Assembly: GCA_041666325.1 (NCBI GenBank) | Contig: JBAYHC010000002.1 | Location: 157,319 to 221,318 of the forward strand | DNA: 64,000 nt | Direction: 5' to 3' | From: Patescibacteria group bacterium | Lineage (GTDB): Bacteria; Patescibacteriota; UBA1384; XYA2-FULL-43-10; 1-14-0-10-43-13 | In this document: positions 1 to 64,000 of the stretch, one piece after another | Layout: each line of letters begins with the position of its first letter | Numbering within the stretch: the stretch's first letter is position 1 | Made by a program: the position numbers and the translations under genes | The notes under the pieces: model-generated | The model's input: only the letters and a program-made list of their open reading frames with translations | What the model was told of the DNA's origin: nothing | The model's database searches: none

Positions 1-845
1 GTGAGTCTACTTTGGGGGTGGCAAAGAGACTGAAGGAGAGGGGATTGATCTCTTCTGATGCTTTCTTTGCTATCTTGGCAAAGATCAAGAAGGGCTCCAT
101 CTATGCTGGCGTCTATCGTATTCCCAGGGAAGCATCTATACTGTCAGTTTATGACCAACTCTCCTCTGGAAAAGTCACACATATCAAGGTAACAATTCCA
201 GAGGGCTGGCGGACAGAACAGATCGCACAGGTATTATCCAAGAAGAATTTGGTAAGTTATGAGGAATTCATAACTAAGGCAAAGCCGTTCGAGGGGAAGC
301 TGTTTCCTGATACTTACTTTTTCCCCTATGATACGACCGCTGAGAATATAATTTCTCAGATGCAGGATGATTTTACCAAAAGAACCAGCGGACTCAATGT
401 CAGTGATGCCGACATAGTCATTGCTTCAATTGTCGAGCGGGAGGCCGTGACGGATGAGGAGCGGCCCTTGATCGCTGGTGTTTTCAAGAACCGTATTGCG
501 AAAGGCATGAGGCTGGAAGCCGATCCGACTATTCAATATAGCAAAGATAGCGTGTTGATCAAGGCGATGCCTGCTGCTGAACTGACTGATTTTCGATTTT
601 GGCAGCCAATTACGATCTCGCAGTCCCCCCTGTATGATTCTCCATACAACACCTACATCGCGCTTGGTTTACCGCCGGGCCCAATCTGCAATCCGGGTTT
701 GGCCAGTATCAAAGCAACCGTTAACTCTCAAGAGCATAACTATCTCTATTTCCTGCACAAGGATGGGGTTATTTACCCGAGTGCTACTGTCGAGGAGCAC
801 AACGCCAATCGTGCCAAAATTCTCGGTGTCAAGATAAAACGATAA
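1..845 (+). CDS. mltG: Endolytic murein transglycosylase MltG (YceG-like), 5'-partial; ORF is open to the window start
   Basis: YceG-family sequence recognised by eye (IVIASIVEREA, PLIAGVFKNRI, DPTIQY, LPPGPICNPG). The ORF-track start at 12 is a TTG, and the frame stays open back to base 1. The N-terminal TM segment expected for MltG is missing, so the gene begins upstream of the window. Confidence 0.8.
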   Translation, partial: ESTLGVAKRLKERGLISSDAFFAILAKIKKGSIYAGVYRIPREASILSVYDQLSSGKVTHIKVTIPEGWRTEQIAQVLSKKNLVSYEEFITKAKPFEGKLFPDTYFFPYDTTAENIISQMQDDFTKRTSGLNVSDADIVIASIVEREAVTDEERPLIAGVFKNRIAKGMRLEADPTIQYSKDSVLIKAMPAAELTDFRFWQPITISQSPLYDSPYNTYIALGLPPGPICNPGLASIKATVNSQEHNYLYFLHKDGVIYPSATVEEHNANRAKILGVKIKR

Positions 846-1067
846 CAACGCCAAAAATAGTCTGCTTGGTACGGCTATGGCATGGTTGTTGAATCGGAGC
901 AGGAAAATGCAATCAAAGAATAAAAATAGGCTCGACCAGCTGGCGTGTGCGCCGGTGTCGAGCCTGTGAATTTGCCTCCGATGTGTCACCATCCGAAGAT
1001 GGCAATGAGTAATCCTGCGGCGAAGAGTACTCCTAGAATACCCCCGATGATCCAAGTAACGATCTGA

Positions 1068-1796
1068 CTATTGTCGGTCTGATGCTTCGATCTTGCCTTC
1101 ATCTTGTTCTTCCCAACCGGGGCTAGAATACCAACGAATTACGCGACCCTGGTTGTTGTCACAAACCCAGAGCATCTGGGAGAGATCGGCGCAGCACCAC
1201 CAGGTATTGCCGATCCTGGCGATGACAAAATGGCCATCTGGAACATTGGGATATTTGCTAGGTAGACAGCGAATATCGAGTGGGACAGGGTTCACTGGCG
1301 GCCTATTCTGGCTACCGGGCCTGATGACAATATCATCAACACCATCGACTGTGTTGTCAATCATGATCTCGTCGGCTTCGAGTTGGCGGCAAATGAGGAG
1401 GAACGGCTCCTTGTGTTCGCCCTGGTAATCAACCAGGGGAACGAAGAACTGAGTTGCTAGTTGTCGTCCTCTCGCCGTCGTCATGTTTCCAACCAGAATC
1501 TTATCAGCTGTGAGTGGTGTTACGCGGGCAGCATATGTTTCTTTTACCCTGAAATCATCAATGTTTGCCAAGCCTATGTTCGTGATCTGTTGGCTGATGC
1601 TCTCGGTTGGGGCTGCAGGTACAGCGCCTCTCACGAGCGTGGGCACAAGCACATTGAGGGCTGGGCTATTGACCATGTGGATCATGGCGCCGGGATAGCG
1701 AGAGCCATCGAGTTTGCCGGTTTTTCGGAATCTTTCCAGTTGGTGATCGGTAACAATGGTGAAAAGATTGGGCAAGTATTCGATTCCTTTGTCCAT
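1068..1796 (-). CDS. Hypothetical protein (242 aa), no recognisable family
   Basis: Long ORF with non-repetitive, protein-like composition, divergent from mreB. I could not assign a family. Confidence 0.45.
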   Translation of the reverse strand: MDKGIEYLPNLFTIVTDHQLERFRKTGKLDGSRYPGAMIHMVNSPALNVLVPTLVRGAVPAAPTESISQQITNIGLANIDDFRVKETYAARVTPLTADKILVGNMTTARGRQLATQFFVPLVDYQGEHKEPFLLICRQLEADEIMIDNTVDGVDDIVIRPGSQNRPPVNPVPLDIRCLPSKYPNVPDGHFVIARIGNTWWCCADLSQMLWVCDNNQGRVIRWYSSPGWEEQDEGKIEASDRQ

Positions 1797-1959
1797 GCGT
1801 TGCTCCTCTCGTGGCGATTCGTACGAGCTGAATAATACTACGGAAGTTAAGGTCTGTCAATCAGGGACTTAAAAAGGTTTGAATAATAGATTGTTTCACC
1901 CTATTATTTCAAAGGCGCTGAATGTTCTTAAGCTTTGACTTGTGTCGTTGTTGTTGAGC

Positions 1960-1988
1960 TTGACCGATAGTCGTATTTCCTCTAGATT
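1960..1988 (+). promoter_or_regulatory. Sigma70-like promoter upstream of mreB (TTGACC-17-TAGATT)
   Basis: -35 TTGACC at 1960-1965, 17-nt spacer, -10 TAGATT at 1983-1988, about 30 nt upstream of the mreB start. Confidence 0.45.
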
Positions 1989-2016
1989 GAAGTAGACTTC
2001 CGGTCATCTATTTTTT

Positions 2017-3105
2017 GTGGATGGGTTCACTAAGGAGCTTATGAGAAAAGGTATCGGCAGAATTGTCGGCAGGGTCCTTGGAAAAGTTTCCCACGATATT
2101 GGGATTGATTTGGGCACGGCCAATACTCTGGTCTATGTCAGGGGCAGGGGAATTGTTATTCGCGAACCATCGGTCGTTGCCCTGAACAAGCGGACGAAAG
2201 AGATACTTGCCATTGGCGAGGAAGCCAAAAGAATGGTTGGCCGCACTCCGTCTCATATTGTTGCTGTCCGGCCATTGGTTGATGGTGTTATCTCTGACTT
2301 TGAAATTACTGAGCAGATGCTGCGCTATTTTTTTGATCGTGTGCATCGGGAAAAGTTTAGTCTCCTGCCAAGGCCTCGCGTTGTAATTGGTATTCCCCAT
2401 AGTGTGACCGAGGTTGAGCGCAGGGCTGTAGAGGAAGGCGCTATTAATGCGGGGGCACGCGAGGTGTATCTGATTGAGGAGCCAATTGCTGCTGCTATCG
2501 GAGCCAGGCTTCCAATTCAGGACGCTTCCGGCAGTATGATCATCGATATTGGCGGCGGCACGACAGAGGTTGCTGTAATAGCCTTGGGCGGAGTTGTCGC
2601 GTCGAGATCATTACGTATCGCTGGCGACGAGATGAATGATGATATCGTTCAGTATGTCAGGGACAAATTTAACCTATTGATCGGTGAGAGAAGTGCAGAA
2701 GAGACCAAGATGAGAATCGGTTCGGCTGTGGAACTAAAGGAGAAGTTAGAGGCACCGCTGCGAGGTCGCGACCTAGTCACTGGTTTGCCCAAAGAAATTA
2801 TTGTTAATGATACTCAAATACGCGAAGCTCTAAAAAAGTCGATCAGTGCGATCATGGAAAGTATTAGGGTAACCATGGAGGAGACACCCCCAGAGCTATT
2901 GGCTGATATAATGGAAAAGGGCATCATTCTTGCTGGCGGAGGTGCTTTGCTACGTGGCCTCGATAAGCGAATTGCAACAGAGACTCTGACCGCGGTTCAT
3001 ATCGCTGACGACCCCCTGACAGCGGTCGTGAGGGGTACGGGAATTGTGCTCGAAGATCTAGATATGCTTGCTGAGGTTTTGCTACCAAAGGAGTTCAGCA
3101 GATAA
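2017..3105 (+). CDS. mreB: Rod shape-determining protein MreB (actin homologue)
   Basis: IGIDLGTANTLVYV N-terminal phosphate-1 motif and IDIGGGTTEVAV phosphate-2 motif; 362 aa. The true start may be the internal Met at 2041. Confidence 0.9.
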   Translation: MDGFTKELMRKGIGRIVGRVLGKVSHDIGIDLGTANTLVYVRGRGIVIREPSVVALNKRTKEILAIGEEAKRMVGRTPSHIVAVRPLVDGVISDFEITEQMLRYFFDRVHREKFSLLPRPRVVIGIPHSVTEVERRAVEEGAINAGAREVYLIEEPIAAAIGARLPIQDASGSMIIDIGGGTTEVAVIALGGVVASRSLRIAGDEMNDDIVQYVRDKFNLLIGERSAEETKMRIGSAVELKEKLEAPLRGRDLVTGLPKEIIVNDTQIREALKKSISAIMESIRVTMEETPPELLADIMEKGIILAGGGALLRGLDKRIATETLTAVHIADDPLTAVVRGTGIVLEDLDMLAEVLLPKEFSR

Positions 3106-3151
3106 AAAACAGCGCAGGCTTGGCTAGGACTGTTATCGGGATTCAAGTGGA

Positions 3152-3937
3152 ATGAAAAGGAATAACAATCTTGTTAAAATGTTGTCCGTATCTGTGTTTT
3201 TGGTGTTGATTTTGGTCATGCCCTTACGAGCGAAGTTTCGTTCGTTCGCCTGGAGTGCCGGGAAGGTTGTTGCTAATCCATTTATTTTTTTGTCTCAAAA
3301 GACACAAAATGTCACGACATTTGTTAGGGGTATTGGTAGGTTGCAAGACGAGAATAAGGATTTAGGCCGAAAGATTGCATCTCTTGAGGTTGACAGGAGT
3401 CGAATTACCGAACTTGAACATGAGAATGAGTTGCTCAAACGCGAACTGGGATTTCTTGGTTCGCGGCCTAATCAGGAGCTGATACCGGCAAGAATTGTTG
3501 GGCGTGAGCCAACCACGTTGCTTGATTACGCAATTATTGACAAGGGAGAGTCTGATGGAGTAGTGGCAAATGCACCTGTTGTCTCGGAGGGTGCACTTAT
3601 AGGACAGGTTAGCGAGGTCAACAAGGACTCCGCTAAAATCATTCTCATTACGAGCAAAGATTCGATTGTTCAGGCCATGTTGCAGGTTAGCAGGTCGAAG
3701 GGGGTTTTGCGGGGAGGGATATCTGGCCTTTCGCTTGAAAATATTTCTCAGGATGTTGAGTTTAGTTCAGGAGAATACGTTGTAACATCTGGGTTGGGAG
3801 GAGAACTACCGGAGGGCATATTAATTGGGAAGGCCCGGTCGCTTCAATCTCCCCTGTCTGGTATTTATAAATCTATCTCCGTAGAGCCCATAATTGATCT
3901 TCCGCGACTGGAGATGGTTTTCGTAGTAAGGGAGTAA
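3152..3937 (+). CDS. mreC: Rod shape-determining protein MreC
   Basis: N-terminal TM, coiled-coil segment (EVDRSRITELEHENELLKREL) and C-terminal beta domain (VVTSGLGGELPEGILIGKA) typical of MreC. Position immediately after mreB supports the call. Confidence 0.8.
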   Translation: MKRNNNLVKMLSVSVFLVLILVMPLRAKFRSFAWSAGKVVANPFIFLSQKTQNVTTFVRGIGRLQDENKDLGRKIASLEVDRSRITELEHENELLKRELGFLGSRPNQELIPARIVGREPTTLLDYAIIDKGESDGVVANAPVVSEGALIGQVSEVNKDSAKIILITSKDSIVQAMLQVSRSKGVLRGGISGLSLENISQDVEFSSGEYVVTSGLGGELPEGILIGKARSLQSPLSGIYKSISVEPIIDLPRLEMVFVVRE

Positions 3938-3966
3938 TAATTTTTCGCGGTGATTTTTGCGTCTGG

Positions 3967-4500
3967 TTGTCTTGCTTTGAGTTTTGTAAAAGAGGTTCGG
4001 CAATTATGAGATGGATAAAATATTTGTTGGTTGGTGTACTGTCGCTTTTCTTGGTAATGCTTGATGTAACATATTTTTCTTCTTTGCCGATCAAGGGAGC
4101 GACGATCTTTTCTTCATTGGTAGTGGTTATTGTGACAGCGCTGATCTGGCCTCTTGACCCGTTACTTATTCTGATATCTTTTCTTTCTGTTCTTTTCGCC
4201 ATTTTTTCCTCCTTGCCAATTGTATTAATCTTGATTATGTTCTTTTTGCTTCCGGTTGCGCTGGTCTTTTGTCGGCAGCGTTATTTGCCTGGGTCTTCTC
4301 GTTTTGTTGTACTAGTCATTTTGATAGTCACCTGTCTGTCGACCGAAATGTTAATGCTTATTTTTTTTCCTGAGTGGAGCAGCGAGGTGGCCACTTCTAT
4401 CGGGTATTTCGTATTAATAAATTCAATATTTGGAATGGCGGTGTTTGAGCTGGCCACGAGGGTCCGTTCAGCTGTTCGGCACAATGAAATTAGGCTCTAG
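3967..4500 (+). CDS. mreD: Rod shape-determining protein MreD (polytopic membrane protein)
   Basis: Very hydrophobic 177-aa ORF directly after mreC. The likely start is the Met at 4006. Confidence 0.6.
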   Translation: MSCFEFCKRGSAIMRWIKYLLVGVLSLFLVMLDVTYFSSLPIKGATIFSSLVVVIVTALIWPLDPLLILISFLSVLFAIFSSLPIVLILIMFFLLPVALVFCRQRYLPGSSRFVVLVILIVTCLSTEMLMLIFFPEWSSEVATSIGYFVLINSIFGMAVFELATRVRSAVRHNEIRL

Positions 4501-4505
4501 GATTA

Positions 4506-6440
4506 GTGATGGATATTTTCGGAAACTTTGGCGCCCTAAGGGGCGATCGAAAGAAGCGCAAGATTCCTCAAGGTGAAGAGAACGATTTTTCCTATTCTGA
4601 TGCAGTAATTTCAGGGATAACTAAGATAGAAGATAGAGCGATCTCTTCGTTAACACTGCCAGCAAGGACATTGTTGATAATGTTTTTTATCGTATTGCTA
4701 GCCAAAGTATTCTTTTTGCAGGTAGTGGAGGGTAAAAACCACCAGAAACTTGCTGAAGGAAACCGTATCAGACCAAGAGTCCTTGAGGCACCAAGAGGAT
4801 TAATTTCGGACAAAGATGGAGTTTGGCTTGCGCGCAATAAGGCTGATTTTGCTCTCTCGTTTTATCCCTCAGACTTGCCGAAGGCGAAGGCGGACAGAGC
4901 AGAAATTTTCAAGAAGCTTGCCGACGTCTCTGGTTTGGCCCCAGAGGAGATTCAAAAAATTGCCGAAGAGAAGGGAAACTATTTTCTTGATTCAGTTATT
5001 ATCAAGGACCATTTATCACATGATGAGGCGCTGCTATTGGAAGAAAGGACAGCTGATCTGCCGGGTGTGTTTATTGCGCATCGCGTGAGCCGAGAGTATG
5101 TTAGTCTTCCTGGAATCTCACATATCTTGGGATATACTGGCTCCGTTTCGGGTGCAGATCTAAAGGATCATCCTAACTATTTTCTTTCGGATTGGATTGG
5201 AAAGGCGGGAATAGAAAAGGAGTATGAGCAGTATTTGCGCGGAGTCCACGGGGTCGAACAGGTCGAGGTTGATTCGCGCGGAAATGTCGTGCGCGTTCTT
5301 GTCAAAGAGGGCAACATGGAGCCGAAGCCAGGGAATGATGTTTCCCTCTACCTGGACAGAGGATTGCAGTCAAAGGTTGCGCTCTCTCTGCAAGATGGCA
5401 TCAAGAAGGCGAAGGAGATCACCGGTAAGGAGGACATAAACTCAGGTGTGGCTGCCGTAATGGATGTTAGAAACGGCGGAATACTGGCAATGGTTTCTCT
5501 TCCCGACTATGATAATAATCTTTTTGCCACAAGAATATCGAATGATGATTACCAGCGATTGATTAATGATCCATCGCAACCCCTTTTCAACAGAGCAATA
5601 AAGGGCGAGTATCCGCCAGGATCAATCGTTAAGATTGTTATGGCTGCAGCGGGGCTGTCTGAAGGTGTTATTAACGAGGGGACATCTCTTGATACCCCAC
5701 CGGCAATTCAAATTGGAGACTACTCTTTCCCAGACTGGAAAGATCACGGCCTGACTGACGTCGAGCGCGCTATTGCTGAGTCAAATAACATATTCTTTTA
5801 TGCTATTGGCGGCGGATACGACAAGATAAGGGGAATCGGCATAGCAAAGATCAAAGAATATTGGCAGAAATTCGGTTTGGGAAAAACAACCGGGATTGAT
5901 ATTCCAGGGGAAGAAAACGGGCTGTTGCCGGATGGAGAGTGGAAACAAAAGGTCAAGAACGAGCCGTGGTATCTTGGTGACACTTATCATGTTTCAATTG
6001 GCCAGGGAGATTTACTGGTTACGCCTATTCAGATGCTCAGAGCGACTGCTGCCATAGCTAACGGTGGAAAGCTCCTTAATCCACGTTTCATAAAAACAAT
6101 AATAGGATTGGATGGCGAGGTTGTTAAAGAGTTTGGTCCTTCCGTGGAGAACGAGGCAGTCGTTTCCTCCCAGGTTGCAAGCACGGTTGCTCGCGGTATG
6201 CGAATGACGGTGACAGAAGGCTCTGCCAGGAGCTTGAATTCTTTGCCTGTAGCAGTCGCTGGCAAAACAGGCACTGCACAATTTTTCAATAACGAGAAGA
6301 CGCATGCCTGGTTTGAGGCTTTTGCTCCTTATGATGATCCAGAGATTGCCGTCATCGTTCTGATCGAGGGTGGCGGTGGGGGCAACGAAACCGCTGTGCC
6401 TGTTGCTAAGGACATCTTAGATTACTACTTTAGTAGATAA
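4506..6440 (+). CDS. mrdA: Penicillin-binding protein 2 (class B transpeptidase, elongasome)
   Basis: N-terminal TM plus transpeptidase motifs SxxK (GSIVK), SxN (ESNN) and KTG (KTGTAQ). Position after mreBCD supports the call. Confidence 0.85.
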   Translation: MMDIFGNFGALRGDRKKRKIPQGEENDFSYSDAVISGITKIEDRAISSLTLPARTLLIMFFIVLLAKVFFLQVVEGKNHQKLAEGNRIRPRVLEAPRGLISDKDGVWLARNKADFALSFYPSDLPKAKADRAEIFKKLADVSGLAPEEIQKIAEEKGNYFLDSVIIKDHLSHDEALLLEERTADLPGVFIAHRVSREYVSLPGISHILGYTGSVSGADLKDHPNYFLSDWIGKAGIEKEYEQYLRGVHGVEQVEVDSRGNVVRVLVKEGNMEPKPGNDVSLYLDRGLQSKVALSLQDGIKKAKEITGKEDINSGVAAVMDVRNGGILAMVSLPDYDNNLFATRISNDDYQRLINDPSQPLFNRAIKGEYPPGSIVKIVMAAAGLSEGVINEGTSLDTPPAIQIGDYSFPDWKDHGLTDVERAIAESNNIFFYAIGGGYDKIRGIGIAKIKEYWQKFGLGKTTGIDIPGEENGLLPDGEWKQKVKNEPWYLGDTYHVSIGQGDLLVTPIQMLRATAAIANGGKLLNPRFIKTIIGLDGEVVKEFGPSVENEAVVSSQVASTVARGMRMTVTEGSARSLNSLPVAVAGKTGTAQFFNNEKTHAWFEAFAPYDDPEIAVIVLIEGGGGGNETAVPVAKDILDYYFSR

Positions 6441-6541
6441 ACTGAAGGTTGACAAAAGCGCCCTCTTTTTGAGATACTCAGAAGTCGTAAAGTACTATTT
6501 TTAACAATTATTAAATATAATAACTAGTCAGTTTCTGAAGC

Positions 6542-7027
6542 TTGACGAAAACAAGAAAAACTTCGGGAGAAATAACCATGACCAATGAAATGACAGCCAC
6601 TGGGCTGGACCACCTAAAAAAACAATATGATGATGTTCATCAAAAGCTGAAGGATATTGCCGGACGAATCAAGGAAGCTAGAGATTTGGGCGATCTCTCG
6701 GAAAATGCCGAGTATCAAGAGGCTAAGAACGAGCAAGCTTTTTTGCTTGGGCGTGAAGCTGAGTTGGAGCAGAAAATTAAATCGGCAAAAGTTGTTGCCA
6801 AGTGCGACGATGGGGTTGTTGGTGTCGGTTGCCGTGTTAAGATCGAAGGCAACGGCAACACCATGACTTTCGAAATTGTTGGTCCTGATGAAGTGGATCC
6901 TCTCGCTGGCCGCATCTCTCCGGAATCACCCATCGGCTCAGCCATTCGCGGCCATCGTAGTGGAGAGACAGTTCAGGTTAAAACTCCCGGAGGAGTGACA
7001 GAATATCGGATTGTGGAGGTAAATTAA
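6542..7027 (+). CDS. greA: Transcription elongation factor GreA
   Basis: GreA signature LSENAEYQEAKNEQAFLLGREAELEQKI followed by a C-terminal FKBP-like domain. The start may be the Met at 6578. Confidence 0.85.
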   Translation: MTKTRKTSGEITMTNEMTATGLDHLKKQYDDVHQKLKDIAGRIKEARDLGDLSENAEYQEAKNEQAFLLGREAELEQKIKSAKVVAKCDDGVVGVGCRVKIEGNGNTMTFEIVGPDEVDPLAGRISPESPIGSAIRGHRSGETVQVKTPGGVTEYRIVEVN

Positions 7028-7050
7028 TTCATTTCGAATATGATCTCAGC

Positions 7051-7080
7051 AAAAGTCCCGCGTTCACGGGACTTTTGCTA
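7051..7080 (+). terminator. Intrinsic terminator after greA
   Basis: Hairpin AAAAGTCCCG-CGTTCA-CGGGACTTTT followed by TTTGC. Confidence 0.7.
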
Positions 7081-7101
7081 TTCGGTCATCTTGGATAATC
7101 G

Positions 7102-7130
7102 TTGACGTATTTTTTCTGCCGTTGTATTAT
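7102..7130 (+). promoter_or_regulatory. Sigma70-like promoter (TTGACG-17-TATTAT) for the ORF at 7176
   Basis: Consensus-like hexamers with 17-nt spacing, about 45 nt upstream of the ATG. An AAAAGGAGA RBS precedes the start. Confidence 0.5.
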
Positions 7131-7175
7131 CGAATCACACGTTAACTCGGCTAGGATAAGCCAAAAGGAGACACC

Positions 7176-7784
7176 ATGGGAGACGAAAGAATGGAAAGAT
7201 TTTTGGGTGGCGAAGTGGGTGCATCTTATCTGCCGCATCACACAGATGAGGCGGTTATCACAAGTGTCACGGATCCAAACACCGGCGCTGTTTACACGCC
7301 AGGAGACAAAGGTGTTGGTGCTGTTCCAGTTCCCGAAGCTAGTCCTGGTGCAGACGAGACGGGGGATGAAGAATATCAGGGCCAGAAATTTGCTGTGACG
7401 ATCCGGGAGAGCGATGAGCAGCTGGGCTGGAGGAAGGTTGGCGATGAGCTGTCTCTGCCCCAAACCGGTCTTACATTTACTGATGGTTCACGTTATTTTT
7501 CTGAAGGAATAGGATCAGAGAGGCTTGATATTCCAGCCGAATCAATTAGAAAGCTTGTTCGTCCGGAGATTGTGAAGAGGTTGGAAGCGGTCATCGGTAA
7601 GGAGCTCGAAGGGCAAGTGCCGCTTACGGCGCAGATATCTCCGTCAAATTATTATGCCAACGGTGTTCGAATTGAAGATCCTGGTTTGCAGAACGAGATT
7701 TATAGCCTTATTCAAATTTATACCAATCACCGCAAACGGTTCGTTGCTCCGGGCGCAGATGAGGCCGGACCAGCAGCTAAGTAA
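7176..7784 (+). CDS. Hypothetical protein (202 aa)
   Basis: ORF with a good SD sequence and a downstream terminator. No family recognised. Confidence 0.5.
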   Translation: MGDERMERFLGGEVGASYLPHHTDEAVITSVTDPNTGAVYTPGDKGVGAVPVPEASPGADETGDEEYQGQKFAVTIRESDEQLGWRKVGDELSLPQTGLTFTDGSRYFSEGIGSERLDIPAESIRKLVRPEIVKRLEAVIGKELEGQVPLTAQISPSNYYANGVRIEDPGLQNEIYSLIQIYTNHRKRFVAPGADEAGPAAK

Positions 7785-7800
7785 ATACAGCCAATTACAA

Positions 7801-7831
7801 AAAATCATCCAGTAGATCGGATGATTTTTTG
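7801..7831. terminator. Intrinsic terminator (hairpin AATCATCC-loop-GGATGATT followed by T6), potentially bidirectional
   Basis: 8-bp stem at 7803-7810/7819-7826 followed by TTTTTT. An A-run precedes the hairpin, so it may also act on the minus strand. Confidence 0.7.
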
Positions 7832-7877
7832 ATACTAGAGTGCAGAATGAACAAACTATTGTTCGCTCTGTTCTCTG

Positions 7878-7906
7878 CTGATCCGGCGGCGGGGCCGCCG
7901 GATCAG
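7878..7906 (-). repeat. GC-rich hairpin copy A (13-bp stem CTGATCCGGCGGC / GCCGCCGGATCAG, 3-nt loop), immediately 3' of the minus-strand gene at 7915
   Basis: Perfect inverted repeat seen in the sequence; no U-tract follows it in the minus sense. It is near-identical to copy B at 8991-9019, differing by one compensatory base-pair change. Confidence 0.8.
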
Positions 7907-7914
7907 CGTGTGTG

Positions 7915-8850
7915 CTACAGCGTTCTGGCTGTCAGGACTGCGTATGGCTTCTGCGCCCTGACGTTGGTCAGCCGCCACTGATCGTTCCGGCGGTTGACTG
8001 TTACGATGTAGCTCGCCTTGGTGGCGCTGGCACCGCCAAGGATAGAGATCCAGCGGAAGTCTACCCGATACTTCCTGCCCTTCCAGAGGCAAGATGTCTC
8101 GATGGTAGGGGTGATGATTCCGGCCTCGTCGAGCGGAAGGTACGCCAGGTTGGCGCACCTCGTCGTCAGGCCGGGGTTTCCCTCGATGGCTCTGAGGCGA
8201 GCAAACTCCCTCTCGACGAAGGCCGCAGCCGGGTCCTCCTCTGCTCCGGCGTAGGGGTTCAGTCCGCGGTAGTCGTCCCCGATCAGGCTAGGATCGTGCC
8301 TGGGGAAGGGCGGAAGCGGAAAGCCACAGTGCTCGAGCGCCTCTTCGCGGCTGTCGACCTCACGGCCGATGCCCTCGAAAGCGACATTCCAGGACAGGGC
8401 ATTCATACCATAATATGGGATGGCCTCTGGTCTGACGTCGATGTCCCTCGCGGAGTTTATGATCTCCTTTTCCTTCCACTCGGGACAGTTCTTCTTCCTG
8501 TTGATGGTGTAGCGGTAGTGGCCGATCTCACGGCCGGTGGGGAAGCGGTAGATGAGGTGTGCGGCATTGCCGACTACTTCGACCTGGGTGTAATTCTCCA
8601 GGTTGGGCCATGCCTCGAAGATGGCCCAGACACGAGATTGCTCATCTGACCATTCTCCGGTGAAGGTTGGCGGCAGGGAGCCGCCTCGATAGTAGTGGAA
8701 GGTGCTGATGACCTTCTCTTCGTGCTCAGCGCATCGTTGCGACGCTTGCTCGATGTACGGCACTCCGATGCCCACTGCGATCATGCCGGCAAGCCCTGCG
8801 GCAATGAGTGTGGTCAATGCAGTTGCTGCTAGTCTTGTCAATCGTTCCAT
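7915..8850 (-). CDS. Hypothetical exported/membrane-anchored protein, high GC (cassette gene A). The ORF track extends to 8907; the likely start is the Met at 8850 (MERLTRL...)
   Basis: N-terminal hydrophobic segment (LAATALTTLIAAGLAGMIAVGIG), preceded by an AAGGAGAG RBS. GC about 62% versus about 45% for the flanking DNA. No family recognised. Confidence 0.5.
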   Translation of the reverse strand: MERLTRLAATALTTLIAAGLAGMIAVGIGVPYIEQASQRCAEHEEKVISTFHYYRGGSLPPTFTGEWSDEQSRVWAIFEAWPNLENYTQVEVVGNAAHLIYRFPTGREIGHYRYTINRKKNCPEWKEKEIINSARDIDVRPEAIPYYGMNALSWNVAFEGIGREVDSREEALEHCGFPLPPFPRHDPSLIGDDYRGLNPYAGAEEDPAAAFVEREFARLRAIEGNPGLTTRCANLAYLPLDEAGIITPTIETSCLWKGRKYRVDFRWISILGGASATKASYIVTVNRRNDQWRLTNVRAQKPYAVLTARTL

Positions 8851-8925
8851 CTTGCCTCTCCTTGCGTCGTGCACATTGGTGGGCTCGAGTGCCCAACCGA
8901 ATGACAAGCGCCAAACGATGGCTCC

Positions 8926-8943
8926 TGTTTGCGACGATCGAGA
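8926..8943 (-). promoter_or_regulatory. Conserved leader element (plus-strand text GTTTGCGACGATCGAG; minus-sense CTCGATCGTCGCAAAC) upstream of cassette gene A
   Basis: 16/17-nt identity with the element at 10038-10054 upstream of gene B. It sits inside ~130-nt leaders that are about 60-70% identical, while the two coding regions are unrelated. Confidence 0.55.
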
Positions 8944-8990
8944 TTGCTTAATCTAAACAATTATCGATTGTCACAAGAATGGTATTGTTA

Positions 8991-9019
8991 CTGGTCCGGC
9001 GGCGGGGCCGCCGGACCAG
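8991..9019 (-). repeat. GC-rich hairpin copy B (CTGGTCCGGCGGC / GCCGCCGGACCAG), 3' of the minus-strand gene at 9029
   Basis: Perfect 13-bp inverted repeat. It differs from copy A only by the A:T to G:C change at one stem position. Confidence 0.8.
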
Positions 9020-9028
9020 CTGGTATAC

Positions 9029-9970
9029 TTACTTTCGCCACGGCGGGTTGCCGAAGCGACCGAGCGGGATCTGTTTCGTCCCGGCCGTGCCGGTGGCGAT
9101 CAAGAAGTCCTCGGTGCATTCGAGCCTCTTGATGAGGCCGATCTTGGGGTTGATCCCCGTGAACATCTCGCCGAGCTTGTACTTATCCTCGAACGGCTGG
9201 TAGGCGCAGACCGCCCGAATAGTGCGGCCCTCCTCCTCGACAAGGAAGACCACGTCGTTGTGGCGGCGGTTGATTGCGAGGCAGCCGGTGCTGCCGGTGT
9301 TCTTGAACTGGGCGTCCTGGTACCGGGTGCTTTCGGACGGGCTGATGGTCTGGATGATCCCGTCCATCGTTGCGTAGGCGACTGCGCCGGTGCGCAGATC
9401 ATGGTCAAGTGCGGCCACCTCGGAGTTTTCGTTGAACCAGAGCGGCCTGCTCTGGTCCCTGGAGCAGACGGCCCAGCCGACCTTCGGCTTGGGCTCCATG
9501 ATCTGGTGCCAGGTCCTGACCCCGTACACCTGCTGATCGGGTGTGGACATGTAGGCAACCCCAACGAACTGCAGGTAGGCCTCCATGTAGGTGGCCGGCG
9601 TGAAGACCGGTGTTGACACGGCCTCCAGCCAGATGCGCATGCCCGGTTTGAGCTCCTTGAAGCGGAGGTAGTCCGGGTGGGTAGGCGGGATGCAGATCTT
9701 CCGCCAGCCGTCCTGCCCGTAGTTGACCTTGATAGTGATGTGCTTAGTGAAAGCGCGATCACTTCCCATCTGGTCCCCGTAGCTGATGGCGGTAACGACC
9801 CCGCCGTCAGCGAGCGGCTTGACGAACGCCTTCGCCTCCTCTTCGGCTCTCACCTCAGACCTTGCATTCAGGACGTCGTCCTGATGCCAGATCCAGGTTC
9901 CGACCCAGAGGGTCATGAGGATGAGGCAGAATCCAAGCGCGATCTTCAGTGACTTCTCGATCTCTGTCAT
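9029..9970 (-). CDS. Hypothetical membrane-anchored protein, high GC (cassette gene B). The ORF track extends to 10090; the likely start is the Met at 9970 (MTEIEKSLK...). It may be a Cys-dependent peptidase-like protein (STGCLAI)
   Basis: N-terminal TM (IALGFCLILMTLWVGTWIW) and a GGGAGAGAAAG RBS. The leader resembles that of gene A. A weak L,D-transpeptidase-like Cys motif is present, but the family is not established. Confidence 0.5.
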   Translation of the reverse strand: MTEIEKSLKIALGFCLILMTLWVGTWIWHQDDVLNARSEVRAEEEAKAFVKPLADGGVVTAISYGDQMGSDRAFTKHITIKVNYGQDGWRKICIPPTHPDYLRFKELKPGMRIWLEAVSTPVFTPATYMEAYLQFVGVAYMSTPDQQVYGVRTWHQIMEPKPKVGWAVCSRDQSRPLWFNENSEVAALDHDLRTGAVAYATMDGIIQTISPSESTRYQDAQFKNTGSTGCLAINRRHNDVVFLVEEEGRTIRAVCAYQPFEDKYKLGEMFTGINPKIGLIKRLECTEDFLIATGTAGTKQIPLGRFGNPPWRK

Positions 9971-10037
9971 CTGCTTTCTCTCCCAACGTCGCTGGTGGTG
10001 GCGGGTTCTTTTTCCCCAACCCAACTGCAAAGTACTC

Positions 10038-10054
10038 GTTTGCGACGATCGAGC
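10038..10054 (-). promoter_or_regulatory. Conserved leader element (CGTTTGCGACGATCGAG) upstream of cassette gene B
   Basis: Second copy of the element seen at 8926-8943. Confidence 0.55.
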
Positions 10055-10190
10055 TTGTCTGGTCTTGCCAAACAATTTCGATCGCCGCAACGTGTCGACT
10101 TTGAGAAAAATCTATTCTTTCTGATTGTTAAAGAACGTAATATCATATCATAATTTATTAAAATTGTCAATAGAGCCAAGGACAGACTGC

Positions 10191-10218
10191 TTGACATTGG
10201 GTCGTATTGTGATATCAT
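10191..10218 (+). promoter_or_regulatory. Sigma70-like promoter TTGACA-16-TATCAT upstream of the ORF at 10248
   Basis: Consensus -35 at 10191-10196 and a -10-like hexamer at 10213-10218, in an AT-rich intergenic region. Confidence 0.5.
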
Positions 10219-10247
10219 GATGGCTAGCTTAATCAGCTACTTGCTGA

Positions 10248-11066
10248 TTGGGACTATATGGGAAAGAGGATAACCACGTGGATGGAAGTCAGGGGGCTAT
10301 TCGTGTCTATCTGATTTGGCTGCCTAATCCAGGCGGCAAAACATTGAAGAGCTATTATGATGATTGGCGGGTATATCCTTCACACATCAATAGCGAGGCT
10401 CGCACTCCGGATTGCGGAGTAAGAGTCGAAAGTCCGCGAGCGTTCACTTATGAAGAGTGCATGCTGTTTAAGCATCCGACCCAGAACATCTATTTTGCCT
10501 ATCCGGTTGTTGGCGGTGAGCCTTTCTTGATGCCGGGGGTTTACTCGCCGTACGAAGTGATTTGGAGAGAAAACGCCAAGCGCCAGGGTGTATCGGGCAT
10601 GATTTACCATGATCGCACACCCACTTACTTTCGGATTCTTTGCGGCGCCAGCAATACCAAGGACCAGCAGAGTCCAAATCCCAGCCTGTCGGGGAATTGG
10701 AGTAGTGAGGAGCCGTTAAAAGATGGCGATGTTAGATTGTGCTGGATTGGTTGGCAGTTGACAGATACGGGTAACATTGTTGGCTATGCTTATCCGGCAG
10801 TCCAATCAGACGAAGCCGAAAAGGCCACTGACGCGGTAATGATTGATGTTGAGGCTCGCCGGGGTGTTGTCCAAGTAGAGAACCATATACTCATCCTTGG
10901 CGGTGACCAGAGGGCACGGGTTTCGGCTCGGAAGCAGGGCGACCATGTCGTAATTGTCATATCCGGCGGGACCCGTAATAACGGGACCAACGGTAGCAAA
11001 GTATTGGCGCCCGGTGTGCTTGATCTTGCGTGCGCTGATGGCGTGTCTTTTGCTCCATTAGGCTAG
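10248..11066 (+). CDS. Hypothetical protein (272 aa), moderately high GC
   Basis: ORF downstream of a promoter and followed by a hairpin plus T6 at about 11074-11102. No family recognised. Confidence 0.45.
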   Translation: MGLYGKEDNHVDGSQGAIRVYLIWLPNPGGKTLKSYYDDWRVYPSHINSEARTPDCGVRVESPRAFTYEECMLFKHPTQNIYFAYPVVGGEPFLMPGVYSPYEVIWRENAKRQGVSGMIYHDRTPTYFRILCGASNTKDQQSPNPSLSGNWSSEEPLKDGDVRLCWIGWQLTDTGNIVGYAYPAVQSDEAEKATDAVMIDVEARRGVVQVENHILILGGDQRARVSARKQGDHVVIVISGGTRNNGTNGSKVLAPGVLDLACADGVSFAPLG

Positions 11067-11073
11067 ATTGCTG

Positions 11074-11102
11074 TTGCGCTGCCCGCTGGGTGGCGCTTTT
11101 TT
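11074..11102 (+). terminator. Probable intrinsic terminator (imperfect GC hairpin followed by T6)
   Basis: GCGCTGCCCGCTGGGTGGCGC followed by TTTTTT. Confidence 0.4.
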
Positions 11103-11203
11103 CATTCTGCGACTCCCTGCTTCATTTTCAGATCAAAACGTGTTACATTACAGACAATCACAAAGCTATGATTTAGAGGGCTAGTAACCCAAAAAGGAGT
11201 TCT

Positions 11204-12487
11204 ATGCTCGACATCAAAATAATTCGCGATAATCCGGAAGAGATAAAGCGCAGCATTACCAGAAAAGGTGCTGACTCTAATCTGGTTGACCAAGCGCTGG
11301 AGACTGATGAGAAGCGCCGCCAAGTTTTGGCTGAGATCGAACAAGTGCAGAGCGAACTCAATAGGCGTTCTTCTGATATTGCTCGACTGCATGGTCAGCA
11401 AAAAATTGATGCAATCAAAGAGGCCTCTCTTCTGTCCGACAAAGTCAAGGAACTAAAGCCGAAGGTTGATGAGATTAACGTCGACTTTAGAAAGATTATG
11501 CTAGATATTCCTAATCCGCCAGCTGACGATGTTATCGATGGTAAATCCGACAAAGACAACACGGTAAATAGGAAATGGGGTACTCCACCGCAATTTGATT
11601 TTCAGCCGAAAGACCATGTTAGCTTGGGCGAGACGCTCAACCTTATCGACATTGAACGAGCCGGCAAAATTTCAGGTTCTAGGTTTTATTTCTTAAAAAA
11701 CGAACTCGTGTTACTCGAGTTTGCCTTAATTAGGTATGCTTTTGATGTTTTGGTTGAAAATGGGTTTCAGCCGATGCTGCCGCCAGTGCTTCTTAATAGA
11801 CGAACGATGGAGGGCGCCGGCTATATTCCAGGCGGCGAAGATGAGATTTATCGAACTCAGGACGACACTTATCTGGCCGGTACAGCCGAACAACCGTTGG
11901 CAGGGTATCACATGGATGAGATTTTGGAGGAGAAGGAGCTGCCTTTGCGCTATGCTGGTTTTTCCTCGTGTTTTCGCAGAGAAGCAGGCAGCCACGGCAA
12001 AGACGTCAGAGGGATACTGCGAGCCCATCAATTTGATAAGGTTGAAATGTTCTCGTATGTTTTGCCGGAAGAGTCAGAGAAGGAGCACGACTACCTGGTT
12101 TCTTTGGAAGAAAAGATTGTCCAGGGCTTGGGTGTGCCATATCAGGTGGTCAATATTTGTGCCGGAGATCTTGGCGCGCCAGCAAGCAAGAAGTTCGATA
12201 TTGAATCTTGGATGCCAGGAGAGGACAGATATCGTGAAACGCACTCGTGTTCGAATGTAACAGACTTTCAGGCCAGGCGATTGAATATCCGCTATCGCAA
12301 AGACGATGGTAAGGTTCTGTATCTGCATACGCTGAACGGCACAGCCATCGCAATCGGGCGCATGCTTATTGCAATCATGGAGAATTACCAGCAAGCTGAT
12401 GGTAGCATCGTGGTTCCAGAAGTATTGCACAAATACGTTGGGTTCAAATCAATAAATACAAAAGCAAAAACCCAAAGTTTAAAATGA
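11204..12487 (+). CDS. serS: Seryl-tRNA synthetase
   Basis: Typical SerRS N-terminus (MLDIKIIRDNPEEIK...) with a coiled-coil arm and class II core motifs; 427 aa. Confidence 0.9.
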   Translation: MLDIKIIRDNPEEIKRSITRKGADSNLVDQALETDEKRRQVLAEIEQVQSELNRRSSDIARLHGQQKIDAIKEASLLSDKVKELKPKVDEINVDFRKIMLDIPNPPADDVIDGKSDKDNTVNRKWGTPPQFDFQPKDHVSLGETLNLIDIERAGKISGSRFYFLKNELVLLEFALIRYAFDVLVENGFQPMLPPVLLNRRTMEGAGYIPGGEDEIYRTQDDTYLAGTAEQPLAGYHMDEILEEKELPLRYAGFSSCFRREAGSHGKDVRGILRAHQFDKVEMFSYVLPEESEKEHDYLVSLEEKIVQGLGVPYQVVNICAGDLGAPASKKFDIESWMPGEDRYRETHSCSNVTDFQARRLNIRYRKDDGKVLYLHTLNGTAIAIGRMLIAIMENYQQADGSIVVPEVLHKYVGFKSINTKAKTQSLK

Positions 12488-12531
12488 CAGCGTCAGGTAT
12501 AATATTATTTTTCATTTGAGGAGATAGCCCC

Positions 12532-12873
12532 ATGAAAATACTATTTCACATAAAGGGAGTTGCTCTGACGGAACAGGAGAATAATGATATTGAGGAAAAG
12601 CTACAGGGATTGTCTCGTTTCGTTACTAGAGATGAGCCAGTGACTATAGACCTGTTTCTAATCGATGAGGCGGGCAAAAGAGCCAAGAACGGCCCCGACC
12701 AGATCGTCCACATCAACGCGCTTCTTTCTGGCGAGAACATCTTTATCGAAGAGCGGAACAGCCATCATATGCAAGCATTCTCAGAGGCGTATCATCGCTT
12801 CAAGAGAGCTTTGGAAGATCGTCATCGTAAGATGATTGACGAAGCAAAAGATTCTAATACTATGATTGAATGA
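12532..12873 (+). CDS. hpf: Ribosome hibernation promoting factor / RaiA (YfiA) family protein
   Basis: 113-aa protein whose layout matches the sigma-54 modulation/HPF family (short form), preceded by a TATAAT box. Confidence 0.55.
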   Translation: MKILFHIKGVALTEQENNDIEEKLQGLSRFVTRDEPVTIDLFLIDEAGKRAKNGPDQIVHINALLSGENIFIEERNSHHMQAFSEAYHRFKRALEDRHRKMIDEAKDSNTMIE

Positions 12874-12894
12874 ATTAATCATTGGGAGGCGCGA

Positions 12895-13128
12895 GTGTCC
12901 AACGATCAAAATGAGCAAACGGGTGTGCCAAATGACAACACCGATCATGTTGCGGATTTGAATTTAGCCGACGATGCTGACTTGGATATGGAGATCTTGC
13001 CTGACGACGGGGGAGTTAAAGTTGGTGGTGTTTGGTATTCATCACTTCAAAGTTACTTTGAAAAAAGAGAGGAAGAGTTGAAAAAACGAGCAGCAGGCGG
13101 CAGTGGTGGACAGGATCAGGCCAAATAG
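12895..13128 (+). CDS. Small acidic hypothetical protein (77 aa, GTG start)
   Basis: ORF only; low-complexity D/E-rich sequence. Confidence 0.3.
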   Translation: MSNDQNEQTGVPNDNTDHVADLNLADDADLDMEILPDDGGVKVGGVWYSSLQSYFEKREEELKKRAAGGSGGQDQAK

Positions 13129-13265
13129 GTAGAATAGGTTGTCAATACTAAAATCCGAGTTGCAAATGCTAAATGCGTTTTCCGGTGACGAAAATCAAAA
13201 CATCTAGGTATTAAGTCATTTAGTTTTTGTTTGGTATTAGAAATTAGGAATTTGGAATTATTTTT

Positions 13266-16115
13266 ATGTCATTATTCGATTTAATCGTTAAAAGTCCAAA
13301 CAAGAAGGTTCTGCGCGATCTTCAAGACCAAGCGGAGAATGTTTCCGCTTTTGAAGACTCTATTAAAAAACTTTCTGATGAAGAACTAAGGGCAAAAACA
13401 GCTCAATTTAGAGAAATGATCGAAAGGGAGCGGAAAAAAGGATTGAGTGACGCAAATATTGCGACTCAATTACTTTCCGAAGCTTTTGCTGTTATGCGCG
13501 AGGCGATGCGTCGCGTTTGGAATGAGCGCCACTTCGATGTTCAGGTTATGGGTGGCATAGTGCTGCACCAGGGCAAGATTGCTGAGATGAAAACTGGTGA
13601 GGGCAAAACGATTGTTGCGGCGTTGCCGCTTTATCTGAATGCTCTTTTCGGTCGGGGCGCGCATTTGGTTACAGTTAACGACTATTTGTCCCGCCGTGAC
13701 GGTGAGGGCATGGGTGATGTTTACCACTTCTTGGGATTGTCGACGGGCATAATTCAAAGCAATTTCCAAACTTTCAAATTCGCCAAAAATGTTGATTATG
13801 GTCATTATTCTGAAGCAGAGGGCAAAAATCTAGAGCCCTGCTCTCGCACAGAGGCGTATGCCTGTGATATTACATACGGTACCAATAACGAATTTGGCTT
13901 TGATTACCTCCGCGACAATATGATTTTCCGACTTCCGGATGCCTCTCAACGCGAGCTTTATTATGCCATCGTCGATGAGGTGGACTCAATTTTGATTGAT
14001 GAGGCTAGAACGCCGTTGATTATATCTGCTCAAGCCGAGGAATCAACTTCTCTCTATCAACAGTTTGCAGCGCTTGTTCCGCGCCTGAATCCTGGCGAAG
14101 ATTATTCGGTTGACGAGAAAGATCGCGTTGTCACATTGACCGACTCTGGTATCCAAAAAATGGAGAAGATGCTCGGGGTTAAAAATATTTATGAGGGCGA
14201 TGGCATTGCTCTTGTCCACCATCTCGAGGAGGCACTCAAAGCTCATGCGCTCTTCAAGCGCGACAAAGACTACGTCGTCAAGGACGGCGAGATCGTTATC
14301 GTCGATGAGTTCACGGGCCGCCTTATGGTTGGTCGTCGTTACTCAGAGGGTTTGCATCAAGCAATCGAGGCCAAAGAGGGGGTCGAGGTCAAACAAGAAT
14401 CGCAGACATTAGCTACGATCTCATTTCAGAACTTTTTCCGCATGTACAAAAAGCTTGCCGGCATGACAGGAACGGCGGCGACCGAAGCGGAGGAGTTCTT
14501 TAAAATATACAAGCTTGATGTTGTTGAGATTCCAACAAACAGGCCAGTCACGCGTAAAGATTCTACTGACCGTATCTACAAGACATCAGAGGCAAAGTGG
14601 AATGCGATTGTTGCGGATATTAAGATATGCCAGGAGCAAGGACAACCTGTTCTTGTTGGAACGGTTTCGGTCGAGAAAAATGAGATGCTTTCCAAGCTTC
14701 TCAAGCGCGCCGGAGTGAAGCACGAGGTGCTCAACGCGAAACATCACGACCGGGAGGCAAAGATCGTCGCGAAGGCCGGAGAATTTGGTGCCGTGACTGT
14801 GGCTACCAACATGGCCGGGCGCGGCACAGATATCAAGATCGGCAAGGAGATTAAGGAGATTGGCGGTCTCCATGTCATCGGAACCGAGCGTCATGAAGCG
14901 CGTCGTATCGATAATCAGTTGCGCGGTCGTGCTGGACGCCAAGGTGACCCCGGTTCCTCTCAGTTTTATGTTTCTCTGGAAGATGACCTGATGCGTATCT
15001 TTGGTGGCGACCGGATCAAGAGCCTGATGAACTCACTGGGTTTGCCTGATGAGATGCCGATTGAAAACAGAATGATCTCTAAGTCGATCGAATCAGCCCA
15101 ACGCAAGGTGGAGGGCCACAACTTTGACATAAGAAAACATCTGGTTGAGTATGACGATGTCATGAACAAACACCGCGAGGTGATTTATCGCAAGAGACGG
15201 GAAATTTTAGAGGCAGAGGGTGGAAAACGAAAGATAGAAATCGATAATGATGAGGCGTTCGATGCCGAGGATGAGCAAACGACCCTCAGAGAGGAAATTC
15301 TAAGCATTATCTCTGATGAGGTCAGGCTCGTCTTGGAGTCTGTTGAAGATGAAGAGGCAGCGAAAAAGGAGCTCTCCGCCATATTCGGCACATCCGACCT
15401 CCCGCTGAATGAAGAGAAGCTCATCGAGATCAGTGAGAGGATGTATGACGAACGTGAGCGAAAATTTAGTCCCGAGTCGATGAGAGAGATCGAAAAAGCG
15501 GTCTATCTCCGCACGATTGATATGCTTTGGGTTCAGCACTTAACAACAATGGATGAGCTCAGAACCGGTATCGGGCTGCGTGGCTACGGACAACGTGATC
15601 CCCTGGTTGAATACAAGCAGGAATCATATCGTTTGTTTCAACAGCTGCTAAAAAGTATCGAGCTCTCCGTGGCGCGGACCATATTTAAGGTTGAAGTTAG
15701 GATCGAGGCTGCACCGATGACAGCTAAGCCTTTGCAATACGAGAAGCCAGATCTTGATGAGATTGGTGGTGTCGAGGATGAGGTTCTGGAGATAGAGGAA
15801 AAGACAGAGGAGGCGAGAGGGCGACCCCACTACGCTGAAGCTTCGCGGGGCGAGAAGGGCGATCCGTCTCGACGAGGCCGAGTCGAGGCGGAAGGCGGAA
15901 GTGAGTCGCAGCACGAAGCTCCAAATAATACTCGTAGCAATGATTCTGGGGGTGTGACGACCACTGTTCGATATGGCGGCAAGACGGTTTATGAAAGAAT
16001 GAAGGAATCATCAGGCGGACAGGTGGCGACGGTACGAGGCAAAGAAAAGGTTGGCAGAAATGATCCTTGTCCTTGCGGATCCGGCAAGAAATTCAAAAAG
16101 TGTCACGGAAAGTAA
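13266..16115 (+). CDS. secA: Preprotein translocase ATPase SecA
   Basis: DEAD-like motor motifs, including the Walker A sequence MKTGEGKT, and a C-terminal zinc-binding tail (CPCGSGKKFKKCHG); 949 aa. Confidence 0.95.
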   Translation: MSLFDLIVKSPNKKVLRDLQDQAENVSAFEDSIKKLSDEELRAKTAQFREMIERERKKGLSDANIATQLLSEAFAVMREAMRRVWNERHFDVQVMGGIVLHQGKIAEMKTGEGKTIVAALPLYLNALFGRGAHLVTVNDYLSRRDGEGMGDVYHFLGLSTGIIQSNFQTFKFAKNVDYGHYSEAEGKNLEPCSRTEAYACDITYGTNNEFGFDYLRDNMIFRLPDASQRELYYAIVDEVDSILIDEARTPLIISAQAEESTSLYQQFAALVPRLNPGEDYSVDEKDRVVTLTDSGIQKMEKMLGVKNIYEGDGIALVHHLEEALKAHALFKRDKDYVVKDGEIVIVDEFTGRLMVGRRYSEGLHQAIEAKEGVEVKQESQTLATISFQNFFRMYKKLAGMTGTAATEAEEFFKIYKLDVVEIPTNRPVTRKDSTDRIYKTSEAKWNAIVADIKICQEQGQPVLVGTVSVEKNEMLSKLLKRAGVKHEVLNAKHHDREAKIVAKAGEFGAVTVATNMAGRGTDIKIGKEIKEIGGLHVIGTERHEARRIDNQLRGRAGRQGDPGSSQFYVSLEDDLMRIFGGDRIKSLMNSLGLPDEMPIENRMISKSIESAQRKVEGHNFDIRKHLVEYDDVMNKHREVIYRKRREILEAEGGKRKIEIDNDEAFDAEDEQTTLREEILSIISDEVRLVLESVEDEEAAKKELSAIFGTSDLPLNEEKLIEISERMYDERERKFSPESMREIEKAVYLRTIDMLWVQHLTTMDELRTGIGLRGYGQRDPLVEYKQESYRLFQQLLKSIELSVARTIFKVEVRIEAAPMTAKPLQYEKPDLDEIGGVEDEVLEIEEKTEEARGRPHYAEASRGEKGDPSRRGRVEAEGGSESQHEAPNNTRSNDSGGVTTTVRYGGKTVYERMKESSGGQVATVRGKEKVGRNDPCPCGSGKKFKKCHGK

Positions 16116-16258
16116 TAATATGTATTCAGTTAGCGCTTCGGAACAGATCAAGGGTATTCCATATAGTGTTTAACTTTAAGGTAGCGCCTTGAAAGAGCAG
16201 AAAGTATTATGAGGCTTTCAGCGAATGGCTTGAGAGAAAGAGGTGAGAAGTATAAAGG

Positions 16259-17875
16259 GTGGTTTCCAGGGCAAATAAGCAACACGCGGAGGTAGATGTG
16301 GCGGCAAAAAACAAGGCATTATTAATTATTCTCGATGGTTGGGGCTTGACTCCTGCAGAAAAGGGCAATGCGCCACTTTTGGCAAAAACTCCAAACCTAG
16401 ATTATATTTATGCTACTTATCCAAAAACTTCTCTTGCGGCCTCGGGTCTAGAAGTTGGATTGAATCCCGGAGAACAGGGCAACTCTGAAGTGGGGCATTT
16501 GAACTTGGGGTCAGGGCGGGTTGTGTGGGAGAATCTGCCTCGCATTGGCCAGTCGATTGAGAATGGGGACTTCTTCAACAATCCTGCCCTTCTTCAAGCA
16601 GTAGACCATGCCAAGAAAAACAACTCTTGTTTGCATCTTTGGGGTCTGATCTCTGACGGCGGAATTCACTCTCATATCAAGCATGTAATTGCCTTGCTTG
16701 ACCTCGCCTCTCGCGCGAAGCTAACAAAGGTTCTAGTTCACTTTATTACTGATGGTCGTGATACCTCTCCGAAACAAGCGGAAAGCTTTGTCTCTCAGCT
16801 CGAATCTGCCATAAATCAATATCGGGTTGGCTCAATAGCTACCATGGTTGGTCGTTATTTTGCTATGGACCGGGACAAGAACTGGGATCGTGTTGCCAAA
16901 GCCTATGGTCTCATCACTCAGAATGAGGGTCAGCACTTTGACACTGCGCTGGCGGCACTTAGCTCTTCTTACGCTGCTGGTGAAAGCGACGAGTTTTTGG
17001 AGCCAAAAGTAATTGGTAATGGCGGGACAGTAGCGGATAACGATGCGATCATTATGTTCAATTTTCGTAATGACAGAGCACGCCAGATGCTTGAAGTCTT
17101 GACTAATCCTGACGCAGAGAATTTCCCTCATGAGCTGCCAAAAAATCTTTTTGTCGCAACTATGACGCAGTATTACAAAGACCAGCTCGCACCAGTTGCT
17201 TTTGAGAAGATTAATCTTGCCCAGACCATTGGTGAAGATATCGCTTCGCTTGGGTTGAGTCAATTTCATGTGGCAGAGACTGAGAAGTATGCCCATGTTA
17301 CCTATTTTTTCAATGGCGGGAGCGAAAAAGCCTTTCAGGGTGAAAATCGTGTTATCGTGCCATCCAAGAAGGTGGCTACTTATGACTTGGCGCCAGAGAT
17401 GTCTGCCAGAGAGATCACTGCCAAGATTTGTGAGTCCATTGGCAGGGGTGACGATTTGATTGTGGCGAATTATGCTAATGGTGATATGGTCGGTCACACT
17501 GGCAACCTCGAAGCTGCAATGAAGGCGTGCGAGGTCGTTGACCAGTGCTTAGGTGAGGTTCTCACTGCAGCGAGTCAGGCCGGATATCATGCAATTCTGA
17601 CTGCAGACCATGGCAATTGTGAGGTCATGATTGATGAAGTGACCGGTGGTCCCAATAAAGAACATACGACCAATCCTGTTCCCTTTGTTAATTTAAAACT
17701 TGAACAAGTTCCTTTTTCTCCCGTCCTGACCCCAAGTGATCCTGCCTCATACGCGCAGTATGCTGTGGGTACGCCAGTGGGGATTTTAGCAGATGTGGCG
17801 CCTTCAGTACTCGCAATTTTGGGCATCGATCAACCGTCCCAGATGGTCGGTATGGATTTAACAACCGCACTTTGA
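16259..17875 (+). CDS. gpmI: 2,3-bisphosphoglycerate-independent phosphoglycerate mutase
   Basis: LIILDGWGL N-terminal motif and iPGM-length protein. The likely real start is the GTG at 16298, with a GGAGG SD 5 nt upstream. Confidence 0.9.
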   Translation: MVSRANKQHAEVDVAAKNKALLIILDGWGLTPAEKGNAPLLAKTPNLDYIYATYPKTSLAASGLEVGLNPGEQGNSEVGHLNLGSGRVVWENLPRIGQSIENGDFFNNPALLQAVDHAKKNNSCLHLWGLISDGGIHSHIKHVIALLDLASRAKLTKVLVHFITDGRDTSPKQAESFVSQLESAINQYRVGSIATMVGRYFAMDRDKNWDRVAKAYGLITQNEGQHFDTALAALSSSYAAGESDEFLEPKVIGNGGTVADNDAIIMFNFRNDRARQMLEVLTNPDAENFPHELPKNLFVATMTQYYKDQLAPVAFEKINLAQTIGEDIASLGLSQFHVAETEKYAHVTYFFNGGSEKAFQGENRVIVPSKKVATYDLAPEMSAREITAKICESIGRGDDLIVANYANGDMVGHTGNLEAAMKACEVVDQCLGEVLTAASQAGYHAILTADHGNCEVMIDEVTGGPNKEHTTNPVPFVNLKLEQVPFSPVLTPSDPASYAQYAVGTPVGILADVAPSVLAILGIDQPSQMVGMDLTTAL

Positions 17876-17927
17876 TACTATTGTTGGAGACAGAAAATTA
17901 GCGGTCCGATAGCTCTAGGATAGGAGT

Positions 17928-18734
17928 TTGCGACCCACAAATATGTCAGAAAGCCCACAAACAAAAGAAAAATCAGCTTTGGCAGAGCCGGCTGTATCGC
18001 AAAACCAAAAGAAATCAACACAGGAAACACCTTCTCATAAGAGTAAGGATGTTGTAATTGAATTTGATCATGTTACGAAGCGTTACCCCGGTCAAATTAC
18101 AGCTGCCGACGATGTTTCTTTTAAGATTTGCTTGGGCGAGTTTATCTCAGTTGTCGGTCCGTCCGGTGCAGGGAAATCAACTCTTATTCGCCTCCTCACT
18201 TGTGAGGAGCGGCCAACAGGGGGACATATCTATGTTGCTGGTCGCGACGTGACGAAATTAAAGCCCAAAGAACTCCCATTTTATCGCCGCAAAGTAGGTG
18301 TAATTTTTCAGGATTTCAAGTTATTGCCAAGAAAAACTGTTTACGAAAACATTGCTTTTGCGCTGGAGGTTGCCGATGCTCCGAACTGGGAGATCAAAGA
18401 GAGTGTGCCCAAGATTATTGAGATCGTTGGTCTCTCGACTCGATCTAACGCTATGACGGAGGAGCTTTCTGGCGGCGAGAAACAGCGTGTTTCTATTGCG
18501 CGAGCACTGGTGCATAAGCCCAAACTTCTCATTGCTGATGAGCCAACTGGAAACTTGGACCCAGTTACCACATGGGAAATTATTGAGCTTCTTTTCAAGA
18601 TTAATCAACAGGGAACAATTGTTATCCTCGCCACACACGATCGCGAGGTTGTCGACTCACTCGAGAGAAGGGTTATGAGCATGAAGAATGGTGCCATAGT
18701 CTCCGATCAAGAGAAGGGCAAGTATATCCTCTAA
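17928..18734 (+). CDS. ftsE: Cell-division ABC transporter ATP-binding protein FtsE (with an N-terminal extension of about 45 aa)
   Basis: Walker A (GPSGAGKST), ABC signature (LSGGEKQR), Walker B (LLIADEPTGNLD). An ftsX gene follows directly. Confidence 0.85.
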   Translation: MRPTNMSESPQTKEKSALAEPAVSQNQKKSTQETPSHKSKDVVIEFDHVTKRYPGQITAADDVSFKICLGEFISVVGPSGAGKSTLIRLLTCEERPTGGHIYVAGRDVTKLKPKELPFYRRKVGVIFQDFKLLPRKTVYENIAFALEVADAPNWEIKESVPKIIEIVGLSTRSNAMTEELSGGEKQRVSIARALVHKPKLLIADEPTGNLDPVTTWEIIELLFKINQQGTIVILATHDREVVDSLERRVMSMKNGAIVSDQEKGKYIL

Positions 18735-18880
18735 ATCGAAGATTTTGAGGAAAGCTAGCAAATTTCTAATATCTAATCCCTAAACAAATCCCAATAACCA
18801 AATACTCAATTGACCAAAATTTTGAATATTAGAGCTTAGAAATTGTTTAGAAATTAGAAATTAGGATTTAGAAATTTCAC

Positions 18881-19792
18881 ATGAAACTTGTCTCATTCTT
18901 GCGCATAATCAAAACCGCCTTTGTCTCACTTTGGCGAAATCGTTGGCTTTCTTTGGCGGCAACACTAATTATGATATTGACGCTTATTACGATTTCTTTT
19001 TTCGTCAGTCTTTTATTCGTTACTAACAGGACGACAGAGACTTTGCGTGGCAAGGTTGATATGTCCGTGTATTTCGAGGACTCTACCTCGAAAGATCAAA
19101 TCTTTGCTACCCAGAATGTGCTTTTGTCCCGCTCCGATATAAAAAGTGTTGATTATGTTTCCAAAGAAAAAGCTCTTGAGCTTTGGCGTAAGCGCCACGA
19201 GGACAATGAGAAATTGAGGAATATTGTGACGGAAACTGATAATCCTCTGCCACGTAGTCTTGAGATAAAAACAGAAAATCCCGAGGATCTAGAAAAGATC
19301 AATGACCTGCTCAGCACCGCTGACTACAAACAGCTCATTCGGGAGGTTAGCTATAAGAAGAATAAAGATGTTATCAACCGTTTGGTTAAGATTACTTCTT
19401 TTATCAAGCTTGTCGGCTGGAATCTCTCCTCTGTTTTCGTTTTGATATCGATTCTAATAATCTACAATACAATCAGGCTGACCATTTTCGCTCGAAAAGA
19501 GGAGATTGAGATAATGAAGCTCGTCGGTGCATCGGACTGGTATGTTCGTGGCCCATTTGTGATAGAGGGGGTGTCATACGGCATAGTCGCTGCCGTTGTC
19601 TCAACTCTAGTTTTCTATTCAATTTTTAAACTCACTATACCGGATATCGAGCAATACCTAGGTTTGTCTAACCTTAACTCCTACTATCTTGGCTTGAATG
19701 CATGGTTTATAATATTATTGCAAGGCATCATTGGTTTAGTGCTAGGGGCGCTTTGCTCAGTGTTCGCAATACGTCGGCACTTGAAATACTAG
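18881..19792 (+). CDS. ftsX: Cell-division permease-like protein FtsX
   Basis: Four-TM FtsX topology with a large first extracellular loop. Position directly after ftsE supports the call. Confidence 0.8.
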   Translation: MKLVSFLRIIKTAFVSLWRNRWLSLAATLIMILTLITISFFVSLLFVTNRTTETLRGKVDMSVYFEDSTSKDQIFATQNVLLSRSDIKSVDYVSKEKALELWRKRHEDNEKLRNIVTETDNPLPRSLEIKTENPEDLEKINDLLSTADYKQLIREVSYKKNKDVINRLVKITSFIKLVGWNLSSVFVLISILIIYNTIRLTIFARKEEIEIMKLVGASDWYVRGPFVIEGVSYGIVAAVVSTLVFYSIFKLTIPDIEQYLGLSNLNSYYLGLNAWFIILLQGIIGLVLGALCSVFAIRRHLKY

Positions 19793-19881
19793 ATCAGTGT
19801 AGGCTGCGAGTGAATATGCGATAGCTTGTTTCTGGTTTTGCTGTTGGCATATTGGTTCAACTCTAACTACGACGAGGGGAC

Positions 19882-21135
19882 ATGTCTGGCCAAAGACATA
19901 AAATAATCATATTATCTAAGATAAAATGGAAACGGACAGTGTCCCTGCTTTTATTGTGGGCCATTCTCTTTTCTTTCGCTTCAACCGTTTCGGCTTCGAC
20001 TCTTGATGATCTAATCAAGCAACAGAAGCTAAATGCCTCTATAGCTGAATCAGCGCGGAAGCAAAGAGAGCAGAAGGAGAAGGACGCTGCGTTGGTTAAA
20101 AATCAGATTGAGTATGTCAGCGACAAGATAGATGAAGCGGCCGATGCTATTGAATCGACGCAGGGCCAAATCTCAAGTACCGAAGAAACAATTGATGAGC
20201 TCACCGATAAGATTAGGGCCGAAGAAGACAATCTTGCCAAGGAGAACGACAGGCTTAAGGGAGTAGTGTCTTCGTGGTACATGGAGGGCGAAGATGGTTT
20301 TTTGATCTCGATGATAAGCTCTGACAATTTATCCCAGATGGTGACGCAGCAACAGTACTACGATTCTATTAGGCAACAGATTGACATCTCCATGAATAAG
20401 ATCCAGCAGTTGAAGGACGAGTTGCAAAAGCAGAAGGGTGAGACGACGGGTCAGTATATGGTGCTGCAGGGACTCAAGAACAATCAGCTCAGCCAGAAAA
20501 ACAATCTTGAGTTGCAAAAGAGAATTAAAGATCGATTGCTGAACGACACAAAGGCGATGGTCTCCGAGCTAAGTGTTGAAGAAGAACAGGCAAGAGCTAG
20601 AGTCGCCGAGCTGCAGTCTAAGATTGACCAGATTAAGGCTGCGTCGGTTGGAACTGGGGGTGATGTTATCTCTACTTCAGCCGAGGGTTGGTATTTAAAG
20701 CAGGTTGATGACAGGTGGAGTGACTATAAGATGGGAAATTATGCAACAATTGGTCTTTATGGCTGTCTAATAACCTCTCTTGCCATGATCGCAAACTACT
20801 ATGGCTCAAACTATACACCTGTGACAGCAGTACAAAATTCCTCATTTGTTCGCGGCGGGAGATCGGATGGCGCATTGATACAAACGTCTATCGTTAGTGA
20901 TGGGGGATCTGTCCCAATTGATTGGGCCAAGGTTGACACAGAGCTAGCAGCAAGCCATCCAGTCGTTGTCGGCGTGGCTATGGGTGTCGATATGGGCAAC
21001 ACTTATGGTGTTTCTCATTTCGTTGTACTAAAGTCCAAGATGTCAGACGGCAGATACGCGATGCAGGATCCTCTTGGTGAAGGGCGAGGCTATCGCAAAT
21101 CGCAAATCAAGGCGATGAGAGTTGTCAGACCTTGA
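19882..21135 (+). CDS. Secreted coiled-coil protein with a C-terminal papain-like (C39-like / Peptidase_C39_2-type) cysteine peptidase domain; a PcsB/CwlO/RipC-style partner of FtsEX
   Basis: Signal peptide, then about 230 aa of heptad-rich coiled coil, then the C-terminal motifs YGCLITSLAMIANYYG (Cys), SHFVVL (His) and MQDP. The gene order ftsE-ftsX-this gene supports the role. Confidence 0.55.
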   Translation: MSGQRHKIIILSKIKWKRTVSLLLLWAILFSFASTVSASTLDDLIKQQKLNASIAESARKQREQKEKDAALVKNQIEYVSDKIDEAADAIESTQGQISSTEETIDELTDKIRAEEDNLAKENDRLKGVVSSWYMEGEDGFLISMISSDNLSQMVTQQQYYDSIRQQIDISMNKIQQLKDELQKQKGETTGQYMVLQGLKNNQLSQKNNLELQKRIKDRLLNDTKAMVSELSVEEEQARARVAELQSKIDQIKAASVGTGGDVISTSAEGWYLKQVDDRWSDYKMGNYATIGLYGCLITSLAMIANYYGSNYTPVTAVQNSSFVRGGRSDGALIQTSIVSDGGSVPIDWAKVDTELAASHPVVVGVAMGVDMGNTYGVSHFVVLKSKMSDGRYAMQDPLGEGRGYRKSQIKAMRVVRP

Positions 21136-21437
21136 ATATAGTCCAAGAGCCTGCTTAACAACTACGTCCGATAGTCATAACCGGCAAATTTTGTCTGCAA
21201 AGGCGCGAGTTGTTTGTCAAAGTAGTTTTGGCTACTCTTCCTCATAGCTCCCGCTTTTCGCCCCACAGAGGGGCCCATTGGTGGGGCTCAATCCGCCGGC
21301 TGGCGGATTGCTCGCTTCTGTCTTGGTGATCAGTTATTAAGCACACTTTTAGTTTTAGCTGCGGGCACAAACAGAAAAACCATCAATCGACAATCTAGAT
21401 TCTGGCTGAAAGCAGCCTAATAGGCTATAATAGTTTT

Positions 21438-22664
21438 GTGGAAAAAGATTTCAACTCAAAAATAAAGAAAAAACACTTTCTCAAATTGGTGACTCCTGTC
21501 TTGGTTTGTGCAATATTGGTTTACCTCTCTTTTGCGATTGGATATACCCAGGGCCAAAAAAACTTTGTTTCCAAGAATCAGGACAAGGTTGTCAATACCG
21601 AATCAGGTAAACCGAAAGACGTTAGTTTCTCAATCTTTTGGGAAACCTGGAACAAGCTGAGAGAAAAATCTGTTACCGAAACTGATGCTCAAAAGATGAT
21701 TGACGGATCAATCTCCGGAATGGTCTCATCGCTCGATGATCCTTACACCATGTTCATGAGCAAGGAAGAAAATAAGCGTTTCCGTGAGGATATTTCTGGC
21801 GAGTTCGGAGGAATCGGAGTCGAAATTGCACCCAAAGATGGGGTGCCGACCGTTGTGTCTGCGCTTGATGGTACTCCAGCACAGAAGGCTGGGATTAAGA
21901 CAGGTGATATCGTCGATGAAGTTGACGGCACTAAGACTTCAACAATCAGTTTTGAGGAAACAATAAACAAAATTCGTGGCCAAAAGGGCTCTGAGGTTAA
22001 ACTAAAAATCGTTCGTGCAGCAACTGCCGACCCAATTGAATACAGCGTTGTTAGAGATACCATTGTCGTTAAGAGCGTCCAATGGGAGAGGAAGAAGGAG
22101 GGTAGCAAGGACATCCTTTACATCAAGGTTAGACAATTCGGTGACGATACTAGCAAGGGTTTTTCTGATATCGCCAAGGAGGTTGCTGCATCAAAGCCTG
22201 ATGGGATAGTTGTCGATCTGCGCAACAACCCTGGCGGGTACTTGGTGACAGCCGTTGACTTGGCCAGTTACTTTATCGATGGCGGCGTGGTTGTTTCTGA
22301 GAAAGGCAAAAACGACAAAGTCAAAGAATACAAAACAACGACTAAGGCTCGCTTAAAAAATTATAAATTGGCCGTGCTGGTGAACAAAGGGTCTGCTTCT
22401 GCTTCGGAGATTTTTGCCGGAGCGGTTCAAGACAGGGGCTCAGGAAAAATATTCGGAGAAAAAACCTTTGGCAAAGGGAGTGTCCAGGAGCTAGTTGAGC
22501 TTTCCGATGGTTCTGCCTTAAAGGTTACGGTTGCAAAGTGGTTTACGCCAAAAGGGCGCCAGATAAATGAGCAGGGAATCTCTCCCGATGTTGAAGTAAG
22601 CGATCAGGAATCAACCGCGGATGACGAGCAGCTCATCAAGGCTCTTGAGTATGTGAGAAATTAA
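21438..22664 (+). CDS. ctpA: Carboxyl-terminal processing protease (S41 family, PDZ domain)
   Basis: PDZ segment (GIKTGDIVDEVDG), S41 catalytic region (GSASASEIFAGAVQD, K in TFGKGS). GTG start immediately downstream of a TATAAT box. Confidence 0.85.
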   Translation: MEKDFNSKIKKKHFLKLVTPVLVCAILVYLSFAIGYTQGQKNFVSKNQDKVVNTESGKPKDVSFSIFWETWNKLREKSVTETDAQKMIDGSISGMVSSLDDPYTMFMSKEENKRFREDISGEFGGIGVEIAPKDGVPTVVSALDGTPAQKAGIKTGDIVDEVDGTKTSTISFEETINKIRGQKGSEVKLKIVRAATADPIEYSVVRDTIVVKSVQWERKKEGSKDILYIKVRQFGDDTSKGFSDIAKEVAASKPDGIVVDLRNNPGGYLVTAVDLASYFIDGGVVVSEKGKNDKVKEYKTTTKARLKNYKLAVLVNKGSASASEIFAGAVQDRGSGKIFGEKTFGKGSVQELVELSDGSALKVTVAKWFTPKGRQINEQGISPDVEVSDQESTADDEQLIKALEYVRN

Positions 22665-22703
22665 ATTTTCGATATGCACATAATCGGTTGCTTCTGATAA
22701 CGT

Positions 22704-24815
22704 GTGCAGACGACCAAATGGAGGGAGTTAGTGGCAGGGGATAATTCTACAAATACGACCCAAAGTTCTGCAACAAGCGTGCCGAATGCGGTTGCGGTTC
22801 CAGTAGCGCAACCAAATTCTGGAAGTCCTTGGGACGAGGATATTGACTTGCCCTCGGAGGAACCAGGGGTGAAGCCAACCGTGATTGGTTCTCTTGACGA
22901 TAGCGGTGACGAGAGCGCGCCAGTTCCTTTTTCTGTTCCAAAAGATATTGAGGAAAAGATTGGCCAGAAGGTTCCAGCAGAGAACTATATTGATCCTGAT
23001 CCCAGCAAAGTCGCTGCTGCAACATCCACCACTATTCCGGCGCAAATCCCAACAAACGAAAAAACTGTCGACACAATCAAGCCTAATGTCGGTCAAACTC
23101 AAGTCGCTAGCAACCCTTCAGCGCAAGTGGGGAGTCGGCCCAATTCTGGGCAAGTGCCAAGCCAAAATATTGTTGCAAACCTAAAAGCAAAAATTGAAAA
23201 CAAACCACAACACGATGAAAAGGCGCTCTCGCTAAATTCCTCTAATGATTATGTGGCACAAAAAATTGGTATAGATTCCGCCAGTCCACCCGCTGAAGCA
23301 GTGCCAGTTCCTGCCGTTGCCCCAAAGAAGACGTCCAGTTTTGAAATTGTTAGACTAATCCCCTTGTTTGTCTTGGTAATACCTCTATTCTTATTGCTAA
23401 TTTTGTCGCTGCTCACAGAAAAGGGTTTTTTGTCGATCGGAGTTGAGAAGATCTATGGTGCTGTCGGCTTAGAACGACTTTGGGGCGGTCTGTCCAAGGA
23501 TGCCGAGAGTTCACTTGTTAGAAGCGTGGTGGAAATGAGATCCCATCCCAACTTTAAGATAAAAGGGACAATGACTTTGTCGATTGATAAGTCTATAAAG
23601 TCGATAATTGTTTCGCCTCTCGTTGCAATCGGCCCGGATAAAAATATTGTCGCTGACTCGAATGTCTTAAATATTGTTACGGCTGCTATAACTCAGGGTA
23701 CTTCGAATGGTAGCTCTTCTGCCTACGATTACACCATAACAAATAGCTATCTTGACGAGACTTCAAGCGATGATCCCGGCTCTGGCTCTGATACTAGCTC
23801 CAGTTCTGTCTACGATGATGTTGCATCCACCGGTACCTCGGCATCGAGTTCGGCTGGTAGCTCAACAACCACGAAGAAACAAGAGGATTATCCTTCGTAC
23901 CAATATCAAGGATCGACAATCAAAGATGTCGACGTCAGTATTGCGTCATCGTTTGGGGAAAACGGAAACGAGAGCACACTGGAGGTCAAAAAAACTAGTG
24001 GAACCTATCCGGTCTTGCTGAAGAACAAAGAAGATAAATTATGGTTGAAGAGTGATCCCTATATCAAATATAGCAATCGAGTGAGCAATGATCAGTGGCT
24101 CGAGTACACCATTCCCTCACTCTTGGGCAAAAAAGTCCAGTCAGAGTTTTTCTCGCTCAAATCTGACGCCGGCCTATCGGTGCGTGGAATAAGGTTGGGC
24201 AATGAAAAGATCGGGGGTGAGAGGGCTTATCATTACAAGGTTTCCAGTTTTGAGATTGGTAACTCGCTATCATCTTTGGGCATAACTTCGGATATGGTCC
24301 AGAGTGTCTCGGGCGATATTTGGATCGGAGTTGAGGACAAACTGATCAAGCGGGCCGAACTGAAGATTCTGACCTCGCCTTCAACTGCAGTAACACAGAT
24401 CATTCTAAAGGCTGATTTTATTGACTACGACGTAGAAAATAGGTTAACGGCTCCCGAGGATAATTTGGTCATTAAAGCCACCGAGGATGATCTAAGTGTC
24501 AATACTGATGTGCGGCGCAAGGGTGATCTGGCAACAATTCGCGATGCGCTAGAGGAGTACAAAGTTGATAATGACAAGTATCCGGAAACCAACGGTATTG
24601 TCAAACTTAATAGTCCTGGTAATATCTTAGGCAGTAGACTCGTACCCAGTTATCTCGCTGCGTTGCCATCGGATCCGAAAGCTACGGAGGGTTGGTATTA
24701 TTCTTACAAGTCGGATGGGAAAACCTTTAGTCTTGGGTCGCGCCTAGAAAATGAGACAGATCCCGAGGGTCAGTCTGTTGGTTCGGTGTACCTTTATCTT
24801 TTGTATAATAAGTAA
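22704..24815 (+). CDS. Large type-II membrane protein (703 aa) with a low-complexity cytoplasmic N-terminus, one TM, a Ser/Thr-rich linker and a C-terminal GspG/type-IV-pilin-like (pseudopilin fold) domain. The probable real start is the GTG at 22731
   Basis: The C-terminus (DLATIRDALEEYKVDNDKYPETNG...LPSDPKATEGWYYSYKSDGKTFSLGS) closely parallels the GspG/PulG core (LxxYxxDNGxYPxxxxGL...LPxDPWGxxYxY...FSLGxDG). No prepilin G/FTLIE leader is present. The internal TM is IVRLIPLFVLVIPLFLLLILSLL. Confidence 0.5.
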   Translation: MQTTKWRELVAGDNSTNTTQSSATSVPNAVAVPVAQPNSGSPWDEDIDLPSEEPGVKPTVIGSLDDSGDESAPVPFSVPKDIEEKIGQKVPAENYIDPDPSKVAAATSTTIPAQIPTNEKTVDTIKPNVGQTQVASNPSAQVGSRPNSGQVPSQNIVANLKAKIENKPQHDEKALSLNSSNDYVAQKIGIDSASPPAEAVPVPAVAPKKTSSFEIVRLIPLFVLVIPLFLLLILSLLTEKGFLSIGVEKIYGAVGLERLWGGLSKDAESSLVRSVVEMRSHPNFKIKGTMTLSIDKSIKSIIVSPLVAIGPDKNIVADSNVLNIVTAAITQGTSNGSSSAYDYTITNSYLDETSSDDPGSGSDTSSSSVYDDVASTGTSASSSAGSSTTTKKQEDYPSYQYQGSTIKDVDVSIASSFGENGNESTLEVKKTSGTYPVLLKNKEDKLWLKSDPYIKYSNRVSNDQWLEYTIPSLLGKKVQSEFFSLKSDAGLSVRGIRLGNEKIGGERAYHYKVSSFEIGNSLSSLGITSDMVQSVSGDIWIGVEDKLIKRAELKILTSPSTAVTQIILKADFIDYDVENRLTAPEDNLVIKATEDDLSVNTDVRRKGDLATIRDALEEYKVDNDKYPETNGIVKLNSPGNILGSRLVPSYLAALPSDPKATEGWYYSYKSDGKTFSLGSRLENETDPEGQSVGSVYLYLLYNK

Positions 24816-24896
24816 TTAAGAGTCGAAGGGGCAGAGACAGAAGCTGAAGGTCGCACTCTCGGTCTCTCTTGCCTCGCGCACTTACAAGGAGTTTAT

Positions 24897-25442
24897 ATGT
24901 GGATTGCAATTGGTGCTGTTGTCGCTGTCATTCTTATTGTCGCAGTAATGTACAATCGATTAGTATCGCTGAAAACAAGAACAGAGGAAGCTTGGAGCGA
25001 TATTGATGTTCAGCTCAAGCGCAGGTATGATTTGATTCCCAACCTGGTCGAGACTGTCAAAGGTTATGCAAAGCACGAAAAAGGACTCCTGGAAGAGGTC
25101 ACAAGGGCTAGGGCGGAGGCAATTAGCGCTAAGGGAATTGGGCCGCAGGCCAAGGCAGAGAATCACATAACGGAAGCTTTGCGTTCAGTTTTTGCTGTAG
25201 CTGAGAATTACCCTGACCTCAAGGCAAATCAGAATTTTGCGCAGTTGCAGTCTGAGATAACCGATACCGAGGACAAAATTCAGGCTGCTCGTCGTTTTTA
25301 CAATGGAAATGTGCGCGATCTCAATATTGCAATAAGGAGCCTTCCAACCAATATTATTGCTGGCCTCTTCGGATTTAAGGAAAGAGAGTTGTTTGAGCTG
25401 GAAAATGAAGCCGAGCGCAAGCCTGTCGAGGTTAAGTTCTAA
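24897..25442 (+). CDS. lemA: LemA family protein
   Basis: N-terminal TM plus the conserved LemA core (YNRLVSLKTRTEEAWSDIDVQLKRRYDLIPNLVETVKGYAKHE). Confidence 0.8.
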   Translation: MWIAIGAVVAVILIVAVMYNRLVSLKTRTEEAWSDIDVQLKRRYDLIPNLVETVKGYAKHEKGLLEEVTRARAEAISAKGIGPQAKAENHITEALRSVFAVAENYPDLKANQNFAQLQSEITDTEDKIQAARRFYNGNVRDLNIAIRSLPTNIIAGLFGFKERELFELENEAERKPVEVKF

Positions 25443-25471
25443 TAATTATTCTTTCGAGTAAAAGGAGCCAA

Positions 25472-25888
25472 ATGCCTGCCAAAAGTGGATTAGCCATTCA
25501 TCACAAGATAAGAGAAAAAGCTAAACACATAGCGCGACAAGTGTCGAAGAGAATCAAGCCCAAGAAGAAAAAACAGAACGATTTTCCTTTGATAGAGAAT
25601 AATGTTAAGTCAAGAATTATGGCAGCGTTGTCATATGTTCATGTCGTTGTCTTGGTACCGTTGGTTTTTGCTCGAAAAAATAGCTACGTTAAATTTCATG
25701 CCAAACAGGGTGTTGGGTTGTTGATCATTTGGCTTCTAGCACTTCTTCTCTTTTGGGTACCAATAGTTGGCTGGCTGCTGGTTCTTGTTTCCGTTGCCGG
25801 CCTGTTTTTTGGGGTTACGTCAGCACTCACCGGACAGGAAAAACGTTTGCCCGTCATCGGCCGGATGGCCCAGAGCTTCAAGGTCTAA
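25472..25888 (+). CDS. Small membrane protein (DUF4870-like?)
   Basis: Basic N-terminus then 2-3 TM helices, located between lemA and htpX. Confidence 0.4.
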   Translation: MPAKSGLAIHHKIREKAKHIARQVSKRIKPKKKKQNDFPLIENNVKSRIMAALSYVHVVVLVPLVFARKNSYVKFHAKQGVGLLIIWLLALLLFWVPIVGWLLVLVSVAGLFFGVTSALTGQEKRLPVIGRMAQSFKV

Positions 25889-26083
25889 GCGAGCTCGGTA
25901 TTTGACTTATTGAGTCGGGAGAGATATTTTCAGGCTGATAGTTCGTGTTTAAAGATAGCAGTAAGGCAGTGGGGAAGTAAGCTTCAAGACGGTTGCTCGA
26001 TTTGTTGCTCTACTGATCTTGCCGCATCATTATTTACTGGTATCTTGTTTGTTATTTGAAATTTTGACTTAGGACTTATTGTT

Positions 26084-26956
26084 ATGTATTCACAAATTGA
26101 TTCAAACAAGCGAAGAACAGCTTTTCTACTCGCCATCTTTCTAATATTCATTATTGGCCTAGGTTGGTTCTTGTCACGGGTTTATGGTAATCCGGCCATA
26201 CTTTACATTGCGGCAATTTTTAGTATGGTTCAGACACTCGTAAGTTACTATTACTCTGATAAAATTGCCCTGGCCGTTTCCAACGCCACGGAAGCGCCAA
26301 GAAAGGAGCCGTTTCTTGAGCTTCATCGTATTGTGGAGAATCTTGCTATCACAGCCGGAATTCCTCGGCCGAAAATTTATATAATCGAGGATAGTGCCCC
26401 GAATGCGTTTGCTACCGGGCGTGATCCGAAACATGCGGCTGTTGCCGTAACGACGGGGCTGTTGTCCAAATTAAATAAACCTCAGATGGAGGGCGTGATC
26501 GCACACGAGCTTTCGCATATTGGTAATTATGATATTCGCCTGATGACGGTAGTGGTTGTGCTGGTCGGCACAGTAGCGCTTGCGGCGGATTGGTTTTTGC
26601 GCAGTCTTTGGTTTCATGGCGACAGGGAGGAAAGACAAGGTGGTCAATTTCTTATCTTGATAGGAATTGTCTTGGCTGTGGTGGCGCCAATCGCAGCAAC
26701 GTTGATTCAGCTGGCGATCAGTCGAAAGCGCGAGTATTTGGCGGACGCAACCGGCGCTCTCATGACCCGCTATCCCGACGGTTTGGCTGAGGCGCTTGAG
26801 ATAATTGCCAAGGACAAGGAGCCGCTCGAAGTAGCTAACCGGGCAACCGCCCATCTCTACATTTCAAATCCACTTAAGGGCGTGAATATATCAACACTGT
26901 TTTCGACTCACCCGCCGATTGAAGACCGAGTCAAACGACTCCGCCATATGGCATGA
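26084..26956 (+). CDS. htpX: Zinc metalloprotease HtpX (M48)
   Basis: HExxH motif (AHELSHI), four TM segments, conserved C-terminal stretch STHPPIEDRVKRL. Confidence 0.85.
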   Translation: MYSQIDSNKRRTAFLLAIFLIFIIGLGWFLSRVYGNPAILYIAAIFSMVQTLVSYYYSDKIALAVSNATEAPRKEPFLELHRIVENLAITAGIPRPKIYIIEDSAPNAFATGRDPKHAAVAVTTGLLSKLNKPQMEGVIAHELSHIGNYDIRLMTVVVVLVGTVALAADWFLRSLWFHGDREERQGGQFLILIGIVLAVVAPIAATLIQLAISRKREYLADATGALMTRYPDGLAEALEIIAKDKEPLEVANRATAHLYISNPLKGVNISTLFSTHPPIEDRVKRLRHMA

Positions 26957-26962
26957 GGACAA

Positions 26963-26993
26963 ATAAAAAAGCGGGGGGCCAGGCTCCCCCGCT
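26963..26993. terminator. GC hairpin (GCGGGGGG-CCAGGC-TCCCCCGC) with an A-run on its 5' side. It works as an intrinsic terminator for the minus-strand gene at 27018 and may also terminate htpX
   Basis: 8-9-bp stem seen in the sequence. The U-tract lies in the minus sense. Confidence 0.55.
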
Positions 26994-27017
26994 GCGGTAC
27001 GTGTTGTTCGGTTGCTC

Positions 27018-27599
27018 TCACCGAGGCGAGAACTTGATCGGAAAGGTCTTGGTCGCACTCTTGCCTTTCCACTCGATCTTGACCAGGACCTCGCCACGGT
27101 CCATCTTGGGGAGCAAGACGCTCTCTTCGTGTTCGAAAATGAAGACGTCCTTTGGCGGTGCCAAGGAACGCCACTCGTAGGAGATGACCGGAGTCATCCT
27201 GCCTGCGATCTTCTCGTGGTGCATGTAGAACTTGCTTGTCTCGAACTTGCGACGCCGGTAGGCGATGTAGTGGCCGTTTGCGTCACGTAACCAGATGTGG
27301 GTAGTTAGCCCACGGATCAGGGGTACCCAGGCGAACACCTGCATGCTGTTGATGTCGGTGTACTGGAAGGACTTGCCGTTCGGGTCCAGGCCGGACTCGA
27401 ACTGGGGCAGGGCCTCCTTTGTTACCGTAACAAGGGCCTTCTCAAAGAAGGTGCTGGGCTGGTAGCTGCGGATCTTCTCCTCGCGCAGGTCTTCGCGACT
27501 CCCCTTGACTGTCTCGCAGCGCAAATCCGGCGGGATAGGTCCCGCAAGCGCCGCCGACATGGCCGTGACGACCAAGGTTATAATCAGCCGTTGTTTCAT
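27018..27599 (-). CDS. Hypothetical secreted protein, high GC. The ORF track extends to 27716; the likely start is the Met at 27599 (MKQRLIITLVVTAMSAALAG...)
   Basis: Signal-peptide-like N-terminus, GGAGGGA RBS, and an upstream TTGCAC-17-TACAGT promoter at about 27618-27646 (minus sense). No family recognised. Confidence 0.5.
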   Translation of the reverse strand: MKQRLIITLVVTAMSAALAGPIPPDLRCETVKGSREDLREEKIRSYQPSTFFEKALVTVTKEALPQFESGLDPNGKSFQYTDINSMQVFAWVPLIRGLTTHIWLRDANGHYIAYRRRKFETSKFYMHHEKIAGRMTPVISYEWRSLAPPKDVFIFEHEESVLLPKMDRGEVLVKIEWKGKSATKTFPIKFSPR

Positions 27600-27681
27600 C
27601 GGTATCCCTCCGTCTCTCTGCCTGGCGGTGATACTGTACAATATTTTGCCTTTTTGTGCAATAGTTAGCGACAGGACGAAG

Positions 27682-27711
27682 AAAAAAGCCAGCGGGCTAT
27701 ATGCCGCTGGC
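27682..27711 (-). terminator. Intrinsic terminator of the WD40-like gene (GCCAGCGG-GCTATATG-CCGCTGGC followed by U6 in the minus sense)
   Basis: Perfect 8-bp stem directly after the stop codon at 27713, followed by TTTTTT on the minus strand. Confidence 0.7.
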
Positions 27712-27712
27712 G

Positions 27713-28627
27713 TCAAAGGGTCAGGCCCTGGATGAGGCCATTATCGAGCGCAATATAAAGTGTATCCGGCGAAGCGGCAAGAGATGTAATTCTTCGATTG
27801 AAACGCATAACATTTGCAACTCGCTCGCAGTTACCGAGTTGTTCGAATAGTCCCAGTCTGAACACATCTTCGTTGTCTTCCTTGATCGCCGCTGCTAAAA
27901 TTTTGTCCCAGAGCGTCATGGCAGTAATCCAGCCATAATAAGTTCCAATGAAACGACCCTCGCGCCGCTCTGCCGCCACCTCCTCGACTAGATGCAAGCG
28001 TACCTCAGCTTGCGAGCCAATGGCAATCAGGTCTTTGCCGTAGGGGCCACAGGGCCGGATCGAGCTCATTGACCAGGCAAAACTTGTTCCATTGGTGCAA
28101 CCATCGTAATCTTCCTCGAAATCTCCCCAGCGATAGCGCTTGGTCTGTGCATCCGTTACGGCGATCAGATTCTTCTGTGAGTCAAAGTGGAGGCCAACCA
28201 CATTCTCTTTGCTGATCGGAATAAACTTGAGAAGACCGGGCAAGTGGATGTCCCAGATGCCAATCCCCTGGCAACTTCCACTGGCAATCAGGCCATTATT
28301 ACTGAAAGCCAAGGCCATTATCACATTCTTGTCGTGCGGGGAGTAGATCGCAACAGGATTTACCTCCCCTGGTTCTTCTTCAAGGCTATGGAGATAGATA
28401 TCGCCCTTAACGTTGCCGTAGGCTGCCAACTTGCCATCAGGTGAGACTGCTTGAGCGGTGAAATTGCGCAAGAAAGTGCCAGAGCTAGTCCTAACTTTCT
28501 GCTTCGTGTTGTAGACCCAGAAGCCTTTGCCGGCAGTGGCAACAAGCACCAGGCCATCATCGGAGATGACTAGCCTTGGTATATCCCCCTTCTTTATTCC
28601 AAGATGGGCCAAGTTGTAAAGGTTCAT
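27713..28627 (-). CDS. WD40/beta-propeller repeat protein (hypothetical)
   Basis: Repeated GxxDGxxxAxxxxxxxIxLW-type units (PDGKLAAYGNVKGDIYLHSL; GLIASGSCQGIGIWDI). Strong GGAGGTGA RBS. Confidence 0.55.
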   Translation of the reverse strand: MNLYNLAHLGIKKGDIPRLVISDDGLVLVATAGKGFWVYNTKQKVRTSSGTFLRNFTAQAVSPDGKLAAYGNVKGDIYLHSLEEEPGEVNPVAIYSPHDKNVIMALAFSNNGLIASGSCQGIGIWDIHLPGLLKFIPISKENVVGLHFDSQKNLIAVTDAQTKRYRWGDFEEDYDGCTNGTSFAWSMSSIRPCGPYGKDLIAIGSQAEVRLHLVEEVAAERREGRFIGTYYGWITAMTLWDKILAAAIKEDNEDVFRLGLFEQLGNCERVANVMRFNRRITSLAASPDTLYIALDNGLIQGLTL

Positions 28628-28703
28628 TCCCTCACCTCCATCAAATTGCAGGCCTAGGACCTGCGCTATCTGATCTATACCGTATTGTTGTTTGGTTGTC
28701 TAG

Positions 28704-30815
<2,112 letters not shown>

Positions 30816-30847
30816 TCAATACATAAAGATTAATTCTAAGGTGAAGT

Positions 30848-31303
30848 ATGGAGAATTTAGGACCAAAAGACATCAATGGTTTGTCTGAGAAGGACAGACA
30901 GATGCTGGAGCCTGGTGCGAAGGGCGAGAAGAAACCTGGTGCGGACGCAAAACCAGACAACGTCAGATCTCAGGACTCGCGCGAAGCAGGCGTTCTGCGC
31001 AAAATGGCACGCATAGCCAAGGATAAGGGTGAGATAGTTAAGCTCTTGGCGATGATTGCCAGCTATGAGCATGAGGTTCCGGGCAAGCGGCCGCAGCCTC
31101 CTATTCAGAAGACGGCTATTGTTCGGAATGAGTACGAAGGCCAAGTGGGCACTTCTCAGTCCAAAGCCATCCAGAGTGCTGAGTCTCGGCCGGTCAACAA
31201 ATCGCAAGCCTTTGAATTCGGCGGAAAACAGATAAATGTTTCGTCTCGAAGCCAGGAAAAAGGCACCAATCCACCCGGATCAGCGCAGGGAATCCCTGTT
31301 TAA
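30848..31303 (+). CDS. Hypothetical protein (151 aa), lysine/glutamate-rich
   Basis: ORF followed by a weak terminator-like hairpin at about 31333-31362. No family recognised. Confidence 0.4.
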   Translation: MENLGPKDINGLSEKDRQMLEPGAKGEKKPGADAKPDNVRSQDSREAGVLRKMARIAKDKGEIVKLLAMIASYEHEVPGKRPQPPIQKTAIVRNEYEGQVGTSQSKAIQSAESRPVNKSQAFEFGGKQINVSSRSQEKGTNPPGSAQGIPV

Positions 31304-31368
31304 TATTCAAAAAATGATGTCCTACACGTAAAATATGGTACATGGGCAAGGTCCCGGCCCAATTTTGT

Positions 31369-31397
31369 TGTTGCCCTCTTGACAAATATCCACGCCT
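31369..31397 (+). promoter_or_regulatory. Near-consensus sigma70 promoter (TTGACA-17-TGgTAGCAT) driving a non-coding GC-rich unit
   Basis: -35 TTGACA at 31369-31374, 17-nt spacer, extended -10 TGgTAGCAT ending at 31397. The predicted transcription start is about 31405. Confidence 0.6.
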
Positions 31398-31404
31398 GTG
31401 GTAG

Positions 31405-32550
31405 CATATTGGCCATATCGTCGATGACGTGAGCGACGTTCGGAAGGAAAGGACGGAGGAATGAAGATCCTCGCTGTTCGCTGACCGACACGCGGCGCGG
31501 GCGCTCCTGGCGAGCGCGGATGGTACTGACCTCTTGTAGGTCTGCGGCGAGGCCTTGCCTCACCCATCCGGTTTACGCCAGGCGGGCGTTCGTCCGCCCA
31601 GTTCAAAATCACTTCTGACGAGTTTCCGTCGGCCCAAACCGGCGGAAGGGTCCCGCAGGCAAACCCCTCCAGGGGGTCCGACCGCGACAACGCGGGACTC
31701 ATCACGATGACGGGAGGTACGCATGGTCACGACGCGCACCTCCGCCCAGCACAGCGTTAAGGCCGCTGGCTAGCCAGGCGGACGTCATCACCCACCCTTC
31801 GGTTCGGGAGGCGCGAATGAGGGTAACACCAAGAACGCGCGCCCGCATGGCGCAGGCATTCGGTGCCTGACCAGCCAGCGGGTCACATCATGTCGACTGC
31901 AAGACCGCACGACCAGGCTCCGGCTGATAACATCATGCCGGAACGCCAAAACAATGCGAATAGGAGCCGCTCGACTGAGCGCGGCGCGGACTTGATCCGG
32001 GCAGCCTTCCGCTCAGCGCCATTGAGCTCCTTGCCCCACATGGGGCCGCAATGCAGACGAGGGCCAGCGCCAAATCGGCCCTCACAAGTGCGTTTCAAGC
32101 AGTACCCACCAATAAAGCCCCGGTGAAACTCCGGGACCCTCAGCAAGCAGTGCCTACTAATGTCCGGGTGCAATTCCCGGCTCATGAGGTGCAAGATGAC
32201 TACATGCCAAGTGGCGACGGCGCGGGAAGAGGGTTCCCGTCTGCTATCGCCCCTGGGGTAGTCCACGGAGGGGTCCGGCGGGCGCGGGTTCGAAACCAGC
32301 GCAAAGCCGGCACAGACCGCCGACTAGGTCAAGTGCACAGGCCTAGACGGCCCAGAACGGGCAGCGCCCCTGCCCCGGCCCGCCAGCCTCAGGCTGGAAG
32401 ACAAAAAGGGGTCGGGCGCCTCACGGCGCGCCCACAGGACGCCGGCGCAAGCGCCGGCCGGATCACTCCGCGGGCGTGGGGAGAGCGGCTTTCGCCGCCT
32501 CCCCGCCCCAATCTCAGACGGCAGTCAACCACGACTGCCTGTTTTTTTTA
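31405..32550 (+). ncRNA. Candidate large structured non-coding RNA (about 1.15 kb, about 65% GC); class undetermined
   Basis: Bounded by a strong promoter and a canonical intrinsic terminator. It contains only short Arg/Pro-rich frames typical of GC-rich non-coding DNA, and has many local and long-range stems. A sub-segment (about 32108-32160) loosely resembles the RNase P CR-II/P11 region (GGTGAAACTCC...AGCAAG). No tmRNA or RNase P identity could be established by eye. Confidence 0.4.
32520..32550 (+). terminator. Intrinsic terminator (GGCAGT-CAACCACG-ACTGCC followed by TGTTTTTTTT)
   Basis: Perfect 6-bp GC stem followed by a U8 tract. Confidence 0.8.
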
Positions 32551-32563
32551 TTTAGAATCCATA

Positions 32564-32601
32564 TTATGCTGAAAACAGTCGATCGTGTATAATCAGCATA
32601 A
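32564..32601 (+). promoter_or_regulatory. Operator-like 9-bp inverted repeat (TTATGCTGA...TCAGCATAA) enclosing GTCGATCGTG and the TATAAT -10 of the PaaX-like gene
   Basis: Perfect IR seen in the sequence. It overlaps the TATAAT box at 32588-32593, about 35 nt upstream of the ATG. This is copy 1 of the motif TGCTGAAnAnnGTCGATCGTGyATA. Confidence 0.5.
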
Positions 32602-32631
32602 GATTATTTAGTACTCAAACAGGAGTGGGCG

Positions 32632-33228
32632 ATGACAAATATCAGAGGTAAGAAGATCATAGAATGGAGAGACGAGAACTACTATAGACGCAGAAGACCG
32701 ATGGCCCAAAAAGCAAGATCTACCGTTGAAGCAACGCTTGATCTGTTGTTGGCAGTGCCGGAGAGTTTGGTGGCAGTGTTTGAGCGAAGGTCAATCTACG
32801 AAGCAATAAGCACTTCTTCGGAAAAAGTGTTGACGGTTGAGAATATCAGTAAGATTTTTCATGGCCTGAAGCGCACTGGATACATCGAAACTACCAAGGA
32901 CAGTAGTGGCCTTGAGTCAGTCCAATTTACCAATAAAGCTAAGCTAAGAGTCATTGATGCAATTGCCGGTTGCCAGGGTTGGGATGAGAAATATCGTTTG
33001 GTTTCATTTGATATTCCTGAACGAATGAGGAACAATCGCGACAAGTTTCGTCGGGCAATCAAGAGGATCGGATTTAGGCAGATCCAAAAAAGCCTCTGGG
33101 TATGCAATCGGAACGTCGAAGAGCTGGTCGGCGTCGCATCGAACGAATACGGTGTTTCGACCTACACTGTCTGTGTCATTGCCGACAAGACAGATATCGA
33201 TAGCGCTATCAGCAAGATGTTCAAATAA
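32632..33228 (+). CDS. PaaX-like transcriptional regulator (N-terminal winged helix plus PaaX_C-type C-terminal domain)
   Basis: wHTH-like segment (ISKIFHGLKRTGYIE) and a C-terminal region colinear with E. coli PaaX (WDEKYRLVSFDIPERMRNNRDKFRRAIKRIGFRQIQKSLWV versus WDGKWLLLLSEGL...VKKQLIWQGFGALAPSLMA). AGGAGTGGG RBS. Confidence 0.6.
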   Translation: MTNIRGKKIIEWRDENYYRRRRPMAQKARSTVEATLDLLLAVPESLVAVFERRSIYEAISTSSEKVLTVENISKIFHGLKRTGYIETTKDSSGLESVQFTNKAKLRVIDAIAGCQGWDEKYRLVSFDIPERMRNNRDKFRRAIKRIGFRQIQKSLWVCNRNVEELVGVASNEYGVSTYTVCVIADKTDIDSAISKMFK

Positions 33229-33259
33229 GGGTGGATATATTTTTTGAATGAAGAATCCT

Positions 33260-33287
33260 CTGCTGAATATCGTCGATCGTGCATAGG
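33260..33287 (+). promoter_or_regulatory. Second copy of the motif (CTGCTGAATATCGTCGATCGTGCATAGG), downstream of the PaaX-like gene and upstream of the second GC-rich unit
   Basis: 20 of 23 positions identical to copy 1 at 32569-32595. Confidence 0.45.
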
Positions 33288-33386
33288 CATAGGAAGATAT
33301 GAAGACGCGGTGGCGGGAAACATTTTTGTGGATAAATATTTAATTCAGGTATTGCAATTGCCGGAAAGTCTGCTAACATAGCATTA

Positions 33387-33765
33387 AATCTGGCAGGGCC
33401 AGCACTATCCAGTCCGGAGTTTACTCCTGTAAAGGTCGAGGACTGGAATCGGCTCTGTTGGGTTCGAGTCAGTGGTTGGCACCCCTCTGCGGGGTCGCAG
33501 CGCCGCTGGCTCTAGGAGAACACCATTGCCACTCACTCTCCGCCGGCCGTCGTGGTCGGCAACAGCAACAAGCTGATCGATGCTGCGACCCGGAACGACC
33601 TGGGCGCGCACGCCAAGCAGGAGTCCCTGACGGGCTGACACATCACCAACAACCACAGCCATAAGGGGAACGAAGGGGTCATTGACCCGAGTTGATGCCA
33701 CCGGGGCATCGACATCGACATGCGGGAGCATGCACCCACCCGGGGTGTGTGCCCCCGCTCTTTTT
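33387..33765 (+). ncRNA. Second candidate structured non-coding RNA (about 380 nt, GC-rich); class undetermined
   Basis: Candidate promoter TTGCAA-16-TAACAT (33353-33380). Downstream hairpin CGGGG-TGTGTGC-CCCCG followed by CTCTTTTT at about 33741-33765. No credible ORF. Contains a T-loop-like GGGTTCGAGTC sequence, but no tRNA fold could be built around it. Confidence 0.3.
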
Positions 33766-33977
33766 GTATCCAGGGTGCAAGCAGCAATATGAAGGGCGAG
33801 AGCAAGGGGATCCTTTGCGCGAATTCGTTCGAATCAATGTCGAAGGATTCAGGATGACAGGGCGGCAGGATGGCGGGAAAGAGGAGCGTCCTTGAATCCG
33901 GAGTCTGGAAGTGGTAAGCTGAGGCCATAGTTCTTAAAGTTTGTAAAGTTCTTAAAGTTGAAATGTAAATTTCTATA

Positions 33978-34295
33978 TTGCCTTATGAACCTTATGAACA
34001 AATTGACATGATTGATATCGAACAAGTAAAACATATTGCCAAGTTGTCTCGATTGGAATTAACACCCGAAGAGGAGAAGAAATACTCAGAACAGCTCTCC
34101 TCGATTTTGGATTATGTTGAACAATTAAATGAAGTTAATACAGACGGTATTCCGCCCATGGCCAATATTACCGGCATGTCCAACGTGTTTCGCGATGACG
34201 GAGTAGAGCCATCCGGTATTTCGCATACCGACATTGCTCAGAATGCGCCAGAGTTTAGAGACGGGTCTTTTGTCGTGCCAGGAGTATTTGAGTGA
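33978..34295 (+). CDS. gatC: Asp/Glu-tRNA(Asn/Gln) amidotransferase subunit C
   Basis: GatC-like sequence (VKHIAKLSRLELTPEEEKKYSEQLSSILDYVEQLNEV) immediately upstream of gatA. The start may be the Met at 34008. Confidence 0.8.
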   Translation: MPYEPYEQIDMIDIEQVKHIAKLSRLELTPEEEKKYSEQLSSILDYVEQLNEVNTDGIPPMANITGMSNVFRDDGVEPSGISHTDIAQNAPEFRDGSFVVPGVFE

Positions 34296-34403
34296 GCGCG
34301 AATACGCGCAGATGAGAAAGCTAATACGTGTAGATATTCTTCGAGGGAGTGAGGCGGGCGAATCGAGAAGTCTTAAAAAGTTCTCGACAAGCTCGAACAG
34401 TAT

Positions 34404-35909
34404 ATGGGCTTAGAACAGCTGACAATCAAAGAGGCGAGCGAGAAGCTGGCCAAGGGAGAGATTACTTCGGTCGAATTAACCGAGGCGGTTTTGGCGCGAA
34501 TCGATGAGATCGATCCGAAGGTGGGATCGTTTATCACAGTGACCAATAATCTTGCGCTCGAGAAGGCCAGGGAATCAGATGCGAGAAGAAGGTCTGGTGA
34601 GACTAAGGGGAACCTTGATGGTATTCCCGTTGCTGTTAAAGATTGCTTTTTGACCAAGGGCATAAAAACCACTTCGGGATCAAGAATACTGGAGGATTTC
34701 ATTCCTGTGTATGAGTCGACAGTGACGCGGAAACTTTGGGAGGCCGGCGCAGTTCTGATAGGCAAGACCAACCTGGATGAATTTACTATGGGCTCGTCGA
34801 CTGAAACCTCAGCCTATAACACATCGACTGAGTTTAACTCACCAACCCGTAATCCGTGGGACTTGGGGCGAGTACCCGGGGGTTCCTCCGGTGGATCTGC
34901 TGCAGCTGTTGCTGCCGATGAATGTATTGCAGCGGTCGGTACGGATACCGGCGGATCAATTCGTCAACCAGCCGGTCTTTGTGGTGTTACTGGTATTAGG
35001 GCAAGCTATGGTCGTGTGTCACGTTTTGGATCAACCGCCATGGCCTCATCGCTCGATCAAGCCGGATCTTTCGGCAAGACAGTCGAAGATGCGGCGATCA
35101 TGCTTGAGGCTATCTCGGGGCACGACAAATATGATTCAACTAGTTCAGAAAAAACCGTTCCAAAGTATTCCGACCTATTGGAAGACAAAGCTAAGGGTTG
35201 GAAGATAGGCATTCCGGAAGAATTTTACGGTGAAGGTATGGACGTTGATGTCGAGGCAAAGATTAGGGCTGCCGCTGATAAATTTGTCAAGATGGGTGCT
35301 AAATTAGTGCCAGTTTCACTGCCGATAATCAAATACGCGCTTGCATCGTACTACATTCTTATGCCAGCCGAAGTCTCGTCAAATATGGCCCGTTATGACG
35401 GCATCAGATTCGGATACTCAAAGCTAAAAGGCGACCGGTCAGAAGCAGAAACTTTAATGGATATTTATCTTAAGAGTAGGGCAGAGGGTTTTGGAGCAGA
35501 GGTCAAGAGGCGAATTATGCTCGGATCATATGTTTTGTCAGCTGGCTATTACGACGCCTATTATAAGAAAGCTCAACGAGTTCGAACTTTGATTAAGAAA
35601 GAATTTGACAAGGTTTTTGAGTCGGTTGATTTCTTGTTGACACCAGTTTCTCCAACTCCTGCTTTTAAGTTCGGGGAGAAAACAACCGACCCTCTCTCAA
35701 TGTACATGGCTGATATTAATACCGTACCGGTGAACATTGCCGGTCTGCCTGGTATAAGTCTTCCGGCCGGATTTGTGGAGCGCGATGACAAAGATTTGCC
35801 AGTGGGAATGCAGTTGATTGGGCCGATGTGGGGAGAGGAGACTTTGTTGCGAGCGGGACACGTATTCCAGCTAGAGACTGATTGGCACCTAAGAAAACCT
35901 CAAATTTAA
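34404..35909 (+). CDS. gatA: Glutamyl-tRNA(Gln) amidotransferase subunit A (amidase signature family)
   Basis: Amidase signature GGSSGGSAAAVAA with Ser-cisSer-Lys triad context; 501 aa. Confidence 0.9.
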   Translation: MGLEQLTIKEASEKLAKGEITSVELTEAVLARIDEIDPKVGSFITVTNNLALEKARESDARRRSGETKGNLDGIPVAVKDCFLTKGIKTTSGSRILEDFIPVYESTVTRKLWEAGAVLIGKTNLDEFTMGSSTETSAYNTSTEFNSPTRNPWDLGRVPGGSSGGSAAAVAADECIAAVGTDTGGSIRQPAGLCGVTGIRASYGRVSRFGSTAMASSLDQAGSFGKTVEDAAIMLEAISGHDKYDSTSSEKTVPKYSDLLEDKAKGWKIGIPEEFYGEGMDVDVEAKIRAAADKFVKMGAKLVPVSLPIIKYALASYYILMPAEVSSNMARYDGIRFGYSKLKGDRSEAETLMDIYLKSRAEGFGAEVKRRIMLGSYVLSAGYYDAYYKKAQRVRTLIKKEFDKVFESVDFLLTPVSPTPAFKFGEKTTDPLSMYMADINTVPVNIAGLPGISLPAGFVERDDKDLPVGMQLIGPMWGEETLLRAGHVFQLETDWHLRKPQI

Positions 35910-35925
35910 TTTTTAAGGACTACCA

Positions 35926-36684
35926 ATGGGCAAAAGGGCACAACAAAAAAGACAAGAGAAGATCGAGGCAGAAAATCGCCGCAAGGACGAGATCAGTGCG
36001 CGGCTGAAGGAAAAGCAGCCCTGGCTCTATTTCTGGCGACGGGTTGATTTTTGGATATTGACCGCCTGTTTTCTTTTGGTCATTGCTTTTCCTTTTGTTA
36101 ACCCATACTTAAGCAGAGTAAGGAGTGGGGCCAACAAGAGTGGCAATCTGGCAGTCATCAAGACGTCTGTCGGAGATATTAAGGTTGCGCTTTACCCAAA
36201 TGATGCGCCAAAAACGGTTGATAACTTTATTCAGCTTTCAAAGAGAGGTTATTACAATAATACGACGTTTCACCGGGTAATCAGGGACTTTGTGATCCAG
36301 GGCGGTGACCCCAAGGGTGATGGCACCGGTGGAGAGAGCGCCTTTGGCGCGGCGCTTGAAGATGAAATTAATCCGAGATCTCTCGGATTGTCTCCAGAGC
36401 AGATCACCTCGCTCGAGCAAGAGGGCTACAGGTATAATTATGCACTAAATTCACACAAGCTTACCCCTGGTGTCATTGCAATGGCCAACTCTGGCCCAAA
36501 CAGCAATGGAAGCCAATTCTTCATAGTGACCGAAAAACCACAGCCTCATCTTGATGGCAAGCATACTGTTTTTGGCGAGGTGACAGAGGGCATGGACATT
36601 GTGCGTCTAATTGCTTCGGTTGAGGTTGGCGAGGGGGATAAGCCCAAGGAGCCGATAACTGTTTATACGGTGGAGATTAGATAG
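35926..36684 (+). CDS. Cyclophilin-type peptidyl-prolyl cis-trans isomerase with an N-terminal membrane anchor
   Basis: FHRVIRDFVIQGGDP...GTGGES cyclophilin core; N-terminal TM helix. Confidence 0.85.
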   Translation: MGKRAQQKRQEKIEAENRRKDEISARLKEKQPWLYFWRRVDFWILTACFLLVIAFPFVNPYLSRVRSGANKSGNLAVIKTSVGDIKVALYPNDAPKTVDNFIQLSKRGYYNNTTFHRVIRDFVIQGGDPKGDGTGGESAFGAALEDEINPRSLGLSPEQITSLEQEGYRYNYALNSHKLTPGVIAMANSGPNSNGSQFFIVTEKPQPHLDGKHTVFGEVTEGMDIVRLIASVEVGEGDKPKEPITVYTVEIR

Positions 36685-36715
36685 CTGTAATTCACATACT
36701 ACGAATCGGAACTAT

Positions 36716-37171
36716 ATGACCAAGCAATATAGAAAGCACAAAAATCAGCAAACAGTTCTTGAGTCAATCGTTTTGGGTTTATTCCAATTGGTTGCCTCGC
36801 TCTTCCATATTGCTATCAAAGGATTTCGAAAACGGGGTGGTATTTCTACTGCTGACAAGAATGAGATCGTCAGGCGTCGGCTTATTGTTGAGGCCATGCT
36901 TGAGTCCAATAACATTCACGAGCTTCGCCAGGCTGTGTTCGAGGCCGACAAGCTGGTTGACCACACATTGAAAACCAAAGGCTTCGATGGAGATACCTTT
37001 GCCTCACGATTGCGTGCCGCTGAATCATCGATCGACTCAGGCATGTACAACCAGATCTGGCAAGGTCACAAGATAAGAAACCAGCTAGCGCACGAGCATG
37101 ATCGTGGTGTTGATCAATACGAGCTGAGGAATGCTGCCGAGAAGTTGCTCAGATATATTAGGGAGCTATAG
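36716..37171 (+). CDS. Membrane-anchored HEPN-like protein (HepT/DUF86-like RNxxxH motif)
   Basis: N-terminal TM (VLESIVLGLFQLVASLF) and a C-terminal KIRNQLAHEHD motif (R-x4-H). No MntA-type partner is present. Confidence 0.35.
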   Translation: MTKQYRKHKNQQTVLESIVLGLFQLVASLFHIAIKGFRKRGGISTADKNEIVRRRLIVEAMLESNNIHELRQAVFEADKLVDHTLKTKGFDGDTFASRLRAAESSIDSGMYNQIWQGHKIRNQLAHEHDRGVDQYELRNAAEKLLRYIREL

Positions 37172-37172
37172 G

Positions 37173-37526
37173 ATGCAGATAAAATTAGAAAAGGGTTCGC
37201 CCAAGAAAGTACTGAAGGCTTTGTTGGAAACTCCGGTAGCAGTTTCTCTTTTTGCTTTGGTATATATCGTCATCACCTACTCGTTCTCTGTTTTTTTCTC
37301 GGGTAACGGTGATTCACTCTGGATTCAAGCAGCGAACACGATTGGCTTCTATGTAGGTTTTCTCTTAACTTGGTGGGTTGGTTTCTACTCAATCTATTTA
37401 TGGTTAAGGAAGTTGTGCAAGACGGAACAATCCAAGATCATGTTGTCGGCTATTTGGTTGATCCTCGCTGCTTTGGTTGTAGCGATTTTTATCTATCCGA
37501 TGTTCGCATTTAATTCCATAGACTAA
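37173..37526 (+). CDS. Small polytopic membrane protein (hypothetical). The ORF track begins at 37131; the likely start is 37173
   Basis: Three predicted TM helices. The start codon lies 2 nt after the preceding stop. Confidence 0.35.
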   Translation: MQIKLEKGSPKKVLKALLETPVAVSLFALVYIVITYSFSVFFSGNGDSLWIQAANTIGFYVGFLLTWWVGFYSIYLWLRKLCKTEQSKIMLSAIWLILAALVVAIFIYPMFAFNSID

Positions 37527-37528
37527 CA

Positions 37529-38944
37529 ATGAACAAAGAGCTTAAAACTACAATTGGTTTGGAGATTCATGTCCAGCTCAAGACTAAGAGCAAGATGTTT
37601 TGCCGATGTGACAATAACGCAGAGGACAAGGCGCCCAATACTGTCGTTTGTCCGGTCTGTTTGGCTTTACCTGGAGCTTTGCCGGTTGCCAATCGACAAG
37701 CAATTGAGTGGACTATTAAGACTGGTCTGGCCATCAATTCTACGATTCCCGAGATTGCCAAATTTGACCGCAAACATTACTTCTACCCGGATTTACCCAA
37801 GGGTTATCAAATCTCCCAATACGACGAACCTTTCTGTGTTGGCGGTGAGATTGAACTGGGTGGCCACAAGGTTAGATTTAACAGAATTCATCTTGAGGAA
37901 GATGCCGGTAAATTAATTCACTTTGGTAGCAAGAGTCTGGTTGACCTTAACCGCGCAGGCACTCCCCTGATGGAGATGGTAACGGAGCCAGATATCACTT
38001 CTCCTCGCATCGCAGCTGATTTTTTGCGCCGGTTACAGAAGCTAGTTCGAGATGAAGTTCAGGTTTCCGAAGCTGACATGGAGAAGGGTCACATGCGATG
38101 TGATGCCAATATTTCGGTGACAGATGGCGAGCATATGTCTGAGATTGTTGAGATCAAGAACCTAAACTCATTCAGGTTTGTCGAGAAGGCATTGATTCTC
38201 GAAGAAGAACGATTGATAGCTGAGTATCCGAATTGGCCGGAGAAAAGAGGTAAGGTTACACGGGGATATGACAGCAAGAACAACAAGACCTATGTTCAGC
38301 GTGTAAAAGAGGAAGCTGCTGATTATCGCTACTTTCCTGAACCAGACTTGCCTCCGTTTGAAACATCGGTATTCGACCTTGAGGAGCTTCGTCGGAATGT
38401 GGGCCGATCCTATGAAACAATAGTTGCAGAATTGACTGGAGAAGGTGTAGCTGAGCCTGAGGCGAAAGTATTGGCCTCAGATAACAAGAAGTTCCAGAGC
38501 TATTCTCTTGTTAACCGTGCCTTGGATCCGTCCTACAATGATGCACTGGCAAGGGCAGTTGTACACAATTACTTTGGTTTTGATTTAGCTGGTCCAGATG
38601 ACGAGGTCATGAGTAGCCAATATACTCGGGCGGTAATGGATTTGAAGGATGGAAAAGTAGCATCAAAAATGCAATTCGCCGGCATTGTGGATCTGATACA
38701 TAGCGAAAGTTGTTCGTACGAAGAAGCTAGAAAAGAAGTCGAGGGAGAGGCCGGTGCCGGTGGGGGCGATCTCAGCGGTGTTGTGCAATCGGTTCTCAGC
38801 CAAAACTCAGCCGAAGTTGATAGATATAAGGCGGGAGAAAAACAACTCTTGGGATTCTTCATGGGCCAAGCGATGAAAGAGACCGGAGGCAAAGCTGATC
38901 CGAAACAAATTAATGAACTATTAAGGCAAGAATTAGAAAAGTGA
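37529..38944 (+). CDS. gatB: Asp/Glu-tRNA(Asn/Gln) amidotransferase subunit B
   Basis: GatB N-terminus (IGLEIHVQLKTKSKMFCRC) and C-terminal YqeY-like domain; 471 aa. Confidence 0.9.
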   Translation: MNKELKTTIGLEIHVQLKTKSKMFCRCDNNAEDKAPNTVVCPVCLALPGALPVANRQAIEWTIKTGLAINSTIPEIAKFDRKHYFYPDLPKGYQISQYDEPFCVGGEIELGGHKVRFNRIHLEEDAGKLIHFGSKSLVDLNRAGTPLMEMVTEPDITSPRIAADFLRRLQKLVRDEVQVSEADMEKGHMRCDANISVTDGEHMSEIVEIKNLNSFRFVEKALILEEERLIAEYPNWPEKRGKVTRGYDSKNNKTYVQRVKEEAADYRYFPEPDLPPFETSVFDLEELRRNVGRSYETIVAELTGEGVAEPEAKVLASDNKKFQSYSLVNRALDPSYNDALARAVVHNYFGFDLAGPDDEVMSSQYTRAVMDLKDGKVASKMQFAGIVDLIHSESCSYEEARKEVEGEAGAGGGDLSGVVQSVLSQNSAEVDRYKAGEKQLLGFFMGQAMKETGGKADPKQINELLRQELEK

Positions 38945-38950
38945 GGCAGA

Positions 38951-39493
38951 ATGATTGGGGAAATAATGGCTGAATTATTGGAACCGTTTAGAGCCTTGGG
39001 ACCAAGGTTGCCAATATTGATTTTGGGATTGGCAGCAGGCTATCTGGCTATTAAGATTCTGGCCAGTTTGGCTAGCAATGCGCTAAGACTTGCCAAGGTA
39101 CCCAAGGCACTAACAAATATTGTAATCTCCCTTATTGTGACCGTTCTTTGGTTGATCCTTTTCTCTGAGCTTGCTCGCACTGCCGGATTGCCCTCACTCG
39201 CCGTAAAAATTTCTGGGTCCCTCTTGGTTGTCGGCTTGGCCATTGCCAATGGTGCCTCTGCTGTGGCAGGAGACATTCTGTCTGGTGTATTTTTGGCACA
39301 GGATAGAGATTTCGAGGTTGGCTACCGCATTAAAAGTGGCGAGATTGAGGGGGTGATCAAGAAAATCGATATTCGGAAAACCAGAATCGAGGACAATAAC
39401 GGTTGTTTGCACATCATCCCAAACTCCAAGCTGGATACAGTTGGATGGAAGATAATTTCTCGCGATCCGAATGAGGGTCAGAACAAAAAATAG
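38951..39493 (+). CDS. Small MscS-like mechanosensitive channel family protein
   Basis: Three TM helices followed by an MscS beta domain (GDILSGVFLAQDRDFEVGYRIKSGEIEGVIKKIDIRKTRIEDNNGCLHIIPNSKL). Confidence 0.5.
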   Translation: MIGEIMAELLEPFRALGPRLPILILGLAAGYLAIKILASLASNALRLAKVPKALTNIVISLIVTVLWLILFSELARTAGLPSLAVKISGSLLVVGLAIANGASAVAGDILSGVFLAQDRDFEVGYRIKSGEIEGVIKKIDIRKTRIEDNNGCLHIIPNSKLDTVGWKIISRDPNEGQNKK

Positions 39494-39579
39494 CAGTGAT
39501 TTTACCTCGTGAAAAATCTTCTGCTATAATGAGAGTTGGTTATATATAAACAAATATTTTGCCACAAGAGGGAGGCGCG

Positions 39580-39882
39580 ATGCTTACGGACATTTTGTAT
39601 CAGGTTTTGCTGGCGGTGCTGATTATTGTGGCCATTGTTCTGACTATTGATTTGTGGCGTTTTAATAATATATTGAAACGGCTCGAGGATGTTTCTGCTA
39701 TTGCTCATCGTCGAGCAAAGGAAGTTGACAGATATTTGGCAAGCGCCCAAGCTACCGCCGCTAGCTATCTGGGGTCCCTAAAGGGGTTTGCTCTTTCGTT
39801 TGAGTTTATGAAAATTTTACGTGATCGACTTATGGATCTTAAAAAAAACGACAACAAGAAAGGAGAAAGCGATGACAAATAA
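39580..39882 (+). CDS. DUF948-like membrane protein (N-terminal TM plus coiled coil); start at 39580 with a GAGGGAGG RBS
   Basis: Architecture and pairing with the downstream YtxH-like gene, as in Firmicutes ytxG/ytxH pairs. Overlaps the next gene by 11 nt. Confidence 0.4.
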   Translation: MLTDILYQVLLAVLIIVAIVLTIDLWRFNNILKRLEDVSAIAHRRAKEVDRYLASAQATAASYLGSLKGFALSFEFMKILRDRLMDLKKNDNKKGESDDK

Positions 39883-40147
39883 AGATAATGGCAAAAAGTT
39901 TGCCGCTGGTGCGTTGCTTGGCGCCCTAACCGGAGCTGTTTTGGGAGTTCTTTTTGCTCCGAAGAGCGGCAAGGATACAAGAAAGATCATCAAGGATAAG
40001 GCCAAAGATTATTCCGACAAGGGTAAAGAGCTCGTGGAGAAGGGCAGCGAGAGCGCAAAAGATGCCTGGGAGAAGATGAAAAACAAGGGCGAGGAAATTA
40101 AATCTGATGTTGAAAAAGAGATCGAGAAAAGAACCGATAATAAGTAG
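39872..40147 (+). CDS. YtxH-like general stress protein
   Basis: GALLGALTGAVLGVLFAPKSGKDTRK N-terminal motif followed by a K/E-rich coiled coil; AGGAGA RBS. Confidence 0.6.
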   Translation: MTNKDNGKKFAAGALLGALTGAVLGVLFAPKSGKDTRKIIKDKAKDYSDKGKELVEKGSESAKDAWEKMKNKGEEIKSDVEKEIEKRTDNK

Positions 40148-40195
40148 TATTACTAGAGCTTAAAACAAAGACATATAGGGTTTTAGGAGCATGCA

Positions 40196-41392
40196 ATGGC
40201 AAGAATTGATTTTATTGATCCAGTCACTGGAGATGTAAAAAATAATCATAAAAAACGCTTAAGTTTAGGCGTGGTTGCTTTAGTACTCGTAGCCTTAATG
40301 GTCGGAGCTGTGAGCGGTGTGTTTGGATTACTGGCACTTTCGGCTAATGACGGGGCTCTTGCAAAAAAGTTTGGCTTCCAAGAGCTTTCTATACCGACAA
40401 CCAAGACAGAAAGAATGGTTCTTGAGGAATCAAGCGCGATCATTGACGCAACAAATAAGGTGAAGGGTGCAGTCGTTTCAGTCAAGCAGAAGAAGACCGT
40501 CCAAGACATTTTCGGTCAAGTCGTTGAGGCGGAGGGTGCAGGCACGGGTTTTATTATTACCAATGATGGACTAATTTTAACCAACGCTCATGTTGTTTCC
40601 GACTCAAATGCCACCTATTCGGTGGTCTTGGCAGATGGTACCAGCTACGATGCGGTGGTAAAATCAGTTGATACTTATCAGGACATTGCTGTCCTCAAAG
40701 TTGAGGCTAGAAACCTGCCCGTTGTTGAGCTGGGTGATTCTGATCAACTCGAGGTTGGCCAGTGGGTCGTAGCGGTTGGCAACGCGCTTGGCAAATACCA
40801 GAACACGGTGACCGCAGGTATCGTCTCTGGGCGGAACCGCAAGATTCAAGCAACTGATTCTTCTTCTGGCGCGACTGAGACTCTGGACAATCTTATTCAA
40901 ACAGATGCGGCCATAAATCAGGGTAACTCCGGTGGTCCACTCGTAAACCTTAAGGGTCAAGTTATTGGCATAAACACAGCCGTTGCCACAAACGCACAGG
41001 GTATTGGCTTTGCTATTCCTATAAGTGAAGCTAAATCTGCAATCGAAAGCATCAAGAGATCAGGTCGAATAATTCGACCGTTTATCGGTGTCCGTTATGT
41101 TCAGGTTACACCGGAGATCGTTAAAGAAAACAGTCTAACTGTCGATTATGGTGCTTGGGTTTTGCGTGGTCAGGGCATGGGTCAGGTAGCAGTTGTTGCT
41201 GGATCACCAGCCGATAAGGCAGGTATAGTTGAGAATGATATTATTCTCGAAATTAACGGCGAGAAGATCGACCAGAACAACAGCCTGATAAGTCTGATAC
41301 AGCAGTATCAAGTCGGTGACGAAGTTGAGCTCAAGGTTTTGTCAAAGGGCAGCGAAAAGAAGGTTAAAGTTACGCTCGAAGAAAGAAAGTAA
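40196..41392 (+). CDS. htrA: HtrA/DegP-family serine protease with a C-terminal PDZ domain
   Basis: Catalytic-triad contexts TNAHVV (His), DIAVLKV (Asp), GNSGGPLVN (Ser); PDZ at the C-terminus; N-terminal TM. Confidence 0.85.
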   Translation: MARIDFIDPVTGDVKNNHKKRLSLGVVALVLVALMVGAVSGVFGLLALSANDGALAKKFGFQELSIPTTKTERMVLEESSAIIDATNKVKGAVVSVKQKKTVQDIFGQVVEAEGAGTGFIITNDGLILTNAHVVSDSNATYSVVLADGTSYDAVVKSVDTYQDIAVLKVEARNLPVVELGDSDQLEVGQWVVAVGNALGKYQNTVTAGIVSGRNRKIQATDSSSGATETLDNLIQTDAAINQGNSGGPLVNLKGQVIGINTAVATNAQGIGFAIPISEAKSAIESIKRSGRIIRPFIGVRYVQVTPEIVKENSLTVDYGAWVLRGQGMGQVAVVAGSPADKAGIVENDIILEINGEKIDQNNSLISLIQQYQVGDEVELKVLSKGSEKKVKVTLEERK

Positions 41393-41415
41393 CCGCCAAT
41401 ATCTCGTTAATAAAC

Positions 41416-41443
41416 AAAAAATACGCTCAAAGCGTATTTTTTG
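41416..41443. terminator. Bidirectional intrinsic terminator (A5-ATACGCT-CAA-AGCGTAT-T6)
   Basis: Perfect 7-bp stem flanked by an A-run and a T-run, between convergent genes. Confidence 0.75.
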
Positions 41444-41544
41444 TGTACGCCTTTTGCCATGTGTCTTGGAGCAGACTGATTGGCTCGGCAAAAGGCGCGG
41501 TAGGCTAGATGGTGGGACACTGACTTTTCCTCCTTCTCGCCCTG

Positions 41545-41769
41545 TCATTCGTTCTTGTCGGGCGGAAAGATAAAGATTATACGACACTGCTCGCAGGAAA
41601 CGGCATAAATCGGAACCTTGTGTGTCGTTCCGTCCCGGTTGATCTTGATGTCGAGAGATGCTAGGTTTCCTCGACATTGTGGACACGTGATGAGCCGGCG
41701 CTGGATCTGCATGACTTGATAGCGATCGTTTATCCTGATTTGTTGGAGTTCGGCCTCCGATAGTGCCAT
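41545..41769 (-). CDS. Small zinc-ribbon protein (two CxxC pairs), hypothetical
   Basis: CPQC...CEQC spacing; located directly downstream of prmC on the minus strand. Confidence 0.4.
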   Translation of the reverse strand: MALSEAELQQIRINDRYQVMQIQRRLITCPQCRGNLASLDIKINRDGTTHKVPIYAVSCEQCRIIFIFPPDKNE

Positions 41770-41802
41770 CTTGTTCGCCCCCCTTCCTGGCTCGATAGCA
41801 GC

Positions 41803-42789
41803 TTAATTAGAACATATCGAGAGAAATCTATCAAGAGAGGCAAGGTCTTTGTGCAAATCTACCTTTCTGTCAGAAAAAATCTGTTTGGCTGTGTTAAATA
41901 ATTCAGTGGCGTTGCGTGGATCCAGTTCTGCTAAGATGATTCCGCCAGGGTTGATTCGATCCCTTACTTCGCTCAGGAAGCGTTTAATAATCGTTGTGCC
42001 ATTTTCGCCTGCGAATATGGCTTCTTGCGGCTCGAAATCTATTGGGCTCTTCCGTCTGGAGTTTACCCCGACTTTGTCGGGGCCTTCCGCCATACTAAGG
42101 ATGGCTATTTCCTGATGAGTTTGGGGCACATAGGGCAGATTCGCGATTACGAGATCAAATTTTCTTGGGAGTCGTTTGTTGGAGAGTAGATCGGAGTTAT
42201 AAAAGCTAATTGAGCCCTTAACGCCATGCTTTTCAGCATTTTTCTTAGCAACCGTTAAGGCTCTCGAAGAGATGTCGGTGGCATAAATATTGGTAGAAAG
42301 TAAAGAATGGAGGGTAGAAAGGGATTTTGCAATGGAAACAGCAATGCAACCGGAGCCAGTGCCGACGTCTAGAATTATGAATTTAGAATTATGAATTATG
42401 AGTTTGTGGCTGTTTGTTTCTTGCCGCTTTTCGTTAATTCTTGATTCATAATTCTTAATTCTGTCGAGTGCGGTTTCGACCAGTAGCTCTGTCTCTGGAC
42501 GTGGAATCAGGACATTTTTATTAACTATAAAATCTAGACCATAAAATTCCTTGTGGCCCAAAATATAGGCAACTGGTTCGCCCGTTTTCCTTCGGCGGAT
42601 ATAGCGCCTGAAGCGAGAGTAGTCAGCATTAGTCATCGGCATTTGGGGGTGAGAAAAAATAAACGGTGCGTCCTTGGATATGGCTGCTTCCAGTAGTACC
42701 CTAGCATCAAGATCGGGTGTTTCAACACCTTGGTTTGATAGTTCCTTGGATGCTCTTTTCAAAATTGTGCCAATTGAAAGATAACTCAT
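41803..42789 (-). CDS. prmC: Release-factor glutamine N5-methyltransferase PrmC (HemK)
   Basis: SAM-binding motif LDVGTGSGCIAV and substrate motif NLPYV (NPPY-type). Adjacent to prfA. Confidence 0.8.
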   Translation of the reverse strand: MSYLSIGTILKRASKELSNQGVETPDLDARVLLEAAISKDAPFIFSHPQMPMTNADYSRFRRYIRRRKTGEPVAYILGHKEFYGLDFIVNKNVLIPRPETELLVETALDRIKNYESRINEKRQETNSHKLIIHNSKFIILDVGTGSGCIAVSIAKSLSTLHSLLSTNIYATDISSRALTVAKKNAEKHGVKGSISFYNSDLLSNKRLPRKFDLVIANLPYVPQTHQEIAILSMAEGPDKVGVNSRRKSPIDFEPQEAIFAGENGTTIIKRFLSEVRDRINPGGIILAELDPRNATELFNTAKQIFSDRKVDLHKDLASLDRFLSICSN

Positions 42790-42809
42790 GGGATAATCTT
42801 TTGTTGCCT

Positions 42810-43892
42810 TTATCGAACGCTTGTTTCCTCTGATGTGGCAAGCAGCCTTGCTTGGTCTTCGGAGACTAGACTGTTCACGATAGGTTCAAGGTCGCCGTCC
42901 AGAATACGAGGCAGACTGTGCCAAGATTCATTAATTCGGTGATCAGTGAGACGGTCTTGGGGGAAATTGTAGGTTCTAATTTTTTCAGATCGGTCACCTG
43001 TGCCGACCTGCGATCGGCGTGCGTCACCACGCTCTTTAGCCAGTCGCTCTTCTTCTGCTGCAAGCAAACGAGAACGTAGGATACTAAGGGCTTTTTCTCT
43101 ATTTTTCAGTTGGCTTTTTTCGTCTTGACAGGACACCACTGTGTTGGTTGGGAGGTGTGTGATACGGACGGCAGAGTAGGTAGTGTTGACTGACTGGCCG
43201 CCCGGGCCAGTGGCACAGAAGGTGTCAATTCGAAGATCTTCGGGCTTGATTGCAATATCAGCTTCCTCTGCTTCCGGCAGTACGGCTACAGTGATGGTTG
43301 ATGTGTGGATGCGACCAGCCTTTTCTGTCTCTGGAACACGCTGAACACGATGCACGCCGCTTTCGTATTTCATCTTTGAATAAACGTTGCGCCCGTTTAT
43401 TTGGAATGTGATTGACTTCAGGCCGCCGATCGGTGAAGGTTGCGAGTCGAGTATCTCTATCTTCCATTCTTGTCGCTCGGCATAACGGGCATACATCCTG
43501 AAGACTTCTGCTGCAAATAGCTCAGATTCATCGCCTCCCGCACCGGGCCTGATTTCGATGATGACGTTTTTTTCATCGTTTCTGTCTTTGGGCAGGATGG
43601 CAATTTCCATTTCTTTCTCAAGTTCTCCAAATTCTCTTTCAAGGTCTGCTAGCTCAGCCTGTGCGATCTCGGCCAACTCTGGGTCGATGCCGCTATTGAT
43701 AATGTCTTGGTTCTCGGAAATGTTTCTCTGCACTGCAAAATAACGTTCAATTCTCTCTGCAAGGGGTGCGATATCTGCTTTTTCCTTGGAGATTTTGACA
43801 AATTGAGCTTGGTCTTGTGTGATCATGGGATCGTTTAATCTTTGTTCAAGATTGCGATAGTTGTCTAATATTTTTTGCAGTTTCTCATTCAT
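42810..43892 (-). CDS. prfA: Peptide chain release factor 1
   Basis: GGQ motif ([10 protein letters not shown]) and PxT-region sequence of RF1; 360 aa. Confidence 0.9.
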
Positions 43893-44080
43893 AAGATTTT
43901 CCTAATCATATATGGACGACAGACTTAATGGACGACGGATTTAAGCATAAAATTTTTGTTGGTTGCTTTGCCTGACTTTGGTCGAGGTTGGAGTCTGTTA
44001 GTTCGTTTTTTTATTTGGTTAATTAAAAACCGGCCTTTGTTTCTCTGCTCTCAAGAAGGCGGAGATAGTGCCGGTTTTAA

Positions 44081-44166
44081 TTATAACAAGATATGATAAT
44101 GCCCGATAGGGCGACAAGGCGTTACAAGAAGCGAAGCGCACTTATAACAAGATATGATAATGCCCG
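44081..44166. repeat. Two perfect 25-bp direct repeats (TTATAACAAGATATGATAATGCCCG at 44081-44105 and 44142-44166); similarity extends over about 45 bp
   Basis: Seen directly in the sequence. The repeats lie in the prfA upstream / rpmE downstream intergenic region. Confidence 0.8.
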
Positions 44167-44211
44167 GCGACAGTGCGTTAAACGAGTGAAACGAGTATAA
44201 CTTAAAATCAA

Positions 44212-44499
44212 CTACTCTTCAGCAGTTTCTTTTTTGATTTTTTCTTTCTTTGCTTCAGCCTTAGTGTTTGCTTTTGCCTTTTCGGCTTCGGCCTTTTCAC
44301 GTGCAGCCACGCGAGCTCTGAACTTATCGACTCGTCCTGCTGTGTCGACTAGCTTTTGCTTGCCGGTGTAGAAAGGATGACAGGATGAACATATTTCAAC
44401 CTTGATGCCTTCTTGCGTCGAGCCAACAGAATAAGTTGCGCCACAGGCGCAAGTGATGACGGTATCATTGAAATATGTTGGATGGATACTTGGTTTCAT
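44212..44499 (-). CDS. rpmE: 50S ribosomal protein L31 (zinc-ribbon form) with a K/E-rich C-terminal tail
   Basis: MKPSIHPTY...CxC...[13 protein letters not shown]31 signature. Confidence 0.85.
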
Positions 44500-44928
44500 T
44501 TAAAACACCTAAAACTTAAGAACTAAAGAACAAAAAACGAAATCAGGCTCGTTTTTTATATCAACGAGATAAATATATCACACTATTGAATCTATGTAAA
44601 TAGTCTGCTATACTCCATCGAGTAATCCTCATCATTGAGGAAGCGGATCCTCCTTCGCTCGGGTTTGCCTCGAATCTTTCAGTTTTGCAGGCAAAACTGC
44701 GCTGTGGAGAACGCACCCTTGGGCAAAGCCCGAGGAGTACACACGTCCATCTCAAATTCTTTCCCGGTTTACCGGGAGTGTTGGGCGGAGGTTTAAAAAA
44801 GAATTAGCGCCGAGCAAAGCTTGGCAGCCCCTGCTAAATTACGAATTGCTCAAAATTACGAATAGTATTTGTAATTTCGTACTTTCGTTTAGTTTGTATT
44901 TTCGTAGGGGACTAGAAAGGAATATTTT

Positions 44929-45645
44929 ATGGCTACGACATTACCAACGTTGCGTAATCTCTTGGACGCAGGTGTTCATTTTGGACACAAAACATCTCGT
45001 TGGCATCCGGCAATGGAGAAGTATATTTTTACATCCAAATCTGGCGTGCATGTTATCAACCTTGAGTCGACCGCAGAGAAAATGGCCGAGGCTGTTAATT
45101 TTTTGAAGGAACTTTCCGCTTCGGGCAAAACAGTCATGTTTGTTGGCACAAAGAAGCAAGCTGCAAATATCATCAAAGTTGCAGCTGAAAATTGTGGCAT
45201 GCCGTTTGTAAACTCTCGCTGGCTTGGCGGGACTCTTACCAACTTTGACATTATCCGGGGTTCTGTCAAAAAGTTCGAGAAGAACAAGAAAATGCTCGAG
45301 GGCGAAGAGGCTAACGCACTATCAAAGAGAGACCGAACCAAATTAAAAGAAGAAACTGAAAAGGCAGAGAAGGTTTTGGGTGGACTCGTCAAACTTGAGA
45401 AAAAGCCTGATGCGTTAATTCTGATTGGTGCTCATGATGAGAAAAATGCTCTTCGTGAGGCAAAAAATGCTGGCATTCCAGTCATTGCTATTGTTGATAC
45501 CAACACAAACCCCAGTCTGATCGACTATCCAGTGCCGGCAAATGATGATGCCACCAAATCAATCGAACTTTTCGCTAACCTTTTTTCCCAGATTATCAAG
45601 GAGAATAAGGGAGCAGTAGTTGAGAAAAAAGAAGAAACAAAATAG
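44929..45645 (+). CDS. rpsB: 30S ribosomal protein S2
   Basis: LLDAGVHFGHKTSRWHP and other S2 signature sequence; tsf follows. Confidence 0.9.
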   Translation: MATTLPTLRNLLDAGVHFGHKTSRWHPAMEKYIFTSKSGVHVINLESTAEKMAEAVNFLKELSASGKTVMFVGTKKQAANIIKVAAENCGMPFVNSRWLGGTLTNFDIIRGSVKKFEKNKKMLEGEEANALSKRDRTKLKEETEKAEKVLGGLVKLEKKPDALILIGAHDEKNALREAKNAGIPVIAIVDTNTNPSLIDYPVPANDDATKSIELFANLFSQIIKENKGAVVEKKEETK

Positions 45646-45829
45646 TTTATAAAGTTAAAAGTTCCTAAAGTTTGTAAAATAGCTCTCATCTGTCGGGGGT
45701 CATCCCAACCCATTGATCTTTGAGGCGGAGGGATCCTCCAGCATGCTAGATTAAATCTCTCAGAATAACTTTATTGCTTTATAACCTTACGAACTTTATA
45801 AACTTTATGAACTCTAATCAAGGAGTTTT

Positions 45830-46426
45830 ATGGCAGACATCAAAGCATCACAAGTTGCACAGTTGCGTAACAAAACCGGTTTATCAATGATGGAGTGTAA
45901 AAAGGCTCTTGTTGAGGCAGGCGGCGATGAGGCTGCAGCATTAGAAATCCTCCGTCGCAGCGGCGCAGATAAAGCCAGCAAGAAAGCCGAAAGGACTACA
46001 GGGTCAGGGATCATCGAGGCCTACTCTCACGAAGGCAGGATCGGTGTTTTGGTTGAGGTTTTGTGCGAAACTGACTTTGTCACAAGGAATGAAGAATTCA
46101 AACAGCTCGCCCATGACGTTGCTTTGCAGGTTGCAGCCATGAACCCACTCTATGTTTCTCGGGATAACGTTCCCGCTGAGATTTTAGACGAGCAGAAGAA
46201 AATCTTTGAGGATGAGGCTAGGTCTGGCGGTAAACCGGAAGATATCATTGCCAAAATTGCCGAAGGCAAACTCGAAAAGTATTTTGCCGAAGTATGCCTG
46301 GTTGATCAGCCTTTCGTAAAGGATCAAGACACAACTATCGGAAAACTCATTACGGAAAAGATTGCAAAAATTGGTGAGAATATTGCCGTATCCCGATTTG
46401 TTCGTTTCGAACTCGGCTTGAAATAG
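45830..46426 (+). CDS. tsf: Elongation factor Ts (short form)
   Basis: N-terminal UBA-like motif (LRNKTGLSMMECKKALVEAGGD) and dimerisation core. Confidence 0.85.
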   Translation: MADIKASQVAQLRNKTGLSMMECKKALVEAGGDEAAALEILRRSGADKASKKAERTTGSGIIEAYSHEGRIGVLVEVLCETDFVTRNEEFKQLAHDVALQVAAMNPLYVSRDNVPAEILDEQKKIFEDEARSGGKPEDIIAKIAEGKLEKYFAEVCLVDQPFVKDQDTTIGKLITEKIAKIGENIAVSRFVRFELGLK

Positions 46427-46482
46427 TTTTTGTACCTGCTTTAGCTTTCCTTAGTTGGAGTTTTTTGCTAGACTGATGCTAA

Positions 46483-47196
46483 ATGCAGAAGCCGAAATAT
46501 AAACGTGTTCTAATTAAACTATCTGGCGAGGCACTATTGGGCTCTCGCCATTATGGTATTGAGCCCGAAACTGTTGACAAGGTTGCGTCGGAGATTGCCA
46601 AAACTTCTAGTACTGGTGCAGAGATTGTGATAGTTTTGGGTGGCGGGAATATCTTCCGTGGTTTAGCCGCATCAAAACATGGTCTAGACCGTACGGCAGC
46701 CGACTATATAGGAATGCTGGCAACGGTTATGAATTCGCTCGCACTTGGTAGTTCGCTAAAGAAGATCGGTCTTGAGAATCGAGTTCAGTCGGCAATTGAT
46801 ATGCCCAAGGTCTGCGAGTCTTACATTCGTAATCGTGCTATTCGCCATCTTGAGAAAGGAAGGGTTGTGATCGTGGGTGCTGGTTCGGGAAATCCATATT
46901 TTTCCACAGATACGGCTGCAGCCATGCGGGCATGCGAATTAAATTGTGATGTAGTGCTCAAAGCAACCAAAGTTGATGGTGTTTACAACAAAGATCCGGA
47001 AAAGTTCCCAGATGCAGTACGGATAGAGCAGCTTGCGCATCTTGACATATTAAACAATGGGTATGGAGTCATGGACAACACTGCCGTAACCTTGTGTATG
47101 GACAACAAGTTGCCTATCCTTGTTCTCGAGTTGCTCAAGGACGACAATATCAAGAGGGCCGTTCTGGGAGAGAAAATCGGTACTATTGTAAAGTAA
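46483..47196 (+). CDS. pyrH: UMP kinase
   Basis: VLIKLSGEAL N-terminal motif, GGGNIFRG, amino-acid kinase fold. Confidence 0.9.
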   Translation: MQKPKYKRVLIKLSGEALLGSRHYGIEPETVDKVASEIAKTSSTGAEIVIVLGGGNIFRGLAASKHGLDRTAADYIGMLATVMNSLALGSSLKKIGLENRVQSAIDMPKVCESYIRNRAIRHLEKGRVVIVGAGSGNPYFSTDTAAAMRACELNCDVVLKATKVDGVYNKDPEKFPDAVRIEQLAHLDILNNGYGVMDNTAVTLCMDNKLPILVLELLKDDNIKRAVLGEKIGTIVK

Positions 47197-47230
47197 CTCA
47201 TTTAGGAAGATGGTAAAACAAGGAGTCGCT

Positions 47231-47791
47231 ATGACTATAGATGAAATTATCAAAGAAGCTCGACCCAAGATGGAAGCAACAATTAGCAGATTAGTGGAAG
47301 AATTGAAAAAGATCCGCGCAGGAAGAGCTAATCCCGAAATTGTAGATGGAATCATGGTTTCTTATTACGGAACGACGACTCCTTTGCGTGAGATGGCTTC
47401 GATTAGTGTTCCCGAATCGACCCAAATCGCGATCAAGCCCTGGGATCGCAATGCTCTATCGGATATAGAGACGGCTATTCGAAATTCCGATCTTGGTTTA
47501 TCGCCAATTAATGATGGTGTATCAGTTCGTTTGGTTTTGCCGCCCCTAACCGAGGAGAGAAGAAAGCAGATTGCCTCTCAAGTGAAGAAAATGGGAGAAG
47601 AGGCGAGAGTAGCTCTGCGAAATGTTCGTGGGGAGGCATGGGCCAAGGTTCAGGAGGGTGAAAAGCGCAAAGAGGTCACAGAGGATGATCGTTACATGGC
47701 TGAAGAAGAGCTGAATAAGCTGATTGGCGAAATGAACAAAAAGGTTGACCAGTCGGCTGCCGATAAAGAAGCTGAAATTTTGAAAATATAA
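47231..47791 (+). CDS. frr: Ribosome recycling factor. The ORF track starts at 47210; the likely start is the ATG at 47231 with an AAGGAG RBS
   Basis: RRF sequence (IRAGRANP, VRLVLPPLTEERRKQ). Confidence 0.85.
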   Translation: MTIDEIIKEARPKMEATISRLVEELKKIRAGRANPEIVDGIMVSYYGTTTPLREMASISVPESTQIAIKPWDRNALSDIETAIRNSDLGLSPINDGVSVRLVLPPLTEERRKQIASQVKKMGEEARVALRNVRGEAWAKVQEGEKRKEVTEDDRYMAEEELNKLIGEMNKKVDQSAADKEAEILKI

Positions 47792-47930
47792 TTATTAGCA
47801 AGTAGGCAGGCAAGCTTACAAGTAATCAGCGCGAGATATGGATTGTAGCTCGGTCTGCTAGCTTATTCGATCGCCCGCTCACGAGCTTATTAACTTACTT
47901 ACCTACACGTTTGCTAGCTAGCGAGGTTTA

Positions 47931-49010
47931 ATGATACTAACTATCCTTGCATTTTTATTTGTACTTGGCGTATTGGTCCTGGTTCACGAATTCGGTCACT
48001 TCATTGCAGCCAAAAAGGCAGGGGTGAAAGTTGAAGAGTTCGCCTTCGGTTTCCCCCCGCGGTTGTTCTCAGCCAAGAGGGGCGAGACTAGGTATTCGAT
48101 TAACGCCATTCCTTTTGGTGGCTATGTAAAGATGCTGGGTGAGCTTGAGCATTCGAATCATCCCCGGGCTTTTGAGAACCAATCAACGCTTAAGCGATTT
48201 GTTATCTCCATAGCTGGTGTTGTTATGAATATCCTGCTTGCCTGGGTGATTCTTACTGTCGGCTTTGCGGTGGGCATGTCTCCAATTGTTTCTAATCCAA
48301 ATGCAATTCCCGGGCAAAAACTTTCATCAGAGATAATTGTTGCTGACGTTCAAGCAGATTCACCCGCAAGCAAAGCTGGATTGGAGCAGGGGGACGTTCT
48401 TCTCGGGGCAACTGTTTCCGGTCAAAACATTCCATTCGATGAGGCCGGAGATGTTGGCGCTCTGACCAAATCTCATCGTGGTGAAAAGGTTGTATTCCAG
48501 TACGAGCGTTTAGATAAAACTGCAGAGAGGGAGGTGCAGCTGTCTGATAGCCAGGATGCGCCGCTTGGAGTCGCTGTCGCCGAAAGATCAATTGTACGAG
48601 TTCCGTGGTATCGAGCACCGTATGTCGCTCTACATGAGACATGGAAGGTGGTGGAAGCGACGTTTTCAATGCTCAAGAACTTTGTTTCCGATCTTTTCTC
48701 AACGGGCAAGGTGGCTGATGAGGTTGGCGGGCCGGTGGCAGTCTATGTTTACAGCGGCTTGGCAGCCAGAGCGGGACTAATGGTTTTCATGCAATTTATC
48801 GCCATGCTCTCTATTAACCTTGCTCTCATTAATATCCTGCCCTTTCCAGCCCTCGATGGTGGTCGCCTGCTTTTCATTGCTCTCGAAGGCATCCGCGGCA
48901 AGAAGGTGGTTCGGGAAGAGCTTGAAAATATTATTCATACTATCGGTTTTGTTTTATTAATTATTCTGCTCGTAGCTATTACTTATCGAGATATTATTAA
49001 ACTATTCTAG
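47931..49010 (+). CDS. rseP: RseP-like site-2 zinc metalloprotease (M50) with a PDZ domain
   Basis: HEFGH motif within TM1, PDZ segment, and a distal LDGG motif. Confidence 0.8.
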   Translation: MILTILAFLFVLGVLVLVHEFGHFIAAKKAGVKVEEFAFGFPPRLFSAKRGETRYSINAIPFGGYVKMLGELEHSNHPRAFENQSTLKRFVISIAGVVMNILLAWVILTVGFAVGMSPIVSNPNAIPGQKLSSEIIVADVQADSPASKAGLEQGDVLLGATVSGQNIPFDEAGDVGALTKSHRGEKVVFQYERLDKTAEREVQLSDSQDAPLGVAVAERSIVRVPWYRAPYVALHETWKVVEATFSMLKNFVSDLFSTGKVADEVGGPVAVYVYSGLAARAGLMVFMQFIAMLSINLALINILPFPALDGGRLLFIALEGIRGKKVVREELENIIHTIGFVLLIILLVAITYRDIIKLF

Positions 49011-49014
49011 TCCT

Positions 49015-50442
49015 ATGTCAAAAGAAGAAATCACTAAAAGAGAAGAAGACTATTCAGAGTGGTACTTGGACGTTATCAAGGTCGCCGATCTAGCTGATTA
49101 TGCCCCAGTGAAGGGCTGTATGGTCATCAAACCCAATGGTTATGCAATGTGGGAAAAAATTCAGCAGACACTAGACAAGAAGTTCAAGGAAACAGGCGTC
49201 GCTAACGCATATTTTCCACTTTTGATTCCGGAGAGCTATTTGAAGCGCGAAGCGGAACATGTTGAGGGTTTTGCCCCGGAGCTTGCGGTCGTGACCCATG
49301 CTGGCGGCAAAAAGCTTGATGAACCGCTAGTTATTCGACCGACCTCAGAGACCATTATTTATGAGATGTTTTCTCGCTGGATTAGCTCTTATCGAGATTT
49401 GCCGCTCCTCATCAATCAGTGGGCTAATGTTGTTCGCTGGGAGATGAGAACAAGACTTTTTTTGCGGACAACAGAATTTTTGTGGCAGGAAGGTCACACT
49501 GCGCACTCAAGCGAAGAGGATGCCGACAAGAGGGCCAGAATGATGCTTGATATTTACCAGCACTTTTGCGAGGAATACTTAGCAATCCCTGTTATCGCGG
49601 GGCAGAAAACTGAAGCTGAAAAGTTTGCCGGAGCCGAAAGAACATACACCATTGAGGCGATGATGCAAGACGGTAAGGCCCTTCAGTCCGGGACTTCTCA
49701 TATGCTGGGACAAAGCTTTGCAAAGGCATTCAACGTGAAGTATTTAAGCGAAGAGGGCAAAGAAGAATACGTCTGGTTGACTAGCTGGGGAGTTAGTACC
49801 CGACTGATTGGTGGAGTTATCATGGCGCACAGCGATGACAAAGGATTGGTTTTGCCGCCAAAGATCGCGTCAACCCAAGTTGTTATTATCCCGATCTGGA
49901 CTAATGATGAGGAGAAGGCTGGGGTGATGGCGCACGTGTCCACCCTTCTGGCTGAGCTAGAAAAATTAGGCATCACTGCCAAGATTGATGATCGAGACAT
50001 GCGGCCTGGTCCAAAGTTCTTTGAATGGGAGAAGAAGGGTATTCCCGTCAGAGTTGAAATCGGTCCGAAGGATATTGCGTCGGGATCAGCAGTTTTGGTT
50101 CGGCGTGATAGCGGAGAGAAGGACGCGGTTTCTCTAAATGGCGCAGCCAAGCAGATAGAGGCAGTCCTTTCGAGTATCCAGCATGATCTATTCCAGCGTG
50201 CTCTTGATTATCGCACGGCAAAGACTAAGGACGTTTCAACTTATGACGAACTTGCAAATCAGGTAGAAGCGGGTTTCGCCAGAGCTCACTGGTGTGGAAA
50301 TCCTAAGTGCGAAGCGAAAGTAAAAGAAGAAACCAAAGCGACTATTCGCTGTATTCCCTTTGATCAGCAGAAAGAAGGGGGCCAGTGTGTTGTTTGCGGT
50401 CAGGAGTCGAGCACTAAAGTGATTTTTGCCCGGTCGTACTAA
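49015..50442 (+). CDS. proS: Prolyl-tRNA synthetase, archaeal/eukaryotic-like type (short, with a C-terminal zinc-binding domain)
   Basis: Class II motifs and C-terminal Cys cluster (CGNPKCE...C..CG); no bacterial-type insertion domain; 475 aa. Confidence 0.9.
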   Translation: MSKEEITKREEDYSEWYLDVIKVADLADYAPVKGCMVIKPNGYAMWEKIQQTLDKKFKETGVANAYFPLLIPESYLKREAEHVEGFAPELAVVTHAGGKKLDEPLVIRPTSETIIYEMFSRWISSYRDLPLLINQWANVVRWEMRTRLFLRTTEFLWQEGHTAHSSEEDADKRARMMLDIYQHFCEEYLAIPVIAGQKTEAEKFAGAERTYTIEAMMQDGKALQSGTSHMLGQSFAKAFNVKYLSEEGKEEYVWLTSWGVSTRLIGGVIMAHSDDKGLVLPPKIASTQVVIIPIWTNDEEKAGVMAHVSTLLAELEKLGITAKIDDRDMRPGPKFFEWEKKGIPVRVEIGPKDIASGSAVLVRRDSGEKDAVSLNGAAKQIEAVLSSIQHDLFQRALDYRTAKTKDVSTYDELANQVEAGFARAHWCGNPKCEAKVKEETKATIRCIPFDQQKEGGQCVVCGQESSTKVIFARSY

Positions 50443-50457
50443 ATTAAACAAAAAAAT

Positions 50458-50484
50458 GAGAGTGGCCGAAGGCCACTCTTTTGG
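50458..50484 (+). terminator. Intrinsic terminator after proS (AGAGTGGCC-GAA-GGCCACTCT-TTTT)
   Basis: Perfect 9-bp stem followed by a T-run. Confidence 0.8.
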
Positions 50485-50858
50485 TGTAAATAAAGGCTAA
50501 TGCCAGGTTGGCTCAGCCTTTCTGAGGTCGAGCAATTTATCGCATTTGGTACCCGGCAAGCATGGTCGGGATGTGTGATCAAGCATAACAGTTGGAACGT
50601 TCCACTGGAGCTGTCCTACTTCGATGGCTGCTTGCCAAATTTGGCGGTATTGGTAAGGACTCATCCACCTTGCGGATCTGATCTTGATTCGGATTGGCGG
50701 ATGGAGGGATTGAGATGATCGGAATGTGTATATCCAATGCTCTGTCTTGGCACCGATCTTGTTTCTGGCCCAGAGCTTGAAACTAAGCCAGTAGCGCAAA
50801 CGAACGATGCGACCGGCAGTAGTAAGCCGGTCCGACAAAGTGGGCTTGCTCGTCATCC

Positions 50859-51164
50859 CTAGAAGATCTTGAGCCATTGAGGCAAGAACGGGTCAAGCGC
50901 GAGAAGCTTGTCGGTAAGTTCCGGGTCTTCGCGCCTGACCTCTATGATGATGCAATGGATCTCTTGGACGACCGAAATGCTTGTGCGTCTGTAATCATCA
51001 ATATCCCTGAGGCGAGCTGCAAGCATGTCCATAAACAGAAGCGCAGCGTGATCAGGATGATTGACCAAGAATTCACTTATCTCTCCCCATTGTGCGTTGC
51101 GTGAAAAGTCAGACAGAAGATCCATGTGTCGGGCGATCTCTTCAGCCTGTTTCTGGTATGGCAC
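50859..51164 (-). CDS. Hypothetical small protein (101 aa); weak call
   Basis: ORF with plausible composition but no clear RBS. The neighbouring 126-aa minus-strand ORF (50497-50877) overlaps it and is W/R-rich, so it is doubtful. Confidence 0.3.
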   Translation of the reverse strand: MPYQKQAEEIARHMDLLSDFSRNAQWGEISEFLVNHPDHAALLFMDMLAARLRDIDDYRRTSISVVQEIHCIIIEVRREDPELTDKLLALDPFLPQWLKIF

Positions 51165-51247
51165 CTTGTGTTCTCCCTCATCTGACCCAAGACACTCTAG
51201 CGGGGCTTGCCTTAGATCGTTGCTTATAATATAATAAACCTCGTATT

Positions 51248-52573
51248 ATGTCAAATCTGAAGGGAAAAATTAAAGAGTTGCCGCAATCTCCTGGCGTGTA
51301 TCAGTTTCTTGATGCCAGTGGGGATATTTTATACGTGGGCAAAGCAAAGAATATTCGCAATCGTATCAAGTCATATTTTGCCAAAGAGATTGGTCGGGGA
51401 CCAGCCATTGATCTGATGGTTCAGCTTGCCGTCGATATCAAGACTATCGAAACCGAGAGTGAGATCGAAGCCGTTATTTTGGAAGCCGATCTGATTGGAA
51501 AGCTAAAACCCAAATACAATATTCGTCTGCGTGATGACAAATCGTTTTTGATGATAAGGATAACTAAGCCAAAGGTGGGCGTAAGTGACGAGGCGGAGGT
51601 CAAAAGTAAGAATCGTAATTTATGTGCCACAGATGTTTCGAGAGTAGAATTGGTCAGGTACAAAAACGCCGATTTGCATGATAAATCGGCCTGGTACTTC
51701 GGCCCATATCCGGCCGGAGATTTGCTCAAGAAGTCGCTGCGCTATCTTCGCCGAATATTCCCCTACATGGATTGTACTAACACCAAATACAATCGCTACA
51801 GCAAGTTTGGCCGGGCTTGTTTGTATGGCGATCTTGGAATTTGCCCGGCGCCTTGTGTTGCTGGAACGAGCAGAGAAGAATATCAGAAAAACATTACTTA
51901 TCTAAAAAACTTCCTCCGTGGCAACAAGAAGGAGGTTAGGTCCAAGCTCGAGAAGGAAATGCATCGCCTGAGTAAAACCAACCACTTCGAGCAGGCGGCA
52001 ATTATTCGGGATCGCATTTATGCCCTGGACCATATCAGCGATGTTGCCGTTGGTATCAAGGACGATTTTACCTCGCCCGGCAAGCTCGCTTTTCAGCGAA
52101 TCGAATGCTATGACATGTCGAACATTTCGGGCCAATATGCCGTTGGTTCTATGGTTGTTTTTGCCAATGGCGAGCCGGACAAGGACGAATATCGCCGCTT
52201 TAGGATCAAAAACAAAGCGCTAAGTGTGCTCGGCTACGAAGGTGGCGATACTGGTATGATGGCTGAAGTATTGGAGCGTCGTCTCAATAACAGCTGGCCG
52301 TTACCCAATCTTCTTATAGTTGACGGTGGCCCAACCCATGTTACACTTGCAACTCGAATACTCAAATCTCATGGACTTGATATTCCAGTAGCTGGCATTG
52401 CCAAGGGCCCGAAGCGCGACAAAGACGAGTTCCATTTTTCTAATCATGCCATCGCCGCATATATCAAGAAGAATCCTGAAATTCAGATAATTTGTATTAA
52501 GGCTAGAAACGAGGCTCACCGTTTTGCCAGAGACTATTACCGCAAGCTCCACTCTAAAAATATGCTACAATAG
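51248..52573 (+). CDS. uvrC: UvrC-like excinuclease subunit, short form (GIY-YIG nuclease, Cys cluster, UvrB-interacting region and part of the RNase H-like domain; no C-terminal HhH)
   Basis: GIY-YIG motif (GVYQFLDASGDILYVGKAKNIRNR), central UvrBC-like segment; 441 aa compared with about 600 aa for canonical UvrC. Confidence 0.6.
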   Translation: MSNLKGKIKELPQSPGVYQFLDASGDILYVGKAKNIRNRIKSYFAKEIGRGPAIDLMVQLAVDIKTIETESEIEAVILEADLIGKLKPKYNIRLRDDKSFLMIRITKPKVGVSDEAEVKSKNRNLCATDVSRVELVRYKNADLHDKSAWYFGPYPAGDLLKKSLRYLRRIFPYMDCTNTKYNRYSKFGRACLYGDLGICPAPCVAGTSREEYQKNITYLKNFLRGNKKEVRSKLEKEMHRLSKTNHFEQAAIIRDRIYALDHISDVAVGIKDDFTSPGKLAFQRIECYDMSNISGQYAVGSMVVFANGEPDKDEYRRFRIKNKALSVLGYEGGDTGMMAEVLERRLNNSWPLPNLLIVDGGPTHVTLATRILKSHGLDIPVAGIAKGPKRDKDEFHFSNHAIAAYIKKNPEIQIICIKARNEAHRFARDYYRKLHSKNMLQ

Positions 52574-52611
52574 ATAGAATAATTCTCTTGTTGCGAACAA
52601 AAATCCCCGCC

Positions 52612-53121
52612 TTAAGAGCGGGGGACGGACAAACAAGATGGAGCAGGTTGGGGCGCCGGCTGGGGTGTCAACAAAGCACGCGCTTTGGCTAGGACGTTTT
52701 TGACTAGTCCCCTGAGCGTTATCTTGCTTCTTGGTCCTTGATTGAGGACAAAATAGAGGTAGAAGTCAGGGATCATGAGAAGTCTCAAAAAATGCATGTT
52801 GGGTGGCACAATCACGAACCATAAAAGGCCATAGAGGGAAACACGTGCCAAACGGATATGCGGATTGAGCAAGACCAAATCATTAGCCAAGACGTCGTCG
52901 TCTCTGAAGTAAAATTTTGCCAATTTATAGTCAACCCAGACATTCGGAGGCATCACTATAAGGGAAAACAACAAGTCATTACAGGTTATGATGAATGTTG
53001 TGAAATAAGCCAACAATATCCACCCCACAATCACTTGCCATCTTGTGATACCGAAGAAACTTGCTATGGTCAGGATTTTCTTGGCTAGAGCCAAGAGCCA
53101 ACTGTCGATCTTTCGTACCAC
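52612..53121 (-). CDS. Polytopic membrane protein, possibly RDD-family
   Basis: Multiple TM helices; FRDDD motif. Confidence 0.35.
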   Translation of the reverse strand: MVRKIDSWLLALAKKILTIASFFGITRWQVIVGWILLAYFTTFIITCNDLLFSLIVMPPNVWVDYKLAKFYFRDDDVLANDLVLLNPHIRLARVSLYGLLWFVIVPPNMHFLRLLMIPDFYLYFVLNQGPRSKITLRGLVKNVLAKARALLTPQPAPQPAPSCLSVPRS

Positions 53122-53175
53122 ACTGCTTCTCCCTTCGCGCCATGATTATTAAACCATAAATAATTGATACTGTAA

Positions 53176-54204
53176 ATGGTTAAGCGATTCCTAAAAAACT
53201 GGTGGAATGGGATAAAGTTTGATCCCGGCGATCCTCGCTATCTTGCCGGCGGCGAGATTAAGATCGCTGTAATTGGCGGCGGAACCGGATTGGCCACCTT
53301 GCTCCGGGGCTTGAAGAAGTACTCAAATCAGATCACGGCCATAGTCACAGTAACAGATAGCGGCGCTTCAACGGGACGATTGCGCAAAGAATTCGACATG
53401 CTGGCCCCAGGGGATATTCGGAAATGCATCTCGGCTCTGGCTTATGACGAGGGACTGATATCTCATATCTTTGAATATCGTTTTTCGGGGGAGAAGAATG
53501 CTCTTGGTGGACATACTCTCGGCAATATTTGGATCACGGCTCTAACTGAGTATCTTGGATCCTTCGATAAGGCGATTGAAGCAACAACAGAATTATTCCA
53601 AACTGCCGGTCGAGTCGTGCCTGCTACGCTGGCGAATGTTGATCTTGTCATCAAATATGCAGATGGAACTGTACTTGAGGGTGAATCAAATTTAGATGAG
53701 ATTGTCGGTAAAAAGATCAGATGTATTCAATTGAACAAAAAAGAAGCCAAGGCTTACCATAAGGCCGCGCAATCACTTCGTGATGCAGACTTAATCGTCG
53801 CCGGTCCAGGCAGTCTCTATGGCAGCATAATTCCCAACTTGCTCATTGCCGGCATAAGACAGGCGATCGCTGTAAACGAGAAAGCGCTGAAAGTTTATAT
53901 TGTTAATTGCTCGACAGAACGAACACAAACAGCCGGCTACAGTGTTGAGGACCATATTGCAGCACTCGTTGGCAATACGGGTGGAAATATTTTTGACTAT
54001 TGCCTTGTGAATAACAAAATTATCAGTCGCTCGAAGGATGAGCATAAGTTGGGCGAGATTAACAACATCACGACTGACAAGACCGAGATACTCGGCCATC
54101 GGATCATTCTCTCTGATCTGATTGATGGGGAAAAACCCCTTTATCACGACTCAGAAAAGCTGGCCAAATCCCTCATTAACTTATATAATAGCGTAAGGAG
54201 ATAG
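53176..54204 (+). CDS. yvcK: YvcK/CofD-like gluconeogenesis factor (UPF0052)
   Basis: IAVIGGGTGLATLLRGLK N-terminal motif and the 2-phospho-L-lactate-transferase-like fold sequence. Confidence 0.8.
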   Translation: MVKRFLKNWWNGIKFDPGDPRYLAGGEIKIAVIGGGTGLATLLRGLKKYSNQITAIVTVTDSGASTGRLRKEFDMLAPGDIRKCISALAYDEGLISHIFEYRFSGEKNALGGHTLGNIWITALTEYLGSFDKAIEATTELFQTAGRVVPATLANVDLVIKYADGTVLEGESNLDEIVGKKIRCIQLNKKEAKAYHKAAQSLRDADLIVAGPGSLYGSIIPNLLIAGIRQAIAVNEKALKVYIVNCSTERTQTAGYSVEDHIAALVGNTGGNIFDYCLVNNKIISRSKDEHKLGEINNITTDKTEILGHRIILSDLIDGEKPLYHDSEKLAKSLINLYNSVRR

Positions 54205-54295
54205 GTATATCGTATATCGGTTGATGACTTGAACCAGAAATATCCATAATACGAAATACCGAATACGAACTACGAATTACGAAACTGGAGGGGAT

Positions 54296-55060
54296 TTGAG
54301 ACGGCCGATTGTGATAGGTAATTGGAAGATGTACACCCGAGCTGCGGATGCGGCTATTTTAGCGACTTCGATCAGAAACGGTGTCGAAAAGATAAAGGGT
54401 GTCGAGGTTGTGCTTTGCCCCCCTGCAATATGGCTTGCAGAAGTTCTCTCAATAGTTGGCAAGAGCGGTCAAATCAAATTGGGTGTCCAGAACATGTTTT
54501 ATGAGCCAGAGGGTGCTTACACAGGAGAGCTTTCGCCCCTCATGATCAGGGACTTGGCTCAATATGCCATTGTGGGACACTCTGAGCGTCGAGAGCATTT
54601 TGGCGAAACCGATCTGGATGTTAATGAAAAGGTAATAGCTGCCCTCAAGGCTGGCATAACGCCCATAATTTGTGTTGGTGAGAGGAAGAAGGAAGGTTTG
54701 CCAAAGCAACCGTTAAATCAATTAGAACAGGCACTTCTTCATGTGCCTAAGAAAAATTATGGCGATGTTGTAGTCGCATACGAGCCCATCTGGGCGATAG
54801 GCACTGGCAATAACGCAGATCCAGAGTATGTGAGCAAGGTTATTACTTACTTGCGGCAACACGGCTTGGTGCAAGCACCCATTCTCTATGGCGGAAGTAT
54901 CAACTCTCAGAATGCTCGTGATTATGCCTGCAGGCCAGAGATAGATGGGTTACTCGTGGGCGGTTCAAGTATCAGATCGCTGGAGTTTACCAGAATTTGC
55001 AACACTTGGTCGAAGGAGAAGCACTTCAGCAGGCGCATCGAGATCAGGGAGGAAGAATGA
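54296..55060 (+). CDS. tpiA: Triosephosphate isomerase
   Basis: IVIGNWKMY, GHSERR and a catalytic Glu context. The stop overlaps the gap start in the sequence ATGA. Confidence 0.9.
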   Translation: MRRPIVIGNWKMYTRAADAAILATSIRNGVEKIKGVEVVLCPPAIWLAEVLSIVGKSGQIKLGVQNMFYEPEGAYTGELSPLMIRDLAQYAIVGHSERREHFGETDLDVNEKVIAALKAGITPIICVGERKKEGLPKQPLNQLEQALLHVPKKNYGDVVVAYEPIWAIGTGNNADPEYVSKVITYLRQHGLVQAPILYGGSINSQNARDYACRPEIDGLLVGGSSIRSLEFTRICNTWSKEKHFSRRIEIREEE

Positions 55061-56046
55061 AAGTAGCTATCAATGGTTTTGGGCGAATTGGCCGTGCGGC
55101 AGCTAAGATTATTCTGGAAAAAAATAATCTTGAGCTTGTTGCGGTCAATGACTTGAGCGACATAGGCACATTGGCCCACCTTCTAAAGTATGACAGTTGC
55201 TATGGGATATATTCTCGTGAAATAAAAACAGACAAGGACAGCCTGCTTGTTAACAACCGAAGGATTAAGTTTCTCTCGGAGAAGGATCCGAGGAACTTGC
55301 CATGGAAAAAGCTGGGTGTTGACGTTGTCATAGAGTCAACCGGAGCATTTTTATCAAAGGAGAGGTCCCGGACTCACCTTCAGGCAGGTGCCAAGAGGGT
55401 AATACTCTCAGCTCCGGCCAAGGACGACGATATCCCGACGTATATTGTTGGTGTTAACAGTGACAAATACAGTGGAGAGAAGATCGTCTCAAATGCATCT
55501 TGCACCACTAACTGCGTTACTCCAATCATGGATGTCTTGGAGAAAAAGATCGGAATTCAGAAGGCCCTCATGACAACCGTCCATAGCTATACAGCCGATC
55601 AGAACTTGGTCGATGGGCCGCACAAGGATCTTCGTCGTGCAAGATCAGGCGCGTACAACATAGTGCCAACGACTACTGGCGCAGCTAGGACAACGGCTAA
55701 GGTTATTCCCAAACTTAGAAATAAATTTGATGGCTTGTCGATCAGGGTGCCAACCCCGGTCGTATCTATCTCTGATGTTGTCGCGCTGACAAGGAGAGAC
55801 ACCACGGTTTTAGAGATAAACGGAGCATTGCTTCAGGCATCAGAGGGCTCGCACTGGGGCATTATCACCGCGAGTAACCAGCCTTTGGTTTCCACTGATT
55901 TGATCGGAGATTCCTCCTCGGCCATAGTTGACTTGCAGCTGACTCAAGTTGTGGACGGCAATCTCATCAAGGTTGTTGCTTGGTATGATAACGAATGGGG
56001 CTACTCGAACAGATTAGTAGAGTTGGCAGAGATTGTCGGAAAATGA
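55057..56046 (+). CDS. gap: Glyceraldehyde-3-phosphate dehydrogenase. The ORF track starts at 54997; the true start is MKVAINGFGRIGR at 55057
   Basis: NGFGRIGR Rossmann motif, catalytic ASCTTNC. Confidence 0.9.
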   Translation: MKVAINGFGRIGRAAAKIILEKNNLELVAVNDLSDIGTLAHLLKYDSCYGIYSREIKTDKDSLLVNNRRIKFLSEKDPRNLPWKKLGVDVVIESTGAFLSKERSRTHLQAGAKRVILSAPAKDDDIPTYIVGVNSDKYSGEKIVSNASCTTNCVTPIMDVLEKKIGIQKALMTTVHSYTADQNLVDGPHKDLRRARSGAYNIVPTTTGAARTTAKVIPKLRNKFDGLSIRVPTPVVSISDVVALTRRDTTVLEINGALLQASEGSHWGIITASNQPLVSTDLIGDSSSAIVDLQLTQVVDGNLIKVVAWYDNEWGYSNRLVELAEIVGK

Positions 56047-56078
56047 TGATTAATTTATAATTCCTACTTTATATCCAT

Positions 56079-57206
56079 ATGAAGAGTCTTAAAGAAGCGG
56101 ACGCAAGAGGCAAAAGAGTTTTCTTGCGTGTTGATTACAATGTTCCCATCAGGGATGGCGTCGTTTATGATGACAATCGCATCGAATCTTCCCTGCCCAC
56201 AATTCGACATCTGATCGAGCAACAGGCCAAGATAATTATCGGTACTCATCTTGGACGTCCTGCTGGCTCAAAAGATCTGAGTCTTTCTACTATTCCTCTA
56301 GCAAAGGAGCTGGCAAAGATTCTGCAGCGCAAGGTCTATGCTAGTGATTTTATCACCGGCCCCGAAGTTAGGAATGTGATCGGTCAGATGCAGTCAGGTG
56401 ATATTTTTGTTCTTGGTAATTTGCGTTTCAATCCTAGCGAAGAGGCCAATGACGGTGGCTTTGCCTCTTCGCTAGCCAGCATGGCCGAGGTCTACGTCAA
56501 TGACGCCTTCCCCGTTTGCCACCGTGAAGCCGCTTCGATTGCTGCTATAACACGATACATACCAAGCTATGCTGGGTTACGTTTGGAGCAGGAGATCACA
56601 ACGCTCGGTTCTCTGCTGTCCAATCCAGTCCATCCGTTTGTCCTCATCGTCGGCGGAGTCAAGGTTAATGATAAGGCGAGCGTTATCAAATACTTGGCGC
56701 CCAAAGTAGACAAAATACTAATTGGCGGCGCTGTTGCTAATACTTTTCTAGCGGCTTCCGGTGAGGACATTAGCCACTCACTGTTTGAGCCCAAGATGGT
56801 ATTGGATTGTCAGATGGTGCTGCGCAAATATAGCCGAAAGATTATGTTGCCCATAGATGCAACCCGTGAGACCACGGGACATGGCTACAAAATTATGGAT
56901 ATAGGGCCGGCAACGATAAACCGCTTTTCCAAAGAGATCAAGCGTGCTAAAACAGTATTATGGAATGGCAATCTCGGTTACACTGAGGATGATAGGTATG
57001 CGATTGGCACGAAGAAGATAGCCGAGTCAATTGCTCAGGACAAGAGGACCGCTATCGTCGCAGGCGGTGATACTGCTGCTTACATGGATACTCACAATCT
57101 TGCCGGTGGATTTTCCTTTATATCGACCGGAGGGGGAGCGGCACTAGAATTATTTGCCGGGAAACAACTGCCAGGAATTGTTGCGCTAGAAAATAATAAG
57201 CAATAA
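56079..57206 (+). CDS. pgk: Phosphoglycerate kinase
   Basis: RVDYNVP N-terminal motif and PGK domain sequence; 375 aa. Confidence 0.9.
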   Translation: MKSLKEADARGKRVFLRVDYNVPIRDGVVYDDNRIESSLPTIRHLIEQQAKIIIGTHLGRPAGSKDLSLSTIPLAKELAKILQRKVYASDFITGPEVRNVIGQMQSGDIFVLGNLRFNPSEEANDGGFASSLASMAEVYVNDAFPVCHREAASIAAITRYIPSYAGLRLEQEITTLGSLLSNPVHPFVLIVGGVKVNDKASVIKYLAPKVDKILIGGAVANTFLAASGEDISHSLFEPKMVLDCQMVLRKYSRKIMLPIDATRETTGHGYKIMDIGPATINRFSKEIKRAKTVLWNGNLGYTEDDRYAIGTKKIAESIAQDKRTAIVAGGDTAAYMDTHNLAGGFSFISTGGGAALELFAGKQLPGIVALENNKQ

Positions 57207-57266
57207 TTGGCCTGTGTTAAGAATTTTTGTTTATTATTTCTAGTTTATTATTTCTTAGGAATTTTT

Positions 57267-58097
57267 ATGATGAATGTAGCATCAGAACTCCGTCAGGCTA
57301 GGGCAGGGGGCTACGCCATAGGTGCATTTAATACGAGCAATCTAGAGGTAACAAAGGCGATTTGTTCTGCTGCGATGTCACTTGGAGCTCCAGTGTTGAT
57401 TCAGACAACGCCAAGTGCTATCGAATACGCTGGGCTGACTCAATTGTATGATATTGTCATAGATGAAATTGCGGCAAGTGGAATAAAGGCGGCGATCCAT
57501 CTTGACCATGGCAAAGATTGGGATATCACAAAAAGGTGTATTGATGCCGGGTACACTTCGGTCATGATTGATGGCTCCAAGCTGCCATATAAGGAAAACT
57601 TAGAGCTGACCAAAAAGGTAGTTGATTATGCTCACGCAAGAGGTGCTTCTGTTGAGGGTGAGATCGGTGTACTTGGAGCTAAGGAAATTGGAGAGAGCGG
57701 CAGTGATGCCAGTGATGTCTTGAGCTCTCCAGAACAAACCGCAGAGTTTGTAACGCGAACAGGTATCGATTCGGTGGCGGTAGCAATCGGCAACTCCCAC
57801 GGTGCGCCTCAACATGAAGAAATTAATCTGACTCTGCTGAAAGAAATCTCTTTGGTTGTTGATATTCCACTCGTAATTCACGGCTCGTCCGGCTTGTCAG
57901 ATGACCAGATAAAGGAGGCCATTAATCTCGGTGTTGCAAAATTTAATGTTGATACCCTTATTCGTCGGGCGGTCATAGACTCACTTCAGGGTGTCAAACC
58001 GGACGAAAAGGATTATCGGGATGTGTTTCGAGACGAGATGGAGGAAATTGAGAGAGTGGTCAGAAACCGCATTGAGTTATTCAGAAACAACGAATAG
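57267..58097 (+). CDS. fba: Class II fructose-bisphosphate aldolase. The ORF track starts at 57207; the likely start is the MMNVASELR Met at 57267 or 57270
   Basis: Class II FBA signature (IGAFN, HLDHG, zinc ligands). Confidence 0.85.
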   Translation: MMNVASELRQARAGGYAIGAFNTSNLEVTKAICSAAMSLGAPVLIQTTPSAIEYAGLTQLYDIVIDEIAASGIKAAIHLDHGKDWDITKRCIDAGYTSVMIDGSKLPYKENLELTKKVVDYAHARGASVEGEIGVLGAKEIGESGSDASDVLSSPEQTAEFVTRTGIDSVAVAIGNSHGAPQHEEINLTLLKEISLVVDIPLVIHGSSGLSDDQIKEAINLGVAKFNVDTLIRRAVIDSLQGVKPDEKDYRDVFRDEMEEIERVVRNRIELFRNNE

Positions 58098-58128
58098 TCA
58101 ATCGCACAATATTTTCCTGGTCTAACTG

Positions 58129-59157
58129 TTGAGCTTAATTATGAAATACGACGTAGTTACAATCGGTGATGCTTCGGAGGATGTTTTTGTCCGTCCCGTT
58201 GATATGAAGATAACGGATAGCCGCTCCTTCACTAGCGGTAAGGTGATGAGTTTTGAGTTGGGAGAGAAAATTCCAATCGAAGATGTTGTCTATGATGTTG
58301 GTGGTACTGCAGCCAATGTTGCCGTCGGCCTATCGCGGTGCGGCATGAAAACAGCAATTATTACAGCTATCGGTCAAGATTCGCCGGCAGAAAGGATTCT
58401 CGCTTGTCTCGATAAAGAGGGAGTTGATTCCGGTTGTATCAACATCAGACAGAAAAACAAGACTAACTTTGCCGTCATTATCAACACTCCTAACGGCGAG
58501 AGAACCATTCTTGTTTATCATGGTATCGACTACAGTAATCTTAATCTCAAAAGATCACTGAATACCTCGTGGATATATTTAGGTCCTGTTGGTGAAAATT
58601 GCGGAGAAGTGATCGATCAGATCCTAACCCAAGTTGGCGAAAGGAATGCCAGATTCGCCTGGAATCCTGGCTCTTATCAGGTCAAGGCGGGTGCCTCGAA
58701 GTTTCACCGCTTGCTAAGAAATGCATCGGTGTTATTTCTCAATCGCGAGGAGGCGATCAAGTTTCTGGATTATCCTGTGCACCCGAAGATGGAGGAGGTG
58801 ATGAAGAAGTTATTTCAGCTAGGAGCGAGAATCGTTGTGGTTACTGATGGCAAAGAGGGGGTGAGGGCGTATGACGGAGAGGTGTTCTACCAGGTAGACA
58901 TTATCAGAAATGTTACCAGAGTGGACGCAACCGGGGCTGGCGACAGCTTTGCCTCTGGCTTTATGGCACGGTTTATCGATGGTCAGGCAAAAGGGGAGTT
59001 GGACAGGGATGTTATTTGCGATGCTCTTAAGTATGGTATTGTTAACTCTACTTCAGTTGTGGCGCAAATTGGGGCCCAAAAGGGCTTGCTCTCGGTCTCT
59101 GCTATCGAAAAAGGTATAGCCGAACATCCTCGACTTCGAGTAGATATCTATAATTGA
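58129..59157 (+). CDS. PfkB-family carbohydrate/nucleoside kinase (ribokinase-like)
   Basis: N-terminal GG-A-N motif (GGTAANVAVGL) and C-terminal DATGAGDSF anion-hole motif. Confidence 0.7.
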   Translation: MSLIMKYDVVTIGDASEDVFVRPVDMKITDSRSFTSGKVMSFELGEKIPIEDVVYDVGGTAANVAVGLSRCGMKTAIITAIGQDSPAERILACLDKEGVDSGCINIRQKNKTNFAVIINTPNGERTILVYHGIDYSNLNLKRSLNTSWIYLGPVGENCGEVIDQILTQVGERNARFAWNPGSYQVKAGASKFHRLLRNASVLFLNREEAIKFLDYPVHPKMEEVMKKLFQLGARIVVVTDGKEGVRAYDGEVFYQVDIIRNVTRVDATGAGDSFASGFMARFIDGQAKGELDRDVICDALKYGIVNSTSVVAQIGAQKGLLSVSAIEKGIAEHPRLRVDIYN

Positions 59158-59206
59158 CTATCTGGTTAATAGATAGTACTATTGCTCTCAGTGAAGGAGG
59201 GACGCC

Positions 59207-59467
59207 ATGACTTCTGCTGAAAAAGAGACGGCGCGCAATTTGTCGATTGTGCGACGGATGATCTCTCGTGATCTTGGGATTCCAATGCGAAAAGTTAGAC
59301 CGGATGCTTTTCTGGGTGAGTTGGGAAGAGTTCGGGGGCAACTTGCTTCTTTGGCCAGGTCACTCCAAGATGAGGTTCCTGACCTTGCCCTGGTCCCGGA
59401 TTTTGCGATCTTTCCTCGAGTTGAAGATTTGGCTCGTGCTTATTCGGAGCAGAGAGCAGTTAGTTAG
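59207..59467 (+). CDS. Hypothetical small protein (86 aa), possibly a degenerate ACP-like helical bundle lacking the phosphopantetheine Ser
   Basis: AAGGAGGGA RBS. DAFLGELG resembles the ACP DSL region, but the Ser is replaced by Leu. Confidence 0.3.
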   Translation: MTSAEKETARNLSIVRRMISRDLGIPMRKVRPDAFLGELGRVRGQLASLARSLQDEVPDLALVPDFAIFPRVEDLARAYSEQRAVS

Positions 59468-59498
59468 TTCTCTTTCATCATTTTTCGTTCCGTTTCCT

Positions 59499-59529
59499 GT
59501 CTTGCCCGGCAATATATGCCGGGCAAGAC
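59499..59529. repeat. Perfect 13-bp-stem palindrome GTCTTGCCCGGCA-atata-TGCCGGGCAAGAC; possible terminator or protein-binding site
   Basis: Seen in the sequence downstream of the ORF at 59207. No immediate U-tract follows; a second T7 run lies about 35 nt later. Confidence 0.6.
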
Positions 59530-59593
59530 ACCTCTAAGACTCCGGGGCTTTAAAAGTAGCTCTTTTTTTGATACACTGAGGTGTACTATTTAG

Positions 59594-59677
59594 AGAATGT
59601 TCTGGATTGACGTTGCAATGTCAATCCCGCACTTGATGCGGGATCCAGGCGATTAATTATTACTAGATCCTGAATCA
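59594..59677. promoter_or_regulatory. Cluster of palindromes upstream of tig: 24-bp GGATTGACgTTGCAAtGTCAATCC (59594-59617), a CCCGC-N7-GCGGG hairpin, and ATCCTGAA-tcaag-TTCAGGAT (59657-59677)
   Basis: All seen directly in the sequence. Function unknown; they could be operators or attenuators. Confidence 0.45.
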
Positions 59678-59711
59678 AGTTCAGGATGACAACACAAAGG
59701 ACGATAGGAAC

Positions 59712-60923
59712 ATGGAAACAAAGGTATCGAAACTCGAGAAAAGCAAAATCAAACTAAAAACCACGGTTACACCTGCAGAACTGGCCGATCATTTTCAACA
59801 TGCTTACGATGATTTGGCTGCCGGCGTAAAAGTAGCTGGCTTTCGTCCGGGCAAAGCTCCAAGAAAAATGGTTGAAGAGGCGCTCGGCACATCCCGGTTG
59901 CTTTCGCATGCCATTGACCACTCTATCCAACACTTCTATGTTGAAGCCCTGCAGAAAGAGAATATCTCCCCGATTGCTCATCCAAATATTGCTATCAGCA
60001 AATACCCGAAATTCGGTTTGACTCCCGAAGAGATTGAAGAAGCTCTTGAATTCGAGGCTGAAGTAGAGACTTTTCCTGCTATGGAGCTAGGGGATTACAA
60101 AAAGATAAAGGTTGACGCCGGCAAGCCTGAGGTGGCGAAGGACGAGGATGTTGATAAAGTGATTGAGCACTTCCGTAAGCAGAGAGCGAAGTTTTCTGAC
60201 CTTGATCGAGCTGCTGAGATGGGTGATTTTACCGAAATAGATTTTGAAGGCAGTCACAAGGGCGTCAAGCTTGATAAATTGGCTTCCAAGCATTTTCCGA
60301 TGGTTCTGGGCGAGGGCAATATGATTCCTGGATTTGAGGGTGAGATCGTTGGTCTAAAAAAGGGTGATGAAAAAACATTCAAGATCAAATTCCCCAAAGA
60401 TTATCATGCTAAGGAATTTGCCGGCGAAGAGGTTGAATTTAATGTTAAGCTCAATGAGTTAAAGAAAGTTGAAATGCCTGAAGTCGATACTGAATTTGCC
60501 AAGGCTTTCGGTCATGATAAAGTAGAAGACTTAAAAAAGGCCATCAAGGAAAGTCTTCAGCAGGAAATGGATCACAAGCATGAACACGGTGTTGAGGAGA
60601 AGGTTATCGAGAAGGTGCTGCCTTTGCTTAAGGTAGATTTGCCCGATGCGCTCGTTGATCAGGAGCTTGCCCGAATGCTTAAGAACTTCGAGGCAGAACT
60701 CTCCAAACAGGGCCTGAATTTCGAGAGCTACCTTAAGTCCGTGAAGAAGGACGTGGCAGAGTTCGAGAAGGAACTTCGACCTCAGGCAGAGAAAAGCGTC
60801 AAGGTTGGTTTACTCTTGGGACAAATCATCAAGGACGAGGGTATTGATGACAATGATTCGGAGTCAGGCAAGAAGGCGTTGACCTTATTGGTCAAAAATT
60901 TGACTGAAGAACCGAAGAACTGA
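59712..60923 (+). CDS. tig: Trigger factor
   Basis: N-terminal ribosome-binding domain with GFRPGKAPRKMVEE (GFRxGxxP motif), FKBP-like middle domain and C-terminal arms; 403 aa. Confidence 0.85.
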   Translation: METKVSKLEKSKIKLKTTVTPAELADHFQHAYDDLAAGVKVAGFRPGKAPRKMVEEALGTSRLLSHAIDHSIQHFYVEALQKENISPIAHPNIAISKYPKFGLTPEEIEEALEFEAEVETFPAMELGDYKKIKVDAGKPEVAKDEDVDKVIEHFRKQRAKFSDLDRAAEMGDFTEIDFEGSHKGVKLDKLASKHFPMVLGEGNMIPGFEGEIVGLKKGDEKTFKIKFPKDYHAKEFAGEEVEFNVKLNELKKVEMPEVDTEFAKAFGHDKVEDLKKAIKESLQQEMDHKHEHGVEEKVIEKVLPLLKVDLPDALVDQELARMLKNFEAELSKQGLNFESYLKSVKKDVAEFEKELRPQAEKSVKVGLLLGQIIKDEGIDDNDSESGKKALTLLVKNLTEEPKN

Positions 60924-61045
60924 ATAACGAATGAACATTAACAACTAAAGAACGAGAAGACAGAAGAGTTAAAGAACAAATATGATTTTCAATGTTCTTA
61001 CGTCTTTATGTTTCTTGGTCCTTTAGTTAATTTGCGGAGCAAATT

Positions 61046-61633
61046 ATGAGTTATATAATTCCAACTGTAATTGAAAAAAGTCCTATGGGGGAAAGAGTTT
61101 ATGATATCTACTCCCGTCTGCTCAAGGACAGGGTTATCTTTTTGGGTGGAGCGATTGATGATGCTGTGGCGAATGTGGTCATTGCTCAGCTTCTTTTTCT
61201 GGAAGCGGAAGACCCCGACAAAGACATTCAAATGTACATCAACTCTCCTGGCGGTGAAGTTTATTCTGGCATGGCCATCTTTGACACCATGCAGTATATC
61301 AAGCCACAGGTTTCCACTATCTGTGTCGGCCTTGCCGCATCGATGGCGTCATTCCTGCTTGCGGCTGGCGCTGAGAATAAGCGTTTCTCGTTACCCAATT
61401 CACGCATCCTGATTCACCAGCCGATGGGCGGAGTTCAGGGGCAGGCTGCTGATATCAAAATTCAGGCCGAAGAAATTCTGAAGATTCGCGAGGAAATGAA
61501 CAAGATCTTGGCCAAGACAACGGGCCAGCCACTAGAAAAAATCGAAAAAGATACGGATCGTGATTTCTACATGAACCCTGAGGAAGCAAAGAAGTACGGT
61601 TTGATCGACAAGGTATTAGCAAAACGAAAATAA
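61046..61633 (+). CDS. clpP: ATP-dependent Clp protease proteolytic subunit
   Basis: ClpP sequence with catalytic Ser (GLAASMAS), His (IHQP) and Asp context; 195 aa. Confidence 0.9.
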
Positions 61634-61755
61634 ATTTTATCGATGAGGGCAGTAAGGCGGTAATGCAGTAGAGCAATAAAGCAAAACCTTTGTGTGATAA
61701 GCTAGAAAACATTACCGCCCTACAGCTTTATCACCTTATTGCTGTTTGGAGGTAC

Positions 61756-62835
61756 ATGGCTATTGACGAACGAACAAAAAAGCTGGCGAATTTGGTTGTG
61801 AATTACTCCCTGGCGGTTAAGCACGATGAGAGTGTTGTTATCTCCGGTTCGACGGTGGCAGAGCCGTTCATTGTCGCTCTCTACGAGGAGGTACTGAAGG
61901 CTGGTGCCCACCCGATTTTGCGATTGACCGTACCGGGGCTTGATCCAATCTATTACAAGTATGCCAAGGATCATCATCTTAAGAAGTTCCCTGAGTACTA
62001 CGATTACACGGTTAAGAGTGCACAGAAGTTCATCGGAATTCACACGGAGTCCAACACAAGAGAGCTGACTGGTGCTGACCCCAAAAAGATCGCAGAGCGC
62101 GGCAAAGTCATGCGCCCAATCACTGAGTATATCGTCAACGAGAAGGACAAAATGCGTCGTTGTAGTGTTGGCTATCCAAGTCTAGCATTGGCCCAAGATG
62201 CTAATATGTCGCTAGGTGAATACGAGGATTTTGTCTTCGGTGCTTGTCTCCAGGATTGGAGCAAACTTGGCCAAAAGATCGATTCGATACTGGATGTTTT
62301 TAAGAGCGGCAAAGAAGTTCATCTATTGGGCAAAAATGTTGATCTGCACATGAAGATCCATGGCGATAAGGCCGCGGCAGATAAGGGTGAGGAGAATATG
62401 CCTGGGGGTGAGGTTTTTATGGCCCCGGTTCGCGAATCAGTTGAGGGTTGGATCAAATTCGACTATCCGGCAATTCGTAATGGCAATGAAGTGACTGGGA
62501 TTCGCGTCGAATTTAAGGGTGGCAGGGCTGCAAAAATTGAAGCAGAGAAGAATGAGAAGTTTCTACGGGACATGCTTGCCATTGATGAAAATGCTTCATA
62601 TATCGGAGAGCTTGGTGTTGGCGTTAATCCAAGGGTTAACAAATTTACAGGAGATTTGCTTTTCGATGAAAAAATTGGCGGCACAATTCACCTTGCTTTC
62701 GGTATAGCCTATAAGGAAAATGGCGGTGGCAATGACTCTGCGCTGCATTGGGATATTGTCAAAGACATGCACCATGGCGAGATCATCCTCGATGGCAAGA
62801 CAGTACAGAAAAATGGTAGGTGGCTGATCGGGTGA
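61756..62835 (+). CDS. M29-family aminopeptidase (AmpS/aminopeptidase T-like). The ORF track starts at 61690; the likely start is the ATG at 61756 with a GGAGG SD
   Basis: N-terminal KLANLVVNYSL and overall colinearity with thermophilic metalloprotease (M29) family proteins. Confidence 0.65.
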   Translation: MAIDERTKKLANLVVNYSLAVKHDESVVISGSTVAEPFIVALYEEVLKAGAHPILRLTVPGLDPIYYKYAKDHHLKKFPEYYDYTVKSAQKFIGIHTESNTRELTGADPKKIAERGKVMRPITEYIVNEKDKMRRCSVGYPSLALAQDANMSLGEYEDFVFGACLQDWSKLGQKIDSILDVFKSGKEVHLLGKNVDLHMKIHGDKAAADKGEENMPGGEVFMAPVRESVEGWIKFDYPAIRNGNEVTGIRVEFKGGRAAKIEAEKNEKFLRDMLAIDENASYIGELGVGVNPRVNKFTGDLLFDEKIGGTIHLAFGIAYKENGGGNDSALHWDIVKDMHHGEIILDGKTVQKNGRWLIG

Positions 62836-63014
62836 TCCCATCTGGCCATAACAGACAAAGCAAAGTAATGAGTTAAAGCTGTTTCATTGTTGCCTGTATT
62901 TGCGTTGTCCCCCTAGTCCTTTTTGATTATTGGTTGAAATTTGTGAAGCTGTAACATTTGAGGACACTAGCGCTTTTGTTTTTAGCAATGTGCGTTAAAA
63001 ATGCACACAAAGTT

Positions 63015-64000
63015 CTAGTGTGGTTGTATCTCGAAGAAATAGACCTCATCTCCTGCTGCGGTCGGAATACGTCGAAGATCATTTTTGTTATTTGATAAGA
63101 AACGAGAGAAATTATTTTTTATGCTGTCAAAGAATTCGGAATCGCCAAAGTACGATATATCTTGCGGACTATAATAAATGTATCTAAAACCATTATTGCG
63201 TAAATTAGCCATAATCGTTTCGTCGTCAAACTTTGGGCTTGCTGACGCAAAAGAGACAAGATTATCAGAATATACAGTCTTGTCATTGTTTTCGATAAAA
63301 TATTTTAAATATTTTGAGACGAGATAGGTGCGGCGGTTCAATTGATCGTTGCTGATAGTTGTATTGATTATATTTGCGGCATCGTAAAATTTCGGTAAGG
63401 TTTGCTTGAAGTATTCTTGCTCTCCCATGTGGCTTCCCGCGAACTGCAAAATTTGAGGGGTAACCCGGGCGGGGTTATGCTCTGGCAGGTGTGCCACTCT
63501 CAGAGTGAATGCGATGAAAAGCCACAGGCTGCAATATCCCGCAGCAATAAATCTAAAATAACGAATATTATTAACCTCAGCAACATAGTCTAGCTCTAAA
63601 TAGACCAGAAAAAGAAGAACAAAGCCACCGAAACCATACCAAATTATTCCTGAGCCAAAGACAAGCCAGGGTACCCAGTAAGCAGAGGCAAGGGCTAATA
63701 TTGCAATCAAATGATAGTCTTTGCCCATGATTAATGCCAGATAGCAAAACGGTATTATGAATGGTAAAGGCGCCAATAAGACGAAGCCAATATCGGTGTA
63801 TTGGCCGAGGCCGCTGTTGCCGAAGGTTGCTTCGAATGGGGTGTACAATATTGTAAAAATTTTGCTGCCCTTGTCTTTGCCGCGGTAGCGCTCTAGCTCA
63901 TTTTGAGTGCTCTGGCCAAATTTTTGCTTAGTAGATTCTTCTTGGGTGATTTTACCTTCCTTTGCGGAAGCTCCCCCCTCTGGCTCTGCTTCGATGGCAA
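63015..64000 (-). CDS. Large polytopic membrane protein, 5'-partial (the ORF stays open to the window edge; the ORF-track 'start' at 63848 is only an internal TTG). It may be a GT39/ArnT-like glycosyltransferase-fold protein
   Basis: In-frame translation continues without a stop from 63849 to 64000 on the minus strand. The protein has about 6 or more TM helices followed by a soluble C-terminal domain. No family established. Confidence 0.45.
   Translation of the reverse strand, partial: AIEAEPEGGASAKEGKITQEESTKQKFGQSTQNELERYRGKDKGSKIFTILYTPFEATFGNSGLGQYTDIGFVLLAPLPFIIPFCYLALIMGKDYHLIAILALASAYWVPWLVFGSGIIWYGFGGFVLLFLVYLELDYVAEVNNIRYFRFIAAGYCSLWLFIAFTLRVAHLPEHNPARVTPQILQFAGSHMGEQEYFKQTLPKFYDAANIINTTISNDQLNRRTYLVSKYLKYFIENNDKTVYSDNLVSFASASPKFDDETIMANLRNNGFRYIYYSPQDISYFGDSEFFDSIKNNFSRFLSNNKNDLRRIPTAAGDEVYFFEIQPH

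Follow-up and report, generated by a model that had tools for sequence, protein, structure and literature searches.

The question raised by this locus is what a stretch of GC-rich DNA, with the signals of a transcription unit and without the signal of a gene, may produce among the housekeeping genes of a Patescibacteria genome. The segment lies in a 64-kb stretch of contig, which was analyzed as a whole and is called the window here. It is intergenic and occupies the variable gap between ligA and gatC, with ligA, gatCAB and a PaaX-like gene as its neighbors, and its orientation is that of the PaaX-like gene and gatCAB. The segment is ~1.13 kb long and has a GC content of 0.649 overall (0.60–0.735 in successive 200-nt intervals, 31400–32599), compared with ~0.45 in its flanks, ~46% in the genome and mostly 0.42–0.50 in the 1-kb bins of the window. 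This agrees with the contrast of 65% to ~45% GC described in an earlier note on the same DNA, which had proposed a large structured non-coding RNA (ncRNA) at this position. An assembly artefact can be ruled out, since the segment is 100% identical in four of four independent assemblies, with the same junctions and with the identity spanning 20 kb. Based on the signals and the composition described below, the segment probably makes a non-coding RNA.

Transcription signals and the 5′ end

A sigma-70-type promoter is found on the + strand at 31379–31407 (TTGACA-17-TAGCAT). It scores 10/12 and carries the TG of an extended −10 at 31399–31400, and from its position transcription is predicted to start at ~31413–31415. 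The near-consensus promoter of the earlier note is therefore present, but it had been placed 10 nt away, at 31369–31397. Sites scoring at least 10/12 occur 28 times in the window, and only four of them combine a perfect −35 with the TG; the other three precede real genes, at 6449(+), 10170(−) and 10191(+). Promoters of this class thus belong to real genes, among them GC-rich ORFan genes of the window and of a related Berkelbacteria locus, which supports the reading as a transcription unit. At the other end lies an intrinsic terminator (32520–32549, +), made of a stem at 32520–32539, with 7 bp (five of them G–C) and a 6-nt loop, followed by U8 at 32542–32549. The canonical stem and U8 had been described at 32520–32550, with a stem of 6 bp that is in fact 7 bp. 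Only two terminators with a stem and T7 or longer exist in the whole window, and this is one of them. The borders of the GC-rich block are exactly the positions of the promoter and the terminator, and the body between them (31430–32519, +) has ~65% GC, more A than U on the + strand and no coding signal. A predicted promoter and terminator on the + strand thus bracket the segment as an independent unit, and the proposal of a discrete promoter-to-terminator unit holds.

The predicted first nucleotides of the transcript (+1 to +11) are ATATCGTCGAT, at 31415–31425 (+), and are repeated without change at 33267–33277, where they form the left half of the CGATCG-core palindrome behind the PaaX-like gene. 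This word has three exact copies in the 64 kb and, when one mismatch is allowed, four matches vs. 1.0 expected; at the predicted +1 it may be a repressor half-site. It is followed at 31442–31484 (+) by an SD-like purine-rich leader (GGAAGGAAAGGACGGAGGA), an ATG at 31461, a 7-codon mini-ORF (MKILAVR) and a TGA at 31482–31484, with a hairpin predicted to sequester the SD. The mini-ORF might encode a leader peptide, or a former gene might once have started here. Such a series of SD, ATG, MKILAVR and stop was counted against an RNA function, as the possible stump of a former secreted-protein gene. Three further short ORFs with an SD-like site (16–21 aa) lie inside the body. A ribosome sponge was considered and rejected, as SD and anti-SD motifs are not enriched in the segment.

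Adjoining the terminator is the cassette of the PaaX-like gene (32561–33298, +), which encodes a wHTH and a Cas2-like PaaX_M domain. The cassette consists of a palindrome (32561–32604), the gene itself (32632–33228) and a degenerate second palindrome (33261–33298).

Coding potential and known RNA families

Stop-free runs in the segment are at chance level. The longest has 194 codons, compared with 187 ± 47 among dinucleotide-shuffled sequences (P = 0.37), and there are three runs of at least 100 codons where 4.9 are expected. The period-3 peak is 1.6, compared with 4.9–28 for genes, local period-3 is absent across 31500–31860, and the codon model finds a signal in none of the frames (P = 0.31). 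These tests, of the kind the earlier note had suggested, bear out its claim that the unit contains no credible ORF. An alternative genetic code is rejected by the occurrence of TAA, TAG and TGA in all frames, and a pseudogene damaged by nonsense mutations only, in the frame of the ATG at 31461, by a codon score at shuffle level (P = 0.31). Only tblastn noise was obtained for a pseudogene of the PHP gene, which fills the ligA–gatC gap in relatives, and the same was true for the other ORFs of the window and for those of related loci. The features of a protein-coding gene or a recent pseudogene were found nowhere in the segment with the exception, marginally, of 31886–32323 (−). This stretch has 146 stop-free codons with GC1/2/3 of 0.60/0.56/0.73. 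Its score of 0.002 bits/codon compares with −0.20 ± 0.10 under the null (P ~0.02 for the single stretch, ~0.1 family-wise). A search of 1.84 billion representative proteins gave no homologue of it, and either chance or a decayed GC-rich gene may account for the stretch.

Nor does the segment fit any known RNA family. A cmscan with all of Rfam 15, which had been suggested as a check, gave 0 matches over the window at the gathering score; at E ≤ 10, applied to 31200–34100 and to two 600-nt halves, only unrelated-family noise was seen (max 19 bits). The loose resemblance to RNase P that had been noticed in the sequence has no Rfam match even at E ≤ 10, and the consensus strands are missing, with the GAGGAAAGTCC and CR-V (P4) patterns found on neither strand. 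In the 64 kb of the window ARAGORN predicts neither a tRNA nor a tmRNA, Rfam is likewise empty for tmRNA, and the idea of a composite rnpB/ssrA precursor finds no support. The covariance models of GOLLD, ROOL and OLE, which had been named as candidates, and those of raiA and HEARO are unmatched in the segment (Rfam 15, E ≤ 10). For group I and group II introns Rfam is empty and a D5-like pattern is absent; the segment is also intergenic, with its own promoter. A pattern search for tertiary motifs and hallmarks of RNA classes gave no informative signal.

Folding and strand

The hairpins pointed out in the earlier note are present (31648–31656 with 31693–31701, 32119–32135, and 31975–31981 with 32010–32016). 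Compared with shuffles, the segment has global folding z-scores of −5.1 (+) and −5.7 (−), and the GC-rich coding genes of the window have −4.2 and −5.3. Local z-scores are −1.6 for the segment and −1.3 and −1.6 for these genes, and the pair confidence is 0.86 (+) and 0.77 (−) for the segment and 0.88 for the GC-rich ORFan gene at 9029–10090 (GCgene2). As GC-rich protein genes of the same window score alike, the folding excess was set aside as unspecific. Of the large structured ncRNA that had been proposed, a non-coding unit outside the known families is what stands, while the structure amounts to hairpins and unspecific folding energy.

Two tandem 48-nt modules are found at 32096–32191 (+), each consisting of CAAGCAGTRCCYACYAAT and then a 5-bp hairpin, CCCGG-TGAAACT-CCGGG in the first and CCGGG-TGCAATT-CCCGG in the second. 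One stem pair is C–G in copy 1 and G–C in copy 2. The pattern is found twice, vs. 0.00 expected in shuffles.

Evidence regarding the strand conflicts, in that the transcription signals favor the + strand, whereas GNRA loops and G–U helices favor the − strand. Four GNRA-tetraloop hairpins are found on the − strand and none on the + strand (P = 0.01), three of the four inside 32413–32505. A long-range inverted repeat spans 31763–31881, with arms at 31763–31779 and 31865–31881. On the − strand the arms pair without interruption over 16 positions, including two G–U pairs; on the + strand two A–C mismatches leave 14 of the 16. MFE and global z are also lower on the − strand; the lower MFE is expected from composition, since an excess of U over A permits G–U pairing. 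The excess of A over U on the + strand and its higher pair confidence were counted for a + strand RNA, and nucleotides in pairs with a probability above 0.9 make up 37% on the + strand and 27% on the − strand.

Origin and possible role of the unit

Related loci were collected by synteny, through ligA in GTDB genomes, and through contigs bearing PaaX-like homologues. The ligA–gatC synteny is kept in relatives (LigA 41–67% identical), which are without the segment, and nhmmer found no homologue of it in 25+ related loci. Phage, plasmid and viral collections gave no match by nhmmer or by exact-word scans. Word scans of metagenomes and viruses, which included a degenerate pattern derived from the internal tandem module, gave nothing or chance matches of 23–24 nt, in a metagenome collection that does not hold the source contig. 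No paralogue was seen in the window or in another 9 kb of its contig, and no variation was seen among same-species copies or 90% protein clusters. On this comparison the segment is a lineage-specific insert in the variable ligA–gatC gap. The route through homologues to covariation, which the earlier note had laid out, thus ended with no homologue in the loci and collections searched, and as the four copies are identical neither covariation nor a selection signal can be read. For a singleton segment whose covariation is not assessable, the claim of a new RNA class is unsupported.

How does the unit compare with known systems? Like GOLLD, ROOL, OLE, raiA and HEARO, which have several hundred to ~1,000 nt, it is ORF-free and GC-rich relative to its genome, and like the large ornate RNAs it is predicted to fold extensively and forms an intergenic unit of its own. 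It differs from them in having no covariance-model match (E ≤ 10) and no family of homologues, and in a fold that is predicted only. GOLLD and ROOL are typically borne by phages or prophages beside tRNA genes; here the window has no tRNA, the neighbors are housekeeping genes and no phage, plasmid or viral sequence matches. Unlike the case of OLE, no known RNP-partner gene is among the neighbors as annotated here. Another point of comparison is the GC-IGR/DIMPL surveys, which seek long GC-rich intergenic regions in genomes of lower GC and accept them as structured RNAs only with covariation in homologues (PMC8723152, PMC11109978). The segment resembles their candidates in being an unusually long, GC-rich intergenic region with its own transcription signals; it is unlike them in that no homologue was found, and it stays a singleton candidate. 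As such it cannot carry the claim of a new RNA class, which is possible but unsupported.

A closer comparison is given by the same genome. The window holds three GC-rich ORFan gene cassettes, all on the − strand (7915–8907, 9029–10090 and 27018–27716, the second being that of GCgene2), and the related Berkelbacteria locus (L030) has a GC-rich island (6690–7714) beside its PaaX orthologue that is unrelated to the segment. A phage origin of the ORFan genes was tried as well and gave no match. Like the segment, the cassettes of this genome and of L030 are lineage-specific inserts amid housekeeping genes with a similar folding excess, and GCgene2 and the L030 island share with it a promoter of TTGACA and TG-extended −10 in an AT-rich border. 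In contrast to the segment, however, the cassettes have an ORF with period-3 of 12.7–25 and GC3 of 0.74–0.83, and none has sequence similarity to it. A second GC-rich island of ~60% GC (33380–33900) has no supported gene. It includes at 33516–33635 (+) a 40-codon piece that uses codons as the GC-rich genes of the window do (0.47 bits/codon) and is a clear coding relic. Together with the stretch at 31886–32323 (−) it suggests that genes have decayed in the GC-rich DNA around the segment, which counts against an RNA function.

The explanation that we prefer, with a probability of about 45%, is that the segment is an orphan non-coding cassette, acquired laterally and transcribed, that acts as RNA. 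RNA polymerase would start at ~31414 on the + strand, at a promoter of host type whose −35 is perfect and whose −10 is extended, and would stop at the hairpin–U8 terminator, giving an untranslated RNA of ~1,135 nt. The start might be repressed by the neighboring PaaX-like protein through the ATATCGTCGAT half-site at +1. The unit would be one of several GC-rich cassettes, of which the others carry ORFan protein genes and this one carries none; most probably it was acquired laterally, or it arose along with the others. Its product could be a trans-acting RNA, a scaffold or a young RNA gene. A GC content of 65–73% with no coding relic, in a genome of ~46% GC, suggests either that non-coding DNA was acquired or that selection maintains the GC content. 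That it is the first, so far single-species, member of a new class of ~1.1 kb structured RNAs in Patescibacteria, expressed from a strong promoter and possibly linked to the neighboring PaaX_M protein through the CGATCG-core operator half-site at +1, we consider doubtful. Should the RNA exist and have a function, the reduced genome of an episymbiont, with scant room for spare DNA, would produce a large non-coding RNA, and, without relatives in billions of sequences, the gene of this RNA would be very young or very fast-evolving. More secure is that this Patescibacteria lineage gathers GC-rich, strongly promoted, lineage-specific cassettes amid its housekeeping genes, one of them ORF-free, a pattern that bears on the gain and loss of foreign DNA in such genomes.

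Several other GC-rich islands of the genome look foreign, which raises the alternative that the unit is what remains of acquired DNA and is still transcribed. According to this explanation, which we hold to be possible although less probable, a GC-rich ORFan gene cassette lost its frame and is perhaps still transcribed into an inert RNA. It would fit the genome's cassettes between housekeeping genes, the promoter type shared by GCgene2 and the L030 island, the mini-ORF with its resemblance to a signal-peptide start, the 40-codon piece of the second island, the marginal stretch at 31886–32323 (−), the orphan sequence and the unspecific folding excess. Yet neither the codon model nor the period-3 at 31500–31860 retains a residual signal, and a decay that deep should also erode 65–73% GC in an AT-leaning genome. 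Moreover, the sole relic candidate lies on the strand opposite the promoter, there is no similarity to ORFs of the window or related loci, and the best terminator of the window is still kept. An unlikely option is that the product, or products, come from the − strand, leftward from a divergent promoter in the PaaX palindrome, for example a GNRA-hairpin RNA from ~32555 to 32405. The four GNRA hairpins, the lower MFE and z-score and the 16-bp helix, whose G–U pairs exist on this strand only, would agree with it, as would a promoter-like site at 32591–32563 (−) and a terminator-like site at 32434–32413 (−). But this promoter scores only 9/12, a spacer of 5 nt precedes U5 in the terminator, pair confidence is lower (0.77 vs. 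0.86), U > A alone predicts the G–U pairing and with it the lower MFE, and the + strand signals are far stronger.

It is very unlikely that the unit is a long cis-acting leader, in which conditional read-through of the terminator would control the PaaX-like gene and gatCAB, with the mini-ORF as leader peptide. The shared orientation, the 5′ SD, ATG and 7-codon ORF with the SD in a predicted hairpin, and a terminator ~80 nt upstream of the PaaX-like start codon are what such a leader would show. However, the PaaX-like gene is equipped with a promoter and a palindromic operator of its own, the same holds for its homologues in genomes without the leader, gatCAB is expressed in relatives that lack it, and Rfam shows neither a T-box nor a riboswitch; to our knowledge, all attenuators and riboswitches are far shorter than 1.1 kb. 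The least probable of these readings is an ORFan protein, encoded by ORF127(−) or ORF173(+). Among 5.8 billion protein clusters the sole match of ORF173 is itself, and ORF127 has zero matches among 1.84 billion representative proteins. The ORF lengths are at chance level; ORF173 is Arg/Pro/Gly-rich, scores −0.19 bits/codon and extends 24 nt beyond the terminator, and ORF127 has neither SD nor promoter. The hints in favor of a protein lie on opposite strands. Of the six frames, that at 31886–32323 (−) has the top codon score, and its phase pattern is GC3-like. On the + strand, ORF173 is predicted by two of four gene callers, and the tandem modules differ at three positions, all of them third-codon positions and synonymous in its frame (QAVPTN twice; chance ~0.07).

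Borders and setting of the GC-rich segment

The segment lies in a metagenome-assembled genome of Patescibacteria (CPR), whose contig is also deposited as ENA ERZ27249449 k141_236529 and in NCBI GCA_041659665.1. On its left are ligA (28725-30815) and a hypothetical gene of 151 aa (30848-31303), and on its right follow in order a 198-aa gene whose product has a PaaX_M/Cas2-like domain (32632-33228), a second island of high GC (33380-33900) and gatC (33978-34295). The locus is 100% identical over up to 20 kb in four assemblies from different samples, therefore the segment is not a chimera, and its four copies show no sequence variation.

The sigma70-type promoter proposed in the earlier note does exist but lies 10 nt further right, with TTGACA at 31379-31384, a 17-nt spacer, TG at 31399-31400 and TAGCAT at 31402-31407. 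A whole-window scan gave 28 promoter-like sites (at least 10/12), four of which combine a perfect -35 with the TG of an extended -10; the other three precede real genes. The terminator was found where it was expected, as a 7-bp stem (32520-32539) followed by U8 (32542-32549), and in the same scan just two terminators have 5 bp or more in the stem and a run of seven or more T. The described GC contrast was also confirmed: between the two signals GC is 0.649 overall and 0.60-0.735 in each 200-nt window, versus ~0.45 on both flanks and 0.42-0.50 in most 1-kb bins of the window. GC steps at both signals, and therefore the borders of the GC-rich block are the promoter and the terminator.

Coding capacity, known RNA families and folding

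The segment is not coding, as had been suggested by the lack of a credible ORF. Its period-3 Fourier peak is only 1.6x the median, versus 4.9-28 for the real genes of the window, GC-rich ones included, and in 31500-31860 GC is even over all three codon phases. In a codon model trained on the window's three GC-rich genes, where the leave-one-out true frame scores 0.32-0.40 bits/codon, the best-of-six window scores of the segment are about zero and its best full-length frame (-0.094 bits/codon) is not above shuffles (P = 0.31). Stop-free stretches reach 194 codons at most, where dinucleotide shuffles give a longest stretch of 187 ± 47 (P = 0.37), and those of at least 100 codons are fewer than expected (3 versus 4.9). 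ORF173, a 173-aa + strand ORF (32051-32572) reported by some gene callers, extends 24 nt beyond the terminator and has no match but itself in 5.8 billion protein clusters, while a 127-aa minus-strand ORF has no match among 1.84 billion representative proteins. A recoded genetic code can be ruled out because all three stop codons are present in every frame. Nor does the segment resemble, as a pseudogene would, any ORF in the window or in related loci, among them the PHP gene that occupies this gap in relatives.

Rfam 15 at gathering score gave zero matches in the whole window, and its E-value mode on 2.9 kb, together with laxer filters on two 600-nt halves, gave only noise from unrelated families (at most 19 bits). 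ARAGORN found neither tRNA nor tmRNA, and the segment lacks the strings characteristic of RNase P and group II domain V. By these sequence comparisons the segment is no known RNA; the GOLLD/ROOL/OLE-like RNA and the composite rnpB/ssrA transcript suggested earlier are both to be dropped.

The folding z against dinucleotide shuffles is -5.1 for the + strand of the segment and -5.7 for the - strand, with ligA at -1.1. Yet the mRNAs of two GC-rich ORFan genes, 7915-8907 (-4.2) and 9029-10090 (-5.3), are as far below their shuffles. In 150-nt windows the mean local z is -1.6 (+ strand) and -2.0 (- strand), compared with -1.3 and -1.6 for GC-rich coding genes and -0.6 and -0.1 for the native genes ligA and gatA, and by pair-probability measures the segment looks no different from GC-rich coding sequence. 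The structure evidence is non-specific. The 1.1-kb non-coding unit stands as an observation, and the earlier note's interpretation of it is partly borne out. The segment contains two modules of 48 nt in tandem (32096-32143 and 32144-32191), each with a 5-bp hairpin at its end; one stem pair is swapped between the copies, C-G in the first and G-C in the second. The three differences in their 18-nt conserved part fall on every third base and are synonymous in the ORF173 frame, a pattern of little weight (chance ~0.07).

Relatives and the PaaX-like gene

Covariation is the central test for a structured RNA. The comparison with related genomes proposed in the earlier note yielded no homologue by nhmmer in the relatives examined. 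Among these the PaaX homologue most similar to that of the window has 56% identity, and LigA in GTDB species genomes reaches at most 67%. These relatives maintain the ligA-gatC-gatA synteny, with a ligA-gatC gap of 60-1,400 nt that is occupied by a PHP-family gene or by small ORFs. The segment has no match in phage and plasmid collections, and word scans of viral-contig and metagenome collections, one with a degenerate pattern built on the tandem module, gave none or 23-24 nt chance matches. Another 9 kb of this contig were free of paralogues, and at 90% identity the protein clusters of neighbour genes and spurious ORFs have one member each or comprise nothing but length variants of a single sequence. 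The segment is a real, unusual, orphan non-coding unit and a singleton; that it represents a new structured-RNA class is unlikely.

The PaaX-like gene is a compact cassette, with a 30-38-nt palindrome on one or both sides in seven loci: in the window (32561-32604 and 33261-33298), in the Berkelbacteria locus L030 (5955-5992 and 6607-6642), and in the loci L035 (4650, 5298), L029 (1356, 1992), L026 (877), L023 (659) and L037 (5560). The CGATCG core is invariant and the arms vary between genomes; where both copies exist they are near-identical within one genome. The palindromes may serve as a pair of autoregulatory operators or mark the two ends of a small mobile cassette. At 31415-31425, the predicted +1 of the segment, stands an exact copy of ATATCGTCGAT, the left half of the 33261-33298 palindrome. 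PaaX_M/Cas2-like family genes occupy many different genomic contexts.

GC-rich cassettes and interpretation of the segment

The genome holds further GC-rich lineage-specific cassettes between housekeeping genes (the 7915-10170 group between greA and serS, and 27018-27716), whose genes have strong period-3, a GC3 of 0.74-0.83 and no Pfam domain. Like the segment, the 9029-10090 cassette has a promoter of TTGACA with a TG-extended -10. The same holds for the GC-rich island beside the orthologous PaaX gene in L030, which contains a small GC-rich secreted-protein gene and, downstream of it, 440 nt of GC-rich non-coding sequence (6690-7130) with zero similarity to the segment. This stretch has two long hairpins with common CCGGCCGGAG...CTCCGGCCGG arms and a very well defined predicted fold (z -4.05).

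The reading we favor, with a probability of about 0.45, is an independent non-coding + strand unit, in which an RNA of ~1,135 nt would be made from the segment's own promoter and terminator and would act as RNA. In this reading the segment would have been acquired laterally or derived from a cassette, and the neighboring PaaX-like protein may repress it. The main rival, which we hold to be somewhat less probable, is that the segment is what remains of a GC-rich ORFan cassette, still transcribed but without function. The segment's 5' end is indeed gene-like: a strong Shine-Dalgarno-like leader precedes an ATG and a mini-ORF of 7 codons (MKILAVR). In the sister island 33380-33900 a 40-codon + strand piece (33516-33635) has full GC-gene codon usage (0.47 bits/codon) and resembles part of a GC-rich gene; therefore at least part of the GC-rich DNA near the PaaX gene is relic coding sequence. 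However, no local coding periodicity survives in the segment, and 65-73% GC is retained despite an AT-leaning genome.

The strand is ambiguous, with evidence both ways. The + strand is favored by its transcription signals, an excess of A over U and a larger share of high-confidence pairs, whereas the - strand has four GNRA-tetraloop hairpins versus none (P = 0.01), a lower MFE and a 16-bp helix whose two required G-U pairs are possible on that strand only. An RNA from the minus strand is improbable, and a long cis-leader of the downstream genes is similarly improbable. An encoded ORFan protein is the least probable reading, even with a minus-strand stretch of 146 codons (31886-32323) whose phase pattern is GC3-like and whose codon score exceeds the shuffle null (per-stretch P ~0.02, family-wise P ~0.1).

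Several other features of the region were observed. The proteins of the three GC-rich ORFan genes, 7915-8907(-), 9029-10090(-) and 27018-27716(-), have TM or signal-like N-termini and also no NCBIfam or PADLOC family. The first two genes share the leader motif CTCGATCGTCGCAAAC (8927-8950 and 10038-10060, - strand), and a 30-nt block occurs twice, at 7878-7907 and 8991-9020, with 93% identity. One gene caller missed the 353-aa ORF among the three genes and reported antisense shadow ORFs in its place (L040). The second island has no supported gene, its database-annotated 108-aa minus-strand ORF being without codon-usage support; its + strand has a folding z of -3.7 and a terminator-like hairpin at 33741-33757. 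Other long gaps, 43892-44929 (~1.0 kb) and 12487-13266 (~0.8 kb), have normal GC, no ORF of at least 120 aa and no Rfam match. The motif AGTTCWTAAAGTT is found in tandem with a 9-nt period at 33929-33959, 45644-45672 and 45783-45813, and at about 7990-8110 in L030; it lies upstream of gatC in the window and of ligA in L030. It has 12 matches in the window versus 3.5 expected, and two assemblies break at 33958, within this repeat.

Follow-up and report, generated by a model that had tools for sequence, protein, structure and literature searches.

The gene for a 198-aa PaaX-like regulator, at positions 32632–33228 (+ strand) of the window (the whole 64-kb stretch of DNA that was analysed), is flanked by two copies of a motif that are very probably the regulator's own predicted DNA-binding sites. 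Comparison with homologous loci shows the motif to be an eroded local form of a palindrome found throughout the family. In ∼30 of 34 such loci, and in eight test loci, a ∼180-aa gene encoding a wHTH and a PaaX_M domain is flanked on both sides by a palindrome of 34–40 bp, mostly centred on CGATCG. We consider it likely that the protein is a minimal, dimeric autorepressor of the PaaX type that uses copy 1 as a promoter operator and copy 2 as an auxiliary downstream operator. Site conservation, promoter position, the DNA-level symmetry of the sites and covariation between a protein residue and a base pair are all observed; dimer binding, repression and looping are inferred.

The motif pair and the regulator promoter

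The 25-nt motif TGCTGAANANNGTCGATCGTGYATA has exactly two matches on the + strand of the window (32567–32591 and 33261–33285; 0 expected). Allowing up to three mismatches gives no further match in the 64 kb, and none was obtained in 100 shuffles. An earlier reading of this DNA, made from the sequence only, had the motif bracketing the regulator gene, and this holds, with one exact match on each flank and none elsewhere in the window; the coordinates it gave for the two copies were off by 1–4 nt. The likeness between the copies extends over 38 nt at 74% identity.

Copy 1, the predicted upstream operator, is a 38-bp imperfect palindrome at 32564–32601 with its CGATCG core at 32580–32585; neither it nor copy 2 is assigned to a strand. 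Its outer arms, TTATGCTGA (32564–32572) and TCAGCATAA (32593–32601), form the perfect 9-bp inverted repeat over a TATAAT box that had been described at this place. The TATAAT box (32586–32591, + strand), a −10 element 40 nt ahead of the start codon (ATG, 32632), is embedded in copy 1 on the right side and stands in place of the inner right arm, leaving a symmetry of 12/17. A Shine–Dalgarno sequence, AGGAG (32621–32625, + strand), lies 6 nt before the ATG and supports the start at 32632. The palindrome is 32 nt from the start codon, compared with a family median of 31 nt, and the position and form of copy 1 agree with those of upstream palindromes across the family.

Copy 2 (33260–33293, core CGATCG at 33274–33279) is the counterpart of the family's downstream palindrome. 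It was originally placed shortly after the stop codon and about 70 nt before the promoter of a GC-rich unit, in agreement with our measurements: it begins 32 nt past the stop codon (33226–33228), and 68 nt separate its end from a promoter-like TTGCAA-16-TAACAT sequence at 33353–33380. The left arm and core are kept as in copy 1, and the right arm has decayed to a symmetry of 9/17, making copy 2 the most degenerate site in the family. Both window sites are partly decayed, copy 2 lacking its right arm and copy 1 the inner part of its right arm, and binding there may therefore be weak. The idealised palindrome for the window regulator is TTATGCTGAAnAnnGTCGATCGACnnTnTTCAGCATAA.

The regulator is a PaaX-like protein that ends after PaaX_M

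The protein consists of an N-terminal wHTH and a Cas2-like (PaaX_M) domain, without a C-terminal effector domain. Residues 116–188 match PF20803 (PaaX_M; E = 6.4e-18; 65 bits, cut-off 24), a domain present in 120/120 homologues among the matches listed. The gene had been described as encoding a wHTH plus PaaX_C-type regulator. The wHTH stands, but the second domain is PaaX_M: no PaaX_C match was found in the 198-aa protein, whose chain ends ∼10 residues past the PaaX_M match. The TIGR02277 score of 22.6 bits against a cut-off of 264.55 does not reach the level of the full-length PaaX equivalog. Partial matches to two Cas2 models cover residues 120–165 and lie marginally above the cut-offs (TIGR01573, 26.7 versus 24.5; PF09827, 24.9 versus 23.8), and the Cas2 motif SFDIPE ... 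QKSLW is present in the protein.

In the AF2 model, helices 52–61 and 69–82 and a beta wing at 85–99 make up the wHTH. Residue 153 occupies the turn between strands 149–152 and 155–160, modelled with pLDDT >90, so that K153 forms the tip of the β2–β3 hairpin. In fold comparisons, Rv0674 and E. coli PaaX rank first, with Cas2 next (Foldseek probability 0.94–0.99); the N-terminal plus middle domains of PaaX and Rv0674 align over 129–139 columns. The wHTH of 6jbx, a transcriptional regulator of fatty-acid biosynthesis, gives a weak profile match (E = 0.083). The best reading of these comparisons is that the protein would be a PaaX-like dimeric autorepressor that lacks the effector domain. The window locus is present in four other assemblies, all 100% identical, which therefore provide no covariation data. 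An upstream 151-aa ORF is an orphan for which no homologues were found.

Cognate palindromes flank the genes of a large family

The family comprises ∼60 clusters (50% identity) at E ≤ 1e-30 and ∼1,500 at E ≤ 1e-10, and is multi-copy in Berkelbacteria-like CPR genomes. Palindromes were found on both flanks in 29 loci and downstream in 30. The two palindromes of one locus have 27.9/34 positions in common, compared with 15.7/34 between loci; the arms match within a locus and differ among paralogues. The Cas2-like domain and the palindrome core are nearly invariant, and the wHTH region and the arms are variable. The density of palindromes scoring ≥14/17 is 2.36 per kb in the 170 nt next to the gene ends and 0.053 per kb elsewhere, with at most one or two extra cognate palindromes in the 8.5-kb loci.

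Upstream palindromes have a symmetry of 13.3/17 and overlap the core promoter across the family; the median distance from their end to the start codon is 31 nt. Of the 27 loci with a −10 box matching at ≥5/6 positions, 24 have the start of the box between −14 and +22 nt relative to the palindrome end. Downstream palindromes are more symmetric (14.4/17) and occur irrespective of the identity or orientation of the adjoining gene: in ∼12 loci they lie between convergent genes, and in others 40–250 nt upstream of tandem genes. That the motif is the regulator's own operator over its own promoter, as first proposed, thus gains support from a layout kept near homologues, from the promoter overlap and from the residue covariation described below. 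The proposal was open to refutation by a motif scattered at random or absent beside orthologues; we found two copies in 64 kb and conservation beside homologous regulators.

A metagenome scan for TGCTGAANANNGTCGATCGTG returned 43 single matches, in unrelated and mostly GC-rich organisms, none of them adjoining a homologue, and so was uninformative. Many of these matches are intragenic, for example in sequence encoding VLNKVDR, the NKxD motif of GTPases. A search of the accessible literature for the family and for its flanking-palindrome architecture found nothing.

Residue 153 covaries with the palindrome centre

Across 41 loci, proteins with K or R at residue 153 are paired with an A/T palindrome centre in 29/29 cases and those with Q or N with a G/C centre in 12/12. 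These loci include a prospective test on eight newly fetched loci, in which the covariation held. In a neighbour-joining tree Q/N is polyphyletic, implying at least six independent K/Q switches, a count that is approximate because a tree of 180-aa proteins is weakly resolved. Such perfect covariation points to direct reading of the palindrome centre by residue 153. A mutual-information screen of wHTH columns against arm positions in the same 41 loci was too noisy to name specificity residues.

GC-rich neighbours of the regulator

The regulator gene lies between two GC-rich units on the + strand. Unit 1 (31379–32550; ∼1.13 kb, 65% GC, no codon periodicity) has a TTGACA-17-TAGCAT promoter at 31379–31407 and a terminator at 32520–32550. 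Unit 2 (33353–33768; ∼380 nt) begins with the promoter-like TTGCAA-16-TAACAT sequence, has a terminator at 33741–33765, and gives a fold z-score of −4.3 on the + strand compared with −1.4 on the − strand. Rfam searches of the whole window at gathering thresholds, and of 31250–34050 at E ≤ 10, returned nothing credible for the GC-rich units or the motif. The window neighbours are ligA and gatCAB, and a 3.2-kb stretch holding the regulator and both GC-rich units is missing between ligA and gatC in the nearest relatives; by this comparison, all three sit in a lineage-specific island.

Alternative explanations

The sequence-only reading had joined these elements into a small regulon, in which the regulator would act through copy 2 and TCGATCGT-type cores on both GC-rich ncRNA candidates and on the GC-rich cassette genes (8.9 and 10.0 kb). 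We regard this as unlikely. The related core reported in the cassette leaders is real, in that CTCGATCGTCGCAAAC occurs in both, with CGATCG at 8935 and 10046, but its likeness to the motif is limited to the 8-nt core TCGATCGT. The leaders carry no cognate arms and are non-palindromic (scores of 0–3 of 14), CGATCG is found 16 times in the window against ∼13 expected, and the conserved element belongs to a ∼70-nt paralogous leader, so we rejected the cassette-leader link. A candidate third operator at the unit-1 promoter (31415, ATATCGTCGAT) was rejected as a chance 11-mer, found twice against 2.2 expected, with the other match inside a coding region. More favourable to a regulon are the position of copy 2 ahead of the unit-2 promoter-like site and the GC-rich segments that begin 100–250 nt past the stop codon in 5/34 homologous loci, where ∼0.4–0.5 would be expected. 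Two loci (L012 and L019) also have a third cognate site before the adjoining gene, and in another (L017) the downstream palindrome lies on the promoter of the next gene. Against this, the downstream palindrome is independent of its neighbour, and the GC-rich cassettes of L007 and L009 run convergently, with the terminator rather than the promoter facing the palindrome. The sequence-only reading had also asked whether similar GC-rich non-coding units stand beside homologous regulators: the neighbours elsewhere are variable inserts that are not homologous to the window units, and blastn and tblastx detected no homology among the GC-rich neighbours themselves save weak tblastx matches (E about 1e-5) of L018 with L026. 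The family's regulators thus have no conserved ncRNA family beside them. Control of unit 2 through copy 2 is possible, but copy 2 is highly degenerate and lies ∼60–70 nt upstream of the unit-2 promoter.

The palindromes might instead act as RNA, as a 5′-UTR structure and a terminator or stabiliser, perhaps as ligands or substrates of the Cas2-like, RNase-like domain. Ribonucleases are known among Cas2 and VapD relatives, a long hairpin would form from a perfect 34-nt palindrome, and the downstream copy falls in the 3′ region of the transcript. However, mismatches in the imperfect palindromes have no G:U wobble bias on either strand (G:T versus A:C, 23 versus 27 upstream and 12 versus 17 downstream), which argues for sites that act as DNA rather than as RNA hairpins. 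Because the upstream copy lies over or ahead of the −10 box, and many of the genes look leaderless, it would be mostly untranscribed; no consistent U-tract follows the downstream copy, and identical hairpins at the 5′ and 3′ ends would be left without a reason. On the mismatch statistics and promoter position we rejected the RNA reading, which is highly improbable. Sites that are symmetric at every position could also suit the recognition of cruciform or hairpin DNA. A further alternative, which we judge unlikely, is that the palindromes are the ends or recombination sites of a cassette-like element that is or was mobile, or that the downstream one is an attI-like landing site for the exchange of foreign GC-rich cassettes. 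Several divergent paralogous modules per genome lie between unrelated housekeeping genes, palindromes bracket adjoining genes as well in L012 and L019, the window's island is lineage-specific, and the protein has a Cas2-like domain. In the orthologous L007 and L009 modules, which are followed by different GC-rich cassettes, homology ends ≤6 nt from the palindrome edge, but this breakpoint evidence comes from a single orthologue pair. Neither the modules nor their neighbours contain a transposase, Cas1 or the site-specific recombinase or integrase typical of an integron platform. Paralogues are about 37–55% identical to the window protein, which speaks against recent transposition; synteny is retained among orthologous modules of different genomes (L007/L009, L021/L027 and the L030 group with its GT4 neighbour), the cognate palindrome is undispersed, with two copies in the 64 kb, and no relatives were found among viral contigs. 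In a more speculative version, to which we give very little weight, the modules would be fixed landing pads in streamlined CPR genomes, where a Cas2-like/wHTH dimer at the downstream palindrome marks or mediates the insertion and exchange of foreign GC-rich cassettes, each a single gene or an ncRNA. If true, this would give a Cas2 relative an integron-like or adaptation-like role outside CRISPR, and would explain the variable GC-rich DNA at the palindrome edge (L007 versus L009), the window's lineage-specific island and the palindromes that bracket neighbours in L012 and L019.

Proposed mechanism and significance

In the autorepressor model that we favour, the winged-helix domain would bind DNA and the Cas2-like domain would dimerise, with the ligand-binding C-terminal domain absent. 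On the 34–40-bp palindrome, both winged helices of the bound dimer would recognise the outer arms, which vary and are specific to the paralogue, and the conserved CGATCG at the centre would be read by K153 at the hairpin tips of the two Cas2-like domains. At copy 1, which covers the −35/−10 region of the regulator's own promoter, bound protein would block RNA polymerase and repress its own gene. Copy 2 would be an auxiliary operator that most likely either cooperates with copy 1, looping out the ∼0.7-kb gene, or blocks read-through transcription. We infer one of these two roles by exclusion, because the downstream palindrome lies in varied gene contexts, and copy 2 would accordingly not serve to control any particular neighbour.

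Very few transcription factors have been characterised in the ultra-small CPR/Patescibacteria. The present family would be a large group of regulators with predictable sites: because every gene is flanked by its own palindrome, the cognate site of each member should be legible from the genome beside it. The residue 153 rule (K/R for an A/T centre, Q/N for a G/C centre) is testable, and it would give a sequence-reading role to the Cas2-like domain, for which dimerisation is the only role described in PaaX. The family may also represent a natural set of orthogonal repressor–operator pairs that could serve genetics and synthetic biology in organisms without tools. For the window itself, the analysis sets aside a regulon hypothesis that is appealing but lacks support.

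Comparison with known systems

E. coli PaaX binds a 39-bp palindrome, TGATTC-N27-GAATCA, and uses steric hindrance to repress its own promoter (PMC9493321). Like PaaX, the repressor of phenylacetate catabolism in E. coli and Pseudomonas (PDB 8a39 and 3l09), and the PaaX-like Rv0674 (3kfw), the window regulator combines an N-terminal wHTH with a Cas2-like central dimerisation domain. The architecture and position of its predicted site would fit a long palindromic operator over its own promoter, at which binding and autorepression are predicted. The regulator differs in its length of 198 aa, compared with about 305–316 aa, and in the absence of PaaX_C, the helical effector domain for phenylacetyl-CoA. 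No paa genes lie nearby; ligA and gatCAB in the window, and diverse housekeeping genes elsewhere, take their place. Also unlike PaaX, the family has a conserved site centre that the Cas2-like domain apparently reads, carries operators on both sides of the gene, and is multi-copy.

As in the looping repressors (lambda CI at OL/OR, lac O1/O2/O3, gal OE/OI and deoR), two cognate operators, a few hundred bp to kb apart, bracket a repressor gene or promoter. In those systems the better match is often the distal site, with the promoter-proximal one compromised by promoter elements, which is paralleled here by the higher symmetry of downstream than of upstream palindromes. The fold is different, however, and in nearly all members of the present family the second operator lies just past the regulator's own stop codon; looping here is only proposed.

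The layout also resembles that of RAYT (TnpA_REP) genes with REP/REPIN sequences, in which a gene is flanked by paralogue-specific palindromes, with several pairs per genome. Unlike RAYTs, the regulator has no HUH/Y1 (IS200/IS605-like) transposase, with Pfam and NCBIfam giving PaaX_M and Cas2 only, and unlike REPs its palindromes are not dispersed in the 64 kb and, across the family, form 34–40-bp perfect dyads over a promoter.

The resemblance to Cas2 lies in the ferredoxin-like fold and the motif. No CRISPR or tandem arrays were found in the 64 kb, and no cas1 or other cas genes among annotated neighbours in the window or at the other loci. In the Cas1–Cas2 complex, the Cas2 dimer lies on duplex DNA. 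Unlike Cas2, the domain is fused here to a wHTH, and its contact with DNA is apparently sequence-specific.

A predicted mini-PaaX regulator bracketed by palindromes

The regulator gene (32632–33228, plus strand) encodes 198 residues that match PF20803, the 'PaaX central Cas2-like domain' (E = 6e-18), and marginally match Cas2 models. The sequence-only reading had called the protein PaaX_C-type, a label that proves wrong: there is no match to PaaX_C, and the TIGR02277 score of 22.6 falls far below the cut-off of 264.55. An AlphaFold2 model (mean pLDDT 77, >90 in the C-terminal domain) places a helical/winged domain at the N-terminus and after it a β-α-β-β-α-β ferredoxin fold, and its best fold matches in the PDB are the PaaX-like Rv0674 (3kfw) and E.coli PaaX (8a39), with Cas2 proteins next. 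Because of the PF20803 match, the absent PaaX_C domain and the fold matches to Rv0674 and PaaX, we class the regulator as a predicted 'mini-PaaX', in which a wHTH is joined to a Cas2-like domain with no effector domain. Homologues of ~180 residues are plentiful in CPR metagenomes; when 1.84 billion representatives were searched with a profile, the number of clusters was 62 at E ≤ 1e-30 and rose to 1,502 at E ≤ 1e-10, several single genomes carry 3–4 divergent paralogues, and the viral contigs searched hold no homologue.

The contig (~46% GC) comes from a Patescibacteria (CPR) bacterium. The locus is present at 100% identity in four public assemblies, GCA_041659665.1 among them, and the nearest sampled GatA homologues, some from MAGs annotated Candidatus Berkelbacteria, are 69–72% identical. 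The pattern TGCTGAANANNGTCGATCGTGYATA has exactly two matches in the window, at 32567–32591 (copy 1) and 33261–33285 (copy 2); no third appears there with up to three mismatches allowed, and 100 shuffles yield none. These exact matches confirm that two motif copies bracket the regulator, at coordinates 1–4 nt from those first assigned, and the likeness between them reaches 38 nt at 74% identity. The inverted repeat at copy 1 (TTATGCTGA at 32564–72, TCAGCATAA at 32593–601), the plus-strand TATAAT box within that copy (32586–91) and the placement of copy 2 past the stop codon, 32 nt after it, likewise stand as first described.

Across 34 homologous loci drawn from GTDB genomes, a 34–40-bp palindrome in two copies brackets almost every homologue gene, one copy lying shortly 5' of the start codon and the other −5 to +100 nt from the stop (+221 in one case); 29 loci, the window included, have both. 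The palindrome is the same on both flanks in L008 (tctacaaatctggaCGATCGtccagatttgtaga), and other examples are atgacaaaaactcaCGATCGtgagtttttgtcat in L021 and ccaggaataatcaaTGGCCAttgattattcctgg in L015. Copies within a locus share 27.9 of 34 positions, compared with 15.7 of 34 between loci. Within 170 nt of the gene ends, palindromes reaching 14 or more symmetric pairs out of 17 number 2.36 per kb; the other 244 kb of locus sequence has 0.053 per kb. The center is mostly CGATCG, with CGGCCG, TGGCCA, CAGCTG, CGTACG and CTATAG as variants. Outward from the dyad, the half-site reads T-C-G at 83–95% and then T at 69%, followed by two variable positions, an A/T-rich stretch at 7–12, three variable positions and G-A-A-A. 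Judged against this set, the window motif is a worn copy of the family-wide pair. Copy 1 keeps the left arm, core and outer right arm, its inner right arm now reading TGTATAAT (12/17 symmetric), and copy 2, the most degenerate site of the set, keeps only the left arm and core (9/17).

Residue 153 tracks the palindrome center

Among the first 33 loci with a recognizable flanking palindrome, we compared the center with the residue aligned to K153 of the regulator (QIQ-K-SLW). Lysine is found in all loci with an intact CGATCG, CGTACG or CTATAG core, glutamine in the CGGCCG and TGGCCA loci and asparagine in the CAGCTG locus; L029, with arginine, has a downstream copy reading CGATCA. In a prospective test, matches with Q or R at this position were chosen and eight new contigs were then examined. 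CGGCCG-centered palindromes flank all seven Q proteins, one copy being CGGTCG, and the R protein has CGTACG. In the combined set of 41 loci, the center is G/C in 12/12 with Q/N and A/T in 29/29 with K/R. Q/N proteins branch among K lineages at six or more distinct points, a count that is approximate because the neighbor-joining tree is weakly resolved.

In the AlphaFold2 model, residue 153 lies in the turn of the β2–β3 hairpin of the Cas2-like domain. Because this residue covaries with the center and occupies the hairpin turn, there is strong comparative evidence that the protein contacts the palindrome, with the Cas2-like dimer predicted to read the central base pairs. In keeping with this reading, conservation runs in parallel in protein and site: the Cas2-like domain and the core are both near-invariant, and the wHTH region and the arms both vary.

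The two copies as putative operators

From the end of the upstream palindrome to the start codon the median distance is 31 nt (IQR 20–52), and in 24 of the 27 loci whose −10 box matches at 5/6 positions or better, that box starts −14 to +22 nt from the palindrome end. Placed in this way, the palindrome overlies the −35/spacer region or else, for example in the window and L034, the −10 box; by analogy, this would be the classical position of an autorepressor operator. Together with the covariation at residue 153, this family-wide promoter overlap supports, at the sequence level, the autoregulatory arrangement proposed at the outset, and we regard the operator/autorepressor reading as likely. 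In ~13 loci, the −10 box ends 6–8 nt 5' of the ATG. This short gap occurs without a Shine–Dalgarno sequence upstream of L006, L007, L009, L010, L017, L021, L022, L027 and L036–L038, and suggests leaderless mRNAs in these members; the window gene, by contrast, has a 5' UTR of ~30–35 nt with AGGAG at 32621–25 ahead of its ATG.

If the palindromes instead formed RNA hairpins, mismatches tolerated as G:U pairs on the plus strand should outnumber the A:C type (G:U on the minus strand), but they are no commoner (23 versus 27 upstream, 12 versus 17 downstream). Moreover, no consistent U-tract follows the downstream copies across loci, and hairpins would leave the sameness of the 5' and 3' elements unexplained. 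We reject this model; the palindromes appear to work as DNA. The downstream copy occurs beside tandem (~18 loci) and convergent (~12 loci) next genes alike, and the neighbors are unrelated housekeeping genes (ligA, tRNA synthetases, SecA, CTP synthase, UvrD, HsdM, GT4, NUDIX, UbiA and others); its presence thus follows the regulator gene rather than a conserved target. Auxiliary operators acting by looping are known from lac, gal, deo and lambda OL/OR. Downstream copies are the more symmetric (mean 14.4/17 versus 13.3/17 upstream; 10 of 30 are perfect), the pattern expected by analogy if a strong auxiliary operator aids a weak, promoter-constrained one. As such a looping partner, the downstream copy would assist the upstream operator; alternatively, it may serve as a roadblock against read-through. 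In L012 and L019, a third cognate copy 1.7–1.9 kb away brackets neighboring genes too, and in L017 the next gene's promoter carries the downstream palindrome; some members therefore have small local regulons.

Surroundings of the regulator and the proposed regulon

A wider regulon, in which the regulator would control the neighboring ncRNA candidates and two cassette genes, had also been proposed. The cassette genes (7915–8907 and 9029–10090, minus strand, region 7880–10200) each have their own promoter and encode Pfam-less proteins with an N-terminal membrane-like segment. Their terminator stems (CCGGCGGCCCCGCCGCCGG) are nearly identical, and they share a ~70-nt conserved leader containing CTCGATCGTCGCAAAC, possibly a cis-regulatory RNA. 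The leaders, at 8.9 and 10.0 kb, have only TCGATCGT in common with the motif, are without its arms and are non-palindromic; their common element belongs to the paralogous leader; a possible third site at the unit 1 transcription start is a chance 11-mer; and the window has no operator-like palindromes beyond the flanking copies. The window contains 16 CGATCG sites (~13 expected), and every match from a metagenome-wide scan proved to be either chance or coding. On these grounds, the regulon is unsupported within the 64 kb. The 21-nt pattern turns up by chance in unrelated genomes (L039–L081), often inside genes, and intragenic matches to GTGCTGAACAA(A/G)GTCGATCGTG encode VLNKVDR, a GTPase NKxD motif, a caution for scans using the core.

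The GC-rich stretches beside the regulator are plausible as structured RNAs on folding rather than comparative grounds, and neither matches Rfam. Unit 1 (31379–32550, plus strand; ~1.13 kb, 65% GC against 46% for the genome) has a strong sigma-70-like promoter (31379–31407), an intrinsic terminator (32520–32550), no codon periodicity and a fold z of −2.9; no relatives were detected for this candidate large ncRNA. Unit 2 (33353–33768, plus strand) folds at z −4.3 against shuffles, versus −1.4 on the minus strand, and its weak GC3 periodicity would suit a 131-aa ORF on the minus strand (33533–33928), so that unit 2 may be either coding or non-coding. Just 5' of gatC (33929–33959), three copies of a 13-nt unit, AGTTCTTAAAGTT, stand at 9-nt spacing, with relatives at intergenic 45660–45678 and 45783–45813.

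GC-rich segments start 100–250 nt past the stop in five other loci (L007, L008, L009, L011 and L018; chance ~0.4–0.5). They are homologous neither to each other nor to the window units, and several are cassettes that encode a protein and carry a promoter and terminator of their own. L007 (4624–5317) and L009 (4620–5754) have syntenic orthologous modules, each followed by a different convergent GC-rich single-gene cassette; homology ends ≤6 nt from the downstream palindrome and restarts past the cassettes. In the two nearest relatives (L090, 6670–7678; L091, 6778–7688), the surrounding gene order is conserved, but a PHP-domain gene stands between ligA and gatC, and that position has neither the regulator nor GC-rich DNA. 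In the window, it is taken up (30816–33977) by an orphan 151-aa ORF and by the regulator module with units 1 and 2 on either side; this 3.2-kb stretch is therefore a lineage-specific island. Regulator modules and GC-rich cassettes both sit in variable slots.

Comparison with known systems

The window locus is an ordinary, somewhat decayed family member; the new, directly testable parts are the architecture at the level of the family and the recognition rule for residue 153. We found no description of this family or its operator–gene–operator layout in the searchable literature, whose incomplete coverage makes this weak evidence of novelty. RAYT genes flanked by REPs have a similar layout, but here there is neither an HUH transposase nor dispersed repeats. 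The regulator is not a CRISPR Cas2, because there is no array in the window and no cas1. With PaaX it shares a wHTH and a Cas2-like domain, and it would also share dimerization, a long dyad operator and autorepression, although the effector domain and paa context that define that family are missing. E.coli PaaX recognizes a 39-bp dyad, TGATTC-N27-GAATCA, and sterically represses transcription from its own promoter (review: PMC9493321); the mini-PaaX palindromes have the same geometry.

Follow-up and report, generated by a model that had tools for sequence, protein, structure and literature searches.

What is encoded by the GC-rich DNA that lies between a PaaX-like gene and gatC in this Patescibacteria genome? 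The question was examined in a 64-kb window (the whole stretch of DNA that was analysed), for which a preliminary description had marked positions 33353 to 33930 as a structured, non-coding unit that might be a tmRNA, possibly permuted, an RNase P RNA, or a companion to a 1.15-kb unit on the other side of the PaaX-like gene. The promoter-to-terminator part of this stretch, here called unit 2, and the gatC upstream region that follows it contain the following features.

33352-33379, plus strand: promoter-like site of unit 2, TTGCAA-16-(TGC)TAACAT, of putative function
33387-33464, plus strand: hairpin H1, at the predicted 5' end, with identical MFE and centroid structures
33466-33512, plus strand: hairpin H2, an 11-bp stem (3 G-U pairs) and an inner GC stem
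33516-33638, plus strand: 40-codon frame with high third-position GC (GC3), ENTIATHSPPAVVVGNSNKLIDAATRNDLGAHAKQESLTG*, behind AGGAGA
From 33525, plus strand: predicted product if the frame is a micro-protein gene, (M/I)ATHSPPAVVVGNSNKLIDAATRNDLGAHAKQESLTG
33639-33721, plus strand: spacer with two small hairpins, its periodicity weak but in the same phase as the frame through a second in-frame TGA (33693)
33722-33767, plus strand: intrinsic terminator of unit 2, a 5+10-bp hairpin (33722-33758) followed by TCTTTTTGT
33845-33920, plus strand: gatCAB upstream region, outside unit 2, with a conserved AGGATGACA motif and the gatC promoter

The outline given in the preliminary description holds: unit 2 spans about 380 nt of the plus strand as a discrete unit bounded by a promoter and a terminator, and its strand-specific 5' structure and its terminator are both real. 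The GC content, put at about 62%, was measured at 61.1% for 33385-33770, compared with about 45% in the flanking genes and 58.5% for the broader span 33353-33930. The sequence proposed as a promoter is present, with TTGCAA at 33352-33357, a 16-nt spacer, and TAACAT at 33374-33379, yet it is weak, having 8 of 12 consensus matches and falling below the scan threshold for sigma-70-type promoters (-35 and -10 hexamers spaced by 16 to 18 nt, 9 or more of whose 12 positions agree with the consensus). The TGC ahead of TAACAT makes it an extended -10 (TGn) type, a style common to the unit 2, unit 1, and gatC promoters. From this site, a transcript start is predicted near 33386, coinciding with the base of H1. 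The GC hairpin and T-run described at the other end correspond to a 15-bp hairpin at 33722-33758 directly followed by TCTTTTTGT, which is the arrangement of an intrinsic terminator.

The GC-rich DNA ahead of gatC is neither a tmRNA nor an RNase P RNA, and it corresponds to no other catalogued RNA. Rfam 15 (4,227 models) returned no matches at the gathering score in the whole 64-kb window, and searches of 3.4 kb and of 601 nt at an E value of ≤10 matched neither the tmRNA models (RF00023 and RF01849-51) nor those of RNase P RNA (RF00010, RF00011, RF00373, and others). The only two matches at that level were HOXB13-AS1_2 (19 bits versus a gathering score of 40) and tfoR (11.7 versus 70). ARAGORN found no tRNA or tmRNA genes in the 64 kb and none inside any GC-rich island among 30 loci, and Rfam at the gathering score on 28 related loci gave nothing relevant, the matches being one 16S rRNA and five tRNAs, none of them in a GC-rich island. 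The sequence GGGTTCGAGTC is indeed present at 33460, but the T-loop-like GGGTTCGAG at that position has no flanking stem, ARAGORN is blank there, and GGGTTCGAR occurs twice in the window versus 1.08 occurrences expected; the idea of a T-loop was rejected on the basis of the missing stem and this near-expected count. Entry into the tag frame of a tmRNA uses neither a Shine-Dalgarno motif nor a start codon, and the frame ends in a hydrophobic degradation tag. The frame in unit 2 is unlike this, following AGGAGA and ending in ...QESLTG*. The likeness of unit 2 to tmRNA or RNase P RNA is superficial, consisting of a GC-rich sequence, structured ends, a T-loop-like motif, and a short frame, whereas no tRNA-like domain was detected by ARAGORN and no Rfam model matched.

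Folding was assessed by z scores relative to dinucleotide shuffles, which means that composition is already corrected for. The whole of unit 2 has a z score of -4.50 on the plus strand versus -1.56 on the minus strand. The 5' 131 nt (33385-33515) reach -5.14 on the plus strand (0 of 200 shuffles) and -2.08 on the minus strand, and the 3' 135 nt (33636-33770) reach -3.62 on the plus strand. H1 consists of a 14-bp outer stem with 5 G-U pairs and then an 8-bp CCAGTCC/GGACTGG stem, so that the complementarity previously noted between CCAGTCC (33409) and GGACTGG (33440) is a real pairing inside this hairpin. The extensive structure claimed for the entire stretch is borne out in its 5' part but not in the central core, which is not unusually folded (z scores of -1.22 and +0.16), nor at 33780-33925, which is unstructured (+0.19 and +0.75). 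GC-rich structure does not continue to about 33930; the region in question holds the conserved gatC promoter, TTGAAT-17-TGGTAAGCT (33892-33920; pattern TTGAAT-17-TGnTAAGCT), which is conserved in an alignment with loci L036, L038, and L039 and is present in L124 too. The complementarity of GGATTCAGG and CCTTGAATCC, also put forward as RNA structure, overlaps the -35 box of this promoter and falls in the unfolded stretch.

The absence of a credible ORF had also been reported. No ORF in unit 2 with a canonical start resembles a gene and none of at least 45 aa matches Pfam, but a strong 3-periodicity at 33480-33720 was overlooked, and such periodicity marks coding-type sequence. GC content by codon position in this segment is about 0.59, 0.48, and 0.85 (chi2 of 26), ranking 16th among 531 windows in the 64 kb, and the other windows with a GC-rich phase of about 0.8 to 0.9 lie in GC-rich ORFs at 9 to 10 kb and 27 kb. 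When codon log-likelihood was computed from the codon usage of the other GC-rich ORFs in the window, the plus-strand frame at 33516-33635 obtained +12.8 bits, the best of the six frames, the next best obtaining +2.3. The label "non-coding" is thus doubtful for a core that is 3-periodic, scores highly in one plus-strand frame, and is not unusually folded. The coding signal spans only about 120 to 200 of the 380 nt. The AGGAGA motif at 33514-33519 is followed after 5 nt by an in-frame ATT (33525), no in-frame ATG or TTG start exists within the frame, and no Shine-Dalgarno-like motif accompanies the sole in-frame GTG (33552). Stops in this frame are located at 33513, 33636, and 33693, and an in-frame TAG stop overlaps the AGGAGA motif. 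The core shows the one-frame periodicity and codon usage of protein-coding sequence but neither a canonical start nor homologues: the frame with stops masked had none among 5.8 billion proteins (word index), the 40-aa frame had none in 1.84 billion representatives (full HMMER), six-frame tblastx of unit 2 matched nothing in any of the fetched loci, and a degenerate back-translated pattern matched nothing in viral contigs. Beyond the stop, the spacer has GC contents of 43, 80, and 50% by phase (33630-33719) and a codon score of +2.4 bits in the same frame, a weak periodicity that would be expected of a truncated longer ORF. Two minus-strand ORFs were considered and rejected, namely, one of 108 aa (33405-33731) annotated by gene callers, in which the GC-rich phase would sit at codon position 1, and one of 131 aa (33533-33928), in which first-position GC would be below second-position GC.

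Comparison with relatives indicates that unit 2 occupies a variable slot. Six copies of the locus are known and all are identical, with five other contigs being 100% identical over up to 20.6 kb. The organism is present in five public datasets (ERZ27249449, GCA_041659665.1, SRR6484324, SRR18595301, and JGI 3300037810). No diverged homologue of unit 2 was found in 119 fetched non-copy loci and no DNA match in plasmid or phage collections; outside the identical copies, the only DNA match to the region in the fetched loci is the gatC promoter block. In L042, ligA and gatC are adjacent, 127 nt apart, and L040, L038, and the window each carry a different insert in this slot. L036 (run SRR22387874) and L037 (run SRR24490437), with GatC proteins that are 83% and 76% identical, respectively, contain plus-strand ORFs of high GC3 (0.8 to 0.95) directly upstream of gatC, and the L036 ORF is separated from the conserved gatC promoter by a hairpin region and a T-run. 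These ORFs are longer than and different from the frame in unit 2, sharing a weakly similar "SPP" motif; the similarity between the two is weak (2 of 1,000 shuffles), and they match nothing in phages, plasmids, or Pfam. The preliminary description had held that alignment to a protein-coding gene in relatives would point to a pseudogene remnant. Such a relationship is at most suggested: the similarity of the 40-codon frame to the two ORFs is marginal, being reached by 4 to 6% and 2 to 8% of shuffles, with no BLASTP alignment and no DNA-level similarity. The best six-frame match in the 64-kb window to a repeat HMM made from the L036 and L037 ORFs only falls exactly at 33516-33635, with a score of 8.8 bits (E value of 0.28) that would be noise level in a larger database.

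Upstream of unit 2 lie the PaaX-like gene, the repeats that bracket it, and a further GC-rich unit.

31379-32547, plus strand: unit 1, with promoter TTGACA-17-TAGCAT (with TG) and a terminator at 32520-32547
32561-32604, plus strand: R1, upstream copy of a palindrome-containing repeat, overlapping the TATAAT box of the PaaX-like gene
32632-33228, plus strand: PaaX-like gene, 198 aa, with a winged-helix N-terminal half and a Cas2-like PaaX_M domain
33261-33298, plus strand: R2, downstream copy of the repeat, just upstream of unit 2

The PaaX-like protein matches the Pfam families PaaX_M (PF20803; 6.4e-18) and Cas2 (2.3e-05), and its structure model shows a helix-helix-wing region and then a beta-alpha-beta-beta-alpha-beta domain, for which the best PDB folds were PaaX-type and PadR/MarR-type regulators, all of them weak (E value of about 0.01). 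Its score against TIGR02277 is 22.6 bits, compared with a cutoff of 264.55 for full-length equivalogs. R2 is a 38-nt direct repeat of 32567-32604 with 74% identity, its core GTCGATCGTG lies 71 nt ahead of the -35 box of unit 2, and a 25-nt pattern common to R1 and R2 has 2 matches versus 0.00 expected. Paired repeats bracket the PaaX-like gene in the same arrangement in 25 of 29 loci, the palindromes being locus specific and each set particular to one PaaX-like paralogue. As with the E. coli PaaX-family repressors, the neighbor gene of unit 2 has a PaaX_M Cas2-like domain and a winged-helix-like N-terminal half, and its palindrome overlaps its own -10 box. In contrast to E. coli PaaX, the PaaX-like proteins are about 185 to 200 aa in length and lack the PaaX C-terminal domain, their genes are multicopy within a genome, and a second palindrome lies 3' of the gene, with more copies past the neighboring cargo in some loci. 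Among the ORFs searched, the Cas2-like domain is the only CRISPR-Cas-related signal, with no array detected by Tandem Repeats Finder and no match to an Rfam CRISPR repeat family. PaaX-like cassettes were absent from the viral contigs searched, and a phage origin of these genes was rejected on that basis. In the literature searched, neither the cassette nor GC-rich islets of these bacteria were described.

Several cassettes adjoin GC-rich DNA. The orthologous loci L007 and L009 have unrelated GC-rich inserts that start directly after the downstream palindrome, and behind the L011 cassette come, in the same orientation, a promoter-like TTGATA-17-TATTAT, AAGGAG, and an ATG that opens an intact ORF of 187 codons (GC3 of 0.75). 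GC-rich nonperiodic DNA abutting cassettes folds better than its shuffles, strongly in L008 (z scores of -5.4 and -9.6) and modestly in L007 (-2.1 and -3.5). A placement test of GC-rich pockets beside PaaX-like cassettes gave 6 observed versus 2.55 expected (p of about 0.03). Unit 1 has a body of about 1.1 kb with 64% GC and no coding signal, an operator-like site, ATATCGTCGATGACG, at 31415-31429, and, exactly at its predicted start, an 11-mer that recurs from the cassette's downstream repeat. The proposal that unit 2 is a companion to this unit is loosely possible, as both flank the PaaX-like cassette and the 11-mer recurs, but the two units have no sequence in common. A single gene split by the cassette was considered and rejected, unit 1 having its own terminator and no coding signal.

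The reading favored here, with a probability of about one half, is that unit 2 is an mRNA-like piece of variable GC-rich cargo, with a vestigial or tiny ORF, beside a PaaX-like regulator cassette. Unit 2 (about 33386-33767, plus strand) would then be an mRNA-like transcription unit of fast-turnover DNA, whose foreign origin is suggested by composition, filling the variable ligA-gatC slot directly downstream of the winged-helix plus Cas2-like cassette. Transcription would proceed from the weak extended -10 promoter, with its 5' end at the foot of a pair of stable hairpins, and would end at the strong intrinsic terminator, where read-through from the PaaX-like gene would halt too; control by the PaaX-like protein may also occur. 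The only information-rich core, the 40-codon frame with its very high third-position GC, would most likely be the decaying 3'-terminal part of a once longer, GC-rich ORF such as those at the same position in two relatives or, less likely, a surviving mini-ORF. The layout of promoter, 5' hairpin, and terminator and the G-U-rich, strand-specific helices speak against this reading, being traits of functional RNAs. A genuine structured sRNA of about 380 nt, perhaps one of two such GC-rich RNAs together with unit 1 and controlled by or working with the PaaX-like protein, is nevertheless rather unlikely. Such an sRNA would account for the fold asymmetry between strands and the strength of the 5' domain, the at least 8 G-U pairs and mismatch-free long 5' stems, a predicted start that coincides with the foot of H1, a strong terminator, and operator-like repeats in three places, namely, the start of unit 1 (31415), the promoter of the PaaX-like gene, and the DNA upstream of unit 2, and the well-folding DNA beside the L008 (strongly) and L007 (modestly) cassettes is consistent with it. 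However, its periodic core would have to be a coincidence or a dual-function segment, given that the central third is unstructured and coding-like; no Rfam family matches; a 380-nt structural RNA confined to one species, with no homologue in the 119 non-copy loci, plasmids, or phages, would be unusual; and the six identical copies offer no variation for covariation.

More doubtful still is a live micro-protein gene with a 130-nt structured 5' untranslated region, AGGAGA, an AUU or other noncanonical start at 33525, 37 residues, and the terminator. The spacing of AGGAGA 5 nt before the in-frame ATT, the stop overlapping the Shine-Dalgarno motif, the top codon score among six frames in an unstructured ORF, and a coding signal largely limited to the 40 codons argue for such a gene. 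AUU start codons are rare, however, and the missing ATG or TTG, the lone GTG with no Shine-Dalgarno-like motif, the failure to find a homologue in either protein collection, and the weak periodicity that goes on beyond the stop all argue against it. Equally doubtful is functionless filler, either dead foreign DNA or a long 3' untranslated region belonging to the mRNA of the PaaX-like gene. Its hairpins, its promoter-like site, and its Shine-Dalgarno-like motif would then have arisen by chance, as long ORFs and stems easily do in GC-rich sequence. The scan found no terminator from the PaaX-like stop codon (33228) to 33722, the promoter matches at only 8 of 12 positions, and unit 2 is species specific, all of which are consistent with filler, but the z score of -5.1 is corrected for composition, and a strong terminator and phase-coherent periodicity are not chance features.

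As mRNA-like cargo, unit 2 resembles a strain-specific genomic islet of atypical composition holding a gene remnant: its GC content is 61% versus about 45%, with a GC3 of about 0.85, it lies between genes that are adjacent in one relative, the contents of the slot vary per related species, and its sequence is an orphan. It differs from an islet in that neither an integrase nor a tRNA target nor bordering direct repeats were seen and no donor was identified, and it has its own promoter-like site, 5' hairpin pair, and terminator. In chromosomal integron arrays, repeated palindromic attC sites separate orphan cassettes of foreign composition. The PaaX-like loci recall these arrays in that palindromic repeats bracket short units, the cargo is heterogeneous, often orphan, and GC atypical, and orthologous loci diverge precisely beyond the repeat; they differ in that no integrase was seen, each locus has 2 to 4 repeats of 30 to 40 nt each, and the repeats are particular to each PaaX-like paralogue. 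A speculative reading, the least probable of those discussed here, is that units 1 and 2 are cargo of an undescribed Patescibacteria module, a gene for a small winged-helix plus Cas2-like protein between cognate 30- to 40-nt palindromes that might mark or create a site where cargo is captured, exchanged, and brought under control of the PaaX-like protein. The captured cargo would be GC-rich foreign DNA or structured RNAs, and the module would be integron-like or minimal-acquisition-like and have no known recombinase.

As an RNA candidate, unit 2 has lost most of its appeal, its core resembling leftover coding sequence. The small genomes of these bacteria contain pockets with third-position GC of 0.7 to 0.9 amid a background of about 40 to 47% GC, and the ligA-gatC gap is one fast-turnover slot of such DNA. 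The multicopy PaaX-like genes, with their own palindrome pairs, adjoin these pockets at a frequency somewhat above that given by random placement. If the link between cassette and pocket is mechanistic, it would bear on the uptake and taming of foreign DNA by episymbiotic bacteria that have reduced genomes.

Our preferred reading of unit 2, a GC-rich promoter-to-terminator stretch at about 33386-33767 (+), is that it is mRNA-like, fast-turnover and probably foreign DNA in the slot between ligA and gatC, beside the cassette formed by the PaaX-like gene and its flanking palindromic repeats (probability about 0.5). The source genome belongs to the Patescibacteria (candidate phyla radiation), near the Berkelbacteria, and its nearest PaaX-like and GatC homologues bear these names. 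The whole 64 kb contains no tRNA gene, CRISPR-like array or match to an Rfam family at gathering score. The locus is arranged as follows.

28725-30815, ligA, first in the gene order
Between ligA and unit 1, orphan ORF of 151 aa
About 31381-32575, GC-rich unit 1, between the orphan ORF and the PaaX-like gene
32632-33228, PaaX_M/Cas2-like gene of 198 aa, directly before unit 2
33516-33638 (+), coding-type frame ENTIATHSPPAVVVGNSNKLIDAATRNDLGAHAKQESLTG*
33722-33758 (+), terminator, a 15-bp hairpin followed by TCTTTTTGT
33978-34295, gatC, called from 33978, after unit 2

The GC content of unit 2 is 61.1% (33385-33770), close to the 62% of the preliminary description, compared with about 45% for the flanking genes. 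The GC hairpin and T-run reported there correspond to a solid terminator. The proposed promoter, TTGCAA-16-TAACAT, is present at 33352-33379, where TAACAT is preceded by TGC, an extended -10 feature common to the unit-1 and gatC promoters, but it matches the consensus at only 8 of 12 positions and is absent from the promoter scan list. Folded entire, the plus strand is more stable than its shuffles (z -4.50), whereas the minus strand is not clearly better (z -1.56). Pieces were folded separately to localize this signal.

33385-33515, z -5.14 (+) and -2.08 (-), two long hairpins, at 33387-33464 and at 33466-33512, that include eight or more G-U pairs
33516-33640, z -1.22 (+) and +0.16 (-), fold not unusual
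33636-33770, z -3.62 (+) and -1.81 (-), terminator region
33780-33925, z +0.19 (+) and +0.75 (-), no structure signal

The structured sequence therefore does not continue to about 33930, as had been thought, and the complementarity of GGATTCAGG and CCTTGAATCC is unsupported because it falls in this last piece; CCTTGAATCC includes the -35 box of the gatC promoter, TTGAAT-17-TGnTAAGCT. The T-loop-like GGGTTCGAG lacks a stem, and its two occurrences in the window are near the 1.08 expected. The gatC promoter is conserved in L036, L038, L039 and L124 (L handles denote comparison loci or contigs fetched from related bacteria around PaaX-like or gatC matches). Within the gatCAB upstream region, 33845-33959 carries a conserved AGGATGACA motif and then the promoter, TTGAAT-17-TGGTAAGCT, which is followed at 33929-33959 by three 9-nt tandem repeats of AGTTCTTAA type; contigs L003 and L004 terminate at 33958. 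Homologue alignment suggests that gatC starts at ATG 34008 (MIDIEQ...) rather than at TTG 33978 of the ORF list.

GC content modulo 3 is flat until about 33440 and strongly periodic thereafter. Between 33481 and 33720, GC by phase is 0.48, 0.85 and 0.57 (chi2 26), ranking 16th among 531 windows in the 64 kb; higher-ranked windows whose GC-rich phase is near 0.8-0.9 all fall within the GC-rich ORFs of the 9-10 kb and 27 kb regions. The 33516-33638 frame agrees with the phase and with the way first- and second-position GC rank. Scored by the codon usage of the GC-rich ORFs in the window, it reaches +12.8 bits (next best frame, +2.3); unit 1 gave no coding signal by that measure. Minus-strand ORFs annotated here by gene callers were rejected, as their phases do not fit coding. 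An in-frame ATT follows AGGAGA after 5 nt; the frame lacks ATG and TTG codons, and its sole GTG (33552) has no Shine-Dalgarno-like motif. The earlier label "non-coding" is doubtful in view of the strong 3-base periodicity and the high-scoring plus-strand frame. Weak periodicity in the same phase runs past the frame end through two more in-frame TGA codons; TGA also ends gatC itself and is therefore a stop codon in the host. No homologues of the frame were found in 5.8 billion proteins (word-indexed search) or among 1.84 billion representatives (full HMMER), and at the DNA level nothing matched in plasmids or phages. A live 37-residue microprotein gene with an AUU start would make use of the AGGAGA motif and the codon signal, and we regard it as quite unlikely.

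At E <= 10, Rfam searches of 30700-34100 and of 33340-33940 alone, the latter giving the laxest filters, returned neither tmRNA nor RNase P nor any other plausible family, and ARAGORN, permuted tmRNA included, found nothing in the window. These blank results leave the suggested permuted or two-piece tmRNA or RNase P RNA unsupported. A genuine structured small RNA is favored by the orderly layout and by a 5' domain that is rich in G-U pairs and folds strand-specifically; the coding-like, unstructured core and the complete lack of relatives speak against it, and we consider it unlikely. Functionless filler or a 3' untranslated region is an improbable reading of the same stretch.

The locus was found in five further public contigs, whose identity to the window is 100% across as much as 20.6 kb, and therefore neither covariation nor polymorphism could be used. 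In synteny drawn from GatC homologues, the ligA-gatC slot holds 127 nt in L042, an 85-aa ORF and a PHP-domain gene in L040, about 1 kb of nonperiodic sequence of roughly 60% GC plus a 75-aa ORF in L038, and a 3.1-kb insert in the window. Nonperiodic islands of 60-68% GC, without Rfam match, were seen at L038 5800-6400, where the position between ligA and gatC matches that of unit 1, and at L051 2590-3700, upstream of gatC. Among 80 further metagenome gatC loci there was no PaaX-like gene and nothing similar to unit 1 or 2; in several, gatC was immediately preceded by other genes of higher GC content. Two other Patescibacteria contigs show another occupant of the slot, relatively GC-rich ORFs of about 150 codons, mutually similar by eye, directly upstream of gatC (L074 484-954 and L075 321-824).

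The two closest relatives, L036 and L037 (GatC 83% and 76% identical), have plus-strand ORFs with third-position GC of 0.8-0.95 that abut gatC upstream and are cut by contig ends; in L036, a hairpin region and T-run follow the ORF, before the conserved gatC promoter. These ORFs are weakly related to each other (2/1000 shuffles) and share a repeated N-I-x-A-x-S-P-P-T motif. The window frame opens N-T-I-A-T-H-S-P-P-A, and its GNSNK also occurs near the L036 C terminus. When the window sequence was kept out of a repeat HMM, the model's top six-frame match in the window was exactly 33516-33635, at only 8.8 bits (E 0.28), which would be noise level in a larger database. Pairwise alignment scores of the frame against the two ORFs were reached by 2-8% of shuffles, and BLASTP and DNA alignment of the frame or unit 2 against them gave nothing. 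Homology of the frame to these ORFs is suggested by the sequence comparisons, with weak statistical support.

The PaaX-like gene lies between two copies of a 38-nt direct repeat, one at 32567-32604 and the other at 33261-33298 (for the 25-nt repeat pattern, 2 matches against 0.00 expected), and the upstream copy lies within a palindrome overlapping the TATAAT box of the gene. Both flanks share an exact word of at least 12 nt (median 15, up to 40) at 25 of 29 loci in other Patescibacteria, compared with 7/200 mismatched flank pairs; the words are parts of locus-specific 30- to 40-nt palindromes centered on CGATCG, CGGCCG, CAGCTG or TGGCCA. Four loci have further copies of the local palindrome 1.6-2.3 kb away (L012 6409; L016 1626 and 3738; L019 2332; L023 1660), beyond unrelated neighbor genes (UbiA-like, a PEP-CTERM protein and orphans), so that cargo, too, and not the regulator gene alone, is enclosed by repeats. 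In the window, an 11-mer from the downstream repeat of the cassette, ATATCGTCGAT, has an exact copy at 31415, shortly past the unit-1 -10 box at the predicted start; the one other exact copy falls inside coding sequence. The family is multicopy per genome, and viral contigs yielded no member of it. The protein model combines a winged-helix-like half with a Cas2-like ferredoxin fold, the top structural matches (weak) being PaaX-type and PadR/MarR-type regulators. In L017 (1907-3366), a 16S rRNA gene is followed directly by the cassette.

Orthologous L007 and L009 (77-80% identical) stay collinear as far as the final base of the downstream palindrome and become so again at glyS; the interval in between is filled by unrelated GC-rich inserts of 694 nt (L007 4624-5317) and 1135 nt (L009 4620-5754). 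Six GC-rich islets abut cassettes, against 2.55 expected under random placement (p about 0.03). Their content is mixed: nonperiodic, well-folding sequence that beats shuffles strongly in L008 and modestly in L007, or intact high-GC3 genes, as listed here.

L018, cold-shock-domain protein
L021 2281-3546, radical SAM/SPASM enzyme, just upstream of the PaaX-like cassette
L009 and L011, orphans

In L011, a promoter-like site, AAGGAG and ATG follow the cassette in the same orientation and lead into a GC-rich ORF of 187 codons that is intact; this arrangement is that of unit 2 with a living gene. The L008 island (4640-5209, 62% GC, nonperiodic) directly follows a cassette palindrome that is perfect over 36 nt (4571-4606), folds exceptionally well (z -5.4 on + and -9.6 on -) with several 15- to 20-bp hairpins, and is cut by the contig end. 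Unit 1 (31379-32547; 1.15 kb, 64% GC) has a good extended -10 promoter, a terminator, fold z-scores that lie between -2.3 and -4.6 on both strands, and no Rfam match. Other GC-rich pockets of the window hold long minus-strand ORFs with third-position GC of 0.72-0.83 (7915-8907, 9029-10090 and 27018-27716), the first two adjacent and similar in length; none has a meaningful Pfam, NCBIfam or PADLOC family (sole match, 17.7 bits against a 420-bit cutoff).

Under the mRNA-like reading of unit 2, the 40-codon frame would be what is left of a once longer GC-rich ORF; that it is a tiny ORF which has survived is less likely. Hairpins at the 5' end may stabilize the transcript, and the terminator may insulate the gatCAB promoter and also halt read-through from the PaaX-like gene. 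Unit 2 would then be transcribed, may be of foreign origin and may be controlled by the PaaX-like protein; that the cassette serves as a module which captures and controls foreign DNA or RNA is a very doubtful extension. We found no description in the literature of a paired-palindrome cassette or of GC-rich insert replacement at its edge. As an islet of atypical composition with a gene remnant, unit 2 is of a kind already known; the part that seems new is the cassette with its paired cognate palindromes, together with the way GC-rich inserts replace one another precisely at the cassette edge.
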